From a virus, in the IMG/VR virus record IMGVR_UViG_3300028833_002847: 64,000 nucleotides of DNA; one strand, given 5' to 3'. Of the stretch, positions 1 through 64,000 are shown in pieces (positions within the stretch are counted from its first letter, which is position 1; the number at the start of each line of letters is the position of its first letter). Made by a program: the position numbers and the translations under genes. The notes beneath the pieces were generated by a model that made no database searches, was not told the DNA's origin, and saw nothing but the letters and a program-made list of their open reading frames with translations.

Positions 1-926
1 CATAAGGATATACTTCATCAGGTCCTTGAATGTATTGTACTGGATCTGCAATTGTAATTTCTTTTTCATATACAGTATCATTTATAATATATTTAATTTT
101 AAAACTACCAATTGCACTTTCTAATATATTAATAGAACAAATTTGAGCATTTTGATAAGTATCTATTAATATGGCTTTTGAATCATTATCCGCAAGTACC
201 CATTGACCAGATTCATCATAATAATTTGAATTAATCATATAACTAATATTTGAATCTTGTTTAACTATATCTTGTCCAATAATTATATCATTTTCATCTT
301 CTATTGGGACAGAAGGTAAATTTTTATATTCATTGGTATAATCTTCTTTAATTACTAATTCAATAACTCCTGGAGTTGAAATAGAATCAATAGTTTGAAC
401 TTCTCAAGGTAGTCCCGCAATATTAATTTTAGTAAATCTGTGAAAATAATCTAATGTATTTTCATCCTTCTTAATATAGATTCTTCCAGATAAATTCATT
501 TCATTTAAATTAATACTGCGTTTTTGAAACCATCTAATATCAGTTTCAGTTGGACCTTGAAAATAGATTCAATAATTTTTATTATTAATATCAAGTTGAT
601 AACGACATCTTATAATTTGAGCTTTTAAATATGCTGTTTCTACTAAATCTGGAAGAAGAATCATTCAATAAGTTTGATCATCTAAACATTGAAATACATC
701 TCCAGGTTCAAGCTCACTACTAAAATCAACTGAAATTATTTTTTTGTCATAGTCCATTTTAATATTATCAGTATTTATTAAACAACGAACTATTCTTTTT
801 AATGGAGTTTTAATTCATCTACTATTATAGTCTGAAGCTAATGCTAAATGAAAACTCCATAGTTTAGTTTGTTTTATCCGACCATTAGAATTTCCACCCC
901 AATATTTTATTCTATTTTTTAAAGAA
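1..926 (-). CDS. Hypothetical structural-module protein. C-terminus runs off the window edge. Contains in-frame TGA read as sense
   Basis: Continuous minus-strand coding (ATG near 924-926). The six-frame track is fragmented only by TGA codons. Last gene of the late operon in the window. Confidence 0.35.
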
Positions 927-1235
927 TTAGACATTTTGTTTAATCCTATCTAAAAGGCTACAGCATTCAAATATTGTTCTTCTATAAAGAGTAAAATCAA
1001 TATCTTGAGATACTTGTAAACCTTCTAGTTTAGAAGCACAAGTTAATAAATCTCTTTGGTCGGAAAAAAGACTACTTAACCCTAGCAATTCTACTACCAA
1101 GGTTTCTAAAGGCTTATGCCAATCTTTTTCTTCTTCCCGCATAGGAAGAAGTTTAAAAACTTGAGATAAAATTCTACTAAGATTTTCTTGTACTGTAACT
1201 GTATCTATATCAATATTATATTTTGTCATAGTCAT
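927..1235 (-). CDS. Hypothetical protein, 102 aa, possible head-tail joining protein
   Basis: ORF in the track. Lies in the structural operon downstream of the capsid gene. Confidence 0.35.
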   Translation of the reverse strand: MTMTKYNIDIDTVTVQENLSRILSQVFKLLPMREEEKDWHKPLETLVVELLGLSSLFSDQRDLLTCASKLEGLQVSQDIDFTLYRRTIFECCSLLDRIKQNV

Positions 1236-1242
1236 TAGTCTT

Positions 1243-1711
1243 TCTCCTTCATGATTAAATCGAAGGTAGACTCATAACTACCATCCGTTCTTTTTCTTCT
1301 ACGTCTATAAAGTCGTTGAAGATGAAAACCTCTTGTTTTATATTGTTCTTGAAGCTTTAAAAGTTTGTCAATATGACTTGCTTGACTTGTAAACTTAAAA
1401 TCGCTACCACTATATTTTTGTCGAATATTTTCAACACTAGCTAACTGATAACCAATTCATTCAACAATCATATATTGACGTAATATCATTTTTTCTTCTA
1501 AATCCAATAAACAAGAAAACCGAGCATTTTCTAAATCTACATTAAATATGTCTTTTTTAGGAAATTCAAAGTGCGGAATGGCTGCTAAAAGAATTTCTTG
1601 AAGAAGCTCTTCTGTATCCTCTTTTGTTAATTCCATAAACATATCATCAGTAATTCCCGCAAGGAAGAAATCATACATCTCAGAGAAAGAAGTTACCTCT
1701 TCATCAGCCAT
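1243..1711 (-). CDS. Hypothetical connector-like protein. The 84-aa ORF is extended through an in-frame TGA
   Basis: ORF 1457..1711 ends at a TGA, and the frame continues to about 1243. Acidic N-terminus (MADEEV...) is typical of head-tail connector proteins. Confidence 0.3.
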
Positions 1712-1720
1712 TTTTCCTCC

Positions 1721-2284
1721 TTAAACTTTTACTCTACGTCCCGTAGATTCTTCTTGTTTATTTTGTTGAACTCTACGGCCATGCTTTTCCTCTTCTTTTG
1801 GAGCGTCGGCCGCAATAGCTCTTTTATTTTTTATCATATTTAAAACATTTAATCCAGTAGCTTTACTAATAGCTTCCATACGATTAATGTCAGAAATTTC
1901 AAGTTCAACTGCTCGATTGACTAATCTATTTTTAATTGCTTTTGGAGCAAAATCAAGAGCATCTAATAATGTATCCATGCTCGCAGTAGTTAATGCGGCA
2001 TCAATATCTTCATCAGTTCAATTATATTCTATAGTATCATCCCGCACACCAAATTCACGAGCAAGAGCTTTATTATCTACTCTAAGGTAATTTTGAAGTA
2101 AAATTTTTCCTCCACGATCATAAGATAATTCTCTTAATTCACCAGCTTTAATTTTAAAAGTAGCTTTTGGAGGAAATTCTCTTTCAATTCCTGTTGGTGT
2201 TTTATAAGAAACTACAGAATCCGAAAGACTAGTTACTGCAACAACCTCATCATCAGGAATAGCAGTCATATCTACAATTGTCAT
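1721..2284 (-). CDS. Hypothetical structural protein, about 187 aa, with one in-frame TGA at 2015-2017
   Basis: ORFs 2018..2284 and 1721..1978 are in the same frame, separated only by TGA. RBS GGAGAT upstream at about 2290. Confidence 0.4.
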
Positions 2285-2358
2285 TTTATCTCCTTATATC
2301 TCCAAAAAGTAGGGGAGGGGAGTTTCACTCAACCCTCCCCTACTTCTATAAATTAAAA

Positions 2359-3405
2359 TTAAACAGTCTTGGTAAGACTGGTATTTACATACTGAGTAAT
2401 TGCAGGATTAGAGAATACTGCGATACCAAACTTTTTATAGGTCTGCATATCGGTTGACCAATCATCATTATCTGTGATTGTACGAACCATTGTTGGACCT
2501 TCAAAAGCAAGTTTAACTGGTTTTTCAGTTCCAGAAGGAATGATGTAGCACTTAGAAGGATCAATAACTTTTTCTTTATTTGTTTCATCTAGCATAGACT
2601 GACGAAGAATAAGAATATTGTGTCCTAAATAAGTAGCAAAATATCCCTTATTCCAAAGAGTAGATTTCATATCATTGGACATACGAGAATCAGCAGGAAC
2701 CATTGTACGAGCAAATTCTTCTGTACAAATGATAGTTGAATTTCCACCATTATAGGAATCAGAAATTGTTAAAAGCTTATTAAAAGCAGCAGGATTAAAT
2801 ACGTTATTTGTATAAACGTTATTTGGATTAGTTGTGCTATCAGGAAGTACTGAATCTAAAGCTTTAGCAATTTCTTCATAGATATAATCATCCATACCTT
2901 CAAGGATAATTTCAGTTAAATCAGAGAACTGAATGCGGCCATCAAGGAATTCCTCAAAACCAATACGGCAAGCGGAACCAATAGCGCTCATCTGAACTTC
3001 TGTCTCACGTCCATCAAGCATGAATGTCTCATAACGACCAGCTAGACCGACTTTAGTAACAAAAGTCTTAGCACGTTTCTTGGAAGCTTCAGTAATACGC
3101 TGACGGAATACAGCTTTATCACCTTGAGCTACAATGCGGATATCAGCAAACTGACCATACTGCTCCATAACACGGTTAGGAAGAATATCATCAATTGTCT
3201 CTTCAATTAGTTCAAAGATTTGATTTTTATTCTTGCGGAAACCCTTATAGTCAGGAGCTAGTAGATTAAATTGAGCACGAAGAGCTGAATTAACATCCTC
3301 TGCGGAAAAGCTCTCTTCTCCCTGATTAGTGGAATAAGTTAAAGGAGTTTTATGAGCAGCAGCAAAAGCAAGTTTCTTTAAATCATTAAATTCCATAAGT
3401 TGCAT
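2359..3405 (-). CDS. Major capsid protein candidate (HK97-like), 348 aa
   Basis: Complete ORF with RBS GGGAGGAAATAGACA-ATG. Lies just downstream of the scaffold-like and portal genes. Size and composition are typical of an HK97-fold MCP. Confidence 0.5.
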   Translation of the reverse strand: MQLMEFNDLKKLAFAAAHKTPLTYSTNQGEESFSAEDVNSALRAQFNLLAPDYKGFRKNKNQIFELIEETIDDILPNRVMEQYGQFADIRIVAQGDKAVFRQRITEASKKRAKTFVTKVGLAGRYETFMLDGRETEVQMSAIGSACRIGFEEFLDGRIQFSDLTEIILEGMDDYIYEEIAKALDSVLPDSTTNPNNVYTNNVFNPAAFNKLLTISDSYNGGNSTIICTEEFARTMVPADSRMSNDMKSTLWNKGYFATYLGHNILILRQSMLDETNKEKVIDPSKCYIIPSGTEKPVKLAFEGPTMVRTITDNDDWSTDMQTYKKFGIAVFSNPAITQYVNTSLTKTV

Positions 3406-3426
3406 TGTCTATTTCCTCCCTTCCAA

Positions 3427-3933
3427 TTAAACAGAGATTACTTGTAGTTTGACACCAGGTTGTCCATCAGGCATTGTGTAGGCCTTTACAACCTGAAGAA
3501 TTAAACCAGTTGTAGCAGTATTATCAAGTTTAAGAATACCATTGGCATTAGGAGTAACTTTATCTCCTTCTTGATAAGTACCATCAACTAGATTGTTTGT
3601 AGTATAAATATCGCCAACAACAAGACGAAATACACGAGGTGTCATTACACCATCATAGAAATCTGTCTTTTTCATAATATAATCGCGATGCATTTGATGA
3701 CGTTCATCATAAAGTTTTTCTTCATTAAAGACCATCATTAAAGGACCGTCACCAGTTAAAGTGACTTTACCAGCAGCGTAATTATAGTGTACAAATTGTC
3801 CTTGTGAAAGCTCTGCAATTGTACTATCAGCAGGAAGTTGACCATAAACTCCACCATTACGAGGTGCGGAAAGATGATTAGGTTCAACTACTGGATAGCC
3901 AATTGTATTTCCAATTGTAACAGAGTTAGCCAT
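3427..3933 (-). CDS. Capsid-associated protein (decoration or minor head protein), 168 aa
   Basis: Complete ORF with RBS AAGGAGGATTAAAG-ATG, between the scaffold-like and capsid genes. Confidence 0.35.
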   Translation of the reverse strand: MANSVTIGNTIGYPVVEPNHLSAPRNGGVYGQLPADSTIAELSQGQFVHYNYAAGKVTLTGDGPLMMVFNEEKLYDERHQMHRDYIMKKTDFYDGVMTPRVFRLVVGDIYTTNNLVDGTYQEGDKVTPNANGILKLDNTATTGLILQVVKAYTMPDGQPGVKLQVISV

Positions 3934-3952
3934 CTTTAATCCTCCTTAAATT

Positions 3953-4876
3953 TTATCGTTTTACTAAACGGAGAACTGATAGAAGTGAATCTTCAGCATC
4001 TTCCGCATTATTTGTATTATCTAAAGAGAAAGACATTAGAGGAGATTCTTCCTCGACTTCTTCTTCTTTCTCTGGAAGTCCATCAACAGTTGAAAAATCT
4101 ACATTCTTACGAACATAAATAAGAGCTAATTTCTCTTCAATTTGATCAAGAGAATATTCTTCTTTATGAGCAATAATATCTGCTTTATCTGCATCTGTAA
4201 GCATATGATACTTAGCAATTAAAGCATCTTTTTGCTGATTTTCAAAAGAAAGTTTGAAAGCTCGAAGTTCTTCAAGCTCTTTTTGAATAGCAGAAAACTC
4301 TTCTATAGAAACAGTATGTTGCTCAAGATTCTTTTTACCTTTATCAACATCTGAATTAGTTCCTTCATCGTTTTGTTCTAATTCTTCGTCATCACCATCA
4401 TCATTTTGATCATCATCATTTTGACCATCATTATCATTTTGTGTATCATCTTGAGAATCTGTAGTATCACTTTGATTATCAGCGTCATTACCGTCTCCGG
4501 TGTTATCACCACCGTCTCCGCCATCTCCGCCATCATCAAATTGAGTTTCTACAAATTGAGTTTCAATTTCTTGTTCTGTTTCAACTTCTTTTTCTTCAAA
4601 TTGAGTTTCTTGATTATCGTTCACTGTCACCCCTCCTTTACTGTATAGAGTTTGATTTAATTCTTGTACCATAGCGAACAATTTAGCAGTAAATTCACTA
4701 TCCTTAGAAAATTGATTCTCTACATCAGTAATAGAGGCTCCTTCAAAACAAGGTTCGACATTATCTCCAAGAATACACAATTTGGAAAATACCGCATCAT
4801 TAATTATAAAAAATTCCATTCCTGAGTTATTGTCTGTTGCCCAGTGACCTTCTAAATTTTTACTATCTAATTCCAT
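3953..4876 (-). CDS. Scaffolding-like acidic protein with a low-complexity D/G/N/Q/E-rich segment and coiled-coil
   Basis: ORF of 307 aa with a DGGDGGDGGDNTGDGNDADNQSD... acidic tract. Lies between portal and capsid. The N-terminus may extend upstream through TGA. Confidence 0.4.
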   Translation of the reverse strand: MELDSKNLEGHWATDNNSGMEFFIINDAVFSKLCILGDNVEPCFEGASITDVENQFSKDSEFTAKLFAMVQELNQTLYSKGGVTVNDNQETQFEEKEVETEQEIETQFVETQFDDGGDGGDGGDNTGDGNDADNQSDTTDSQDDTQNDNDGQNDDDQNDDGDDEELEQNDEGTNSDVDKGKKNLEQHTVSIEEFSAIQKELEELRAFKLSFENQQKDALIAKYHMLTDADKADIIAHKEEYSLDQIEEKLALIYVRKNVDFSTVDGLPEKEEEVEEESPLMSFSLDNTNNAEDAEDSLLSVLRLVKR

Positions 4877-5008
4877 AGATTGACCCTTACCCTCATCAAT
4901 TACTTGTTGAGCTTCTGGGTATTGATCTACTCATAGATAACCAGTTGTTAAAAGATATTCTCTTTCAGTTTCATTACCAAATTCATCTGTATCAGTAAAA
5001 GTTTGGAA

Positions 5009-5329
5009 TCAAATGCGAGCATCTGGAGCTACAAAACCATAAGGAACAGTTTTACAAGAAAAATGAATTTCTCCATCTTCTATAGTAATTACATCTCCGT
5101 GGTCGCCAAAATCTTCTTTGTCTTTAAGATAAGCTCCAACAATTGGGCATCCCCGTAAAGTTTTTGACATTTCAAGAGCTGCATTCTTATCAATATATGA
5201 ACCATTACGATTTTTACCGAGATAAAGTACTTTAATTTGACATTGGGCCATTAGAGGATTGATATCAAGTGGAGTTAACTCGATAAACTCCGGATCAGCA
5301 ATTGTTTTAATTGATCTATTATTATTCAT
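5009..5329 (-). CDS. Hypothetical protein, 106 aa
   Basis: ORF in the track, between the portal and scaffold genes. Confidence 0.3.
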   Translation of the reverse strand: MNNNRSIKTIADPEFIELTPLDINPLMAQCQIKVLYLGKNRNGSYIDKNAALEMSKTLRGCPIVGAYLKDKEDFGDHGDVITIEDGEIHFSCKTVPYGFVAPDARI

Positions 5330-5337
5330 CTACCCTC

Positions 5338-6882
5338 CTAACCTTCTGCTTGTTCATTTCTAATTGTCTTATCTGATTTTTCACTTTCTGGTAATTCTGG
5401 TCTACCAGTTTTCTTTTCAGATTCTCCAGCTTTAGGAACTTCTTTAGCACTCATAGTTGAGGACATTTGAGGTGGAATAAATAATTCATCTAAATGCATC
5501 ATTCCATTTTCAAAAACAGCAGTAGCAATAATACTACTTTGAGTTTGTCCAAGAGCAATTTGAGGAAGAAGCTTAGAGAAACCAATTGTAGTTTGCTCTT
5601 TATAAAGCTTAGATAGTTCTTTATAATTATATCCTGTTGTTGGAAGAATTTGAACACGATACATTAAACGCTTTTTATTTTTATTAAATGGTTTTAATAA
5701 ATCTTCTGCGTATTCTTCAAACTGATAAATTAAATCAAGAACACTTGATTCATCATTTACAATAGACTTTTCTAATGCAACATTTCCATCTGCATTAAAT
5801 TGTAACTGAGAAACACCAGCTTCATTATATACACCACGTTCAACTTTTCCAAGTTGATCAACAGAACTTACATTATTGCGGTCTGCCATATCTGCAACTT
5901 CTACATCTGCAAATGTTGATAAGACCCGCACACCAATAGATTCACCAATCATGCCTACTGCATTATTGTGAAGAGTTTGTACTTCATCAGTATCAAAAAT
6001 TAAATCTCCATTTTTGTCTATTGGAAATTTTTGAATAAGAATTCTTAAAATTTGTTGCTCCATTTTTTTCTTATCTAATTCTTGCATATCTTGTAAATCC
6101 AAGAGCTTAGGAATAACTGGGAAGAAAATAGGAACATCAGAATTTCCTAAATTAAATTTAACAGCTTTTGTACAATCTAAAAGGAATCAACCCATATCAT
6201 CATTTGATGTATCTCTTGGTAAAGTTCCTTTCTTATAAGCTACATAAGCTTTTTGGAATTCTTTAGGAAACATTTTTAAAATTTTTATACGATATTCATT
6301 ATTTGACGTTAAATCGTCAAAATATTTAACATTAAACTCTATCGCGGGACGACCATTTCATTTATATCTACTACGGCAATATTTAGGTGGTAATTCTTGA
6401 AGAAAAACCGCGTCCTTTTGTTCTAATTTATAACCATAATAGCATCCATTTTTAATTACTTTTAAAGCAATTTCTGAAAAACTTTTCTTTAATCTTGAAT
6501 TTTCAAGTAAAACTGCGGCTTTAAGCCATCCTTCAATAACTTTCTCATCTTTTATTTTATTATCATATCTATTAGGTGTAATAAATCAGTCATATCTAAA
6601 TAAGGTAGCAAGATATTTACATAATCTTTGATAAATACCATTTGATCTATAAAAATAATCTGAGATTAATCTTAATGTTTCTAAATCATTTTTTTCAATA
6701 GCTCTTTCAATCTTTTCTCTATCATATTTCTTTTTGCGGGAAAGGCTATCAAAATAATCTAAATTTGAAACGACATCATCTCTTAAAATTGATTTGCCAA
6801 CTCTAATTTTATTAAAATTAGCTTTCTTTTTTGGGGTAATTATATTAAAATCTCTGGTATTTATATTTTTTGTATAAGCCAA
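5338..6882 (-). CDS. Portal protein candidate, about 515 aa, containing in-frame TGA codons (6187-6189 and 6586-6588 verified)
   Basis: Three ORF fragments (5338..6102, 6103..6585, 6586..6882) share one frame and are broken only by TGA. Lies immediately downstream of terminase. Size fits a portal. Confidence 0.5.
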
Positions 6883-6906
6883 ATTTATTTACACCCCCTG
6901 TCTATT

Positions 6907-7343
6907 TAATATCCAGCAGCATTAAAAATATAGTCATAAGAAATCTTATTCTCATCATATCATGGAATTGCTACCAATTTTAATCCATGTTTATCACAAT
7001 ACTTTCTTTTAGTTAAATCATTATGTTTCTGTCTTTGTAAACCTAATCTTCCACCAAATTTAGGTATTGCTTTATAATGCTGTCTACCTTGAAATTCTAT
7101 TAAAAAATCTATGTCTCCATCATCTGTAAAGACACAAAAATCAAATCTTAAATGACGACCTGACTCTGCAATCAAATCGTCAAATTCATATTCTTCAGCA
7201 AATGGAATGTCATTATCTGAGAGTATATTATATATTTTAACTTCACCTGCGGAATCTCTCATTATAAATTCACTCCTTAATACATATTTAACTTTCAATT
7301 TATAATAAAAATTAAGCAAACTAAATAATTCTTTTTTGCCCAA
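6907..7343 (-). CDS. DUF559/Vsr-like PD-(D/E)xK endonuclease, a possible homing endonuclease inserted between terminase and portal
   Basis: Motifs FDFCVF...IDFLIEFQGRQH...D..KRKY..KHGLKLV match the DUF559 signature. One in-frame TGA. Confidence 0.45.
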
Positions 7344-7348
7344 AAATT

Positions 7349-9110
7349 TTAAGAAAAAAGCATTAATTTAGATAAATCTCTTTTCTTACGACGAGCACCT
7401 TTATCTTCTTCTAACTTACACCAATATAAACCATAAATCAACGCACTAAATTTATCTTTTTTAATTTTTCTTGTTGCTTGTTTAAGAATAATGTTTAAAT
7501 TTTCAGTTTCTTCAATTAAGTTTAACATTTGTTCTCTAAGAATTGAAGTCATTACATATGGTTGTAAATAAGCTGCCCTTTCTCCGGCTGTCATTCGTTT
7601 TGATTGCGCTTGTCCCGCAAGCTTATTTTTAGCAACATTTTCATCAATCAAAAATCTAATTTTACCTGCATTTAATTGACTTTGACAATAAGCATACATT
7701 TCTGTATTTAGTGGAGCATTAGCTTTCATAAGATACATTGCTTTTGGAATAGTATCTTCTGTTTCAAACTTTTTATATTTACCTTCATCATCGTTATAAA
7801 CTCCAAGATTTGGTAAAAACTCTCCTGTGTCAGGATCCGTTTGATCTGTGATTAAAAAGTCTACAAGACCTGTGCCTAAACCGTTGGCATCAATGACAGC
7901 TATTTTACAATGATATTGTTGATATATTCGTTTAATTTTAATCGCTTGTAATCCAAAGTGTTCTTCATCAAAACTATAAAGATTTACTATTTCCTTCAAA
8001 GGGACACCTGTTCGTGCTGGAGCCACTTTAATAACAATTACTTCACTAGTACAACCATGACGTCCAACGTCTACCCCAAGAACATAATAAGTAGAAGGAT
8101 TATTGCGTTTATTAGGTTCTTTCTCTGGTAGTTGAAGAGTGCGGCGCTTGTCAATTCTGTCTGGATCGAAGAATGCTCCTTCGACAGCTCCTGCTCATAG
8201 ACTTTCATATTCTCGTTCAAAACTTGCCTCATTGAATGTACCGTCCATACGAAGGTCAGCGACAAAGTTACGATTGAGTAGTCCTTCCATAACAGGAATT
8301 CGTCAAGATCCACCAAGAACAATAGCTTTGTCAGGATTTACCGCAGATTGACAAAGAATTTGAATTAATTTGTCATAACTGAAAGTATTTTTATAACCGG
8401 CCGTTGTAATATATATCTGACTTTGGTTAAGAGGCTCATTAGGATCAACAAATCCATTCACTCTTCGTTCAACGTTCATCAATGGAAGAATAACCTCGTT
8501 AAGAATATCTTGATCAATACCAACTACCTCTTCCATTAAGCCAGCTTGGAAACGCTGTCCACGAGTTTTTTCACTTGCTGCAACATTTTCAAGAGAAGAA
8601 CCATTTTTAAAAGTGTAAATAACACTGTCTCGTGTTGTACGAGTTTTAGCTTTAATAATACTTGTTTTATTATTAGTGCGAGTATCTCAAATAATTTCAT
8701 TAGCAAGTGCTGGAATTAAACGACATAATTCATCAACCTTTGCTTGAAGAATACTTGCACTTTGCTCTTTTCCTCCAGCTACCGTAAATATTCGACAACC
8801 AGGATATAAAATACACTTAATCATTAAACAAAGAACTGCTAAAAATGATTTAGAGAATGCTCGGGGAAATGTACAAAAGGTATATTTATATCTCATGACT
8901 GCCCGCAAATAAACTCTCTGATAATAAAAGAAATGAAAAGTATTATCTGGATTTAATGAACATAAATAATCTACAAAGATATCAGGATAACAACGTCAAA
9001 AAGAAATTAACTCTTCTAATCGTTCTTTATCTTGACGAATACGCTCACGATCAACAGTTTCCCGCACTTGTTTAGATTCATTATATTCTAATAAATCTTT
9101 AAGAGCCATT
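7349..9110 (-). CDS. terL: Terminase large subunit, assembled from 3 or more ORF fragments through in-frame TGA codons
   Basis: C-terminal RNaseH-like nuclease segment (IAVIDANGLGTGLVDFLIT...) in ORF 7349..8026. ATPase-like fragments at 8303..8536 and 8687..8908 share orientation. The 5' end is approximate. Confidence 0.5.
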
Positions 9111-9179
9111 GTCGTCACCACCAACTTGAGCAAATACTTGTTCAGTTTCAGAAGCAATCATATCATCTAAATTGTTAGT

Positions 9180-10515
9180 TCAAAGTTCAGCTTCTAACTC
9201 TCCATCGTCATCATCTTCTTCTTCAATATAAGCAGATTGAGTTAAGAGAGCATCATAATTTGCGTCAGCTTCTTTTTGAGCTTTTTCAGACTCTTCAAGT
9301 TTTTGAATATAAGATTCAATAAGGTCGCCAAGACCCATTTCATTTTTAACAAGATTACGAGTATAAGCTTGCATATCTTTTAGTGTAAAATCAACTTTAT
9401 CTTCTTTAGCATCAATACCTGGTCTAAATTGGTCAATAAAAGTACCAGGTTCTAACTCTCGTTCAACAGCAGCTACTAATTCCCCAACAGAATCAATGTA
9501 AGCTTCTTGTTCTTCTTTATTTTGAGCTTCTGTAAATTTTGCTGATTTCCGCAATTGATCAAGAACTCCCGCTAAGTTTTTATAAGAAGTAAAATCTTCT
9601 ATTTCAAGAGCTTTATCCATTTTAATAGATGTGCGGCAAATCTTTTTTAAAGCTTCCTCACGGTCAACATTCATTTCATAAGTATTAGTATACTTATTAT
9701 AAAGATTTTCCATTTGTACTCATTCTGAAGGAGTAAAAGAAGCACCTCATTTAATAGTAAGATATTTAATATCTTCACTAGTTAAACTATTTTTAATTTG
9801 CATTTCATTTTCATCTATTGTAGTAGGCATATAGCTCATCATAGTATCAACTGCGTTTTGTAAAGCAGCTTCTTCTTTTTTTTCTTGCATTTCAGCTATT
9901 TGCTGTTGAACTTGATGAAAAGCTTGTTTTTTACTCAACTTTTGCTTAGTTGCTTCATCTCAATCATGATCTTCTGGAGAGGCTTTATCTAAACCAAGCA
10001 ATATTTTTTCTTTCTTAGTTGCTGTTGCCCCAAGAGGCTCATGATAAGCCATTAAAAGCTGATTATCACCTGTTAATGTGCGGTACTGTTCAAGTGTTAT
10101 TTCTCCCGCATCTAACTTAGCTTTAAATTCAGCTTTCTTTTCTTCAGAAACAATATTATCTCTCCCATGAATATTTACTCAATGTTCTGTAGCTGCATCA
10201 CTATCTGCATAACGCCATTTTCTTCAAGGATTCATATTTGTTGTGCGGATATAGCGACCAATTACGGATTTGTTAGAAAACGTCCCAGGATTACGAAGAT
10301 AAGCAGCTTGAGCAACAGATACTCATAAAGGTTCTATATACGGTACATCAAATTCTTTTAAAATTCAATCAAAAGTTGATGGATCATCATTTTTAATATA
10401 AGTAGTTAAACAATCTTTACAATAATCAAAACGAGTACCATCTTTCTTTTTAAAAAAATTTGTTTCAGGTATCACTCGTCCGCACTTTTGACATGTCATT
10501 CTTTTTTTTGTAGCC
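9180..10515 (-). CDS. Zn-ribbon/acidic protein, about 444 aa, in the small-terminase position. Function unknown
   Basis: Starts MATKKRMTCQKCGR with RBS GGAGGAAAAAGATAA-ATG. ORFs 9747..9938 and 9180..9713 are in the same frame across TGA codons. Confidence 0.3.
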
Positions 10516-10529
10516 ATTTATCTTTTTCC

Positions 10530-11603
10530 TCCTTTCTTTTTTCTACACTCTTTACAAATAGAGTAATAACCATCTTTTGACGAATTAGGAGAAAAGAAAA
10601 ACGGATGTGCGAGGAGAGAACGACCGCATTTCCCGCACGTCTTTCATCTATGACCCATTGGTTCTTCATAGGTAAAATATCAAAGAAGATAATTTTTCTG
10701 AGCTTGTTCTGCTACTAGTTTAGGAATTTTTTTAGTTCAAATAGTAGAATAATACTGCTCAGAATGTTCTTCTTGATATTTATCAAAAATCATTTCTTTT
10801 ATTTCTTTATTTGTATAACCATCTATTTTTCAAATTAATACATCATAAAAAACTGGATATTTCTTTTCTAAAGCATCGTCAACTACTTTTTCTAAGTCCA
10901 AAAGATGTCAATGAATGTCAGAATCTAACATATCTCAAGTTTCTTGTTTTAATTGTTGATAATATTGAAGAAGGAAAGAAATAGAATCTGGTTTAAGTAA
11001 TGATAATGGTTGGTCACTGTGCGGAATAAGGTCTTTATCAAAATATACTTTTTCTGGGATAGACACATTTGCTAAACCAGAAACCATATTATTGGCTACA
11101 GACCGTCCTGATTGATTAGAACCTTTAATCATATAAGCTTGTTTCCAACTATCAATTAAAGCAGTTTTTAATTTTTTCTTGCGGTAACTCGTTGTTGCTT
11201 CGTTGTATTGTCGTTCTAATGACGCTATTACATCCATGCATTCCCGCAATCCACGTATATTATCTATATCCTCTTGGGTAATTGGATCTTTGTGGTCTAA
11301 AAGTTGGTCTTTATTATTGTTAATAATATTATAGATTCCATCTTCACCATTTTTTAACTTATCAACTAATCCTTCATAAGAAATTTGTCTTTTTAATACT
11401 GTTGCATCTCTATTTTTAGTAACAATTGGATATTCTTCTAAGCGTTCTTTTGTTGTTTGTTTTTTATCTCCGACATAAAGGAGGTAATCACTAAGATTTA
11501 TTAAATCTTGCGGAGATAATTCCTTTTGCTGAGATGTGATTGATTCAACTAGAACTTTTCTAGTTGTTTCACTTCTTATATCATGATTTAATTGCATCAA
11601 CAT
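10530..11603 (-). CDS. Hypothetical protein, first gene of the minus-strand late operon, with a C-terminal Cys-rich segment
   Basis: ORF 10935..11603 with RBS TAAGGAGGTGAT-ATG. The frame continues through TGA codons to about 10530 (CGKCGRS...CKECRKK). Confidence 0.35.
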
Positions 11604-11760
11604 ATCACCTCCTTATACATATATATATTATACCCAATTTTATAAAATTTTATACCAAAATTATTCATTTTTGCCCAAAAAATTATTGGCACTTTGAAAT
11701 AGTATATGCTATAATATATTTAAAGAAAAAGAGAGTAAAGGAGTGAGTGCTTGATAGAAT
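11604..11760. promoter_or_regulatory. Divergent promoter region separating the minus late module and the plus early module
   Basis: Plus-strand TTGGCA-18-TATAAT at about 11683-11715, followed by an AAAGGAG RBS. A reverse-strand TATAAT lies upstream of the minus-strand RBS. Confidence 0.4.
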
Positions 11761-12063
11761 TTAAAATGTTTTGCTTCTCTGTCTTTGGCATTCAAGCTTT
11801 TATTAGTATATTTAATTTTATATTAGCTTGAAGTAAAATAAAGTTTCCAAGATGAATTGTAGATATTCTTGCAGGAATCTCTTGGGCTATGACTGGATTG
11901 TATTGGTTATGACAAGGAGTGATATTATAATGGGATATTATCATCAAGATGAAAGAGATTTAGCCGCAGGAATTGGTTGTTTAATTCTTTTAGCAATGTT
12001 TGTTCTTATAATTATACTTTTTATTATATCAATTTTTATTATTTCATAATAGGGAGGATTTGA

Positions 12064-12579
12064 ATGATTACTATTAACTATGATAATCGGGACAAGCGTG
12101 ACTATATTGTTATCGCGAAGGGAGACAACGTAGAGTCGCCAGATAGTGTTCAATACTTTGTTGATATGGATAATGCCGATGGAAATACGAGCGATGGCGC
12201 GCACACTTTTAATGAACTATATCATCATAGAACTGTACTGTTTAGTGTAATTGTTAAAGAATATCATTTTCTTGCTTGGAAGAGTAAAAAGCATAATGAT
12301 GGTACTATGTATGATGGATACTTCATTGTAGGTATTGATACTCCAAGAGGTCAAGCTACTTATCATTGTGAAATGAAATATTGGGATTTATTTGACTGTA
12401 AAGAGAAAAAGAAGGCTCCTAAATGGGATGGACATACTCCTGAGCAAGCCATTGCAAGAATCAGTCAATTAGATAGACAAGAAGCTATTGAGTATTATTT
12501 AAAAAGAACTGGTAATTTAAGTGATGCTCTACATTATATGATTGATGATAATTCAGTGGTGGTTGAATCTCATGAATAA
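12064..12579 (+). CDS. Hypothetical early protein, 171 aa
   Basis: ORF with RBS GGGAGGATTTGA-ATG. Confidence 0.4.
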   Translation: MITINYDNRDKRDYIVIAKGDNVESPDSVQYFVDMDNADGNTSDGAHTFNELYHHRTVLFSVIVKEYHFLAWKSKKHNDGTMYDGYFIVGIDTPRGQATYHCEMKYWDLFDCKEKKKAPKWDGHTPEQAIARISQLDRQEAIEYYLKRTGNLSDALHYMIDDNSVVVESHE

Positions 12580-13217
12580 TGTCGTAAAAGATATAAAAGA
12601 TTTTTTGGATTATGAAGGTTTTTCATATGAAGAATTTAGTGAAGTTAAAAAAAAGCTTTTATTTGGTGGACGATATGGAATTTATGAAAAAGATAAAAAT
12701 GTATATCTTGTAGTTAAAAATCCAACAGTAGAAGAAGTAAAGAGAGCATTAGGCTATGGATACTAAGATTTTTGATAGATTAGAAGAGATTGCGGACTGA
12801 GCGATAAGTGGCGACGCTTCTTCGAAGGATATCGCGCACGAATTAAACAGTCTTAAATTTGAATTTAATAATCCTAGTAAAATATGTATAGAGAATGCTA
12901 AAAAAGAAGCTGAAATAAAGTTAATGAAAGCTAAAGAATTTGATAGAGGTTATCAATTGGGTAAACAAGCTAAAACTGCTGATGAATGGACTCTAGATAG
13001 GGATAGACAAGAAGTATTAGATAGATTAAAGGATAAAAATCCTGACTATTGGTGTTTAGATGCTTTGTTTGAAGATGATAAAAAAGTTATTACTAATAAA
13101 ATGTTATATGAAAGGTTAGTATATCTATTAGGTGGTAAATAATATTTAGTATTATATTTATAAAAAAATTATAATAAATAGAAATAGGTAAAATTTTTAA
13201 CTGTAATTGGAAATCTA

Positions 13218-13775
13218 ATGAGTAAAATTAATATTTATAAATGTTATAAGTGTGGAAATTTTTCTTTGAATAAAACAGGTTGGATGATTTATGGTAACGA
13301 TCATACAAAAAATTTATATATTTGTAAAGATTGTTTAATGAAAAGGAAGAAAGAAAGAAATAAAATGGAAGATAAAAAGACAGCAGTAAAGAATACTTTA
13401 AATAAAATTGTAGATGCTATGAATATTATTTCTAGTGATGAATATAATTTTGAAGAAGGGCAGTTATATTTTATTAGTGGTCCTATGGCTGGATATGATA
13501 ATTGGAATAAAGAAGCTTTTGATAAGTGTGAAGAGAAGTTACGTTCTGAATTAAAAGCTAGTTATATTTATAATCCTGCTAAAAAGATTAAAGATGAAGA
13601 TAGAGATTTTTCTTATTATATGAGAGAGCCTTTGCGCACTATTAATATGTATCAAGATGATTGGGAAAATGTAATTGATGCAATTATTTTACTTCCTGGT
13701 TGGCAAAAAAGTTTAGGTAGTGTAACAGAAGCTTTAGTTGCTCATGAAGTTGGAATAGATTTAGTAGAGTGGTAA
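13218..13775 (+). CDS. Nucleoside 2-deoxyribosyltransferase-like (DUF4406-type) protein with an N-terminal zinc ribbon
   Basis: YFISGPM motif and C-terminal LGSVTEALVAHEVG resemble the YxAGPxF...GTxxExG motifs of this family. CxxC...CxxC at the N-terminus. Confidence 0.35.
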   Translation: MSKINIYKCYKCGNFSLNKTGWMIYGNDHTKNLYICKDCLMKRKKERNKMEDKKTAVKNTLNKIVDAMNIISSDEYNFEEGQLYFISGPMAGYDNWNKEAFDKCEEKLRSELKASYIYNPAKKIKDEDRDFSYYMREPLRTINMYQDDWENVIDAIILLPGWQKSLGSVTEALVAHEVGIDLVEW

Positions 13776-13898
13776 TGTTTGAACAATGTCCTTTTTGTGG
13801 TAGTATAAATATTGTAGAAGAAAATCTTGATGATAATTTTTATGAATATTATTGTGAAGATTGCGGAGCAGGTTGAGACGATAATTATTATGAGTAGA
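13776..13898 (+). CDS. Small zinc-ribbon protein containing an in-frame TGA
   Basis: MFEQCPFCGS...CEDCGAG-TGA-DDNYYE reads continuously. Confidence 0.3.
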
Positions 13899-14105
13899 AA
13901 AGAAATTATAATTTGTGATAGTTGTGGTAAAATTATTCATAACAAGAATGAAGAACTTATAACTTATCAGACTAATTGTTTACAAGAAGATGGTACTTAT
14001 TGAACTGATAGATATCATTTATGTGAAAATTGTATGAATTTAATGTTAATAGCAGTTAATGATAAATTTGAAAGGTATAAAAAATTAAATGAAGATAATT
14101 TGTAG
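13890..14105 (+). CDS. Small zinc-ribbon protein containing an in-frame TGA
   Basis: CDSCGK...DGTY-TGA-TDRYHLCENC reads continuously. Confidence 0.3.
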
Positions 14106-14274
14106 TGAATGTGGTAGAGATATTAATGCTCTAGGACAAGATAATATGAGTTATACTATGGAACCTTTGTGTGAAGATTGTTATTACTATTTAAAGAATA
14201 GTAAAAGTTTAGTCAATCAAGGTCTGTTAAGGTCTTTATATTTAGAAGAGTATAAGTATGATAAAGAGTCTTAG
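14089..14274 (+). CDS. Small zinc-ribbon protein, 61 aa
   Basis: ORF with CSECG...CEDC. Confidence 0.3.
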   Translation: MKIICSECGRDINALGQDNMSYTMEPLCEDCYYYLKNSKSLVNQGLLRSLYLEEYKYDKES

Positions 14275-14643
14275 GCAAATTTGTTTAGAAAAATATGGAG
14301 AAAATTTTATTAAAGAATATGATATGCTTGGTAGTGGTGAACCAATTGGAGATTTATATTATACTATAATTTTTCTAGAAAAAATAGAAGAAGCAAGAGA
14401 CATATATAATAATCAGAAAATTATTAAATTTAAAAATTTTATATTGGAAAGATTTAAATAATGTTTGAATGTGAATATCAAAAATTTATAAATCATGTTG
14501 AGGGGCCTGGAGCTTGGCATGAATATTTTTGTATATTGTTTCAAGATGAGTGTAATTGAAAAGAATGTGAGGAATATACTAAAAATGTTGGTACTACCCA
14601 AGAGCAGATGATTAAAGAATTAGAGAGATTGGGCTTTTAAAAT

Positions 14644-14910
14644 ATGATTATTGAAAATATAAATAATTGGAAAATTTTAAAATCTCGTAGAAAATATGCC
14701 ATTAAGATTTTAAAAGAAATGTATGAAGAGGATAGGCAGAGAGGAATGAAAAGAAGAGAAGATACATATTTTAAAAATATTACAGACAGATATTTTGATC
14801 GTACTTTTTTAGATTTTCATTCTAGATGCTTAGCTGATCATCTTAATAAAATGATATATCTATTAGGTGGAACATCAGAAGATTTTATTAAAGAAGGTTC
14901 TTTATTTTAA
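14644..14910 (+). CDS. Hypothetical early protein, 88 aa
   Basis: ORF in the track. Confidence 0.3.
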   Translation: MIIENINNWKILKSRRKYAIKILKEMYEEDRQRGMKRREDTYFKNITDRYFDRTFLDFHSRCLADHLNKMIYLLGGTSEDFIKEGSLF

Positions 14911-15499
14911 TGGAATTTAGATTAAATTTAAATTTTGAATTTAAGCGTGAATTAGAATCTAAAAAATGAATTTAAGTGTGGGAAAGACGTGGGCATATCA
15001 CTTTTTTAATATTAGAGCGCCAAATCCTATAACCAGCCCCCTCTTATTACCCAGAAAAATATTAAAGGATTCCATATAAATCTTTTATGTAAAACGCTCA
15101 ATTTTTTGATGACCCCTCAATAAGGCTAAGTAAAGACGTTATAACATACAGAGTATATCCAAGAGAAGAAGAATATGATGTGCGGGACAGCTGGTGTTTT
15201 GAATAAGTATCAATCTTGTCCGCACATTTCATTTATGATTTTATATTCTGGTAAATCAACTTTAGAATCAAGTATGGTTACATAATTTATTTTATTTATT
15301 CTGTAAAATAAATAATTAATTCAATTACTATTTTCATTATTGATATGATGCTTTTGGTTAAACTCTTTATCCTAGATTCTTTATGTTAAAGCTTTTATAT
15401 TTATTTCTTATCTTTCTTCTTTTGGTTCAAAGAAGAAAAAGATTGAGGAATTTATTTGCTGTCCTGATACTATTGACTAAGAAAGAAGGAAGATATTTT

Positions 15500-15850
15500 A
15501 TGTTAAAAATTGTAAAAAAAGAAAATAAAAATGAGAACAAGGATAATCGCACTCCAACTTATTTCAAAACTATTGATGATTGTGCTTTCTTTTGTGCTAC
15601 ATGCGGGTCTAGTCCTATTAAGGTAATAAAGGCTATGCTTACATGGAAGAAGCAGCACAAGGACAACGAGCATGCCTTGACAGACGTAGCAGAGCTAGCT
15701 TGCAGGAAAGCACAAGCTATGGATGATCAACACGCTATTACTACGATCACTAGAGTGTTATCAATTGTATGCTCTGCTGATAAGACTATTAACAAGGATG
15801 AACAGTTTATTTGGGAGGCAGAAGACCTCAGCGAGGGCGAAAAATTTTAG
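15500..15850 (+). CDS. Hypothetical protein, about 117 aa, with GC-enriched codon usage
   Basis: ATG at 15500 with RBS GAAGGAAGATATTTT-ATG. The track ORF 15383.. starts further upstream. Composition resembles the GC-rich paralogs. Confidence 0.35.
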   Translation: MLKIVKKENKNENKDNRTPTYFKTIDDCAFFCATCGSSPIKVIKAMLTWKKQHKDNEHALTDVAELACRKAQAMDDQHAITTITRVLSIVCSADKTINKDEQFIWEAEDLSEGEKF

Positions 15851-15945
15851 CACACACACGACAGGTTTGCAAGAACTTTTTTCTCCTACGCAAAGTCTAC
15901 ACAACATGACCTAAAAGAGATATGTGGAGGAATTGTGTGCACAAA
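15833..15945 (+). repeat. Copy A of the repeated ~90-110-bp leader/promoter element (GGCGAAAAWTTTTAKCACA...GTCAAGAG...GTGGAGGAATTGTGTG)
   Basis: Sequence shared with copies at 18158, 19113, 20228, 20408 and 21268. Confidence 0.5.
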
Positions 15946-16048
15946 GATTCTCGCGTCAGTTGGTGGGGAGTTGTAGTAATATATTAGTCAAGGAGAGGGA
16001 GAGAGAAAGTCAAAGGGACTTTCGCCCAATCCAAAGAGAGGAGCCACA

Positions 16049-16438
16049 ATGGCTACCACGAACAAGGTTACCCGCTTTACCGCACTGTCCACCCTCATTG
16101 AGTTCGCTAAGGCTAACGACTTTGATAACGCTGAGGTTATGGAGATTGCTGAGAAGATGCGTGACAAGCTCAAGACTCCTAGCAAGGCTGGTACTACTAC
16201 TCACACGGCTAAGAACAATGATAAGTTCTTTGATGCTCATATGAATGTGTTCGCGGATGGTGCTATCCTCACAGCTCGCGAATACGCAAACGCTATTGAT
16301 GGTTTCCCCGTGGATAATATGGGTCGTCCTAGCATCCACAAGGCTACTGCTATCCTCGTTCGTGCGGTCAATGAGGGTAAGCTGGTAAAGGTTCCTAGCG
16401 AGAAGAAGAGTGCTCCTATGAGCTACAAGCTCGCGTGA
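16049..16438 (+). CDS. GC-rich paralog family member A, 129 aa, unknown function
   Basis: About 60% aa identity to 20720..21108 and 27724..28122 (shared FPVDNMGRPS(V/I)HKATAILV...SPEKKS.PM.YKLA). About 48% GC against about 30% background. C/G-ending optimal-type codons. Confidence 0.6.
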   Translation: MATTNKVTRFTALSTLIEFAKANDFDNAEVMEIAEKMRDKLKTPSKAGTTTHTAKNNDKFFDAHMNVFADGAILTAREYANAIDGFPVDNMGRPSIHKATAILVRAVNEGKLVKVPSEKKSAPMSYKLA

Positions 16439-16520
16439 TTATCAGTCCTGAGCATGACTTAAAACTGCTCAATTCTTTTATATTAAAAAGAATAAAAAAT
16501 GAAAATTGAATAAATAAAAA

Positions 16521-16943
16521 GTGAAAATGAAAATCAAACAAAACAGATGTTCGGGGTGGGCGAAATTTTACTACAAACGCACGGAGAAGTCAAGTCTGAA
16601 AAACCTTCTTCACAAAATCTTCATAAATGAGCAGATCTCCCGCAATTGTGAAGAATCTATGAAGAGCCCAAAACTGTGCTATAATGTACTTAAGGACAAA
16701 GAGAAAGGATATGCAATGTATAACAACACTGTTTTTCTAGTAACTGTTAATCCTGAAATGTATTATGGTACTCCTTATCACTTTGCTTTTAAGAATAAAG
16801 ATAATGCTAAGAAGAAATTTGATGAACTTGTAGAAAAGCACAATCTTTATCATGATGGTAGTTATCGTGTAGCACAAAGAGATTCAGAAAGCTTGCATCA
16901 TGTGGACACTGTAGAACTTGATGAAATCTTTTATGATGATTAA
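16521..16943 (+). CDS. Hypothetical protein, 140 aa
   Basis: ORF in the track. Confidence 0.35.
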   Translation: MKMKIKQNRCSGWAKFYYKRTEKSSLKNLLHKIFINEQISRNCEESMKSPKLCYNVLKDKEKGYAMYNNTVFLVTVNPEMYYGTPYHFAFKNKDNAKKKFDELVEKHNLYHDGSYRVAQRDSESLHHVDTVELDEIFYDD

Positions 16944-17220
16944 TATGGTGGGACTTTAGTCCCATCATTCTTTTAACTAGTTGGGGATCCCAACAAAAAT
17001 GTGAAGATATTGTGAAAGACTTGACAACTAACCCGGAAATATGAGATAATATAATCATGGAACGGAGGAAGACCCGCCAAACACAACCTAGTCAAGTTGT
17101 AAAACTGACTACAGGGTTAGGAGATACCATGACTGCTATTTTTGTTATTATTATTATCATGATTATTATGACAAATAACAATAACGGTCCTTTTGGCTAT
17201 GCTTAGAAAGAAGGTTTATA

Positions 17221-17487
17221 ATGGAGCGTGAATTTTCCTGTTATCATCTTATTGGTTCTCTTACTGTACTTAAAGATAAACAAATTATTGCTATTCTTTT
17301 TGCTACAGATGCTTTTTATATTTCAGAATTTAAAGCTATTAATAAATACAAAGATTTAGTTTGGGAAATTCAAGGAGCTATGAATAATAATGTAGTATTA
17401 AACGGAGCTAAAATAAATGCAGAAACTATTCTCTATGGTAAGAAAGATGATAAAGAAGTTATCATCCGCAAACAAACATTCGAGTAA
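17221..17487 (+). CDS. Hypothetical small early protein
   Basis: ORF in the track. Confidence 0.3.
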   Translation: MEREFSCYHLIGSLTVLKDKQIIAILFATDAFYISEFKAINKYKDLVWEIQGAMNNNVVLNGAKINAETILYGKKDDKEVIIRKQTFE

Positions 17488-17587
17488 GTCGATCCCTGTG
17501 AAGATTCTGTGAAGAAAGAAAATCCTAGACAATTTGCCCAAAAGTGTAGTATAATATAATCAAGGTCAAAGAGAGAAAGGATTTCAC

Positions 17588-17797
17588 ATGAACACTCTGT
17601 ATGGTTTCCTCCTTGAAGGTGAAAATGTTGATGGTGACCTGATTAGCTCTTATGTGGAATTTGAAAATTGTGAAGATGCTACAGACGCTCTTAAACTAGC
17701 TGAGAAAGAAGCTGAAACTATCCTTAAAGATGAAGATGGTGGACATATTGATATCTTTGATGAGGATGGTAATTTTATGGTTGATGTAGAAGTTTAA
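17588..17797 (+). CDS. Hypothetical small acidic protein
   Basis: ORF preceded by TATAATATAAT...AAAGGA leader. Confidence 0.35.
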   Translation: MNTLYGFLLEGENVDGDLISSYVEFENCEDATDALKLAEKEAETILKDEDGGHIDIFDEDGNFMVDVEV

Positions 17798-17871
17798 ATA
17801 TTAGTCCTGAGCATGACAATAAAAGGCTCAACTTTTTATTTTATCGATCCCAAAAGAAAAGGAAAAAGATT

Positions 17872-18108
17872 ATGATTACTATTAAGTGCGGGAAGAGCTC
17901 CTACAATACTACTAACATTGATTCAGAAGCAACTTTTACAATTAATGATGATGCTAATCTAACAGAAGTATTTCTAGCTATTGTAAAAGCTACTCAATTT
18001 GAAGGTTATTCACTTGATAGTTGGCTTAATATTATTAATGAAATGAAAGATGAAATTGATAAGGAATATTCAATTCTTGATTTTCTATCTGATTCAGTTT
18101 ATGATTAA
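17872..18108 (+). CDS. Hypothetical small protein
   Basis: ORF with RBS AAAGGAAAAAGATT-ATG. Confidence 0.3.
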   Translation: MITIKCGKSSYNTTNIDSEATFTINDDANLTEVFLAIVKATQFEGYSLDSWLNIINEMKDEIDKEYSILDFLSDSVYD

Positions 18109-18157
18109 ATAATTTAAGAGAGTGAAGAGCTCTTCTATAATACTTTTAAGTATCTGC

Positions 18158-18262
18158 GACGGCGAAATATTTTATCACACGGCTGAGGAAATGTCAAGAG
18201 CTTCACAATATCTACACAATTAAGCAGATCTGCCCAAAATGTGAAGGAATTATGAAGATTAA
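18158..18262 (+). repeat. Copy B of the repeated leader/promoter element
   Basis: GACGGCGAAATATTTTATCACAC...ATGTCAAGAGCTTCACAATATCTACACAAT...GTGAAGGAATTATGAAG. Confidence 0.45.
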
Positions 18263-18305
18263 AATTAAGGCTTGACCGCACATAATGTAAGTAGTAATAT
18301 AATAA

Positions 18306-18506
18306 TTGTCAGTTGGTTACTACTATTGGAGATTAAACATGCTTACATCACTTGTTTTAACCTATGCTTGGTGCCTGACTGTAGTTTTTATTCTATTGCT
18401 TACTTTGTATCTTGATAACAAAAATTATTATCTTGGTGTTGGCTATTATATTATTATTGGTCTATTCTTTTTGATTATTACTGCGTGGATAAGCTACGTT
18501 AGTTAA
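18306..18506 (+). CDS. Small membrane protein, 66 aa
   Basis: Hydrophobic ORF with TATAATATAAT motif upstream. Confidence 0.3.
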   Translation: MSVGYYYWRLNMLTSLVLTYAWCLTVVFILLLTLYLDNKNYYLGVGYYIIIGLFFLIITAWISYVS

Positions 18507-18588
18507 TTCACAATTCCTTCACAATTCAAGATTGTCACTTGACAAACTCCCATCTCTTGTGTAATATAATAATTGACAGAAACAAGAG

Positions 18589-18792
18589 ATGGGAGTTACG
18601 ATGAAAGCTATGACACTCACAGAAGCTAAAGCTTATTACACTCCCATTATTCAAGCAGAGGTCAATCGTTGTAATATGCTTATTGAAAGCATTGAAGAAA
18701 CAATTGCAGAAATTGGTGAAGATGATGATATAATTCAACTTCTTAATGAAACTATTAATGAGCGTGATATTTGGGCTAGTGGATTGGAGTAA
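18589..18792 (+). CDS. Hypothetical small acidic protein
   Basis: ORF with TATAATATAAT motif upstream. Confidence 0.3.
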   Translation: MGVTMKAMTLTEAKAYYTPIIQAEVNRCNMLIESIEETIAEIGEDDDIIQLLNETINERDIWASGLE

Positions 18793-18797
18793 TAATT

Positions 18798-19019
18798 ATG
18801 TTAGTTTATATTGTAACTCTTCGGTATGAAGACTATTCTACTATCCTTGGAGTATATCATTCTTTTCCAACTGCATTTAAAGATATTTTAGAAGAACATA
18901 TTCATTGTCATGAACCTTTTACAGCTATTGATTGGAGTAACTGGAAAACAGATAAATCTCTTATTATTGAATTAGATGAATATAATGAAATTAAAATTAA
19001 ACAATATCAAGTTTGGTAA
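18798..19019 (+). CDS. Hypothetical small protein
   Basis: ORF in the track. Confidence 0.3.
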   Translation: MLVYIVTLRYEDYSTILGVYHSFPTAFKDILEEHIHCHEPFTAIDWSNWKTDKSLIIELDEYNEIKIKQYQVW

Positions 19020-19023
19020 TAAA

Positions 19024-19050
19024 AAAGAGCTTAACAGCTCTTTTTTTTTA
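19024..19050 (+). terminator. Rho-independent terminator
   Basis: AGAGCT-TAAC-AGCTCT hairpin followed by a T9 tract. Confidence 0.6.
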
Positions 19051-19112
19051 TATCTTAAAATAGAACATTTGTTCTATCGCGAGATCTTAAAACTAATACA
19101 ATGATTGATATC

Positions 19113-19200
19113 AGTGGCGGCGAAAATTTTAGCACATCGCGCAACAGAAGTCAAATGAAGATTTTGTGAAAACACAAAGTGAACACAATTGTCCCAATAG
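19113..19200 (+). repeat. Copy C of the repeated leader/promoter element
   Basis: GTGGCGGCGAAAATTTTAGCACATCGCG...AGTCAAATGAAG...GTGAACACAATTGTCCC. Confidence 0.45.
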
Positions 19201-19370
19201 TCCAGAAAGTAAGATAGTTTATACGGGTCAAATAAAGATTTTAATTATCAAAGCAAAAAACGATCGATCTACCTGCGGTTTCACAAAGTCTACACAATTA
19301 AAGAAAGTCGTTGACTTTCACACTAAAGAGCGTATACTAATAGCTGTCCAAAGGGAAACAACGAAAGGAA

Positions 19371-20081
19371 ATGGACATGCGTAAGGTTTTCGCTATTCTT
19401 GACATTGAGACTGTTACTGATGCTCGTTTGGCTTTTGATATTGCATGGATTGTTTGCGATTCTAAGGGTAACATCCTTGAGCGTTATAACGCTCTTGTGA
19501 GTGAAGTTGTTAATAGTCCTTTTGGTATGGCTTTCTTGCGTCGTGATTCTTTCATTAAAAATAAGGCTCAAATGTATATTGATGCTATTAATTTTAATGG
19601 TATTGATATTAAGTCCTTTGAGGATATCATGCAAGATTTTAATAATATCTCTGCTCGTTACAATGCTAAAACTGTTATGTGTGCTTATAATGCTAAGTTT
19701 GATTACAGTGTACTTAATGATAACGCTAGTTATATTTATGGCTATGGTGAGCAATTCTTTAATGATAATGTTGAAATTGTTGATATCATGACTATGGCAT
19801 TAGCTACTATTTGCGATACTAATAAATATATTCTTTGGTGCATTCAGAATGGCATGGTTACAGAAAAGGGTAATGTAAAGACTAATGCACAAACTGTTTA
19901 TGCTTACATGCTTGATGATATTAATTTTGTAGAAGCACATCACGCATTAGAAGATTGCGAAATTGAAAAGGATATATATTTTAAGGCTCGTAAGCGTAAA
20001 CAAAAGCAGCATAAGCAATTTGCAATGCCTATGTTTCATTGCAAGGAATGGAAAAAAGTACAATCTCGCAATGTAAAATAG
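19371..20081 (+). CDS. DEDDh-type 3'-5' exonuclease (DnaQ-like)
   Basis: Exo I ILDIETV, Exo II AYNAKFDYSVL and Exo III HHALEDCEI motifs. Confidence 0.65.
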   Translation: MDMRKVFAILDIETVTDARLAFDIAWIVCDSKGNILERYNALVSEVVNSPFGMAFLRRDSFIKNKAQMYIDAINFNGIDIKSFEDIMQDFNNISARYNAKTVMCAYNAKFDYSVLNDNASYIYGYGEQFFNDNVEIVDIMTMALATICDTNKYILWCIQNGMVTEKGNVKTNAQTVYAYMLDDINFVEAHHALEDCEIEKDIYFKARKRKQKQHKQFAMPMFHCKEWKKVQSRNVK

Positions 20082-20082
20082 C

Positions 20083-20116
20083 AATAAAAAAAGGGTAGGA
20101 TGTAAAAGTCCTACCC
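20083..20116 (+). terminator. Hairpin terminator candidate
   Basis: GGGTAGGA...TCCTACCC stem after the stop codon. Weak U-tract. Confidence 0.3.
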
Positions 20117-20227
20117 TAAATAGTATTAACCAAGAGAAGAAAGTATAATGTGCGGGAATTGTGTTGACTTTGTGAATTAACTGATTCTGGCTTGACAATA
20201 ATTTGTTCATATGAGATAATTATAATG

Positions 20228-20330
20228 GGGGAGAGATCGACCTGGACGAAAAATTATAACACATTCGCGAGGAAAAGTCAAGAGAAAATTTCAATCTACA
20301 CAGAATCTCCACATTTGCCCAGATCTGCCG
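20228..20330 (+). repeat. Copy D of the repeated leader/promoter element
   Basis: GACGAAAAATTATAACACA...AAAAGTCAAGAGAAAATTTCAATCTACACAGAATCTCCACATTTGCCCAGATCTGCCGCACATC. Confidence 0.45.
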
Positions 20331-20407
20331 CACATCAAAAATTTAATTAAAAAGCCCAGGACGATCGCATCAATATTTGAATAATTTCATATCAAAGTTT
20401 AAACATA

Positions 20408-20490
20408 TCAAAATATCAACGAGGACGAAAATTATACCACGTCCGCATGAGACTTGTCAAGAAAAATTTTTCTTCACATTTCCCGCACAA
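20408..20490 (+). repeat. Copy E of the repeated leader/promoter element
   Basis: GACGAAAATTATACCACG...TTGTCAAGAAAAATTTTTCTTCACATTTCCCGCACAAATC. Confidence 0.45.
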
Positions 20491-20719
20491 ATCAATCCTG
20501 AAACTAGTTCAAGATAAAAAGCTTAATAGTTCAAGATAAAAAGTTAATTAGTTCAATTTCAGACCAAAAAGTTCAATTCAATCAATTGTGGAGGAATTGT
20601 GTGGAAGGGAATTTCTCGTGCCTGTTGGGTCGAATCCATGATAATATATAGTTGTCCGAAGGGGAAAGAGAAAATTCCGAAAGGCGGAATGGTTCCCCTA
20701 GACAGAAAGAGGTGCCCTA

Positions 20720-21108
20720 TGGCTACCAAGTTCAACGTCACTCGCAAGCAGGCTCTTGAGTCCATCATTGAGTTTGCGAAGGCTAACGAGTACGATAACA
20801 CGGATGTGATGGATGTGCTCAACAACATGCTTTCTAAGCTTCAGACTACCTCTAAGCGTTCGGGTGAGACGGCAGCTCACAAGACTAACGCGAATATGCT
20901 TCAGAAGTATCTGAATCTCTTCGCGGATGGTGCTGTTCTTACGTCTCGTGAGTTTGCTAATAACGCGGATGGTTTCCCTGTTGATAACATGGGGCGTCCC
21001 TCTGTTCACAAGGCCACGGCCATTTTGGTGCAGGGCGTGAATGATGGAGTTCTTGTGAAGGTTTCGCCTGAAAAGAAGTCCAAGCCCATGGGGTACAAGT
21101 TGGCCTAG
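20720..21108 (+). CDS. GC-rich paralog family member B, 129 aa
   Basis: Paralog of 16049..16438 and 27724..28122. Codon-optimised and GC-rich. Confidence 0.6.
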
Positions 21109-21267
21109 TCAATGGAGTTTGGGGAGTCTCCACAAAATCCCCACATATTAAATTTTGAATGGTCTGGCATCAAAAGTCAGACCATTTTCTTTCAAATTTT
21201 ATTAGAACACGTGTTTGGGCGGAAGATCTCAGCTAGTATCAAGATTTTAGTTAAATGGTTGATCGGT

Positions 21268-21372
21268 GTTGGCGAAAATTTTATCATATGTGCGACCAGT
21301 TGTCAAGAAGAAATTTTCAATTCACAGAGTCTACATAAGTTATCCTAATTGTGCAGGTTTTGTGAAGTATCA
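21268..21372 (+). repeat. Copy F of the repeated leader/promoter element
   Basis: GGCGAAAATTTTATCATATG...GTTGTCAAGAAGAAATTTTCAATTCACAGAGTCTACATAAG...TTTTGTGAAG. Confidence 0.45.
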
Positions 21373-21384
21373 AGATTACAACTA

Positions 21385-21625
21385 GATTGGGCTCTGTTGG
21401 GTGTATAATAAAGTCACAGACGAGGCACAGGGGATGATAGTCCTACGCAAGCGTGAACCGGGTGGTCTGGTTAATGGGCATTGTGCCGGCAGGTCAAGAC
21501 AGAAAATAGCTACAGTCAGGTCTAAAGTCTGCGTGAGCGAAATTTTTGGCAGCTGCATAGGCAAATTTTCTATCGAATGGCAAGGTTATAGGCGATTCAA
21601 CCATAGGCCCAAAATATAGGCAAAA
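21385..21625 (+). ncRNA. Candidate GC-rich structured ncRNA (alternatively a 72-aa GC-rich ORF)
   Basis: A TATAAT at about 21406 is followed by a 55% GC segment unlike the local background. No RBS for ORF 21401..21619. Many internal complementary stretches. Confidence 0.3.
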
Positions 21626-21639
21626 ATAATAAAATTTAC

Positions 21640-21830
21640 TTGACAACTGATAGATTTTTATGATATAATAAAAATAATATGTCAATTTTAGTTGAAAATC
21701 AAGAATTTTTAACAGAAAAATGAAAATTATACTTGACAACTGACTAATTTTCATGATAAAATGAAAGTTTATACCTAATTTTGTGCGCATTTATAACAAA
21801 AAAGAGCCCTTTCGGACTCTTTCTAGTGTT
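21640..21830 (+). promoter_or_regulatory. Two tandem sigma70/sigmaA-type promoters (TTGACA-18-TATAAT at 21640-21669; TTGACA-18-TGnTAAAAT at 21733-21763). They drive short non-coding transcripts ending at a hairpin near 21800-21825
   Basis: Consensus hexamers with 18-bp spacers. No ORF downstream. AAGAGCCCTTTCGGACTCTT hairpin shared with the convergent gene. Confidence 0.45.
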
Positions 21831-21846
21831 TTTATTAATATTTTTA

Positions 21847-22245
21847 CTAAACTGCTTGATAACGGAATGGATCGTTCTTCTTCTCCTTCTCAAGACGCTG
21901 AATCAGGCCAAGCTCAACACCAAGCTTGAGAACTGCGGTTGCCTTAGGGGCAGAAGGAATCTCATCAAAGAGCTCCTTAATCTCACCAGCAGTCTTAGGC
22001 TCAACCAGCGCAGGAAGAATAAGCTCTACAAGCTTCTCATTCTCCTCACGCTTCTTGGAGTTACCAGTGGTACGAGAGCGGTTAAGCTTCTGATACATGT
22101 TACCAAGGACATTGAGGAGGTCCTCAACAGTAGCGTCTTGATTCTCTGCTTGAACAGCTTCGACAAACTCATCCTGATACATCTCGACGTAGTTACGAAC
22201 GATAGCAATTGCAGCCTTCTGAGTGATAGCGTTCTTAGTAGTCAT
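21847..22245 (-). CDS. GC-rich codon-optimised protein, 132 aa, unknown function, on the opposite strand
   Basis: Complete ORF. Its leader (reverse strand) carries the same TATTATATAT...GAAAGGGAGAGAG motif as the GC-rich paralogs. Confidence 0.5.
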   Translation of the reverse strand: MTTKNAITQKAAIAIVRNYVEMYQDEFVEAVQAENQDATVEDLLNVLGNMYQKLNRSRTTGNSKKREENEKLVELILPALVEPKTAGEIKELFDEIPSAPKATAVLKLGVELGLIQRLEKEKKNDPFRYQAV

Positions 22246-22477
22246 ACTAACCTTCTTTCTTTGATTGGGAGTCAGACTCCTTTTGTCTGATTACTCTCTC
22301 CCTTTCGTTATATATATAATATCATGATTTAGACCCGGTTGTATACGAAAAACTTTGAAAGCTGGTTAAAAAAAATTGTTTCAGATTGTACAGAGAATTG
22401 CTATGCAGGTGTTAAAATGGAGATGCACTCCCCACCAAATACACACCATCAAATTTTTATCCCCAACTAAAACATAT

Positions 22478-22560
22478 TATCAAATCTTAAACATTTAATT
22501 AAAACATCTTGTCAAATCTTAAATTTTAATTAAAATATATTATTAATGTTTAGAAATTTT
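22478..22560. repeat. Tandem direct repeats, about 29 bp x2 (AAAACATMTTRTCAAATCTTAAAYWTTTAATT)
   Basis: Two adjacent near-identical units in an ORF-free AT-rich stretch. Confidence 0.4.
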
Positions 22561-22812
22561 AATTCTACTACACTTCTTAATATTAACTATAATATTTAAT
22601 TTCTATTATCGTCTTTTAAAAGTTTCTTCTATGTAATCTTTTTCTAATATACTTTCTAATTAACTATATTTATCTGTTACTTCGTCTAATGCAATCTTTA
22701 ATTTATCTATCGCATCTCCTAGCTTTATAATTTGTTCAATCTCAAGTTTCTTCATAATCTATAGGCTCATCTCCTATACATATACTAATAATACATAATA
22801 TAAGAATTAATG

Positions 22813-23037
22813 CTATAAGCCACACAATTTCACCTCTGGAATATTTTCTAAAACTTCCTTATAAAACTCCATTATACAAATTTTAGCAATTACCTCATCA
22901 ATATTTTTTTGTTCTTCTTCTGTTAATCTATATAGCAAAATATCTTCTATGTTTCTTTCATAAATATGATAATGATTCTTTATTATCATTTTACCTTGTT
23001 TAATATAACATCTACAATTCTTTTTAAAATTTTCCAT
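22813..23037 (-). CDS. Hypothetical small protein
   Basis: ORF in the track. Confidence 0.3.
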   Translation of the reverse strand: MENFKKNCRCYIKQGKMIIKNHYHIYERNIEDILLYRLTEEEQKNIDEVIAKICIMEFYKEVLENIPEVKLCGL

Positions 23038-23066
23038 TTTTAAAATTCATTTTTCAAAATCGAAAT

Positions 23067-23387
23067 TTAAAAATCATTTTCTATAATCATTAATGGATTT
23101 TTCAAATTCAAATTTGCTAATTCTTTAATAAATTGAATATTTAATTTGCCCTCTATCATATAATGAATTAATTTCTTTTCCAAAAATTTCCACTTTTTAT
23201 CTAAAGAACGAATAATATCCCAATATACCTCTTCATCAAAATCATCTTCATACATATAATATAAAAACTTAATATATTCATTTATATAATTACCAAGCTG
23301 ACTTCTTTTCATCACAAATAATTTAGGATATATAGGTAAAGGATTATATCTTTCCCCATACATTTTATAAAATTCAACCTCAGTCAT
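23067..23387 (-). CDS. Hypothetical protein, 106 aa
   Basis: ORF in the track. Confidence 0.3.
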   Translation of the reverse strand: MTEVEFYKMYGERYNPLPIYPKLFVMKRSQLGNYINEYIKFLYYMYEDDFDEEVYWDIIRSLDKKWKFLEKKLIHYMIEGKLNIQFIKELANLNLKNPLMIIENDF

Positions 23388-23464
23388 ATTTCTCCTTTCA
23401 AAAAAGTTGACTATATTCTTTTGTATTCTTTTATATATTATTTTATATTCTATATAGTCTTTCT

Positions 23465-23590
23465 CTGTCCAAATTTACTAAACCCTTTGACCAATTTGGA
23501 CATACCCTTTGACTTTTTTGGACATACCCCTTGGTCCAAATTTGTCAAACCCTTTGACTTTTTTGGACATACCTATTTTATAGGCATTTT
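23465..23590. repeat. Iteron-like repeats: TTGGACATACC x3 interleaved with AAACCCTTTGAC x3
   Basis: Seen directly. Intergenic, next to the minus-strand module. Candidate replication origin or operator. Confidence 0.45.
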
Positions 23591-23949
23591 CCGCACTTTC
23601 TCCATTTCCAAATTCATTTTTGGAATTTCATAAAAGTCTCAATATCCTTCTTCATTCTTAACCAAATAACCCCTCTCCTTCAACACTCTCTTAGCCTTTC
23701 TAAATGTACTTACACTAATACCAAATTCATTATAGGCTGCAACAGGAGAAACCCAAAACTCATAGCCTTCCATATTCTTTGCAAAATATAGTCAAACTTC
23801 AAATTGAGCAGGAGTTAAATCTCTTAAAGCATATTTAATAGACCTTAAATTAATAGCTGCATAATAATTATCTACTAATCTACCATCGCAATCTTCTTTA
23901 TTAATCACAACATATTCCTGATTTGGATTTGAATCAAATTTTACATTAG

Positions 23950-24375
23950 TTAACATTCCCAATACCGTTCTAGCAACATTTTAACACCATCTTGCTTATT
24001 TTTGTCAATGATTGCCCGCACATCTAAATCTTCATATCTATTTTCTTTATCTTCACTTACTATCTCTTGGTTTAACTTATAAATCGTATTATAATCAACA
24101 TGAATTAAATTATCTTCATCTTTTATAAACCAACCATATTCAATTAATTTTTCAATATACTTTTCATATTCTTTAATATCTAAACCTAAATAATTTGCAA
24201 TATCTTTACCATCTAAATAAATCTCTTCTTGACCACTCTCATATAAATAACTTTCTAATATCATATAAAATAAAACTATAGAATACATATTAATATCACT
24301 AAATGTTCTTAACATAATATAAACAACCAATAGTTGTCCATCTTGCAAATCTTGTTTACTTAAATCAATTTCCAC
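23950..24375 (-). CDS. Hypothetical protein, 141 aa
   Basis: ORF ending at TAA. Confidence 0.3.
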   Translation of the reverse strand: MEIDLSKQDLQDGQLLVVYIMLRTFSDINMYSIVLFYMILESYLYESGQEEIYLDGKDIANYLGLDIKEYEKYIEKLIEYGWFIKDEDNLIHVDYNTIYKLNQEIVSEDKENRYEDLDVRAIIDKNKQDGVKMLLERYWEC

Positions 24376-24770
24376 TATAGTTCTCCTTTATCTACTGCAT
24401 CCAAAAGCTCTAGAAATTCATAATCAACTTCTAATTCTCCTTCATCATTTCTAACTAACCATCCTTCTTCCTGTAACATACCCACTATATCATCATACAT
24501 CTCAGCAGGACTTTTACCATTTCTTCCACTAATTCCTTGACCTATATATAAAGTTCTAATTTCATCTTCCTTCATTCCAAAAATAAAAGAAAACAAAATT
24601 CTATAGGCATCATAACCAGAACTATAATCATTCATCAATCTAATTACACTTCTAGCAACATTAGCATTCTTTTCTTTCTCTCTAGCTTTCATAAGCAATT
24701 GTTCATATCTATCTTGCTCCGCAAAAGCTTTCTCTAAACTTTGCATAACTTCTTTAAATTCATCAGTCAT
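24375..24770 (-). CDS. Hypothetical protein, 131 aa
   Basis: ORF in the track. Confidence 0.3.
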   Translation of the reverse strand: MTDEFKEVMQSLEKAFAEQDRYEQLLMKAREKEKNANVARSVIRLMNDYSSGYDAYRILFSFIFGMKEDEIRTLYIGQGISGRNGKSPAEMYDDIVGMLQEEGWLVRNDEGELEVDYEFLELLDAVDKGEL

Positions 24771-25080
24771 AAATATATCCTCCGCGGGACGATGCTATAT
24801 TTCACTTTTAGCAACTTGAATATTTCATTCTTATACTTCTTCAGTTCTAATTTGATATTTATCAAGAACCGTTTTATCCTTAACAATTATTCATTCATTT
24901 TCATCTAAACTCTTATATAATTTAACACTAGCAACTCTAGCTTCTAATTGATATATATCTAAAATATCATTAACTGCTTGCTCTTTCCGCACATATTTAC
25001 CTAAAAAATCTTTATTATTATATAAAGAATACATTTTCATAATAATCTCCTAAAAGAAAGGGGAGTATAAAACTCCCCTT

Positions 25081-25686
25081 CTACCGCACATTTACTCTAT
25101 TTACTATATTTTGTTTGCAACCCTTCCATTCACTGTGGTCTTTAATGGTTGCTCTAATCCTTATCTTGCTACCTTCTTCAATCTCCTGTTCACTATTGGT
25201 AAACCAAACAAAGATATTACCATCTTCATCTACAAACTCAAATCTATGTCCAATACCGTAATAACCTTCAAACTCACTAATCCGCAACACTTCAACATTA
25301 AACTCAAGTCTTTGCTTGATTTCACCAACCCACTGGCTATTCTTATACATCTCTTGAATAGCCTTCTTTTTAGCTTCTTTTTCTGCTACCTTCTTATCCC
25401 AATCTTCTTTACTCATAAAAGCATTAATTTCAATAACACCATGAGAAAAATTGAAATGTTTAGTTTCAAGAAGCTTTACTTCAAAACGGCCAATTTTACC
25501 AACATATTCCTGCTGCCAAAATTGAATATATCCTCCACGAGTACCTTCCCAGCCACCTATATCTTGACAACTTCCCTCTTCAAGATATTTAGAAAGAATA
25601 CCAAACTGCTTATTGGAAAGTCCCCTCTCTCCGCAATAACCATTTTCATCTACAAGAGACTCAACGATTTTCTCTGCAAAAGTCAT
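25081..25686 (-). CDS. Hypothetical protein, 201 aa
   Basis: ORF with RBS, preceded by a terminator-like GGGGAGT...ACTCCCC hairpin at 25060-25080. Confidence 0.35.
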   Translation of the reverse strand: MTFAEKIVESLVDENGYCGERGLSNKQFGILSKYLEEGSCQDIGGWEGTRGGYIQFWQQEYVGKIGRFEVKLLETKHFNFSHGVIEINAFMSKEDWDKKVAEKEAKKKAIQEMYKNSQWVGEIKQRLEFNVEVLRISEFEGYYGIGHRFEFVDEDGNIFVWFTNSEQEIEEGSKIRIRATIKDHSEWKGCKQNIVNRVNVR

Positions 25687-25841
25687 TTGATATCCTTTCT
25701 CTCTTTCCTTAATTATATTATACTATAAATAAAGAACAATTGCCTAGATATCAATTTTATCAAGATATTCAAAATAACAACTTGCAAAAATAATAAACAA
25801 AATTAAACCAAGAAGGCACAGTCCGATAAAACCAAGCATAT

Positions 25842-26024
25842 TTAAACTCCCATCTTCTGCTTAATATATTGAATATTATTCAACTGTTTCTTATCAATCT
25901 TTCCAATAACAGTGTCTATATCATCTTTTCTCTTTATCAAAATAACTTTATTCTTATCTTCCAAACTCTCTTCAGCTACAACATCAAAACAATCATCTTC
26001 ACTATAAACAGTAAAAAGAATCAT
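25842..26024 (-). CDS. Hypothetical small protein
   Basis: ORF in the track. Confidence 0.25.
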   Translation of the reverse strand: MILFTVYSEDDCFDVVAEESLEDKNKVILIKRKDDIDTVIGKIDKKQLNNIQYIKQKMGV

Positions 26025-26026
26025 CT

Positions 26027-26350
26027 TTAATACTCCTGTTCAATAAGCTCCGCGATTTCACTTAAATTCTTTTGATGTTCAACAACCTTATAGGCAATTT
26101 TTACAATTTCACTTTTATAACTCTTATAAAAGCTTACAAAGATTTGACCGTCAATATTTCCAAAACCCCGCACATAATAATCTTCATTAGCTTTAAAACC
26201 AATATTCTCCATCTCTTGGTTGAAAAACATCTTGTAATAATTTCCAGCATTATAAGTAACTTGCGATTCAAGCTCCATTTCACTAATTTCAAAATGGGTT
26301 TTACCCTCATACTGCTTTAAAAGAATATTAGCCATAATTAAACCTGCCAA
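26027..26350 (-). CDS. Hypothetical protein, 107 aa
   Basis: ORF in the track. Confidence 0.3.
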   Translation of the reverse strand: MAGLIMANILLKQYEGKTHFEISEMELESQVTYNAGNYYKMFFNQEMENIGFKANEDYYVRGFGNIDGQIFVSFYKSYKSEIVKIAYKVVEHQKNLSEIAELIEQEY

Positions 26351-26685
26351 TCTCCAACAATAGTGCGGATTATCGTTTCATCTCCGTATTCATCTTTATA
26401 ACTAACCATCGGCAACTTTTCAAGAATTCGTCGCCATGTCCCGCAAGATACTCCTTTCTTATATTGTCTTGCAATAGCATCAAGAGCTTTAATATAAGCA
26501 TTTATCTCACAAAAAACTTCAATATCTTTAATATCTCCAAAATAAATAATATAAAGATATTGAGCATTAGCAAAGATTTCTCTTGCAGCAAAAGAATGTT
26601 TAAGAACTTTAACCGCAGTTTTTTCAAACTGGTCCTCAGCTTCAAAATGCTTCTTACCAAAGAAAAACTTCATGTTCTTATCCAT
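26338..26685 (-). CDS. Hypothetical protein, 115 aa
   Basis: ORF in the track. Confidence 0.3.
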   Translation of the reverse strand: MDKNMKFFFGKKHFEAEDQFEKTAVKVLKHSFAAREIFANAQYLYIIYFGDIKDIEVFCEINAYIKALDAIARQYKKGVSCGTWRRILEKLPMVSYKDEYGDETIIRTIVGDWQV

Positions 26686-26843
26686 TACTTTTTCCTTTCT
26701 CTTACTTTCTTATTATAAGTATATCAGAAATATCTTCCAATTGTCTAAAAAATTTTTCCTCAATTCTAATTTTTATTTTTGACAATCTTCTAAAAGATAT
26801 TTTATAATATTATCCAATAGGCAAAAGAAAGGAGTTATTCCTT

Positions 26844-27593
26844 ATGATATATATAACTGGAGATTGCCACGGAGAAGTTCTTCAAAGATTTAGTTATAAT
26901 AAGCATCCATTTCTTAAAAATTTAACCGCAAATGATACTATCTTTGTTTTAGGAGATATTGGATTATATTGGCCTAATTATGAGAAAGAAACTGAATATC
27001 AATTAACTAATATTAACAAACCTTGGAAAACAATATTTATCGCAGGTAATCATGATAATTATGATTTTATAGAAACTCTACCAATAGTTCAACCAAACTT
27101 TTTAATTTCTGGAACTATTAGACAAGATAAACAATTTTATTGGATAGATAAATCTTGTATTTTAAAAATAGATAATAAAATAATACTCTGCATAGCTGGA
27201 GCGAAATCTCACGATTCTAAATATATATTTGAAAAAGAAGAAAAATCCTTTATAAAAATAGCAAAAAGAAGAAATTTACCGTATAGAATAAATCATATAA
27301 CATGGTGGAACCAAGAGGAAATAGATATAAAGGATGTGCGGGCAACCCTTAAAAATTATGGTTCAAACAAAGTTAACTATATCATGTCACACGATGCTCC
27401 CGCACACTTCAATAATATAGCTAAAAAAATAGATATATATAATGATTATGAAGATAATGAAGGAGAGCTTTTTCTTGAAGAGTTAGATCAAACATTAGAC
27501 TTCGACTATTGGTATCACGGACATTATCATTTCGAAGATTATATTTACGAAAATCATGTGTGTGTTTATCATTCTATTTTACCAGTTAAATAA
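26844..27593 (+). CDS. Calcineurin-like metallophosphoesterase
   Basis: GDCHG ... GDIG ... GNHD motifs. RBS AAAGGAG. Confidence 0.6.
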   Translation: MIYITGDCHGEVLQRFSYNKHPFLKNLTANDTIFVLGDIGLYWPNYEKETEYQLTNINKPWKTIFIAGNHDNYDFIETLPIVQPNFLISGTIRQDKQFYWIDKSCILKIDNKIILCIAGAKSHDSKYIFEKEEKSFIKIAKRRNLPYRINHITWWNQEEIDIKDVRATLKNYGSNKVNYIMSHDAPAHFNNIAKKIDIYNDYEDNEGELFLEELDQTLDFDYWYHGHYHFEDYIYENHVCVYHSILPVK

Positions 27594-27723
27594 AAATAAT
27601 TTATCAACTGAATAAAATTTCTTGTTCCCAACTGTTCAATTTTCATTATATAATATAATTGTCCAAAGGGGAGAGGACAAAACACAAAAAGTGTTTGACC
27701 CGTAGGACACGAAAGGAGCCATT

Positions 27724-28122
27724 ATGGCTAAGAAGTTTAATGTTACCCGCAAGGACGCTCTCAATCAGATTATCGTTTTCGCTCGTGAGAATGGTTATGA
27801 CAACGCAGATGTTCTTGAGGTTGTTGATAACATGCTCTCTAAGCTCCAGACTACTACTAAGAATACTGGTGAGACCGTAGCCCATCGTCAGAATGCTAAG
27901 CTCTTGGAGAAGAATCTTCATCTTTTCGATGGTGAAGACGTAGCTCTTACTGCTCGTGAGTTTGCTACTATTGCAAAGGATTTTCCGGTTGACAATACTG
28001 GACGTCCTTCTGTGCATAAGGCTACTGCAATTCTTGTGCAAGGAATTAACGATGGTATTCTAACCAAGGTGGCTCCTGAGAAGAAGTCTCACCCTATGCG
28101 TTACGCTCTTAAGCAGGACTAG
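27724..28122 (+). CDS. GC-rich paralog family member C, 132 aa
   Basis: Paralog of 16049..16438 and 20720..21108. Confidence 0.6.
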   Translation: MAKKFNVTRKDALNQIIVFARENGYDNADVLEVVDNMLSKLQTTTKNTGETVAHRQNAKLLEKNLHLFDGEDVALTAREFATIAKDFPVDNTGRPSVHKATAILVQGINDGILTKVAPEKKSHPMRYALKQD

Positions 28123-28227
28123 TATTTATTAAGAGAAAGGATTTTATGCATCCTCCTTGATATTTTGTTTAGTCCTATTGGCTTTCAACTAAAGGAGCAA
28201 TGATATGCATCCTCCTTGATGATTTTT

Positions 28228-28308
28228 GGGCGTCTCAGTTAGGAAGTTGTTTTAAGATAGTCCGGACCCTGTCTTAAAACCCAGCTGAGACGCCCTATTT
28301 TTTTTATT
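28228..28308 (+). terminator. Long structured rho-independent terminator
   Basis: 11-bp stem GGGCGTCTCAG/CTGAGACGCCC enclosing an inner TAAGATAG/CTGTCTTA hairpin, then a T10 tract. Preceded by two copies of ATGCATCCTCCTTGAT. Confidence 0.55.
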
Positions 28309-28359
28309 TTCAACTGTAAAATTAAAATGATATAATATAATTGTCGAAAGGAGAGAAAG

Positions 28360-28650
28360 ATGTTCTATATTGATGAGAATGATTATCCTGAGAGCTATAG
28401 TGAAGAAATTCTTAAATATCAAACAAAAATTCTTGAAGTTGTAAAAACCTTCAGTGGAGAAAGGATTGATATGTTTGAGAAGTCTATTTCTATTGTTTTT
28501 GGGCAGCGTATTCGCATTGAATATGACTGGGTAGGACATCGTGGAGAACTTTTCCTTGCGACTCGTGAAGATGCTTTTGCACAGAACATCTACAATGAAG
28601 ATATGTACTGGGATTCTTATGAAGAGGATTATGACTATGATAGGTATTAA
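28360..28650 (+). CDS. Hypothetical protein, 96 aa
   Basis: ORF with TATAATATAATTGTCGAAAGGAGAGAAAG leader. Confidence 0.35.
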   Translation: MFYIDENDYPESYSEEILKYQTKILEVVKTFSGERIDMFEKSISIVFGQRIRIEYDWVGHRGELFLATREDAFAQNIYNEDMYWDSYEEDYDYDRY

Positions 28651-28905
28651 TACCGAAATGTATCCAGATTCTTACGACAATAATACAAATGCTTTCTCTT
28701 ATCTTTCAACCATTAAATCATTATATGAATCTGAACAAAGTCTAGAGTATGAACCTATAATTGAAACTCTTATTTATAAAGCTGAGAAAGAAAATATTTA
28801 TATTCGTTTTGGTTGGATTAATCATGAACATGAATATTTTCTTGCAACTAAAAACGATGCATATGATGAAATTGCATATTTGCTATATGATTGTGAGGGA
28901 TAATA

Positions 28906-29391
28906 ATGGGATTTGAACTTGGTTTTTCCACTCACGAATACGATGAAAACCGTGACTTTATTAAAGATATTTTTTGGTCTTGGTGCGGTTGGGAAAATAC
29001 AGACCTTTATGAAGCTCTTTCTGAACTTTCTAATGAAGGTTATACTCGTGCTTGTTCTGATACTGAATGTCATATTCCAATTGAAAATCTTGCATTTATA
29101 GAGACTCTTTATACTCGTCTTTATAATAATCCTCATTATGTTATATATCATAAACTTCTTGAACTTGAAAAAGATGATTTTGCACAGAAGTATTTTGATA
29201 ATCTTACTATAGACCAGAAAGCTGTATTTTATCTTTGCTTTTATTTTGATGACCCTAAAATTACAGCTTTTACTCGACTTCTTATTGAAAAAATTGAATA
29301 TGAAGGCTATTTTATTGTAGAATCTCTTTATGAAGCTTATCAAAAAGCTAAAGAAATGAATCTTAAAGAGGTTATACTTTATGGAGGATAA
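28906..29391 (+). CDS. Hypothetical protein, 161 aa
   Basis: ORF in the track. Confidence 0.35.
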   Translation: MGFELGFSTHEYDENRDFIKDIFWSWCGWENTDLYEALSELSNEGYTRACSDTECHIPIENLAFIETLYTRLYNNPHYVIYHKLLELEKDDFAQKYFDNLTIDQKAVFYLCFYFDDPKITAFTRLLIEKIEYEGYFIVESLYEAYQKAKEMNLKEVILYGG

Positions 29392-29447
29392 AAAGTGCGG
29401 GACATGCCCTCATTTTATTAAGAAGGTGTCGTAATTGAGTTTTGGAA

Positions 29448-29528
29448 TGATTTTTGCATTGTTTCTTGTTGCCGCTGTAGTGATTATAGGTCTTTGTGGA
29501 GGTGGCGATCCTCCCGCATACTCTTAAA
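29448..29528 (+). CDS. Tiny hydrophobic peptide, 26 aa (MIFALFLVAAVVIIGLCGGGDPPAYS)
   Basis: Short ORF that is a paralog of the 34667..34795 peptide (shared I.G.CGG core). Confidence 0.25.
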
Positions 29529-29593
29529 TTTTTCTTGTCTATTGGTCTAAGAATATTATATAATATACTTATAGAGTGAAAGGAGATATTCTA

Positions 29594-30565
29594 ATGACCA
29601 AGGATTTCTTTAAGTATAACCATGTTATTCGTTATGGTAAGCAAGATGTAGACGGTTATCTTAATGGTACTGTCTATGTTGAGCCTAAGATTGATGGTAC
29701 TTCGTCTGCTATCTATTGGGATGGACAGGACTTTGTTGTTCAGTCTCGCAATCGTATTATTACTCTTGAAAAGGATAACGCAGGTTTCTGTGATTATATT
29801 CTTAATATTACTGATGGTGTTGCAGATGTAATTCGAGATTTTTGTAAGGCACATCCTAACATTGTTGTTTATGGAGAATGGATTGGTGGCTGTTTTGGCC
29901 GCAAGTTCATCGGAACTATTAAGTATTATCTTCGTGGTGGTTTTTATGTATTTGACCTTCGAGATGCTAATATAGACCGTTCAGATATGGAAGCCTTTAC
30001 TGTAGACCATAAGGGTTTTTATACTCCTGATGATGATATTTTCATTGAACTCCGCAATCTTATTCCAGATAATGTCGTTCCAGTAATTGCTAAGCTTGAA
30101 AATCCAACTTTTGATGAACTTCTTCAGCTTGTAGAAGATTGTCATTATATTGTTCCTGAGAACGAGCACGTTGAAGGTGTAGTTCTTAAGAATTATGCTT
30201 ATCGTGATAAGTATGGGCATTTCCAAATCGCTAAGATTGTCCGCAAGGAATATGTAGAATCTAAGGGACAAAAGCATCATGTGGTAGTTGAGCCTGGAGC
30301 AGATGAAAAGGCTATTATTGCTGATTGTATGCTTAATGCTAAGCTCGAAAAGACTAAGAATAAGGTTCTTATCGCTCTTGGAGAAGATGAGTGGAAGAAT
30401 GAGGGTAAGTTTATTGGTTTCTTTCTTAACCTTATTTGGGATGATTTTATTAATGAAGATTTTGATAATCAACTTCTAAAGCGTTATAATTATCCAACTC
30501 TAAACTTTGCTCAGCTTAAGAAGCTTGCATTTATTCGAGGACGAGAGTTTCTTGGACTCTGTTAA
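29594..30565 (+). CDS. ATP-dependent RNA/polynucleotide ligase (covalent nucleotidyltransferase superfamily)
   Basis: Motif I KxDG (VEPKIDGTS), a downstream VVYGEWIG motif and a C-terminal Lys-rich region. RBS AAAGGAGATATTCTA-ATG. The track ORF starts earlier at an alternative codon. Confidence 0.55.
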   Translation: MTKDFFKYNHVIRYGKQDVDGYLNGTVYVEPKIDGTSSAIYWDGQDFVVQSRNRIITLEKDNAGFCDYILNITDGVADVIRDFCKAHPNIVVYGEWIGGCFGRKFIGTIKYYLRGGFYVFDLRDANIDRSDMEAFTVDHKGFYTPDDDIFIELRNLIPDNVVPVIAKLENPTFDELLQLVEDCHYIVPENEHVEGVVLKNYAYRDKYGHFQIAKIVRKEYVESKGQKHHVVVEPGADEKAIIADCMLNAKLEKTKNKVLIALGEDEWKNEGKFIGFFLNLIWDDFINEDFDNQLLKRYNYPTLNFAQLKKLAFIRGREFLGLC

Positions 30566-30593
30566 GAAAGAGTGCTCCGCACTCTTTCTTTTA
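30566..30593 (+). terminator. Rho-independent terminator
   Basis: GAAAGAGTGC-TCC-GCACTCTTTC followed by a T tract. Confidence 0.6.
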
Positions 30594-30802
30594 CATAAGG
30601 ATAAAAAAAATGAATTGATATTGAATATTATTACCTGAAGTTTTTATATTTTTATTTAGTACTCTTGCATTTAATGAAGACCTTCCTTTTTGGAAAATAA
30701 TATTATATATTCATGGTGCTTTATTTATTTTAATTGAAATAATATTATTAAGTTATCAACTTTGTACTAGTTTAAATATTCCTGTAATGAAAGTAGGTTA
30801 AT

Positions 30803-51230: not shown

Positions 51231-54200
51231 ATGGCAAAATTAATTGATCTTGGTGGATTAACGGAATTCTTCTCTCATTTAAAAAGAATGTTCGCATTAA
51301 AATCTCAAATAACAAAAGTTAATTATGATGCCGGAACAGGAGGAAGAGCTCGATTATTACTAACGCAATCAGATGGATTAACAGAATCAGTTCCTCTTCC
51401 AACATATGAAGTTCTTGAAAATTATCCTTCAATAGATTTAACTGAAGAATCTGATGGAGTTATTTTTCAAGTTAATAATATAGATGGCTCTGCGGTAACG
51501 AAAATTTTCCATGGCACGCAAGGAGAAAAAGGTGACACTGGAGCAACTGGTCCACAAGGTCTTACAGGCCCAAAAGGTGATAAAGGAGATACAGGAGCTA
51601 AAGGTGATACTGGAGCAACTGGTCCGCAAGGAGAACCTGGATTAAGCCCTACTTTAACTGAAACTCAAACTTCTACGGGTTATGATATTGAGATTACAGA
51701 TACTAATGGAAGTAGAACTATTTCTATTTTAAATGGTAATGATGGAGAAATTTATGACGAAGTAACCCAAGAGGTTCACGGAATTATGTCTACTTCTGAT
51801 AAAATTAAATTAGACAATATTGCGGACAATGCAACAAAAACAGAAATAATAAATAATGGTAAAACAGTTTCTATTACAGATGCTAATGGAAATACTACAA
51901 CTTACAACGAACCTTCTTTAGCTACTTATCTTTTAGATGGGTTAATGTCTAAAGATGATAAAGAAAAACTTGATTCAATTCCTGCAGAAGCTTCAAAAGT
52001 TTCAATTGATATTTCTAATAATAGACTTATTATTGAAGATTCAGAAGGAAATCAAAATATTTATACAGGAGAGTTTGAAGGTTATAATGATATAGGTACA
52101 TTTAATGGAAGTTTAGATAATTTTTCTATTCCAGTTGGATTCTACAATTTAGTAGAAGGTCAATATTCAAATGGACCTGAACAAGATTTTAATGATATAG
52201 AATTAAATAATGGTATTTTTATTCAATTTGGAAATACTGTTAAGACTCAATTAATTTATGGAGCTCAAGGAATAACTACTGGTTATTTATTTTTTAGAAA
52301 TTATATCAACAATCAGTGAACAAATTGAATATTAATTAATCCTCCATTAGAATTAACAGAAGCTACTCAATCAGCAAATGGATTAATGTCAAGCATTGAT
52401 AAAACTAAATTAGATGGTATTGCAACTAATGCTAATAGAACAGAATTTGCTAATTCTATTTTATCTATTGTTGATGAAAATGGACAACGACAAAATGTTA
52501 ATATTGTTGATAGTACAAAACAGTTTTTTATTAATGAAAATTCTAATACTGCTAATTTTAATAATAGTAATGAAAAATTTATAACAGGGTATGATGCTAT
52601 AGGAAATAGTCAATCATTTTATTCTGATTATAATAGAGTTAATTTTTTAGGAGAATCTAGTTTAATTTCTAATATTATAAATTCAATAGAGAATAATAAT
52701 GCTACTGCTGTTACCTTTTATGAAAAATATGGTAATAAAATTATCTTATTTGATATAGATAATTATGTTATATACAGTTATTCATTTAATAATATTAATA
52801 ATCTTTTTACTTTAGATTCTTCTTATACTATTCCAATAGCAACAGAAAAAAAAGAAGGATTAATTTCTTCAAATGATTTACAAAAATTAAATAGTATTGC
52901 GAATAATGCTGTAAACGTATCTCTTGATGAAACTACTAATACTCTTACTTTTATAGACGGTGAAGGTAATGAAACTATTTTTGAGGCTGCTCCGCAATCT
53001 AATGATAATATTGAAATTTCTTCTTTAACTTTTAATGGAGAAACTTTTGGAAAATATCTTAAATTAATTAATGGAGATGAAGAATTAGTTTTAAGTTCTG
53101 ACTTTAATAAAGAAAGTTGAATTTTATCAACATCAGAAATAACTAATTTTGAATCACTTTTAAATGATTCTTCTAATTTAAGAGATATATATAAATATTT
53201 TGGTAATAAAATTACTATTTTAGAAAAAGATACAGGTGATATTTTTACTTATTCTTTAGAAGAAAATTCTTATGAAAAAAGTATTATTACTCAAAATACT
53301 ACTTATGGATTAAATTATAATCAAAATACTCATACAATGTCTTTATCTCAAGTTTATAGTAGTTCTGATATTGAAATACCTTTAGCTACAGATGAAATTG
53401 CAGGTTTACTTAGTTCATTAGATAAAGATAAAATTGATTCAATTGTTGAGGGTGCTACAAAAATTGAAATTTTAGATATTGATGACCAAGAGAGAAAAGT
53501 AACTATAGGCAATTTAGAAGATGAAAATAATTATCCTTTATCTTTTGGTAGTAATATTATTATTGTAACAAATAATAATATTGATAGTTTGCGGAATAAT
53601 CTATCAAATACCGCTAGTCAAATTGAATTATATAATCAAGAATATGGAAATATTTTCTATTTATATAATATTGATAGTGCGGAATATTGATATTGTGAAT
53701 ATAATGCAACTTTAGAAATATATGAATTAACTAAATATTCTATTCCTGAAGCTACTCAAGATAAATCTGGTTTATTATCTGATAGTGATAAAACTAAATT
53801 AGATAATATAGAAGATAATGCTAATAATTATATTCTTCCAATAGCAACAGATGAAAGCCTTGGAGGTTTTAAAGTAGGAAATGGTTTGTCTATTTCTGAA
53901 ACTGGTATATTATCACTAAAACTTGGTACTGGATTATTATTTAATTCTAGTAATCAATTAGTTATAGATACTTCTACTCAAAATAATACAGAAGTTGAAG
54001 GTGGAAATAGTTCTTGAGAAGTTACTGAAAAAACTGGTTTAGAATCTCTATTTATAGGTGGACATTCTGGATTAAAAATTACACCTTTAACAGAATATAC
54101 AAATGCTTTAATTTTAGATATAGATGAAAATACTTTTACTTTTAATGAAAATAAATTAACAATTTCAAATATTCCTATTTCTAAAGGCGGAACAGGTGCA

Positions 54201-54923
54201 GCTACTAAAGAACAAGCTCTAATTAACTTAGGAGCCCAAGCATTACTAAAAGATAGTTCATATATTTATATAGGAGATAATAATACTATACAATTTGATT
54301 ATGGTTTATTTAATAGAAATCTTGCAGAAGATTATATAGTTGAAATTAAACCTGAAAATTTTGAGCGTTATTTAGAAAATATAACCACATCTATAGAAGT
54401 AGCTACTTTTTTTAATGATTATTATGGTAAATCAAATTTCAGAATTAAATCTCAAGATGATTTTAAAGTTTATGAATTAGCTTTTAACCAAGAGACAGAA
54501 GTATATGAAGTAGAAAAAATTTATAATTATAAAACAGCTAGTGCGGACAATGACGGACTTCTTTCGGCAGCAGATAAAAATAAATTAGATAAAGTTAAAG
54601 ATTATGAATTTGGTTCAATAGAACCAGAAAGTAATCGTTTATTTGATGGTATGCTTTGATTAAAAACGGAAGATAATGTTATTAGTTTTAGAAGATGAAC
54701 AGAAGTTGATGATAACGAAACTTTCAATTACCCTAGTGGAATTAATTATAGTAATATTAATTTGTATCCTGATGATAATATTTATCCTAATATAGATGCA
54801 GATTTAATATATCCTAGTGAAAAATTATTTGGAAGTTATATTTTAACTCCTAATACTAATATATATCCAGAAAATGATGCTTTCCCGCACAAGGGGAATG
54901 GTTGAATAATTTATACGACATAA
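51231..54923 (+). CDS. Long tail fibre, about 1230 aa, with a collagen-like Gly-X-Y repeat region. Contains TGA codons
   Basis: GEKGDTGATGPQGLTGPKGDKGDTGAKGDTGATGPQGEPG tract. Repeated DKxKLD(G/N)I motifs. Frame continuous to TAA at 54921. Confidence 0.5.
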
Positions 54924-54936
54924 AAGGAGGAAGAGA

Positions 54937-55212
54937 ATGGCTTATAGTAGAATTAATTTTAAAAATGGTGCGGAAGGTGGAACTCCTTTAAGCGCTGCTA
55001 ATATGAATCATATAGAAGATGGAATAGTTGAACTTGAAACTAATAAACAAGATAAATTAACTGCGGGAAGTAATATTACAATTACTGGAAATACTATTTC
55101 TGCAACTGTCCCGCAAGTTCCTAATGAAACAGTTGATTTAACTTTTACTTATAGTGATGGAACGAGTGAAGTAATTTCTTTTGTAATTGATGATAGTAAT
55201 GTTGGAGAATAA
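54937..55212 (+). CDS. Hypothetical tail-associated protein, 91 aa
   Basis: ORF with RBS AAAGGAGGAAGAGA-ATG. Confidence 0.35.
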   Translation: MAYSRINFKNGAEGGTPLSAANMNHIEDGIVELETNKQDKLTAGSNITITGNTISATVPQVPNETVDLTFTYSDGTSEVISFVIDDSNVGE

Positions 55213-55214
55213 AA

Positions 55215-55907
55215 ATGACAGCTATTAATTTTACAGATATTCGTTCTATTGGGTTACATAATAAAAGTGTAACTCAAATTAGTTATACTAATTCAGGTGA
55301 AATTATTTGACCTACTCCTTCTCTACCTTCTAATTATACTCGTGGAGATTTTTTACAGCAACACTTATCTGATAATAGAGGTGCTCATTTTTCTCTTCCT
55401 ATTGGTTTAACAGAAGATATTCAATTTGAAATTACTTTAAGTTTTAATACTTTAGGAGAAGAAGAGGAAGAAAAAAGAAATATTTTAGGTTGTTATGATG
55501 ATGAAGAAAATGTAGTTTGAGGTTTACAAATTTTAAATAATGAGTTATATTTTAATGAAGAACTTGTTCAAAATTTTTCTTTGTCAGAAGATACAATTTA
55601 CAATATAATTATATTAGATAATGAGTTAAGGATTAATGGAAATTTAGTTCATACTTCTTTAATTCATCCTTTTGAATGAAATTATTTAGGTTTATATGAT
55701 TTAATTTTACCAGACCAATCTATTGATATTAATTTTCAACAAGCAGATATAAGTATTTACAAGGTAAGAATAAAAAATAATGGTACTTATTCTTACGATT
55801 GTGTACCTGTTGAAAATAATAATACTCATTATACCGGTTTATATGATTTAATTGGTCAAAGATCTTTTTATGATAATCAAAATCCTACTATATTAACTGT
55901 AGGAACA
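55215..55907 (+). CDS. Hypothetical tail-associated protein, about 230 aa, with TGA codons
   Basis: Frame continuous from ATG 55215 to TAA 55905 with TGA read as sense. Confidence 0.35.
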
Positions 55908-55924
55908 AATTCTTAAGCTGGTAT

Positions 55925-55954
55925 AAAAAACTTTTTGACAACTTGTCGTAAAAT
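55925..55954 (+). promoter_or_regulatory. Consensus promoter TTGACA-18-TATAAT at the head of the tRNA array
   Basis: Exact hexamers. Similar promoters at 59843-59872 and 60961-60990. Confidence 0.55.
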
Positions 55955-56097
55955 ATTGTATAATATATTTACAGAGTCGGAAAGAGGTTAAACAAAAATG
56001 TTTTGATTGAAAAAGAAAAGAAGTTGATAAAAAAAAATAAATGACAAATGAATTAAAAGCATAGTATAATATATTTAAAGAAATTGATAATTGATAA

Positions 56098-56172
56098 TTC
56101 CTCATGGTGTAATTGGCAACACAATGGATTCTGGTTCCATTATTTCACGTTCGAGTCGTGATGAGGAAGCCA
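56098..56172 (+). tRNA. tRNA-Gln (anticodon CUG), CCA encoded
   Basis: Cloverleaf built by hand: acceptor TTCCTCA/TGAGGAA, D GTGT/ACAC, anticodon stem ATGGA/TCCAT with loop TTCTGGT, T-arm TCACG-TTCGAGT-CGTGA. Confidence 0.6.
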
Positions 56173-56208
56173 CGCCCTTGTGACGGAATTGGCAGACGTA
56201 GTGGACTC

Positions 56209-56990
56209 AAACAAATTTGAGCACTTAGATTTGGAAACTGCTAAGTGAATGCTGGCTAATTCGGTGAAACTCTATTTAAGTAGACAACGCCGAGCTAAAT
56301 TTTTAGGGCAGACCCATATAATTTAGTCTTCCTAAATTTTATTTATATTGGATAAGTGAGACATGGAAGGATAAAAATGGGTCTAAAAAAATATTCTAAA
56401 GAATGGTTAGAAGAGCTTTGTAAAGATAGTTTTTCTTATGCAGAAGTATTAAGAAAAGCAGGTAGAAAACAAGGCGGCGGTGCTCAAAAAACTTTGAGAG
56501 AAAAAATTGAGTTATACAATATTGATATTTCTCATTTTACAGGACAAAATTGGAGAAAAGGAAAAACTAAAAAATCTGATAGTAGACTTTTACAGCAAGG
56601 ATTAAATCAAGAAAAATATCTCCTTGAAGAAGTTTTTGTAAAAAATAGTCCTGTTACTCAAAAAGTTTTAAGAGGGTATATCGAAAGACATTCTGTATTA
56701 GAATATAAATGTCAAAATTGTGGATGTAATGGTAATTGGCAAGGTGGAAAAATTGCTCTTGAAGTTCATCATATTAATGGTGATAATAAAGACAATAGAT
56801 TAGAAAATCTACAGTATTTATGTCCAAATTGCCATGCTTTAACTGATACTTATTGTGGCAAAAATAAAAAGTCCTAAAATAAATGTGTAGAGACTATATA
56901 CCAGCCTCCTAAGTTGAAAAATATGGAGAAGACATAGTCCAGACTACAACTACTTTTAGTAGGCTATGGTGACATAGTGTAGTAAGAAAA
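56209..56990 (+). mobile_element. Group I intron candidate within tRNA-Leu(CAA), encoding an HNH homing endonuclease
   Basis: Lies between the tRNA halves. Conserved group-I P7 strands and P9-like hairpins in the 3' part. ORF in a peripheral loop. Confidence 0.5.
56377..56877 (+). CDS. HNH homing endonuclease (intron-encoded)
   Basis: CQNCGCNG...LEVHHINGDNKDNRLENLQYLCPNCH HNH motif. RBS GGAAGGATAAAA-ATG. No TGA. Confidence 0.65.
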   Translation: MGLKKYSKEWLEELCKDSFSYAEVLRKAGRKQGGGAQKTLREKIELYNIDISHFTGQNWRKGKTKKSDSRLLQQGLNQEKYLLEEVFVKNSPVTQKVLRGYIERHSVLEYKCQNCGCNGNWQGGKIALEVHHINGDNKDNRLENLQYLCPNCHALTDTYCGKNKKS

Positions 56991-57077
56991 TCCACGGGCT
57001 TCGGCCGTAAGAGTTCGAATCTCTTCAGGGGCACCAAAATGTTAATAATAATTGACGTGATAGTTAAAACAGTTACT

Positions 57078-57153
57078 TCTCTGAGATTAGCTCAATTGGT
57101 AGAGCGTTTGTTTTACGTACAAAATGTAATAGGTTCGAATCCTATATTTTAGA
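57078..57153 (+). tRNA. tRNA-Val (anticodon UAC)
   Basis: D-arm AGCTCAATTGGTAGAGC, anticodon arm TTTGT-TTTACGT-ACAAA, T-arm ATAGG-TTCGAAT-CCTAT, acceptor with G-U pairs. No CCA. Confidence 0.55.
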
Positions 57154-57190
57154 TTTTATACCTGTTTTATAGATTTCCGTCAATTTTAAT

Positions 57191-57286
57191 ACTCCCATAG
57201 TGTAATGGTAGCACAGTGGTCTTCAAAACCATAGCAACCTGTGTCCAAAGCAGGCGGTCTCTGTTCGAATCGGAGTGGGAGTGCCA
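57191..57286 (+). tRNA. Opal-reading tRNA: anticodon UCA, class-II architecture (long variable arm), G73, CCA encoded
   Basis: Acceptor ACTCCCA/TGGGAGT, D GTGT/GCAC, anticodon stem GTGGT/ACCAT with loop CTTCAAA, 26-nt variable arm with a CCTG/CAGG stem, T-arm CTCTG-TTCGAAT-CGGAG. Confidence 0.6.
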
Positions 57287-57546
57287 TTGTAAATAAAGCG
57301 TGATAGTAAGAAAGTTACTTCGCACACAATGCAACAGACTCTTAATCTGTCAATAACACTTTCTTTATTATTTCCGCTAATATTAAATATTTATTGGTGA
57401 GAATAAATATTTAGTAAGATGATTGTAAGAAAGATACTTCAACTCATAAACAGTTACGGCATAGAGCTTTCTTTCTTAAAAATATCTCTTGCATTAGTTT
57501 TATTAATAATTTGACGTGATAGTTGAAATAGTTACTTCATATTTAA

Positions 57547-57619
57547 CTCAATGGGTAGAGTAATTATCTTGTAAATAATCTGTTATTGGTTCGAATCCAA
57601 TGGTATGTGCTTTTCACTA
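57547..57619 (+). tRNA. tRNA-Thr-like (anticodon UGU). The acceptor pairing is imperfect
   Basis: D-arm ACTCAATGGGTAGAGT, anticodon arm ATTAT-CTTGTAA-ATAAT, T-arm ATTGG-TTCGAAT-CCAAT. Mismatch at pair 1:72. Confidence 0.4.
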
Positions 57620-57647
57620 TTTCATAAATTTCCGTCAATTTTTTTAT

Positions 57648-57723
57648 GGGACTTTAGCTCAGTTGGTAGAGCAGAGGACTCTTAATCCTAAGGTCATGGG
57701 TTCAAACCCCATAAGTCCCACCA
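57648..57723 (+). tRNA. tRNA-Lys (anticodon CUU), CCA encoded
   Basis: GGGACTT-TA-GCTCAGTTGGTAGAGC..., loop CTCTTAA, T-arm ATGGG-TTCAAAC-CCCAT, AAGTCCC-A-CCA. Confidence 0.6.
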
Positions 57724-57727
57724 TTAA

Positions 57728-57800
57728 CGGGATGTAGGGTAATTGGTAACCCCCTGCATTTGGGATGCAGTTATTGCACGTTCGAGTCGTGTCATCCCGA
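57728..57800 (+). tRNA. tRNA-Pro (anticodon UGG)
   Basis: Acceptor CGGGATG/CATCCCG, anticodon arm CTGCA-TTTGGGA-TGCAG, T-arm GCACG-TTCGAGT-CGTGT. Confidence 0.55.
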
Positions 57801-57839
57801 GATTTTATTTATTTATTTAAAATATTCTTAAGAGGAAAA

Positions 57840-58415
57840 ATGGGAGTAAAATTATCACAAGAAGAAGTTATTAGAAGAATTAAAAAAAATTTTAAGCAAG
57901 ATGTATCTCTTATTAGTGAATACAAAAATAAAAGAAGTAAAGTTAAATTACATTGTAATGAATGTGGATATGAATGAGAAGCTTCTGCTCAAACGGTTAT
58001 TGATAATAATAGTTGTCATGTTTGTCCTAATTGTAATAATATAAAACAAAAATTTCATTGTGCTTATTGTAATAAAGAAATTTATAGAATTCCTTCTGAG
58101 ATAAAAAGAAATAAAAGTGGTTATTTTTATTGTTCAAAAACATGTGGAAATTTACATAAAAATTTATTAAGAAAAACATCAGGAGAATGAAATAATTCTA
58201 AAAATTATAGATTAAAAGCTTTTGAAAAATTAGAGCATTGTTGTGTTTCTTGTGGATGAAATGAAGATGAAAGAATATTAGAAGTTCATCATATAGATGA
58301 AAATAGAGATAATAATAATATAGATAATTTATGTATTCTTTGTCCTACATGTCATAGAAAATTAACTTCTCATTATTATATATTGACACCCTCTTTTAAA
58401 GTAATTTTAAAATAA
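57840..58415 (+). CDS. Free-standing HNH endonuclease containing 3 in-frame TGA codons (first at 57975-57977)
   Basis: CVSCG-TGA-NEDERILEVHHIDENRDNNNIDNLCILCPTCH HNH motif. Frame continuous across the TGA codons. Confidence 0.6.
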
Positions 58416-58421
58416 TTTAAC

Positions 58422-58500
58422 GGGCTGAGGGACTGCTAGGAGTGGTCACCTGTCCTGCAAACAGGAAAGCAGCTGGGTTCGAATCCCAGTCGGTCTACCA
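58422..58500 (+). tRNA. tRNA-Ala (anticodon UGC) with G3:U70 and A73, CCA encoded
   Basis: Acceptor GGGCTGA/TCGGTCT including the G3-U70 identity pair. Anticodon arm CCTGT-CCTGCAA-ACAGG. T-arm CTGGG-TTCGAAT-CCCAG. Long D-loop. Confidence 0.5.
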
Positions 58501-58548
58501 AAAATTTTTTGGACAAAAATGAATAATTTATAGTATAATTTTTATATT

Positions 58549-58622
58549 AATATTAAATTCTCTTGTAGCTCAAAAGTAGAGCACACGACTGATAATCGTG
58601 AGACGAAGGAGCGTTACCTTCC
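58549..58622 (+). tRNA. tRNA-Ile (anticodon GAU) with an atypical T-loop, CCA encoded
   Basis: TCTCTTG-TA-GCTCAAAAGTAGAGC-A-CACGA-CTGATAA-TCGTG ... GAAGG-AGCGTTA-CCTTC-CGAGAGA-A-CCA. Confidence 0.5.
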
Positions 58623-58623
58623 G

Positions 58624-58709
58624 AGAGAACCATGGGTCAGCTTCCGAGTTGGAGAACGGAGACAGTCTGTAAAACTGTTGCTTTAATGCTGAGTAGGTTC
58701 GAATCCTGC
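58624..58709 (+). tRNA. tRNA-Tyr (anticodon GUA), class II, CCA encoded
   Basis: Acceptor GGGTCAG/CTGACCC, D TCCG/CGGA, anticodon arm ACAGT-CTGTAAA-ACTGT, long variable arm, T-arm GTAGG-TTCGAAT-CCTGC. Confidence 0.6.
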
Positions 58710-58729
58710 CTGACCCACCAACATTAAAA

Positions 58730-58804
58730 TTGGAAGGTAGCTCAATGGTAGAGCCATCGGCTGTTAACCGATCTGTTGTGGGTTCGAGCCCCACTCTTCC
58801 AGCC
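58730..58804 (+). tRNA. tRNA-Asn (anticodon GUU), CCA encoded
   Basis: Anticodon arm ATCGG-CTGTTAA-CCGAT. T-arm GTGGG-TTCGAGC-CCCAC. Confidence 0.6.
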
Positions 58805-58807
58805 ATA

Positions 58808-58884
58808 TGGTTGTATAGCTCAGTAGGTAGAGCAAAGGCCTGAAAAGCCTTGTGTCGTTAGTTCGATTCTAACTACAACCACCA
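58808..58884 (+). tRNA. tRNA-Phe (anticodon GAA), CCA encoded
   Basis: GGTTGTA-TA-GCTCAGTAGGTAGAGC-A-AAGGC-CTGAAAA-GCCTT ... TACAACC-A-CCA. Confidence 0.65.
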
Positions 58885-58890
58885 AATTAT

Positions 58891-58968
58891 GGGACTGTAG
58901 CTTAGCTGGCTTAAAGCGTCGGACTGTCTCTCCGAAGATCGTGGGTTCGAATCCCATCAGTCTCGCCA
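58891..58968 (+). tRNA. tRNA-Asp (anticodon GUC), G73, CCA encoded
   Basis: Anticodon arm TCGGA-CTGTCTC-TCCGA. T-arm GTGGG-TTCGAAT-CCCAT. Acceptor GGGACTG/CAGTCTC. Confidence 0.6.
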
Positions 58969-58972
58969 ATAT

Positions 58973-59046
58973 GGAGTCTATAGTATAATGGTTAATTACG
59001 ATTGGCTGTGGCCCAATAAATGAAAGTTCGATTCTTTCTAGATTCC
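58973..59046 (+). tRNA. tRNA-His (anticodon GUG) with G-1:C73. No CCA
   Basis: Extra 5' G pairs with C73. Anticodon arm ATTGG-CTGTGGC-CCAAT. T-arm GAAAG-TTCGATT-CTTTC. Confidence 0.5.
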
Positions 59047-59117
59047 CGGAATGCTTTGTCTAAAACCTTCACGTGGTGCATTCTGATTTCGACTAATATT
59101 AGACAATATATTATAAA

Positions 59118-59201
59118 GGGCTTGTGATGGAATTGGCAGACATGATTGCCTTAGAAGCAATTGCTTTATGCGTGGAAGTTCGAGTCTTCTCAGGCCCACC
59201 A
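59118..59201 (+). tRNA. tRNA-Leu (anticodon UAG), class II, A73, CCA encoded
   Basis: GGGCTTG-TG-ATGGAATTGGCAGACAT-G-ATTGC-CTTAGAA-GCAAT-long arm-GGAAG-TTCGAGT-CTTCT-CAGGCCC-A-CCA. Confidence 0.6.
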
Positions 59202-59220
59202 AAAGAACAAAGGAGACAAT

Positions 59221-59751
59221 ATGTCAGAAAAAGTAGGTATTGCTGCACCTTGAATTGATTATGCTCGTAAAGTTCGTGCTTTATTCGCAAATGATCCAGA
59301 TGTAATTGTAGAATATGATAATGAAAATATGAAACTTAACTTGCGGGTCAATGGAACAGCAAAAGCAGATGCTCTTGCTCAACTTCTTCCAACAGAAAAA
59401 GAGTTTGGAAATGTAGTTCTTGCAATTAATGTTATTCCCACAAATGGTGGAAAAACATGTGCTAATCTTCTAAAAGATGCTTTAATTGGTAACAATGCTT
59501 TTTATGATATTATTGATTTTACTAAAGATACTCCGTATCCAGATGTAGTATATGTAGTTTTTGATAATAATGTAGTTCAATATCCTAATGATAATCTTAG
59601 TCATTATGCGGGAGTAGAAACTACACTTTATGCGGATATTGCTAAAGAAGTTTTTGAAAATGTAGATGGTAATGTTTATTTTAATACTATTTACGATGAA
59701 GATAATGATCTTCATTCAGATATTCCTTCTGGAGTTTGGCCTGTAGATTAA
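59221..59751 (+). CDS. Hypothetical protein, about 176 aa, with one in-frame TGA, embedded in the tRNA array
   Basis: RBS AAAGGAGACAAT-ATG. Frame continuous across TGA at codon 12. Confidence 0.4.
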
Positions 59752-59869
59752 AAATTTTTTTTGACAGATTGAATTAAAATATAATATAATATAAATACAG
59801 TGAGAGAGAAAAAAAATAGTTAGTTAAGACAGAAAATAATTTTTGACAAGATGATAGAAGATATGTTAT

Positions 59870-60560
59870 AATATTAATTGACAAGAGGGGACTTCAAAGA
59901 AACCGCGGAAATCTTTGAAGAGTGGTAACCGGCTCTCAGCGGCCTAGGAGACAAATACGGAATCCTAGATAGCGCGTGCCACGAAAGGAGTCATGACCTT
60001 TCTAAACAGCGAGAGATAGAATAACGAGGTGGTCTCTCGGGAAGTGTTACCTAAGTCAATTATTATCTGAGTCTGGTTTTCCTCAGATATAAAGTTAAAA
60101 AAGAAAAGTCCAATGTCTGTTACTCCACAGGCCACAAAAGGAGAAAAGACTTGGCCGTGAGAACGAGTCTATATGAAAGAACTCTCATATTTGTTTAGTT
60201 GGAGATACGGTATCGAAAGCCGTTTATCCCGATTATACTGGGATAATAGTTTAAAAGGTAAAAATATCAACTAACAAGCGCTTTACTCACATAGAGAGGA
60301 CAGCTGTGTCGGATCAGTCCAATCAGTCCAATCAGTTGCGCAAGTGGTAGGAAAGGAGGCATCCGAAACTACTGCGACATGGATACATAGAAGAGCCTTC
60401 ACGTGGCGTATCTGTTTTTACTAATCTTCTTAATAGCCGAAGAGACGGCCTTAGCATTTTAGCTAAGAGAATGTACCGCGAGAGATCGGACGGGTGAAAC
60501 GATAACATCCTGAAAACAACATTAGGAAAGTAGACTCGCAACGCTTTCCAATAGGAGAAA
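59870..60560 (+). ncRNA. Candidate large structured ncRNA of about 700 nt: ORF-free, GC-enriched, downstream of a consensus promoter
   Basis: No plus-strand ORF of 60 aa or more. Roughly 45% GC against a 30% background. Strong promoter TTGACA-18-TATAAT at 59843-59872. Many hairpins, e.g. CTTCAAAGA...TCTTTGAAG. GAAAAGTCCAATG and GGGTGAAACG motifs reminiscent of RNase P RNA conserved regions. Confidence 0.35.
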
Positions 60561-60564
60561 AGAT

Positions 60565-60751
60565 ATGAAAAATTTTTTAGAAAAAGAAATAAAGAAATGT
60601 CATAGTAAAACAAGTTATGAAACTAAAGATATTGCTTCGCGGGAAGGGCATTTAATTTTAAATTATAAAGAATTTAGAGTTTATCAGTGTCCATATTGCG
60701 GGCAATGACATATTACTACTGGGTCTGTAGCTTAATAGGTAGAGCACAAAC
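60565..60751 (+). CDS. Small zinc-ribbon protein with a TGA codon, overlapping the tRNA-Met 5' end
   Basis: MKNFLEKEIKKCHS...QCPYCGQ-TGA-HITTGSVA. Confidence 0.25.

Positions 60752-64000: not shown

Follow-up and report, generated by a model that had tools for sequence, protein, structure and literature searches.

Repeated, probable leftward promoters in the early region

The repeated element in the early region of this phage occurs in seven full copies (c1 to c7), all on the minus strand amid rightward early genes, and its anatomy makes it very probable that these copies are promoters. They were identified in a window that comprises the whole 64,000-nucleotide stretch of viral DNA. Read 5' to 3' on the minus strand, the unit consists of a heptad box, a -35 element (TTGACA/T) 3–14 nt past the box, a GC-rich spacer of 17–18 nt ending in TRTGn (directly 5' of the -10 in most copies), a -10 element (TAAAAT/TATAAT), and a start region, T2-4-CGYC-N6-GAT, whose internal spacing is fixed. 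The distance of 17–18 nt between the two hexamers is found in all seven copies. Judged by sequence, the hexamers match the consensus of host sigma-70/sigma-A and are joined by the TRTG -16 motif of Gram-positive bacteria; they are not those of a phage-specific promoter class, one of the options named in a preliminary description of the repeat. Like Gram-positive promoters with the extended -10, the copies combine TTGACA/T, a 17–18-nt spacer, TAAAAT/TATAAT, and, in most cases, TRTGn. Unlike typical promoters of this type, they are orphans with no gene downstream, face opposite to the local genes, recur seven times, and share a conserved start region (TTTCGYC-N6-GAT). The element is an ordinary-looking strong bacterial promoter facing backwards, a tidy regulatory design and no new kind of element.

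All six copies listed in the preliminary description are present, with first blocks starting at 15836, 18161, 19119, 20245, 20424, and 21271; a seventh full copy (16550–16625) had been overlooked, and a partial eighth lies at 21528–21552. The three blocks quoted there align as conserved columns in a multiple alignment of the copies, in which 23 columns are invariant, and the conserved columns coincide exactly with the box, -35, TG, -10, and TTTCGYC..GA. In reverse complement, the first block reads TRTGn-TAAAAT (the extended -10) followed by the start region, the second (GTCAAGA) is the -35 element, and the block TCTACACA is a tandem heptad box, TGTGnAG-N4-TGTGAAG. The reported palindromic core, AAAATTTT, does exist: it is formed by the -10 hexamer TAAAAT and a run of T after it.

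In c1 (15827–15903, minus strand, as are all copies), the box lies at 15886–15903, the -35 TTGCAA at 15867–15872, and the -10 TAAAAT at 15844–15849, with a 17-nt spacer ending in TGTGC and the start region TTTTCGCC-CTCGCT-GAG at 15827–15843. This copy overlaps the stop and last codons of the plus-strand gene 15500–15850, which is coding (substitutions are biased to the third codon position). Copy c2 (16550–16625; box 16608–16625, -35 TTGACT 16588–16593, -10 TAAAAT 16565–16570, start region TTCGCC-CACCCC-GAA 16550–16564) points at the 3' end of winged-helix paralog 1. In c3 (18152–18218), 3 nt separate the box (18201–18218) from the -35 TTGACA (18192–18197), and TGTGA-TAAAAT (-10 at 18169–18174) and the start region ATTTCGCC-GTCGCA-GAT (18152–18168) follow. 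The box of c4 (19110–19188) is degenerate (about 19172–19188); its -35 TTGACT is at 19149–19154, TGTGC-TAAAAT has its -10 at 19126–19131, and the start region TTTCGCC-GCCACT-GAT spans 19110–19125. Copy c5 (20236–20313; box 20296–20313, -35 TTGACT 20276–20281, TGTGT-TATAAT with -10 at 20253–20258, start region TTTTCGTC-CAGGTC-GAT 20236–20252) faces a plus-strand promoter at 20192–20220, the inferred start sites being about 19 bp apart. It stands in tandem with c6 (20415–20489; box 20472–20489, -35 TTGACA 20455–20460, 18-nt spacer, TGG-TATAAT with -10 at 20431–20436, start region TTTCGTC-CTCGTT-GAT 20415–20430). Finally, c7 (21262–21337; box 21320–21337, -35 TTGACA 21301–21306, TATGA-TAAAAT with -10 at 21278–21283, start region TTTCGCC-AACACC-GAT 21262–21277) points at the 3' end of paralog 2. 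The partial eighth copy (21528–21552, minus strand; plus strand TCTGCGTGAGCGAAATTTTT) consists of the start-region motif only; as no usable -35 or -10 is present, this is a decayed copy or else a coincidental resemblance.

Spurious similarity of AT-rich DNA does not account for the repeat. The composite TTGNNN-N16-18-TAWAAT-W1-4-TCGYC occurs seven times on the minus strand and never on the plus strand of the window, compared with an expectation of 0.01 (maximum 1) from 100 first-order Markov simulations, and in a scan of the whole IMG/VR collection, multi-copy matches were confined to relatives of this phage. An independent sigma-70 scan placed six copies among the best sites in 12–24 kb, five of them with the TG extension: one scored 12/12 (c6, the top of the list, with TG), three 11/12 (c3, c5, and c7, each with TG), and two 10/12. 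Other sites of at least 11/12 are nearly missing from 1–30 kb.

On a plus-strand reading, the blocks would instead serve the rightward genes as promoters of a phage-specific class, as an element common to their 5' leaders, or as a small RNA in several copies, which we consider extremely unlikely. The copies do lie upstream of rightward genes, and the promoter at 20192–20220 could transcribe c5 and c6 as a leader. However, the TTGTCA taken earlier for a plus-strand -35 has no -10 partner at 16–18 nt on that strand, where the sigma-70 scan lists no promoter using these blocks; its reverse complement pairs with the minus-strand -10 in seven of seven copies. Placement in 5' leaders may hold for c5 and c6 only, since most copies are upstream of the rightward promoters and past the preceding gene's terminator; c2, c4, and c7 each have a terminator on one side and the next promoter on the other, and are therefore outside any leader. 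A repeated small RNA is not supported either: RNAalifold returned 0 consensus pairs among the copies on either strand, Rfam gave no match to the element at gathering or at E ≤ 1, and beyond the conserved first ~16 nt, there is no sequence conservation among copies or orthologues. What stands of the earlier proposal is a common promoter and regulator site, with GTG(G/A)AGGAATT(G/A)TG as the candidate site, although its strand, class, and position have changed.

Conservation among related phages

About seven related rumen-phage contigs provided 37 orthologous copies, none of which differs in strand. Variable columns made up a fraction of 0.02 in each hexamer (a figure inflated by ascertainment, as orthologues were gathered with a pattern that itself dictates some of the hexamer identity), 0.22–0.26 in the spacer, 0.39 in +10 to +30, and 0.72 in +31 to +60. 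Across the contigs, the hexamers are fixed while spacers and downstream RNA vary, and one orthologue without TCGYC (in L035) still has TTGACT-17-TAAAAT. At the level of sequence, these comparisons show purifying conservation of the hexamers and the promoter anatomy.

It is conceivable that the start-region motif (TCGYC-N6-GAT) and the heptad boxes simply bind one or more proteins that control rightward promoters or give the early region its organisation, and that the likeness to a promoter is incidental or non-productive (e.g., RNA polymerase parking or a decoy). For example, the distance between the motif and the -10 varies (2–4 T), as it would for an independent site; the motif persists alone at 21528–21552 and in the relative L003; and heptad boxes are also found without leftward promoters. 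However, the -35, the 17–18-nt spacer, the TG, and the -10 are kept together in all seven copies while the spacer sequence drifts, a signature of selection on RNA polymerase recognition and not on an unrelated binding site. We therefore regard a purely protein-binding role as quite unlikely.

Gene content around the promoters is less stable. Between the window and the relative L002, breakpoints fall at regulatory elements, one of them at 16666, where the D box ends. A segment of three genes (18232–19086), missing from L002, is bounded by AGATCT at 18226–18231 and 19082–19087, and the exonuclease promoter segment 19311–19379 is present three times in L002. This is reminiscent of the PeSLs (promoter-early stem-loops), mobile regulatory cassettes of T4-type phages (PMC2839356, PMC4122927): in both, the small ORFan genes of a hyperplastic region are separated by conserved strong early-promoter cassettes, at which the indel and replacement breakpoints of close relatives fall. 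PeSLs consist of a unidirectional promoter and its own terminator stem-loop, whereas here we find a bidirectional promoter pair with heptad operators, in another phage lineage, that of an uncultivated rumen phage of apparently Firmicute-type host. If such recombinogenic cassettes served to shuffle small early genes, the leftward promoters could be roleless relics of divergent pairs, and in L037, a divergent relative, inverted boxes in this layout do drive a true pair of divergent genes (7742-/7762+). Nevertheless, this explanation is unlikely, as all seven leftward promoters are kept with intact hexamers in every relative covering them, despite gain and loss of the surrounding genes, and relics in a genome of 30% GC would be expected to decay like the spacers. 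Recombinational and transcriptional roles of the cassettes can coexist.

Heptad boxes and probable bidirectional cassettes

The double heptad TGTGAAG-N4-TGTGAAG (at most 3 mismatches) occurs 23 times compared with 6.1 expected, a number reached in 0 of 100 shuffles, and 18 of the 23 fall within 15.9–21.4 kb. Copies c1, c2, c3, c6, and c7 are each placed back-to-back with a rightward promoter, that of the next gene, whose heptad box is the same but inverted; therefore, each such intergenic region is a bidirectional promoter cassette, and its two arms share one roughly dyad-symmetric operator. The divergent gene pair of L037, driven from inverted boxes in this layout, also speaks for this reading. 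In the c2 and c3 cassettes, the arrangement is box-N7-AGATCT-N8-box, with AGATCT midway between the boxes, 7 and 8 nt from them (16633–16638), or central between them (18226–18231).

The rightward arms are all on the plus strand. The partner of c1, which serves paralog 1 (15923–15983; box TGTGGAGGAATTGTGTG 15923–15940, 37 nt, -10 TAATAT 15978–15983), and the paralog 2 promoter downstream of c6 (20587–20647; box TGTGGAGGAATTGTGTGG 20587–20604, about 35–38 nt, -10 GATAAT/TAATAT at about 20640–20647) both have no good -35. The partner of c2 (16647–16685) has its box (16647–16664) in the -35 position, 15 nt from TGTGC-TATAAT (-10 at 16680–16685). In the partner of c3 (18240–18303), the box (18240–18257) precedes TTGACC (18272–18277) and a -10 at about 18295–18303, and in that of c7 (21350–21409), 36 nt separate the box (21350–21367) from TATAAT (21404–21409); a GC-rich stretch with no ORF follows. 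Two rightward early promoters have no leftward partner: 17000–17050 (box 17000–17017, 3 nt, TTGACA 17021–17026, 18 nt, GATAAT 17045–17050), with the box-to-(-35) geometry seen in c3, and 17497–17555 (perfect double box 17497–17514, TAGACA 17526–17531, TATAAT 17550–17555). The promoter head-on to c5 (20160–20220) has a box at 20160–20177, TTGACA at 20192–20197, and TGA-GATAAT with its -10 at 20215–20220. An inverted-orientation box (19279–19296) lies 14 nt upstream of the exonuclease promoter (19279–19338; TTGACT 19311–19316, 16 nt, TATACT 19333–19338). Since only some rightward promoters are paired with a leftward one (the TTTCGCC type at 3 of more than 10 in L037), the leftward partner is not needed for rightward promoter function.

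Across leftward and rightward promoters of the window and two relatives, box-to-(-10) distances group at 15–16, 25–27, and 34–37 nt, a phasing of ~11 bp (about 15, 26, and 36 nt). Pho-box and other OmpR/PhoB-type operators likewise consist of two direct repeats of 7 bp set 4 bp apart, for a period of 11 bp, and one promoter class here, with repeats at the -35 position 15 nt 5' of an extended -10, resembles the T4 MotA box, an activator site that replaces the -35. Other boxes here are shifted by ~11 and 22 bp, which leaves them on the same face of the helix. The sequence is unrelated to either system, no response regulator is apparent, and boxes are in addition found here as inverted pairs and upstream of promoters with a consensus -35. 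In phage phi29, the divergent promoters A2c and A2b–A3 are separated by an array of regulator sites and controlled by protein p4. By analogy only, a strong consensus promoter in one direction and a promoter without a -35 in the other suggest a switch in our cassettes as well. In phi29, both arms drive genes, in a single region with p4-type inverted repeats, while the repeats here are direct heptads.

One heptad-binding protein, bound head-to-tail on one helix face, could co-regulate both arms. Three GC-rich paralogs of the phage are the leading candidates, on circumstantial and model-based grounds: paralog 1 (16049–16438, plus strand, 129 aa, predicted C-terminal winged-helix domain), paralog 2 (20719–21108, plus strand, 129 aa, the same predicted fold, 60% identity to paralog 1), and paralog 3 (21847–22245, minus strand, 132 aa, 26% identity to paralog 1). 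The predicted winged-helix fold has a pLDDT of 83.7, and the best Foldseek matches are MarR, Z-alpha, RTP, and Fur, with E-values of 0.03 or worse. These candidates have no receiver domain and no Pfam match.

Possible role of the leftward promoters

The promoter identity of the copies is well supported; their function we infer. Start sites, terminators, and the activity of the promoters themselves are predicted. On the minus strand downstream, there is no ribosome-binding site or ORF, and the leftward path leads to the preceding gene, where it meets either the 3' end or the bidirectional terminator. Bidirectional terminators follow ~75–165 nt on for c4, c5, and the L037 copies: the predicted c4 transcript (~75–105 nt) ends at 19021–19046, and c5 has a predicted minus-strand terminator at 20117–20092. 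The picture of a short RNA is not uniform, because no minus-strand terminator lies near c1 or c2. A strong convergent promoter is found past the 3' end of each winged-helix paralog, namely c2, c7, and, for paralog 3, two strong plus-strand promoters (21640–21669 and 21733–21762) aimed at its 3' end; in L037, there are more leftward promoters after each winged-helix gene. The conserved terminator motif (TCCTGAGCATGA..TAAAA..GCTCA) is an element separate from the promoter cassette.

We lean modestly towards a model, its standing a compromise between promoter identity and role, in which the bidirectional early-promoter cassettes are co-regulated and cis-antisense or interfering transcription arises from their leftward arm. 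Taken alone, the assignment of the role to antisense, interference, or insulation rather than another function is tentative. Host RNA polymerase would fire leftward at c1 to c7 and produce short non-coding transcripts, ~75–165 nt where a bidirectional terminator follows and ~340 nt for c6 by read-through of c5. These would run antisense to the early gene that precedes them, over its 3' end or its terminator, and transcription from c5 and c3 would meet a rightward promoter head-on. The outcome would be cis-antisense control and transcriptional interference, with the leftward arm shielding each cassette from read-through and dampening the upstream gene. All three winged-helix paralogs would be targeted in this way.

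Interference between convergent promoters, such as pR and pL of coliphage 186, has been reviewed (PMC5001618). In the lambda PO/oop type of cis-antisense control, a promoter past the 3' end of a gene is likewise aimed back at it. The predicted c4 and c5 transcripts, short and ending at a bidirectional terminator, and the face-to-face promoters at c5 and c3 are similar to these systems, although the antisense RNA and interference are here predictions from sequence alone. Lambda and 186 have one such promoter at the lysis–lysogeny switch, whereas here there are seven in a 5.5-kb lytic early module with one operator type.

The leftward transcripts might also act in trans, as small RNAs that use a conserved C-rich 5' end (CGCC..C.C.GAU) to pair with ribosome-binding sites rich in purines, or as primers, through promoter-driven R-loops that start replication in AT-rich DNA just downstream. 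Firmicute small RNAs with C-rich seed regions are known, conservation here is limited to the first ~16 nt of the RNA, and AT-rich tracts and short repeats (TTGATAT, three times) lie downstream of c2 and c6. However, the copies have no fold or terminator in common, the RNA bodies are unrelated from copy to copy, and neither replication genes nor iteron arrays are associated with them, making a trans or primer role very unlikely. A plain promoter or interference model leaves the start region TTTCGYC-N6-GAT unexplained, and its conservation hints at an extra factor or a function of the RNA 5' end.

Copies and promoter anatomy of the repeated element

The preliminary description had quoted six copies of a repeated element with three shared blocks in the early region. 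Direct reading of 15.8-21.4 kb together with a repeat scan recovered the three blocks at all six positions (c1, 15827..15903; c3, 18152..18218; c4, 19110..19188; c5, 20236..20313; c6, 20415..20489; and c7, 21262..21337), and the repeat scan added a seventh full copy at 16550-16625 (c2) and a partial eighth at 21528-21552. In a MAFFT alignment of the seven copies, 23 columns are invariant and cluster into separate blocks. The similarity does not stem from AT-rich noise.

Read on the minus strand, the blocks of all seven copies make up a complete bacterial housekeeping promoter. The block "(A/T)GTCAAGA" is the reverse complement of TCTTGAC(A/T), i.e., of a -35 element TTGACA/T. The block "GRCGAAAAWTTTTAKCACA" is the reverse complement of TGTGn-TAAAAT-TTTCGYC, which comprises the TRTG "-16" motif of Gram-positive bacteria, the -10 element, and a conserved start region that runs on as N6-GAT, and "TCTACACA" is part of CTTCACA-N4-CTACACA, the reverse complement of a tandem heptad box (TGTGnAG-N4-TGTGAAG). 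The -35 hexamers are TTGACA in three copies, TTGACT in three, and TTGCAA in one, all near the sigma-70/sigma-A hexamer TTGACA. The -10 is TAAAAT in five copies and TATAAT in two, and the spacer of 17 nt (six copies) or 18 nt (c6) lies within the 17 +/- 1 nt of this promoter class. The TGn of TG/TRTG-type sigma-A promoters stands immediately 5' of the -10 in six of the seven copies; c2 has TGTAG, with a 2-nt offset. A generic sigma-70 scan that was blind to the promoter idea placed six of the element sites among the best in 12-24 kb, with scores of 12/12 (one site), 11/12 (three), and 10/12 (two) and a TG extension in five of the six; in the rest of 1-30 kb just three sites attain 11/12. On this sequence evidence, the repeated units very probably are minus-strand promoters of the host sigma-A/sigma-70 type.

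The earlier reading had taken TTGTCA as a plus-strand -35 element and had offered a repeated small RNA as one explanation of the repeats. Neither held up. The hexamer has no -10 partner on the plus strand, and the sigma-70 scan lists no such promoter. RNAalifold found 0 consensus base pairs in the repeated unit on either strand, and Rfam gave no match at the gathering threshold and only weak, unrelated ones at E<=1. A plus-strand promoter, 5' leader, or sRNA was therefore rejected. By eye, c6 has a local stem (GGACG/CGTCC) that shows one compensatory change among orthologues, but this stem does not extend to the other copies. Downstream of all copies the minus strand has no RBS and no conserved ORF. 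The neighbouring genes all lie on the plus strand, and third-position-biased substitutions relative to related contigs support the coding status of these ORFs, most of which have no Pfam or PHROG match. With all local genes on the plus strand, the seven promoters would fire against the direction of the genes. The case also illustrates that conserved intergenic blocks need to be read on both strands.

Other known sites were compared with the conserved core. A sigma-54 promoter was rejected by inspection, as 13 nt instead of 12 separate the GG and GC elements and the GC lacks conservation. The Spo0A "0A box" TGNCGAA is matched at the conserved CGAA core by c7 only; the conserved form is (G/C)GNCGAAA, without the initial T, and canonical boxes are not enriched (24 in the window, one in the region). 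Resemblance to a CodY box extends to a half-site only. The start region TTTCGYC-N6-GAT is left unexplained by the mechanism proposed below; it may serve as a second operator or as a feature of the RNA 5' end. In plus orientation, the start-region motif TTTCGCCC recurs at 16020-16027 (+), directly 3' of a small hairpin (AAAGTC..GACTTT) in the 5' leader of the GC-rich gene at 16049..16438 (+).

Conservation in related phages

A composite pattern, TTGNNN-N16-18-TAWAAT-W1-4-TCGYC, occurs seven times on one strand of the window and not once on the other, against 0.01 expected from 100 Markov simulations of the window. Across all IMG/VR contigs it matched 26 stretches; multiple matches per contig were confined to relatives of this phage, and the remaining 20 single matches are unrelated generic promoters. 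Segment 15500-21800 had no blastn match among INPHARED phage genomes. Protein-anchored and pattern searches yielded about seven related contigs from rumen-type metagenomes (IMG/VR 3300028591, 3300032038, and 3300031853; Ga0247608-11, Ga03106xx, and Ga03265xx).

Orthologous copies are on the same strand in every case, and no orthologue covering a site has lost the promoter. Among 37 orthologous copies, which fall into seven groups, 0.02 of the columns vary in the -35 hexamer and 0.02 in the -10 hexamer, values that overstate conservation because part of the hexamer identity is built into the collecting pattern. The variable fraction is 0.11 in TCGYC, 0.05 in GAT, and 0.22-0.26 in the spacer, and it rises to 0.39 at +10..30 and 0.72 at +31..60. 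The sole copy outside the collecting pattern, c4 of the related contig L035, keeps TTGACT-17-TAAAAT. Conservation therefore lies in the site recognized by RNA polymerase and in the first ~16 nt rather than in the body of an RNA. A trans-acting sRNA or a primer role is unlikely and has no specific support. That the sites serve only as operators, or as decoys for RNA polymerase, is improbable, as such a model gives a poorer account of the joint conservation of -35, spacing, TG, and -10.

Cassette architecture and heptad boxes

The double heptad TGTGAAG-N4-TGTGAAG was found 23 times in the window at <=3 mismatches (6.1 expected), and 18 of these matches fall within 15.9-21.4 kb. Each of copies c1, c2, c3, c6, and c7 lies back-to-back with a rightward promoter that belongs to the next gene and bears a separate heptad box of opposite orientation. 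An insertion of ~90 nt separates c4 from the exonuclease promoter, and c5 has no rightward box beyond a central AGATCT. Copies c2 and c3 share the arrangement box-N7-AGATCT-N8-box, which forms a dyad of ~58 bp from one -35 region to the other. The same inverted-box layout drives a genuine divergent gene pair in L037, a more divergent relative, where each winged-helix gene is followed by additional leftward promoters whose start region is a variant, TTTGCGGCC.

For leftward and rightward promoters in the window and two relatives, the interval between box end and -10 shows three size classes (15-16, 25-27, and 34-37 nt), which implies a phasing of ~11 bp, as expected of a protein confined to one helix face. 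In the 15-nt class the box takes the place of the -35 (16647 in the window; 8386 and 11747 in L037). In the 26-nt class it lies 3 nt from a consensus -35, in c3 and in the rightward promoter at 17000. With two 7-bp direct repeats and a 4-bp gap, the heptad box resembles a Pho box or OmpR/PhoB-type operator. A box that replaces the -35 about 10-15 nt from the -10, as at such operators, is seen in the 15-nt class; for most boxes the distance is 26 or ~36 nt. Where a rightward promoter has a leftward partner, a good -35 is often lacking (partners of c1, c2, c6, and c7); the unpaired ones at 17021, 17526, 18539, and 20192 have a near-consensus -35.

Several other motifs occur in these cassettes. 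In the early module, AGATCT recurs in the interval of inverted box pairs or a short way 5' of rightward boxes (16634, 16986, 17491, 18227, 19083, 19262/19266, and 20322). GATC is strongly depleted in the whole window (56 sites vs ~180-210 expected); it is nearly absent from 22-56 kb (~6 sites) and is kept in 0-22 kb. In the divergent relative (L006/L037), most rightward heptad boxes have a GC-rich CCGGCRC, with or without GATC, on their 5' side. At 880-1450 of L006 (= L037 4880-5450), two leftward family promoters are paired with another repeated box, TACCGTTCAC / TACCGCTCAC, present in several copies, rather than with TGTGAAG heptads. Firmicute LexA (Cheo)-like GAAC-N4-GTTC sites lie near c2, c4, and c7 (16540-16553, 19062-19075, and 21204-21217), 18 such boxes occur window-wide vs 7 expected at <=2 mismatches, and a perfect one, CGAACTGACGTTCG, is found at L037 13221-13234. 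Those near c2, c4, and c7 are downstream of the copies at inconsistent distances, and LexA boxes were rejected as part of the unit.

Candidate regulators

Three GC-rich paralogs of 129, 129, and 132 aa are encoded in this region (paralog 1, 16049..16438 (+); paralog 2, 20719..21108 (+); and paralog 3, 21847..22245 (-)). The proteins have no significant match in Pfam or PHROGs, a sequence-profile search of the PDB gave nothing significant, and only close homologues were found among 5.8 billion proteins. An AlphaFold model from the paralog alignment (mean pLDDT 83.7) has a helical N-terminal part and a C-terminal helix-turn-helix with a beta-wing. Its top Foldseek matches in the PDB are almost all winged-helix DNA binders of the MarR, Z-alpha, RTP, Fur, and ArsR types, at E-values of 0.03 or worse, so that the fold search weakly indicates a winged helix. 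Head-to-tail dimers of winged-helix proteins classically bind tandem 7+4-bp repeats, for example at Pho boxes. By this analogy, the paralogs are candidate regulators that may bind the heptad boxes. They have no receiver domain, and no OmpR/PhoB-family response regulator was identified in the window.

Predicted leftward transcripts and their possible role

In all seven copies the promoter lies beyond the 3' end of a gene and is directed back at that gene, as in oop-like cis-antisense RNAs. Copy c1 overlaps the stop codon of gene 15500-15850, to which its transcript would be antisense; c2 is directed at the 3' end of paralog 1 and c7 at that of paralog 2. No terminator follows c1 or c2. The predicted transcript of c4 would meet a bidirectional terminator (19021-19046) after ~75-105 nt, and that of c5, with c6 in tandem behind it, a minus-strand terminator (20117-20092) after ~160 nt; bidirectional terminators follow two L037 copies after ~75-80 nt. 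Copy c5 and the rightward promoter at 20192-20220 point at each other, with putative starts ~19 bp apart, and c3 is opposed by a weaker promoter at 18114-18141. Two strong tandem consensus promoters on the plus strand, at 21640-21669 (TTGACA-18-TATAAT) and 21733-21762 (TTGACA-18-TAAAAT), likewise face the 3' end of paralog 3, which is encoded on the minus strand.

These observations may be accounted for if each unit supplies the leftward arm of a bidirectional early-promoter cassette. The host polymerase with sigma-A would then start leftward. Its non-coding product would be antisense to the preceding gene, at the 3' end or the terminator, or the polymerase would collide with a facing promoter. 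The presumed outcome is cis-antisense control and transcriptional interference, through which cassettes would be insulated from read-through and upstream genes damped, notably the three regulator paralogs. A single heptad-binding protein might set both arms jointly. We regard this antisense, interference, and insulation role as tentative, somewhat short of an even chance; the promoter anatomy, strand, conservation, and geometry, and the absence of an ORF or fold, are direct observations. A broader scheme is speculative and rather unlikely: a dedicated "counter-transcription" system encoded by the phage, in which the seven leftward promoters and the two rightward ones that face paralog 3 police each early cassette and the three regulator paralogs by cis-antisense or collision, heptad-binding winged-helix proteins switch them all, the 5' tag CGYC-N6-GAU gives the RNAs a common fate or forms a second operator, and the resulting multi-node circuit times the shut-off of early genes.

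A different explanation, that the units mark cassettes for recombination, has real support. A breakpoint between the window and the close relative L002 at 16666 is the end of a box; a three-gene segment (18232-19086) with AGATCT at both edges (breakpoints 18231/19087) is missing from L002; and the segment with the exonuclease promoter and RBS (19311-19379) is present in three copies there. However, the strict retention of all seven leftward promoters speaks for their having a role themselves. The end and the start of two IMG/VR contigs of a single sample (3300028591_000460 and _004246) fall within 18944-19070, which points to strain heterogeneity at this cassette.

Two further repeats lie near paralog 3. 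Just upstream of the promoters at 21640 and 21733, four ATAGGC repeats occur within 65 bp (21557-21621 (+); 19 in the window), and this array may be a different type of operator for another paralog. Upstream of the paralog 3 gene, 22465-22559 (+) holds three tandem repeats of ~32 nt (AACTAAAACATATTATCAAATCTTAAACATTT). A GC-rich stretch of ~230 nt (21412-21640 (+)), downstream of the rightward promoter 21404-21409, includes the partial eighth copy. No convincing ORF or RBS and no Rfam match were found in this stretch, and a structured RNA is not supported, as it folds no better than shuffles (z = +0.72).

Relation to known systems and significance

The PeSLs of T4-type phages are defined as a promoter plus a stem-loop (PMC2839356). 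The cassettes described here resemble them in that breakpoints between the window and L002 coincide with cassettes, and in having a strong sigma-70-like early promoter within a hyperplastic region of small ORFans. In contrast to PeSLs, the repeated unit carries no conserved hairpin, and terminators are separate and of varied type.

The individual parts, namely sigma-A promoters, direct-repeat operators, and antisense promoters, are ordinary. The arrangement is unusual: seven orphan consensus-strength promoters oppose gene flow in a 5.5-kb lytic early module, with a common phased heptad operator and a conserved start region, and each winged-helix gene copy is targeted by a convergent promoter. 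A repeat that had no explanation becomes a concrete map of early-module regulation, open to testing, for large rumen phages of an uncultivated clade, with seven predicted leftward starts, about ten rightward promoters, one phased heptad operator, and three winged-helix proteins as candidate regulators. Should the leftward promoters prove active, unusually dense antisense or convergent transcription would insulate and time phage early genes. Since the cassettes mark changes in gene content between close relatives, they also bear on the shuffling of phage "ORFan" regions. On the practical side, they could provide compact consensus-strength bidirectional promoters for low-GC hosts.

Other features of the window

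A conserved, repeated gene-end motif, TCCTGAGCATGAC.TAAAA..GCTCA followed by a T-run, occurs at 16440-16478 and 17799-17837 and in many copies in L006/L037. It is likely a terminator (stem TGAGCA/TGCTCA, 11-nt loop) that has been reused after many unrelated small genes. A ROOL RNA (RF03087, 297.6 bits) at 61217-61864 (+) adjoins a bank of ~25 tRNA genes (56098-63807 (+)). The window also encodes an 803-aa protein with Major Vault Protein shoulder and vault-repeat domains (PF11978, 3e-22; 30803-33214 (+)), a TROVE/Ro60-like RNA-binding protein (PF05731, 7e-16; 41089-42540 (+)), and an RNA ligase (29576-30565 (+)). Together with the ROOL RNA and the tRNAs, these make a gene set that is rich in RNP and RNA-repair functions for a phage.

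Follow-up and report, generated by a model that had tools for sequence, protein, structure and literature searches.

Gram-positive phages produce abundant early DNA-binding proteins such as phi29 p6, which has a fold of its own, and the HU-like SPO1 TF1, and SPO1 also possesses a host-takeover module whose small early genes bear strong expression signals. This module is mentioned in PMC6873191 and PMC10531801. In the window, i.e. the whole stretch of 64,000 nucleotides of viral DNA analysed here, we find one ancient paralogous family of four genes, A, B, C, and D, that resembles these systems, as it consists of small early-region proteins of a large Gram-positive-type phage with individual strong promoters, a predicted nucleic-acid-binding fold and presumably large amounts of product. 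However, the family has no sequence or family relationship to p6 or TF1, and its predicted fold, in which a helical hairpin at the N-terminus precedes a winged helix, differs from both. Unlike in the phi29 and SPO1 systems, there are two to four or more ancient paralogs per genome, an extreme purge of synonymous codons, and a conserved leader RNA. Compared with winged-helix domains of the MarR, ArsR, Fur, or Z-alpha-like type, no Pfam family is reached at threshold, and the hairpin-linker architecture as well as the invariant motifs are specific to the family.

The leader is reminiscent of 5' stabilisers of Firmicutes mRNAs, i.e. STAB-SD (cryIIIA), the polypurine element of SP82, and the structured hbs 5' UTR with its strong SD (PMC5737220 and the reference list of PMC3997798). 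As in these elements, the real SD is preceded, at the predicted transcript 5' end, by a stable stem-loop and an SD-like tract rich in purines, GAAGGGGAGAGG, and, as for hbs, an abundant DNA-binding protein is probably encoded. In contrast to them, the leader constitutes a new sequence and structure motif without a match in Rfam, and its stabilising role is putative. To our knowledge, nothing like the conserved AAAGG pentaloop, carried by a helix that covaries freely, has been described.

As in the tRNA arrays of T4, T5, and cyanophages, the Lys, Glu, and Gln tRNAs in the large array of this phage fit the codons that one set of genes uses; both codon compensation and tRNA-based evasion of anticodon nucleases are documented for phages (PMC10264068, PMC11555353). 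Unlike in those phages, the match covers four genes and not late or bulk genes, it is inverted for most other amino acids, and bulk codon usage (AAA 70%, GAA 79%, CAA 80%) is opposite to the phage's own Lys, Glu, and Gln tRNAs. Finally, the TGA pattern, a tRNA with anticodon UCA, the genome size of ~150 kb and the ruminant or gut source are reminiscent of TGA-recoded large gut phages, e.g. the 'Agate' clade (Borges et al., bioRxiv 10.1101/2021.08.26.457843), a likeness in these features that implies no 'Agate' assignment. Structural, RT, sortase, and tail-fibre-like genes contain in-frame TGA codons, whereas the early block is free of them. In the passages of Borges et al. that were searched, neither the codon-purged family nor its leader is mentioned.

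Four ancient paralogs

The three ORFs of 129-132 aa that had been predicted originally are present (Table 1), although the second starts at 20719, not 20720, and their pairwise identities are 60% (A-B), 67% (B-C), and 47% (A-C). The fourth gene, D, had been described as similar in style, but is a true distant paralog, i.e. a divergent, acidic member of the family with 28-35% identity and tblastn matches to B and C (E about 1e-7). All four are GC-rich, as had been stated, with 44-49% as compared to 31% (0.313) for the window. The gene at 15500, in contrast, had to be removed from the class (GC3 0.34-0.38, A3 0.29, no cassette, no homology), which in the window is limited to A-D. The original observation is confirmed in part.

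Table 1. Features of the family and of the tRNA array in the window; promoters, leaders, and terminators are predicted
Feature	Position	Strand	Details
Paralog A control region	15923..16048	+	tandem box TGTGGAG..TGTG (15923-15940); -35-like TTCTCGCGTC, -10 TAATAT; P1 GGA/UCC, P2 GGG/CCC, P3 GAAAGUC/GACUUUC, AAAGG loop; SD GAGAGGAG
Paralog A CDS	16049..16438	+	129 aa, pI 9.4, GC 0.49; A3 0.04; AAA 0/14 Lys; stop TGA
Tandem-box cluster	16608..21367	both	14 TGTGRAG-N4-TGTGRAG boxes
Paralog B control region	20587..20718	+	tandem box TGTGGAGGAATTGTGTGG (20587-20604); TTTCTCGTGCC, extended -10 TGATAATAT; P1 GUC/GAC, P2 GGGGAA/UUCCCC, P3 AUUCCG/CGGAAU, AAAGG loop; SD
Paralog B CDS	20719..21108	+	129 aa, pI 9.4, GC 0.49; A3 0.02; AAA 0/13 Lys; stop TAG
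Intrinsic terminator after B	21157..21195	+	11-12 bp GC-containing stem, then U run
Intrinsic terminator after D	21797..21824	-	AAAGAGUCC GAAA GGGCUCUUUUUUGUU
Paralog D CDS	21847..22245	-	132 aa, pI 5.35, GC 0.47; A3 0.08; AAA 0/13 Lys; stop TAG
Paralog D promoter and leader	22246..22351	-	extended -10 TGATATTAT; P2 GGGAG/CUCCC, P3 UCAGAC/GUCUGA, AAAAGGA loop
Paralog C promoter and leader	27615..27723	+	-10 TATAAT; P1 GUCC/GGAC, P2 GGG/CCC, P3 AAACAC/GUGUUU; SD GAAAGGAG
Paralog C CDS	27724..28122	+	132 aa, pI 8.9, GC 0.44; A3 0.08; AAA 0/13 Lys; stop TAG
tRNA array	56098..63810	+	26 genes (ARAGORN, Rfam)
Gln-CUG tRNA	56098-56172	+	only Gln tRNA of the phage
Lys-CUU tRNA	57648-57723	+	only Lys tRNA of the phage
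Glu-CUC tRNA	62619-62694	+	only Glu tRNA of the phage

The paralogs are old and constrained, dS being 1.3-2.2 or saturated, dN 0.26-0.80, and dN/dS below 1. Relatives in at least six other phage lineages retain both the multi-copy state and the codon bias, and so do orthologs and distant homologs on phage contigs of 30-51% GC; the BFVD neighbours include three paralogs within one gut phage. Thus, given the saturated synonymous sites and the retention in at least six lineages, the bias is maintained by selection and does not stem from recent transfer. Almost all A-ending codons have been lost through selection from each of the paralogs and across the phage lineages covered. Two scans of 185,579 species genomes revealed no relative of the family, and hence no host gene of which the paralogs could be recent duplicates, and no Pfam or PHROG family matches the proteins. 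This supports the view that the paralogs are restricted to phages and that selection on their codon usage is strong. Paralog C, to which a database protein (P0010, on a 148 kb contig) is identical, is located between a calcineurin-type phosphoesterase and an RNA ligase, and this synteny is conserved.

The structure model, calculated for paralog B, predicts a winged helix with confidence; it forms the C-terminal part and is connected by a flexible linker to a helical hairpin at the N-terminus. The motifs GRPSxHKATA..L and EKKSxP..Y are invariant in the family. The predicted fold is in line with the nucleic-acid-binding role suggested earlier, and we regard the family as previously undescribed, probable DNA-binding proteins.

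Promoters, leaders, and terminators

The conserved leader noted in the original prediction is part of a larger cassette common to all four paralogs, which comprises a promoter, a nested stem-loop at the 5' end whose loop is AAAGG, an SD, and the start ATGGCT, each paralog having a predicted sigma-70/sigma-A-type promoter of its own. In nhmmer searches the cassette is matched with E = 5e-18 for A (15943-16054), 1e-24 for B, 4e-23 for C, and 1e-17 for D, and it is retained from the window through to distant relatives. The start codon of C lies inside the palindrome AGCCAT T ATGGCT. Relative to mononucleotide shuffles the leader folds have z scores of about -1.5 to -4.7, most of them about -3 (MFE fold of the A leader, -3.8). 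Moreover, the inner helix covaries strongly: 8-10 different P3 helices are found beneath the conserved AAAGG loop, and the 5' arm of a P3 can pair at 5.89/6 positions with the 3' arm of the same leader, but only at 2.36/6 with arms from other leaders.

The promoters of A and B belong to a class with tandem TGTGRAG-N4-TGTGRAG boxes, as do other strong promoters nearby. The 14 matches to this pattern, as compared to 0.94 expected, all fall inside the cluster listed in Table 1; in seven of them -35 and -10 elements were identified, and there the distance from the end of the box to the -35 downstream is 3-14 nt. Phages that carry the family, both related and distant ones, have these boxes as well. 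SD strength is moderate, with ranks 22, 24, 29, and 47 among 81 genes, so not all expression signals are maximised. The intrinsic terminators after B and D were read from the fold of 21100-21200 and the minus-strand fold of 21730-21855, respectively.

A purge of A from the third codon position

With an expectation conditioned on amino-acid content, 187 A-ending codons would be present in the family, but only 29 are seen (z = -17.4); AAA is absent (0/53 Lys codons, 53 AAG), and third-position A amounts to 5.6% as compared to 33% in bulk. The bias is far greater than chance would give. GC3 is 0.41-0.59 in the family and 0.05-0.25 in most other genes of the window. Instead of the general preference for C/G-ending codons described originally, there is a specific purge of third-position A, T being largely kept (44% vs 51% in bulk). 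In NNY boxes the C-ending fraction rises to 0.47 in the family from 0.13, a classic signature of translational selection. The purge spans every codon box, including those for which the phage supplies a U34 tRNA, and the bias is found on the sense strand of genes in both orientations, arguing that it concerns the transcript or its translation and not duplex DNA.

A weaker bias in the same direction is exhibited by other TGA-free genes, i.e. those for the RNA ligase (z = -7.6) and a TROVE/Ro-like protein (z = -6.5), which are the next most A3-depleted genes after the family, and by a 347-aa TGA-free gene (phrog_4088, no assigned function) that adjoins TGA-containing genes (z = -4.9). Such a graded bias is what general translational selection predicts. 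Additionally, A/T runs of at least 5 are depleted in the family (10 vs 17.3 +/- 2.5 in synonymous shuffles, P = 0.004), but not in bulk genes (control z about 0), which may reflect a further constraint acting on the mRNA. As for stop codons, TAG is preferred over TAA (20/32 family sequences; 20% TAG in bulk), opposite to the usual rule for highly expressed genes.

Proposed translational selection and its alternatives

The near-absence of A-ending codons is most likely a sign that the encoded proteins are very abundantly synthesised. We give an even chance to the explanation that A-D are four separate high-output units for abundant early nucleic-acid-binding proteins and that the codon purge results from translational selection for speed and yield. 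These phage-specific proteins of ~130 aa, whose abundance and early timing we infer, would be expressed from the early region, in which the standard code is used, of a TGA-recoded phage genome of ~150 kb, and the host is probably a Gram-positive bacterium of the gut or rumen. In this phage-host system the optimal codons may be NNG for Lys, Glu, and Gln together with NNY, the optimality of NNG being partly due to the phage-supplied C34 tRNAs for these amino acids. The 5' stem-loop and purine tract may serve as mRNA stabiliser or ribosome-loading element, as known in Firmicutes. The proteins might act stoichiometrically on DNA and coat or organise the phage genome, or they might occupy the tandem-box early promoters and thereby reprogram transcription, and the acidic paralog D may be a modulator or partner.

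The tRNA array is linked to the family only in part, and the same is true of the support for the original interpretation. Of the C34 tRNAs predicted, Lys-CUU, Glu-CUC, Gln-CUG, Thr-CGU, and Ser-CGA are present, but Leu-CAA was not found in the window by ARAGORN or Rfam and is present only in a relative. The array also contains a UGA-reading tRNA (anticodon UCA) as well as U34 tRNAs for Val, Thr, Pro, Ala, Gly, Leu, Arg, and Ile, all of which had been omitted. That the tRNAs read exactly the codons of the family holds for Lys, Glu, and Gln, where 92% of the codons are exact cognates of the phage C34 tRNAs as compared to 23% in bulk, but not for the 4- and 6-codon boxes, where the match is lower than in bulk (0.19 vs 0.30). 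Thus, the array as a whole is not tailored to the family. As the codons shunned (GTA, ACA, CCA, GCA, GGA, CTA, AGA, and ATA) are the very cognates of phage U34 tRNAs, simple supply-demand tuning to the phage tRNAs is insufficient.

These numbers also bear on an alternative that sharpens the original idea and that we consider unlikely, namely that the host lacks or is poor in Lys(CUU), Glu(CUC), and Gln(CUG) tRNAs and that the family, in which AAG, GAG, and CAG are used nearly throughout, is translated efficiently only after the phage C34 tRNAs have accumulated, the array setting its timing and level in much the same way as the UGA-reading tRNA for the TGA-recoded late genes. The G-ending Lys, Glu, and Gln codons would fit, as the phage tRNAs for these amino acids are solely C34, and tRNA-dependent decoding is already in use for TGA. 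More distant relatives carry U34 versions, making the C34 set a clade-specific trait, and an orthologous Arg tRNA differs only in UCU vs CCU between close relatives, i.e. wobble switching does occur in the clade. However, the family shuns the phage U34 cognates in the larger boxes, and it is located in a TGA-free region, where its promoters belong to the class found at early genes nearby, which suggests that it is expressed before the tRNAs build up. Moreover, one relative lineage with relaxed codon bias retains the same C34 tRNAs. Distant members on other contigs (L026-L028) retain the bias, and the phage relatives L014-L016, covered here for their tRNAs, carry U34 tRNAs for Lys, Glu, and Gln; the bias may thus not depend on the C34 tRNAs.

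U34 tRNAs, notably Lys-UUU, Glu-UUC, and Gln-UUG, are the class hit by anticodon nucleases. NNA-free mRNAs might bypass these targets as well as ribosome-dependent mRNA interferases directed at A-rich codons, and with C34 tRNAs the family and RNA-repair enzymes would still be made while tRNAs are attacked. Such an escape from defence would account for the purge in boxes with a phage U34 tRNA, and it fits the A3 depletion of the RNA ligase and TROVE/Ro-like genes, the conserved neighbourhood of paralog C, and the presence of a ROOL RNA besides the 26 tRNAs. Nevertheless, we hold it to be rather improbable, since ~95% of the genes stay rich in AAA, GAA, and CAA and would fail under attack, since ordinary translational selection with C34 and G34 host tRNAs gives an equal pattern, and since reading T-ending codons in 4-codon boxes without U34 tRNAs is host-dependent.

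Similarly doubtful is selection on the mRNA itself, in which an A-poor coding sequence and the 5' stem-loop would prolong mRNA life in the face of endonucleases with a preference for A/U-rich single strands, e.g. RNases like Y or E, or a shut-off nuclease of the phage. The depletion of A/T runs, the structured leader, and the shift from TAA to TAG, which is beyond a tRNA explanation, point in this direction, but third-position T is barely lowered, and the purine-rich leader as well as codon positions 1 and 2 (e.g. of the 53 AAG codons) contain plenty of A, so that only codon position 3 is affected and there is no avoidance of A or A/U in general. An origin without selection, be it recent transfer from a GC-richer donor, GC-biased gene conversion between the paralogs, or transcription-linked mutation bias, could be invoked for a GC-rich multi-copy family in a 31% GC genome, but is very improbable and largely refuted, as no donor homolog was found among the species genomes, synonymous saturation between the paralogs argues against recent conversion or transfer, a six-fold decrease of A with T near unchanged is incompatible with strand-symmetric gene conversion, A-rich leaders contradict a transcription-linked loss of A, and the bias is retained across many phage lineages of differing GC.

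The codon-purged genes and their relatives

Four paralogous genes of this phage, A to D (the family), are set apart from the other phage genes (the bulk) by a purge of A-ending codons. A, B and C are the three related ORFs of the original prediction, which had put the start of B one base off; they share 60% (A-B), 67% (B-C) and 47% (A-C) identity. D, which had been described as similar in style, is a real distant paralog with 28-35% identity to B and C (tblastn E ~1e-7), as it aligns with A-C over the full length and has the same invariant K-A-T-A...L...G...E-K-K...P...Y positions. The gene at 15500 had been counted in the same class but does not belong to it, since its third codon positions have a G+C fraction (GC3) of 0.34-0.38 and an A fraction (A3) of 0.29, and since it lacks both homology to the family and the common leader. 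A likelihood scan of all ORFs in the window revealed no further member of the codon class, and the other GC-rich spots, i.e. the template/variable repeat pair of a diversity-generating retroelement (DGR) at 48.2-48.8 kb, the tRNA genes, the ROOL RNA and antisense ORFs, are unrelated.

Coordinates of the family genes and of other features (window positions unless a contig is named)
Feature	Position	Strand	Size	Remark
Paralog A	16049-16438	+	129 aa	ORF listing, translation
TGA stop of paralog A	16436-16438			
Paralog B	20719-21108	+	129 aa	ORF listing, translation
Paralog C	27724-28122	+	132 aa	ORF listing, translation
Paralog D	21847-22245	-	132 aa	genuine distant paralog
Tandem boxes, range of all 14	16608-21367	both		
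Minus-strand tandem boxes	16608-16625, 18201-18218, 20296-20313, 20472-20489	-		
Terminator	20117-20092	-		
ATGCATCCTCCTTGAT, two exact copies	28146-28161, 28205-28220	+		3' region of C
tRNA array	56098-63810			26 tRNAs
tRNA, anticodon UCA	57191-57286			long variable arm
Arg tRNA, anticodon UCU	60798-60874			
Orthologous Arg tRNA, anticodon CCU	L020 8079-8155			close relative
tRNA, anticodon CAT	62700-62771	+		Rfam, 38 bits
ROOL RNA	61217-61864	+		full-length, RF03087
Recoded ORFs	51204-54920, 46117-48420, 48840-49952, 37724-38524			in-frame TGA
Recoded ORFs	7352-9166, 5341-6888	-		in-frame TGA
RNA-maintenance set	26844-27593, 29594-30565, 38605-39423, 41089-42540			
Vault-protein-like gene	30803-33214	+	803 aa	
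Sortase	37724-38527	+		3 in-frame TGA
SpaA-type pilin	L012 1712-3520		602 aa	LPXTG anchor
Probable DGR	46117-49955		768-aa target	
DGR target C-terminal region	~48230-48430			
DGR repeat of that region	~48525-48700			
Reverse transcriptase	48840-49952			YMDD, 6 in-frame TGA
Collagen-like-repeat protein	51231-54923	+	1229 aa	8 in-frame TGA

In a window of 31.3% GC the family has, as predicted, a distinct composition, with a GC of 0.44-0.49 and a GC3 of 0.41-0.59 as compared to a GC3 of 0.05-0.25 in most other ORFs. The proposed preference for C/G-ending codons holds for C in the two-codon pyrimidine boxes and for GAG (89% of the Glu codons in the family vs 21% in the bulk), but T-ending codons are still dominant (GCT, GGT, CGT, CCT, ACT, GTT, CTT). 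Over all third positions the family has 5.6% A, 21.8% C, 28.6% G and 44.0% T, the bulk (49 genes) 33.0% A, 6.5% C, 9.4% G and 51.1% T. AAA is used for none of 53 Lys residues (70% AAA in the bulk), TTA, AGA, ATA, TCA and CGA are absent from the codon table of the family, and ACA, CCA and CTA occur once each. Conditioned on the amino-acid content of each protein, 29 A-ending codons are observed where 187 are expected (z = -17.4), and each family gene reaches a z between -8 and -9 by itself; next in A3 depletion come the genes for an RNA ligase, a TROVE/Ro-like protein and an exonuclease-like protein, with z of -7.6, -6.5 and -5.7, respectively. A is purged and T is kept on the sense strand of plus- and minus-strand family genes alike, and thus the bias acts on the transcript or on decoding rather than on duplex DNA. 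This is an unusually clean case of natural codon partitioning within one genome.

Synonymous divergence between the paralogs is saturated (dS 1.3-2.2, B-C not computable; dN 0.26-0.80). The bias is kept in orthologs of close contigs and in more divergent homologs (A3 0.00-0.09 at 66-76% identity), one sub-lineage being somewhat relaxed (A3 0.12-0.18), and even at 37-46% identity in phages of 40-51% GC (e.g. the contigs L018, L026, L027 and L028). The L018 member, for instance, has a GC3 of 0.68 and no AAA among 11 Lys codons, its neighbour genes a GC3 of 0.23-0.43. In the distant phages the family is again multi-copy (2, 3 and at least 4 genes, not all of them on one strand), and its members are among the most A3-depleted genes of each contig. 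No near-identical phage was found among 50,697 phage records (megablast of the region). Duplication of a host gene, a possibility raised at the outset, was checked and rejected, as no relative turned up when 185,579 bacterial species, each represented by a single genome, were scanned twice.

Predicted fold of the proteins

The family had been said to lack a recognisable function, and indeed the four proteins match no Pfam or PHROG family. Neither they nor 50 members of their superfamily reach a Pfam gathering score for MarR/ArsR/TrmB or other winged helix-turn-helix (wHTH) families, the matches being scattered, single and sub-threshold, nor do any of them give a significant PHROG match, and a PDB sequence-profile search returned nothing better than AdcR (E = 0.3). 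The predicted structure shows the elements of a wHTH domain, i.e. a bundle of three helices that includes a recognition helix, and after it a beta-hairpin wing. From this fold nucleic-acid binding is predicted for the family, with which the basic character of A-C (pI 8.9-9.4) is compatible; D is acidic (pI 5.35).

In Z-alpha domains (ADAR1, E3L, PKZ) the recognition helix has a conserved Tyr and Asn/Lys, and the wing contains Pro-Pro-x-Trp. The family does not show this pattern, and a Z-DNA/Z-RNA-binding domain was rejected. The same applies to a histone-like protein of the HU/IHF or phi29 p6 type, given that there is no Pfam/PHROG match and that the predicted fold differs, so that any likeness to these proteins would be functional only, without homology in sequence or fold.

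When 1.84 billion cluster representatives were searched with a profile, 112 matched at E <= 1e-3, almost all of them 115-150 aa long and aligned end to end, and a cluster look-up gave no annotation name for any of the superfamily clusters. Among viral structures, the nearest neighbours are proteins of gut phages, three of them from a single phage; they are uncharacterised and equal in size to the family.

Promoter box and leader RNA

One upstream architecture is common to A-D and all their homologs. It comprises a promoter, a structured 5' leader, a Shine-Dalgarno sequence (SD) and an AUG-GCU start, and the conserved leader originally proposed is found as part of this cassette at all four family genes. 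The -35 region is TTGACA in distant relatives and degraded to TTCTCGTGCC-like sequences in this phage; the -10 is extended (TGnTAATAT). About 7 nt past the -10 the leader starts with GUCC-R-AAGGGGAGAGG, the purine tract GAAGGGGAGAGG likewise beginning about 7 nt after the -10, and AUG-GCU is preceded by the SD (GAAAGGAG or a variant), the AUG often lying inside a small hairpin. The leader folds into the nested helices P1 (GUCC/GGAC), P2 (GGGG/CCCC) and an inner P3, with z of about -1.5 to -4.7, mostly about -3 (mononucleotide shuffles). At the position of P3 there are 8-10 helices of unrelated sequence, and each has AAAGG or a close variant as its loop. As it is too variable for sequence alignment (MAFFT), it was assessed by folding each sequence separately and by comparing pairing of own and exchanged arms: its own 5' and 3' arms pair at 5.89 of 6 positions, as opposed to 2.36 of 6 with the arms of other leaders.

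In the window an nhmmer profile detects the full-length cassette only at the four family genes (E 1e-17 to 1e-24) and elsewhere only partial promoter matches; in one distant phage the cassette is also located upstream of an unrelated gene. The leader has no Rfam match at the gathering threshold or at E <= 1, and in IMG/VR outside the clade its pattern gives only two chance matches, which lack promoter, hairpin and SD. Intrinsic terminators are clear after B and D, with weaker candidates after A and C. A conserved stable stem-loop and an SD-like purine tract, as are typical of 5' mRNA stabilisers, lie near the predicted 5' end, and Firmicute precedents for such leaders are STAB-SD, the SP82 polypurine stabiliser and the hbs mRNA (reference list of PMC3997798; PMC5737220). 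The two copies of ATGCATCCTCCTTGAT downstream of C (by chance, 0.03 would be expected) include a CCUCC that resembles an anti-SD and could pair with leader purine tracts or the SD, recalling the 5'/3'-UTR pairing of hbs mRNA (PMC5737220).

The promoters of A and B additionally carry a tandem TGTGRAG-N4-TGTGRAG box. It occurs 14 times in the window (0.94 expected), always at 16.6-21.4 kb, ends 3-14 nt upstream of the -35 in the seven of 14 cases with an identified -35/-10, and recurs in other phages with family genes, related as well as distant. As A, B and nearby promoters share the box, the family genes are part of a broader box-enhanced promoter class within a TGA-free block, and the family proteins are themselves candidate binders of the box. 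Four minus-strand boxes belong to promoters that run antisense to genes of the plus strand or point into the gap of 640 bp ahead of B; together with the minus-strand terminator they make small or antisense RNAs possible.

Phage tRNAs, recoding and the origin of the codon bias

We put the chances at about even that each family gene is a self-contained unit of high output and encodes an abundant nucleic-acid-binding protein made early. The codon purge would then reflect translational selection, and the leader, by analogy with the Firmicute elements, may act as mRNA stabiliser or ribosome-loading element. If so, the proteins would constitute an unannotated phage superfamily of about 112 clusters at 50% identity, invariably small and usually with several copies per genome, the tandem box would be a new upstream promoter box and the leader a new conserved 5' leader RNA motif, and the three together would identify the early function that a group of TGA-recoded gut/rumen phages probably expresses most strongly. 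Some findings fit high output poorly. The SDs are of moderate strength (ranks 22, 24, 29 and 47 among 81 genes), i.e. mid-to-upper range, and the idea that every expression signal is maximal was rejected. Distinct family sequences prefer TAG over TAA as stop (20 TAG, 8 TAA, 4 TGA; n=32), the bulk having 43 TAA and 11 TAG (20% TAG), and A ends with TGA, a codon that is read as sense in other genes of the phage; read-through would add 8 residues up to a TAA.

Gating of the family by phage tRNAs, a sharper form of the original prediction, is rather unlikely, albeit the strongest of the alternatives. The tRNA array, which terminates inside the window, includes a tRNA missed by ARAGORN (anticodon CAT). 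Of the tRNAs with C at the wobble position (C34) that had been listed, it has Lys-CUU, Glu-CUC, Gln-CUG, Thr-CGU and Ser-CGA but lacks Leu-CAA. For Lys, Glu and Gln the array has only C34 tRNAs, and here the match with the family codons is as claimed, the fraction with a Watson-Crick cognate phage tRNA being 0.92 in the family and 0.23 in the bulk. It is also higher in NNY boxes (0.47 vs 0.13), but for most other amino acids the relation is inverted (0.19 vs 0.30 in 4- and 6-codon boxes). The family avoids A-ending codons also in cases in which a U34 tRNA is available from the phage, which suits translational selection poorly as well; the array has such tRNAs for Val, Thr, Pro, Ala, Gly, Leu (UAG), Arg (UCU) and Ile (UAU). 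Moreover, the C34 tRNAs are unchanged in the sub-lineage whose bias is relaxed.

A further alternative, to which we give little credence, is that the family, the genes for RNA repair (RNA ligase, TROVE) and the Lys/Glu/Gln tRNAs, which are C34-only specifically in this clade, form a U34-independent decoding channel that escapes host defence. NNA-free genes would then still be translated under host anticodon nucleases or toxins cutting A-rich codons, synonymous-codon choice itself would be an anti-defence trait, and the abundant winged-helix proteins would be first-line effectors needed under attack. Of interest for the Lys/Glu/Gln match, the arrays of more distant relatives (L014, L015, L016) have Lys-UUU, Glu-UUC and Gln-UUG in place of the C34 forms, which are the only ones in this clade. 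An anticodon switch is shown only for Arg, where orthologous tRNAs at the same array position carry UCU in the window and CCU in a close relative; orthology of the C34 Lys and Glu tRNAs with the distant U34 tRNAs is not clear (55-68% identity; Gln 76%). The codon partitioning makes an old question directly testable, namely whether phage tRNAs serve particular gene sets, be it via expression tuning or via evasion of tRNA-targeting defence. L014 also encodes a tmRNA and L015 a tRNA with the amber-reading anticodon CUA, and the array of our phage harbours a ROOL RNA (297.6 bits; gathering score 99).

Selection at the mRNA level is improbable to the same degree; A/T runs in the family are mildly depleted beyond codon-usage expectation, a finding that fits translational selection poorly. 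Non-selective origins are very improbable: recent horizontal transfer, mutation bias and gene conversion, the last of which would reduce A and T equally, were rejected because dS is saturated, A but not T is lost, and the bias is conserved in other lineages.

The phage is stop-codon-recoded (code 4-like). Many probable late/accessory genes contain in-frame TGA, a tRNA with anticodon UCA is encoded, and with TGA read as sense, ORFs fuse into proteins of 1239, 768, 605, 516, 371 and 267 aa, in each of which TGA occurs 2-8 times. The family block (~13-35 kb) has no credible in-frame TGA, the same pattern as in TGA-recoded large gut phages, which recode late genes (bioRxiv 10.1101/2021.08.26.457843). 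Sortase and LPXTG pilin genes, TTGACA/TATAAT promoters and SDs point, indirectly, to a Gram-positive host, and sample names point to a ruminant gut origin. The pilin gene lies just past the window end; the sortase and pilin suggest a Gram-positive host and, possibly, phage-directed surface pili.

Several neighbouring genes deserve mention. Paralog C is located between a phosphoesterase and the RNA ligase in conserved synteny, these being part of an RNA-maintenance set of two calcineurin-type phosphoesterases, an RNA ligase (PF09414) and a TROVE/Ro-like RNA-binding protein. The 803-aa protein has orthologs with a major-vault-protein shoulder domain (PF11978) and shares 42-45% identity with proteins of the huge-phage records LR756500, LR756501 and LR756503 (462 kb, 735 kb). 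In the probable DGR the C-terminal region of the target is repeated as a template/variable pair adjoining the reverse transcriptase, and the protein with the collagen-like G-x-y stretch GEKGDTGATGPQGLTGPKGDKGDTGAKGDTGATGPQGEPG is probably a tail fibre.

Follow-up and report, generated by a model that had tools for sequence, protein, structure and literature searches.

The locus examined here raises the question of whether a gap in a phage tRNA array hides a single interrupted tRNA gene and, if so, whether the interrupting sequence is an intron that could splice and move. The window, i.e., the whole 64,000-nucleotide stretch of DNA that was analyzed (IMG/VR virus record IMGVR_UViG_3300028833_002847), contains an array of 26–27 tRNA genes at positions 56098–63810, in which standard tRNA searches leave an 860-nt gap, from tRNA-Gln (56098–56172) to tRNA-Val (57080–57154). 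An earlier note, made from the sequence alone, placed in this gap a tRNA-Leu(CAA) gene split by an intron of ~780 nt. ARAGORN run without its intron search missed the gene. With the intron search (ARAGORN -i), the program called one intron-containing tRNA in the 64-kb window, namely tRNA-Leu(caa), i(36,778), with the whole gene at 56174–57036 on the plus strand, on which all the parts of the gene and intron described below also lie. When the two exons were joined, they folded into a regular 85-nt class II tRNA in which the acceptor stem has 7 bp, position 73 is A, and CCA is encoded. The proposed interruption was thus confirmed, and its length is 778 nt.

The exons were delimited by ARAGORN -i and by the fold of the spliced tRNA. 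The 5′ exon (56174–56208; GCCCTTGTGACGGAATTGGCAGACGTAGTGGACTC) supplies the 5′ strand of the acceptor stem, the D arm, the anticodon-stem strand GUGGA, and the loop bases C32, U33, and C34. The 3′ exon (56987–57036; AAAATCCAC...CAGGGGCACCA) supplies A35, A36, A37, and A38, the stem strand UCCAC, a long variable arm, the T arm, the acceptor strand CAGGGGC, A73, and CCA. The 5′ half at 56174–56208 and a matching class II 3′ half, as first described, can be read directly in the sequence, but the 3′ half had been started at about 56991, which is where the TCCAC strand begins; the exon itself begins at 56987. The junction had also been regarded as ambiguous within the A-run of the loop. It is resolved, because only an arrangement in which the 5′ exon ends in CUC, the intron ends in G, and the 3′ exon begins with AAAA yields both a terminal omega-G and a 7-nt anticodon loop, and this splice register is the same in all relatives. 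The intron (56209–56986) therefore separates nucleotides 34 and 35 of the tRNA-Leu anticodon, and the 3′ exon starts with AAAAUC. Two further details of the first description held: the intron terminates in G (omega-G at 56986), and the 5′ exon ends in C rather than U (C34 at 56208).

We then asked what type of intron this is. An alignment of 23 ORF-trimmed family members (A1) was evaluated against a structure written from the window sequence, including P1 and the P3/P7 pseudoknot. RNAalifold applied to A1 recovered the anticodon stem and P2, P3, P4, P5, P6, P8, and P9. Across the 62 pairs in 12 helices of the written structure, 91.6% of the cells were paired, compared with 34–41% when the 3′ partners were slid by 1–3 columns, and compensatory (both-side) changes occurred in 40 of these pairs among the 23 introns. 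None of 500 shuffles reached any of the observed covariation measures. The ORF-trimmed intron of the window folded by itself into P1–P6 and P9, with a free energy of –68.1 kcal/mol (z = –4.96). A group I core was therefore found, with support for P1–P9.

The anatomy of this core is as follows. The P1 hairpin (56206–56221) consists of exon CUC (56206–56208) and the first intron bases AAA, so that 56206–56211 pair with the guide sequence UUUGAG (56216–56221); the P1 columns of the 23-member alignment read CG in 23, UA in 23, and UG in 19 or CG in three, and the pairing is also present in the minimum free energy (MFE) fold. The G of the guide sequence that faces the splice site is invariant (23/23). 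The guide sequence is complementary to both exons: its GAG pairs with CUC, and its UUU can pair with AAA of the 3′ exon (P10), with the first three intron bases, AAA, predicted to occupy this UUU before the first step. The P2 hairpin (56222–56247; CACUUAG/CUAAGUG) was supported by RNAalifold, by covariation, and by the MFE fold. P3 is formed by GCUGG (56251–56255) and CCAGC (56901–56905), and all five pairs covaried in the covariation test, with 100% of the cells paired. The P8 hairpin (56906–56928; CUCC...GGAG) likewise had 100% of the cells paired, with three covarying pairs, so that P3 and P8 were both paired in every A1 sequence with strong covariation. The P4-P5-P4′ domain (56260–56294), which comprises the P element UUCGGUG, P5 (56271–56284), and the Q element CGCCGAG, aligns with the IC3 introns of Nostoc and Acidobacteriota. 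P6 pairs UUUUAGG (56301–56307) with CCUAAAA (56873–56879), is supported by covariation and the MFE fold, and encloses the ORF. The R element (56885–56897) comprises J6/7 (GUGUAGA) and the 5′ strand of P7 (GACUAU, 56892–56897), and its GUG-AGAGACU is invariant in the phage, Acidobacteriota, and Nostoc introns. The S element (56929–56940) comprises J8/7 (AAGAC) and the 3′ strand of P7 (AUAGUC, 56934–56939). The P7 strands GACTA and AAGACATAGTCC that had been picked out by eye are parts of these R and S elements and do pair as P7; this pseudoknot was 96% paired, with two covarying pairs and, where the guanosine-binding site is expected, an invariant G-C. Finally, P9 (56943–56986) is built from ACUAC/GUAGU around P9a (56950–56962) and P9b (56964–56977); P9 with these two branches spans 56943–56983 and is followed by UAAG, ending in omega-G.

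The subgroup was assigned by comparison with reference introns, from Nostoc PCC7120 and from Acidobacteriota (classed as IC3), taken from the supplement of a bacterial survey (PMC13011429). The window's intron aligned with these references end to end (alignment A2), with 66 invariant columns that cover the P, Q, R, and S elements and both junctions. By this alignment, the intron is assigned to group I and to the IC3 tRNA-Leu 34/35 family. The general Rfam model (Intron_gpI, RF00028) gave a divided result. At the gathering threshold, there was no match on the window or on seven related loci, and in the E-value mode, the window gave two matches, at 56199–56406 (26 bits, E = 2.4e-4) and 56809–56960 (16 bits). 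Both halves fall below the gathering score because the ~500-nt ORF splits the core. The ORF-less relative L015 scored 44.9 bits across the whole model (E = 2e-10), where the gathering score is 50. The Rfam check proposed in the earlier note was therefore positive in the E-value mode and negative at the gathering score, even for ORF-less relatives; given the covariation and the reference alignment, we regard the missed gathering score as a limit of the general model. Three other intron or gene types were considered and dropped: a group II intron, since a group I core is present and a reverse transcriptase is absent; an archaeal bulge-helix-bulge (BHB) intron, since bacteria and phages lack that machinery; and a split or trans-spliced tRNA, since the gene is contiguous.

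The intron carries an intact gene for an HNH homing endonuclease (56377–56877, 166 aa), which lies wholly inside the P6 loop (L6). A Shine-Dalgarno sequence, GGAAGGA (56365–56371), is located 5 nt upstream of the ATG at 56377, and this start is supported by homologues beginning with MGLKKY or MALQKY; the stop codon UAA overlaps the 3′ strand of P6. The product matched Pfam PF01844 (9e-6, 26.2 bits against a cut-off of 21.4) and phrog_10822 (7e-51), in agreement with the initial identification of this ORF as an HNH endonuclease gene inside the intron. Its HNH motifs are intact: the translation contains two CxxC pairs (zinc-binding cysteines) and HH..N..N..H (CQNCGC ... HHINGDNKDNRLENLQYLCPNCH). 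Homologues with 57–73% identity occupy the same place in related introns. In a PDB sequence search, no close structure emerged, and the best result was a marginal match to McrA (E = 0.004), confined to the HNH motif. HNH endonucleases of phage group I introns include I-HmuI (SPO1), I-TwoI (Twort), and I-BasI (Bastille). Like them, the window's protein is a small nuclease of the HNH (beta-beta-alpha-Me) type whose gene lies in a peripheral loop of the intron and which presumably promotes homing in mixed infections. In contrast, their introns interrupt protein genes (DNA polymerase, nrdE, and others), whereas the window's interrupts a tRNA gene.

The intron has many relatives in phages. Limited IMG/VR scans, based on ARAGORN -i and inspection of the junctions, yielded ~40 distinct tRNA(UAA) genes of phages that contain an intron of this family, all interrupted at 34/35 in a context in which ACUU precedes the intron, the intron ends in G, and AAAAUC follows. 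The shortest intron of the family, which lacks an ORF, has 205 nt, and the longest has 926 nt. The S-element 20-mer GGAGAAGACATAGTCCAGAC occurs in 13 IMG/VR contigs, and the P4/P4′ pattern in >120. The loose pattern ACTCN{2,6}AAATTTGAGC gave chance matches only among the matches listed, and a tighter version of the ACTC pattern added only L489, a close variant of L127. Among GenBank phages (50,697 records), megablast of 55000–58000 found no match, and a search in distant mode with the ORF-trimmed gene gave a single weak match, in the RefSeq crAss-like phage cr115_1, where the similar stretch is an unannotated intron-containing tRNA. Beyond phages, the S element AAGACATAGTCCAGAC is identical in >120 bacterial genome contigs, and the intron-like matches of the S-element pattern include genomes of Clostridia, Omnitrophota, and Planctomycetes.

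The state of the HNH gene differs among these phage introns. It is intact in L6 in the window and in L019, L011, L127, L008, and L055; truncated or frameshifted in L003, L128, L098, and L012/L014; absent from L015, L010, L006, L046, and L105; and located elsewhere, in the P1/P2 region, in L007, L026, L041, L054, and L118. In IMG/VR, the tRNA-Leu 34/35 site is found empty, with an ORF-less intron, with an intact-ORF intron, or with a decayed-ORF intron. Read from the sequences, these forms of the HNH gene, together with the incongruence of exons and introns, are the classical signature of a homing cycle of invasion, decay, and loss.

How far does this intron depart from those already described? 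Group I introns at position 34/35 of tRNA-Leu(UAA) are found in cyanobacteria, plastids, and other bacteria. A 2026 survey of complete bacterial genomes reports insertion sites across the anticodon loop, mostly of IC-subgroup introns; homing genes are rare there, with one HNH gene, recorded in a Bacteroidota tRNA-Leu(UAA) intron, and the Nostoc PCC7120 tRNA-Leu(UAA) intron serves as the positive control for self-splicing in vitro (PMC13011429). The window's intron resembles the Nostoc (Anabaena) PCC7120 intron in its 34/35 site, in the context ACU[U]/AAAAUC, in its P, Q, R, and S elements, and in the holding of its exons by the anticodon stem. It differs in having C34, a C-G pair, and a CAA anticodon where Nostoc has U34, in carrying the 166-aa HNH gene in L6 where the 249-nt Nostoc intron has no ORF, and in residing in a phage tRNA array rather than in a cellular or plastid genome. 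The same subgroup architecture is shared with the other bacterial IC3 tRNA introns (Azoarcus tRNA-Ile, Acidobacteriota tRNA-Leu(UAA), and the HNH-bearing tRNA-Leu(UAA) of Bacteroidota), from which the window's intron differs in that its host is a phage. Introns inside phage tRNA genes have been described in Lak megaphages, where they were called “enigmatic,” left unclassified, and stated to be previously unreported in phage tRNAs (bioRxiv 10.1101/356790); the present intron, unlike those, can be shown to be group I and encodes a homing endonuclease. According to reviews, the group I introns of phages reside in protein-coding genes, and our search of the open-access literature gave no paper that describes a group I intron in a phage tRNA gene or in tRNA-Leu(CAA). 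The earlier note had judged a group I intron in a phage tRNA array to be notable; this puts its rarity too high, since the limited IMG/VR scans gave ~40 phage genes that contain one, although it is unreported in the papers found. In every structural respect, then, the window's intron is a member of a known family, and its departures are the phage tRNA array as host, the homing gene in L6, and C34 with its C-G pair.

Taking the tRNA, the fold, and the endonuclease gene together, we consider it very probable that 56174–57036 is one phage tRNA-Leu gene with an IC3-type group I intron that would be removed by splicing and spread by HNH-mediated homing. In its anatomy, its covariation, and its family membership, the gene conforms to this type, and all its parts are intact. 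The intron is probably self-splicing; this, the endonuclease activity, and homing are predicted from the sequence. The gene would be transcribed within the tRNA array, and the intron would fold into its P1–P9 core, in which UUUGAG pairs with exon CUC and fixes the 5′ splice site. The 3′ exon would be brought in by the anticodon stem GUGGA/UCCAC, possibly with the aid of the UUU:AAA pairing of P10. An exogenous guanosine would attack after C34, and the freed 3′-OH would attack after omega-G 56986, giving an 85-nt tRNA-Leu(CAA) and a free intron. By analogy with other HNH endonucleases of phage introns, the HNH protein would cut or nick intron-less tRNA-Leu alleles during co-infection, and repair would copy the intron into them.

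The remainder of the array and its genomic surroundings were also inspected. No second group I core turned up in the other array gaps at 57040–64000. The interrupted gene is followed, 155 nt downstream, by a tRNA(UCA) that has a long variable arm, and a ROOL RNA and a weak Y-RNA-like match occur within the array. TGA is read as a sense codon in the phage structural genes: if TGA is decoded as Trp, the matches of the candidate portal and large terminase to their PHROG families run through three or four in-frame TGAs in each gene. A Pfam search of these read-through terminase and portal candidates gave no match. A block of other genes uses TGG only.

The next question is why the anticodon is CAA, which departs from the UAA of the IC3 tRNA-Leu 34/35 family. 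Among the family members examined, C34 occurs in three phage lineages only. The first is that of the window and L018 (Ga0247609_10308609), an independent contig from a metagenome, which matches the window at 97.8% identity across 1.3 kb; since it also carries C34, this base is not an assembly error. The second is L127/L489, with a 757-nt intron and an HNH protein 57% identical to the window's, and the third is L105, with a 207-nt intron and no ORF. ARAGORN called no CAA case among 120 fetched bacterial loci that share the S element, and GGACTCaaa had no match in the part of the PMC13011429 survey supplement that was searched. When the intron cores were placed in a neighbour-joining tree, the three C34 introns, ~15% apart from each other, grouped as one clade, whose sister is the U34 intron of L046.

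Demand for such a tRNA is not obvious, because UUG makes up only 5.5% of the Leu codons in the window's ORFs; UUA makes up 39%. One explanation is selection: the genome has a GC content of 31%, and the phage may supply C34 species that its host lacks. Alternatively, C34 may be unselected and hitch-hike with the intron. Exon bases adjoining a homing site are normally co-converted, and C34, which adjoins the insertion site, would be co-converted at each HNH-driven homing event, so that tRNA-Leu(UAA) genes would become CAA genes as the intron spreads. Several observations favor such hitch-hiking. The three C34 introns form one clade while their exons are unrelated, i.e., the distribution of C34 follows the introns and not the exons. 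The tRNAs of L012/L014 have U34 and share 87% identity with the tRNA body of L127, and their intron falls in another clade and carries an endonuclease of a different subtype. Furthermore, the array lacks a tRNA-Leu(UAA) according to ARAGORN -i, although UUA is the far more frequent of the two codons. In contrast, C34 is also found in five further tRNAs of the array, all of which serve rare codons that end in G (Gln CUG, Lys CUU, Glu CUC, Ser CGA, and Thr CGU); this suggests a deliberate supply of C34 species. In addition, the 113 phage contigs that share the anticodon arm include 41 intron-less tRNA-Leu(CAA) genes with an identical arm, and 72 have T at this position; with intron-less CAA genes this frequent in phage contigs, the intron may just have entered genes that were already CAA. 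None of these 113 contigs held an intron-less allele of this exact tRNA, at more than ~80% identity over the whole tRNA. On balance, we regard hitch-hiking as possible but rather doubtful. With the same reserve, we suggest that this intron lineage may rewrite anticodons from UAA to CAA and that phage arrays may be the mobile reservoir behind the patchy bacterial tRNA-Leu intron.

For the gene with its probably self-splicing intron, C34 has a further consequence. With C34 in place of U34, the tRNA would read UUG rather than both UUA and UUG, and at the 5′ splice site, C56208 forms a Watson-Crick pair with G56216 where U·G would be usual. In the 23 introns, the exon base opposite the guide G is U in 19, C in three, and a gap in one, i.e., 22 were scorable. 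A U·G wobble at the 5′ splice site is almost universal among group I introns, and its replacement by C-G in Tetrahymena slows the first step substantially; rare natural C-G exceptions were reportedly described by Hur and Waring in 1995. Splicing could therefore be inefficient here. Taken further, the intron would be a real group I intron whose C34 copy is impaired in splicing, with the decaying pseudo-tRNA serving as a vehicle for a selfish HNH gene. Besides the C-G pair, the rarity of UUG codons and the fact that a homing element can survive even when it brings the host gene no benefit are in keeping with this. However, every core helix is intact in the window, and the exons keep perfect cloverleaf pairing, A73, and CCA. 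Of the 28 differences between the window and L018, 27 lie in the flanks, and the tRNA-Gln/tRNA-Leu block (56098–57036) has a single A-run indel at 56866, at the end of the ORF. Moreover, C34 and an intact core have been retained side by side in three diverged lineages, including L105, which lacks an endonuclease that could drive this. The retention of the C-G pair through this diversification, including in an endonuclease-less copy, argues that these introns still splice, and we consider impaired splicing to be unlikely.

A further alternative is that splicing depends on a protein that makes up for the C-G pair at the splice site; this would be either the HNH product, serving as a maturase, or a factor from the phage or host. 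The window encodes an RNA ligase and an RNA-binding protein, and some intron-encoded endonucleases double as maturases, as is established for LAGLIDADG proteins. To our knowledge, however, no HNH intron protein has maturase activity, and L105, which also has C34, shares this core but lacks an ORF. The IC3 tRNA introns of Nostoc and Azoarcus also self-splice efficiently (PMC13011429; PMC13168695), so that dependence on a protein seems quite improbable. Lastly, the idea that two unrelated tRNA fragments flank a free-standing HNH gene by chance has nothing in its favor apart from the failure of standard tRNA finders to detect the gene and is of negligible probability, already refuted by the ARAGORN -i call, the covariation, and the alignment with reference introns. 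An identical layout of two exons and one intron, with covarying helices, is found again in dozens of phage contigs, including ORF-less 205-nt versions.

We are thus left with a phage tRNA-Leu(CAA) gene interrupted by a putatively self-splicing and mobile IC3-type intron, of a type that turns out to be classical and common in phage metagenomes. Since standard tRNA finders miss such genes, phage tRNA repertoires are under-counted. The horizontal spread of the tRNA-Leu intron has been argued about for decades, partly because no homing gene is present in the classical copies of this intron. Phage arrays with an intron of this type at the same site, and with HNH genes at all stages between gain and decay, provide a concrete, testable vector and mechanism for this spread. 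The C34 copies, in turn, are a natural test of how far a group I ribozyme tolerates the loss of U·G when the anticodon dictates the base. If the anticodon is indeed co-converted along with the intron, a selfish element would alter the decoding repertoire of phage tRNA arrays. What is worth following is thus a phage reservoir of homing-competent tRNA-Leu introns, a maintained C-G splice site, and the possible co-conversion of an anticodon.

Group I-like introns were also detected in the tRNA genes of other phages. In the crAss-like phage cr115_1, a tRNA gene at locus 1354–1654, which is without annotation in the RefSeq genome (NC_055898.1; L367 in our search), contains an intron of ∼228 nt (Intron_gpI, 21 bits). 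Our reading of the junction, CUCU/AAC, puts the intron at 35/36 and gives the anticodon CUA, that of an amber suppressor, and similar “cta” calls with introns were also obtained at two IMG/VR loci (L048 and L050). Four further phage loci in IMG/VR (L033, L073, L097, and L102) have introns of ∼200–210 nt in tRNA-Met(CAU), called with ARAGORN -i only; their P4 core is the same as that of the tRNA-Leu intron family, and the exon, according to the same calls, reads ACUCAU up to the junction. The intron-bearing tRNAs of six other IMG/VR loci (L008, L012, L014, L127, L020, and L117) have the anticodon UAA or CAA and a short variable arm (76–77-nt tRNA, class I-like), whereas canonical tRNA-Leu has a long variable arm, and the amino-acid identity of these short-arm tRNAs is uncertain.

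The exact S element of the intron core, AAGACATAGTCCAGAC, was present in >120 bacterial genome contigs (L134–L253, GTDB genomes). Many of these contigs belonged to Omnitrophota, Planctomycetes, and Elusimicrobia and had the 3′ exon G/CUAAGCAG (the slash marks the junction), and most ARAGORN calls at the loci with this exon were tRNA-Arg UCU. In rumen and gut Clostridia, the S element was located within tRNA-Leu(UAA).

The tRNA array of the window (56098–63810) includes six tRNAs with C34, namely Gln CUG, Leu CAA, Lys CUU, Ser CGA, Glu CUC, and Thr CGU. These read rare G-ending codons in a genome with a GC content of 31%; for example, TCG accounts for 2.6% of the UCN Ser codons and ACG for 4% of the Thr codons. 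A tRNA with a CAU anticodon at 62700–62771 (Rfam, 38.3 bits) was missed by ARAGORN. The array also contains a ROOL RNA (61217–61864, 297.6 bits), directly followed by a weak Y-RNA-like (YrlA) match below the gathering score (61872–61999, 32.5 bits). ORF 41089–42540 matched phrog_850 “RNA-binding protein,” and ORF 29576–30565 matched an RNA ligase.

In the structural genes at 3953–11612(-) and 51204–54923(+), TGA is apparently read as a sense codon. When TGA was translated as Trp, 5338–6888(-) matched the portal phrog_2739 (aa 23–483, E = 1.5e-81) and 7349–9166(-) matched the large terminase phrog_2 (aa 52–562), with 3–4 in-frame TGAs within each match. In the genes at 26808–44657(+), TGG is used and in-frame TGA is almost absent. 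The intron-containing tRNA-Leu is adjoined by a tRNA (57191–57286; labeled “SeC” by ARAGORN) whose variable arm is long and whose anticodon is UCA; it is likely the suppressor. In the comparison of the window with the 2% diverged contig L018, ∼10 substitutions were grouped in the T-arm region of this tRNA (57260–57280), and no differences were found in the neighboring tRNAs. These substitutions may compensate for one another in a suppressor tRNA that is evolving rapidly.
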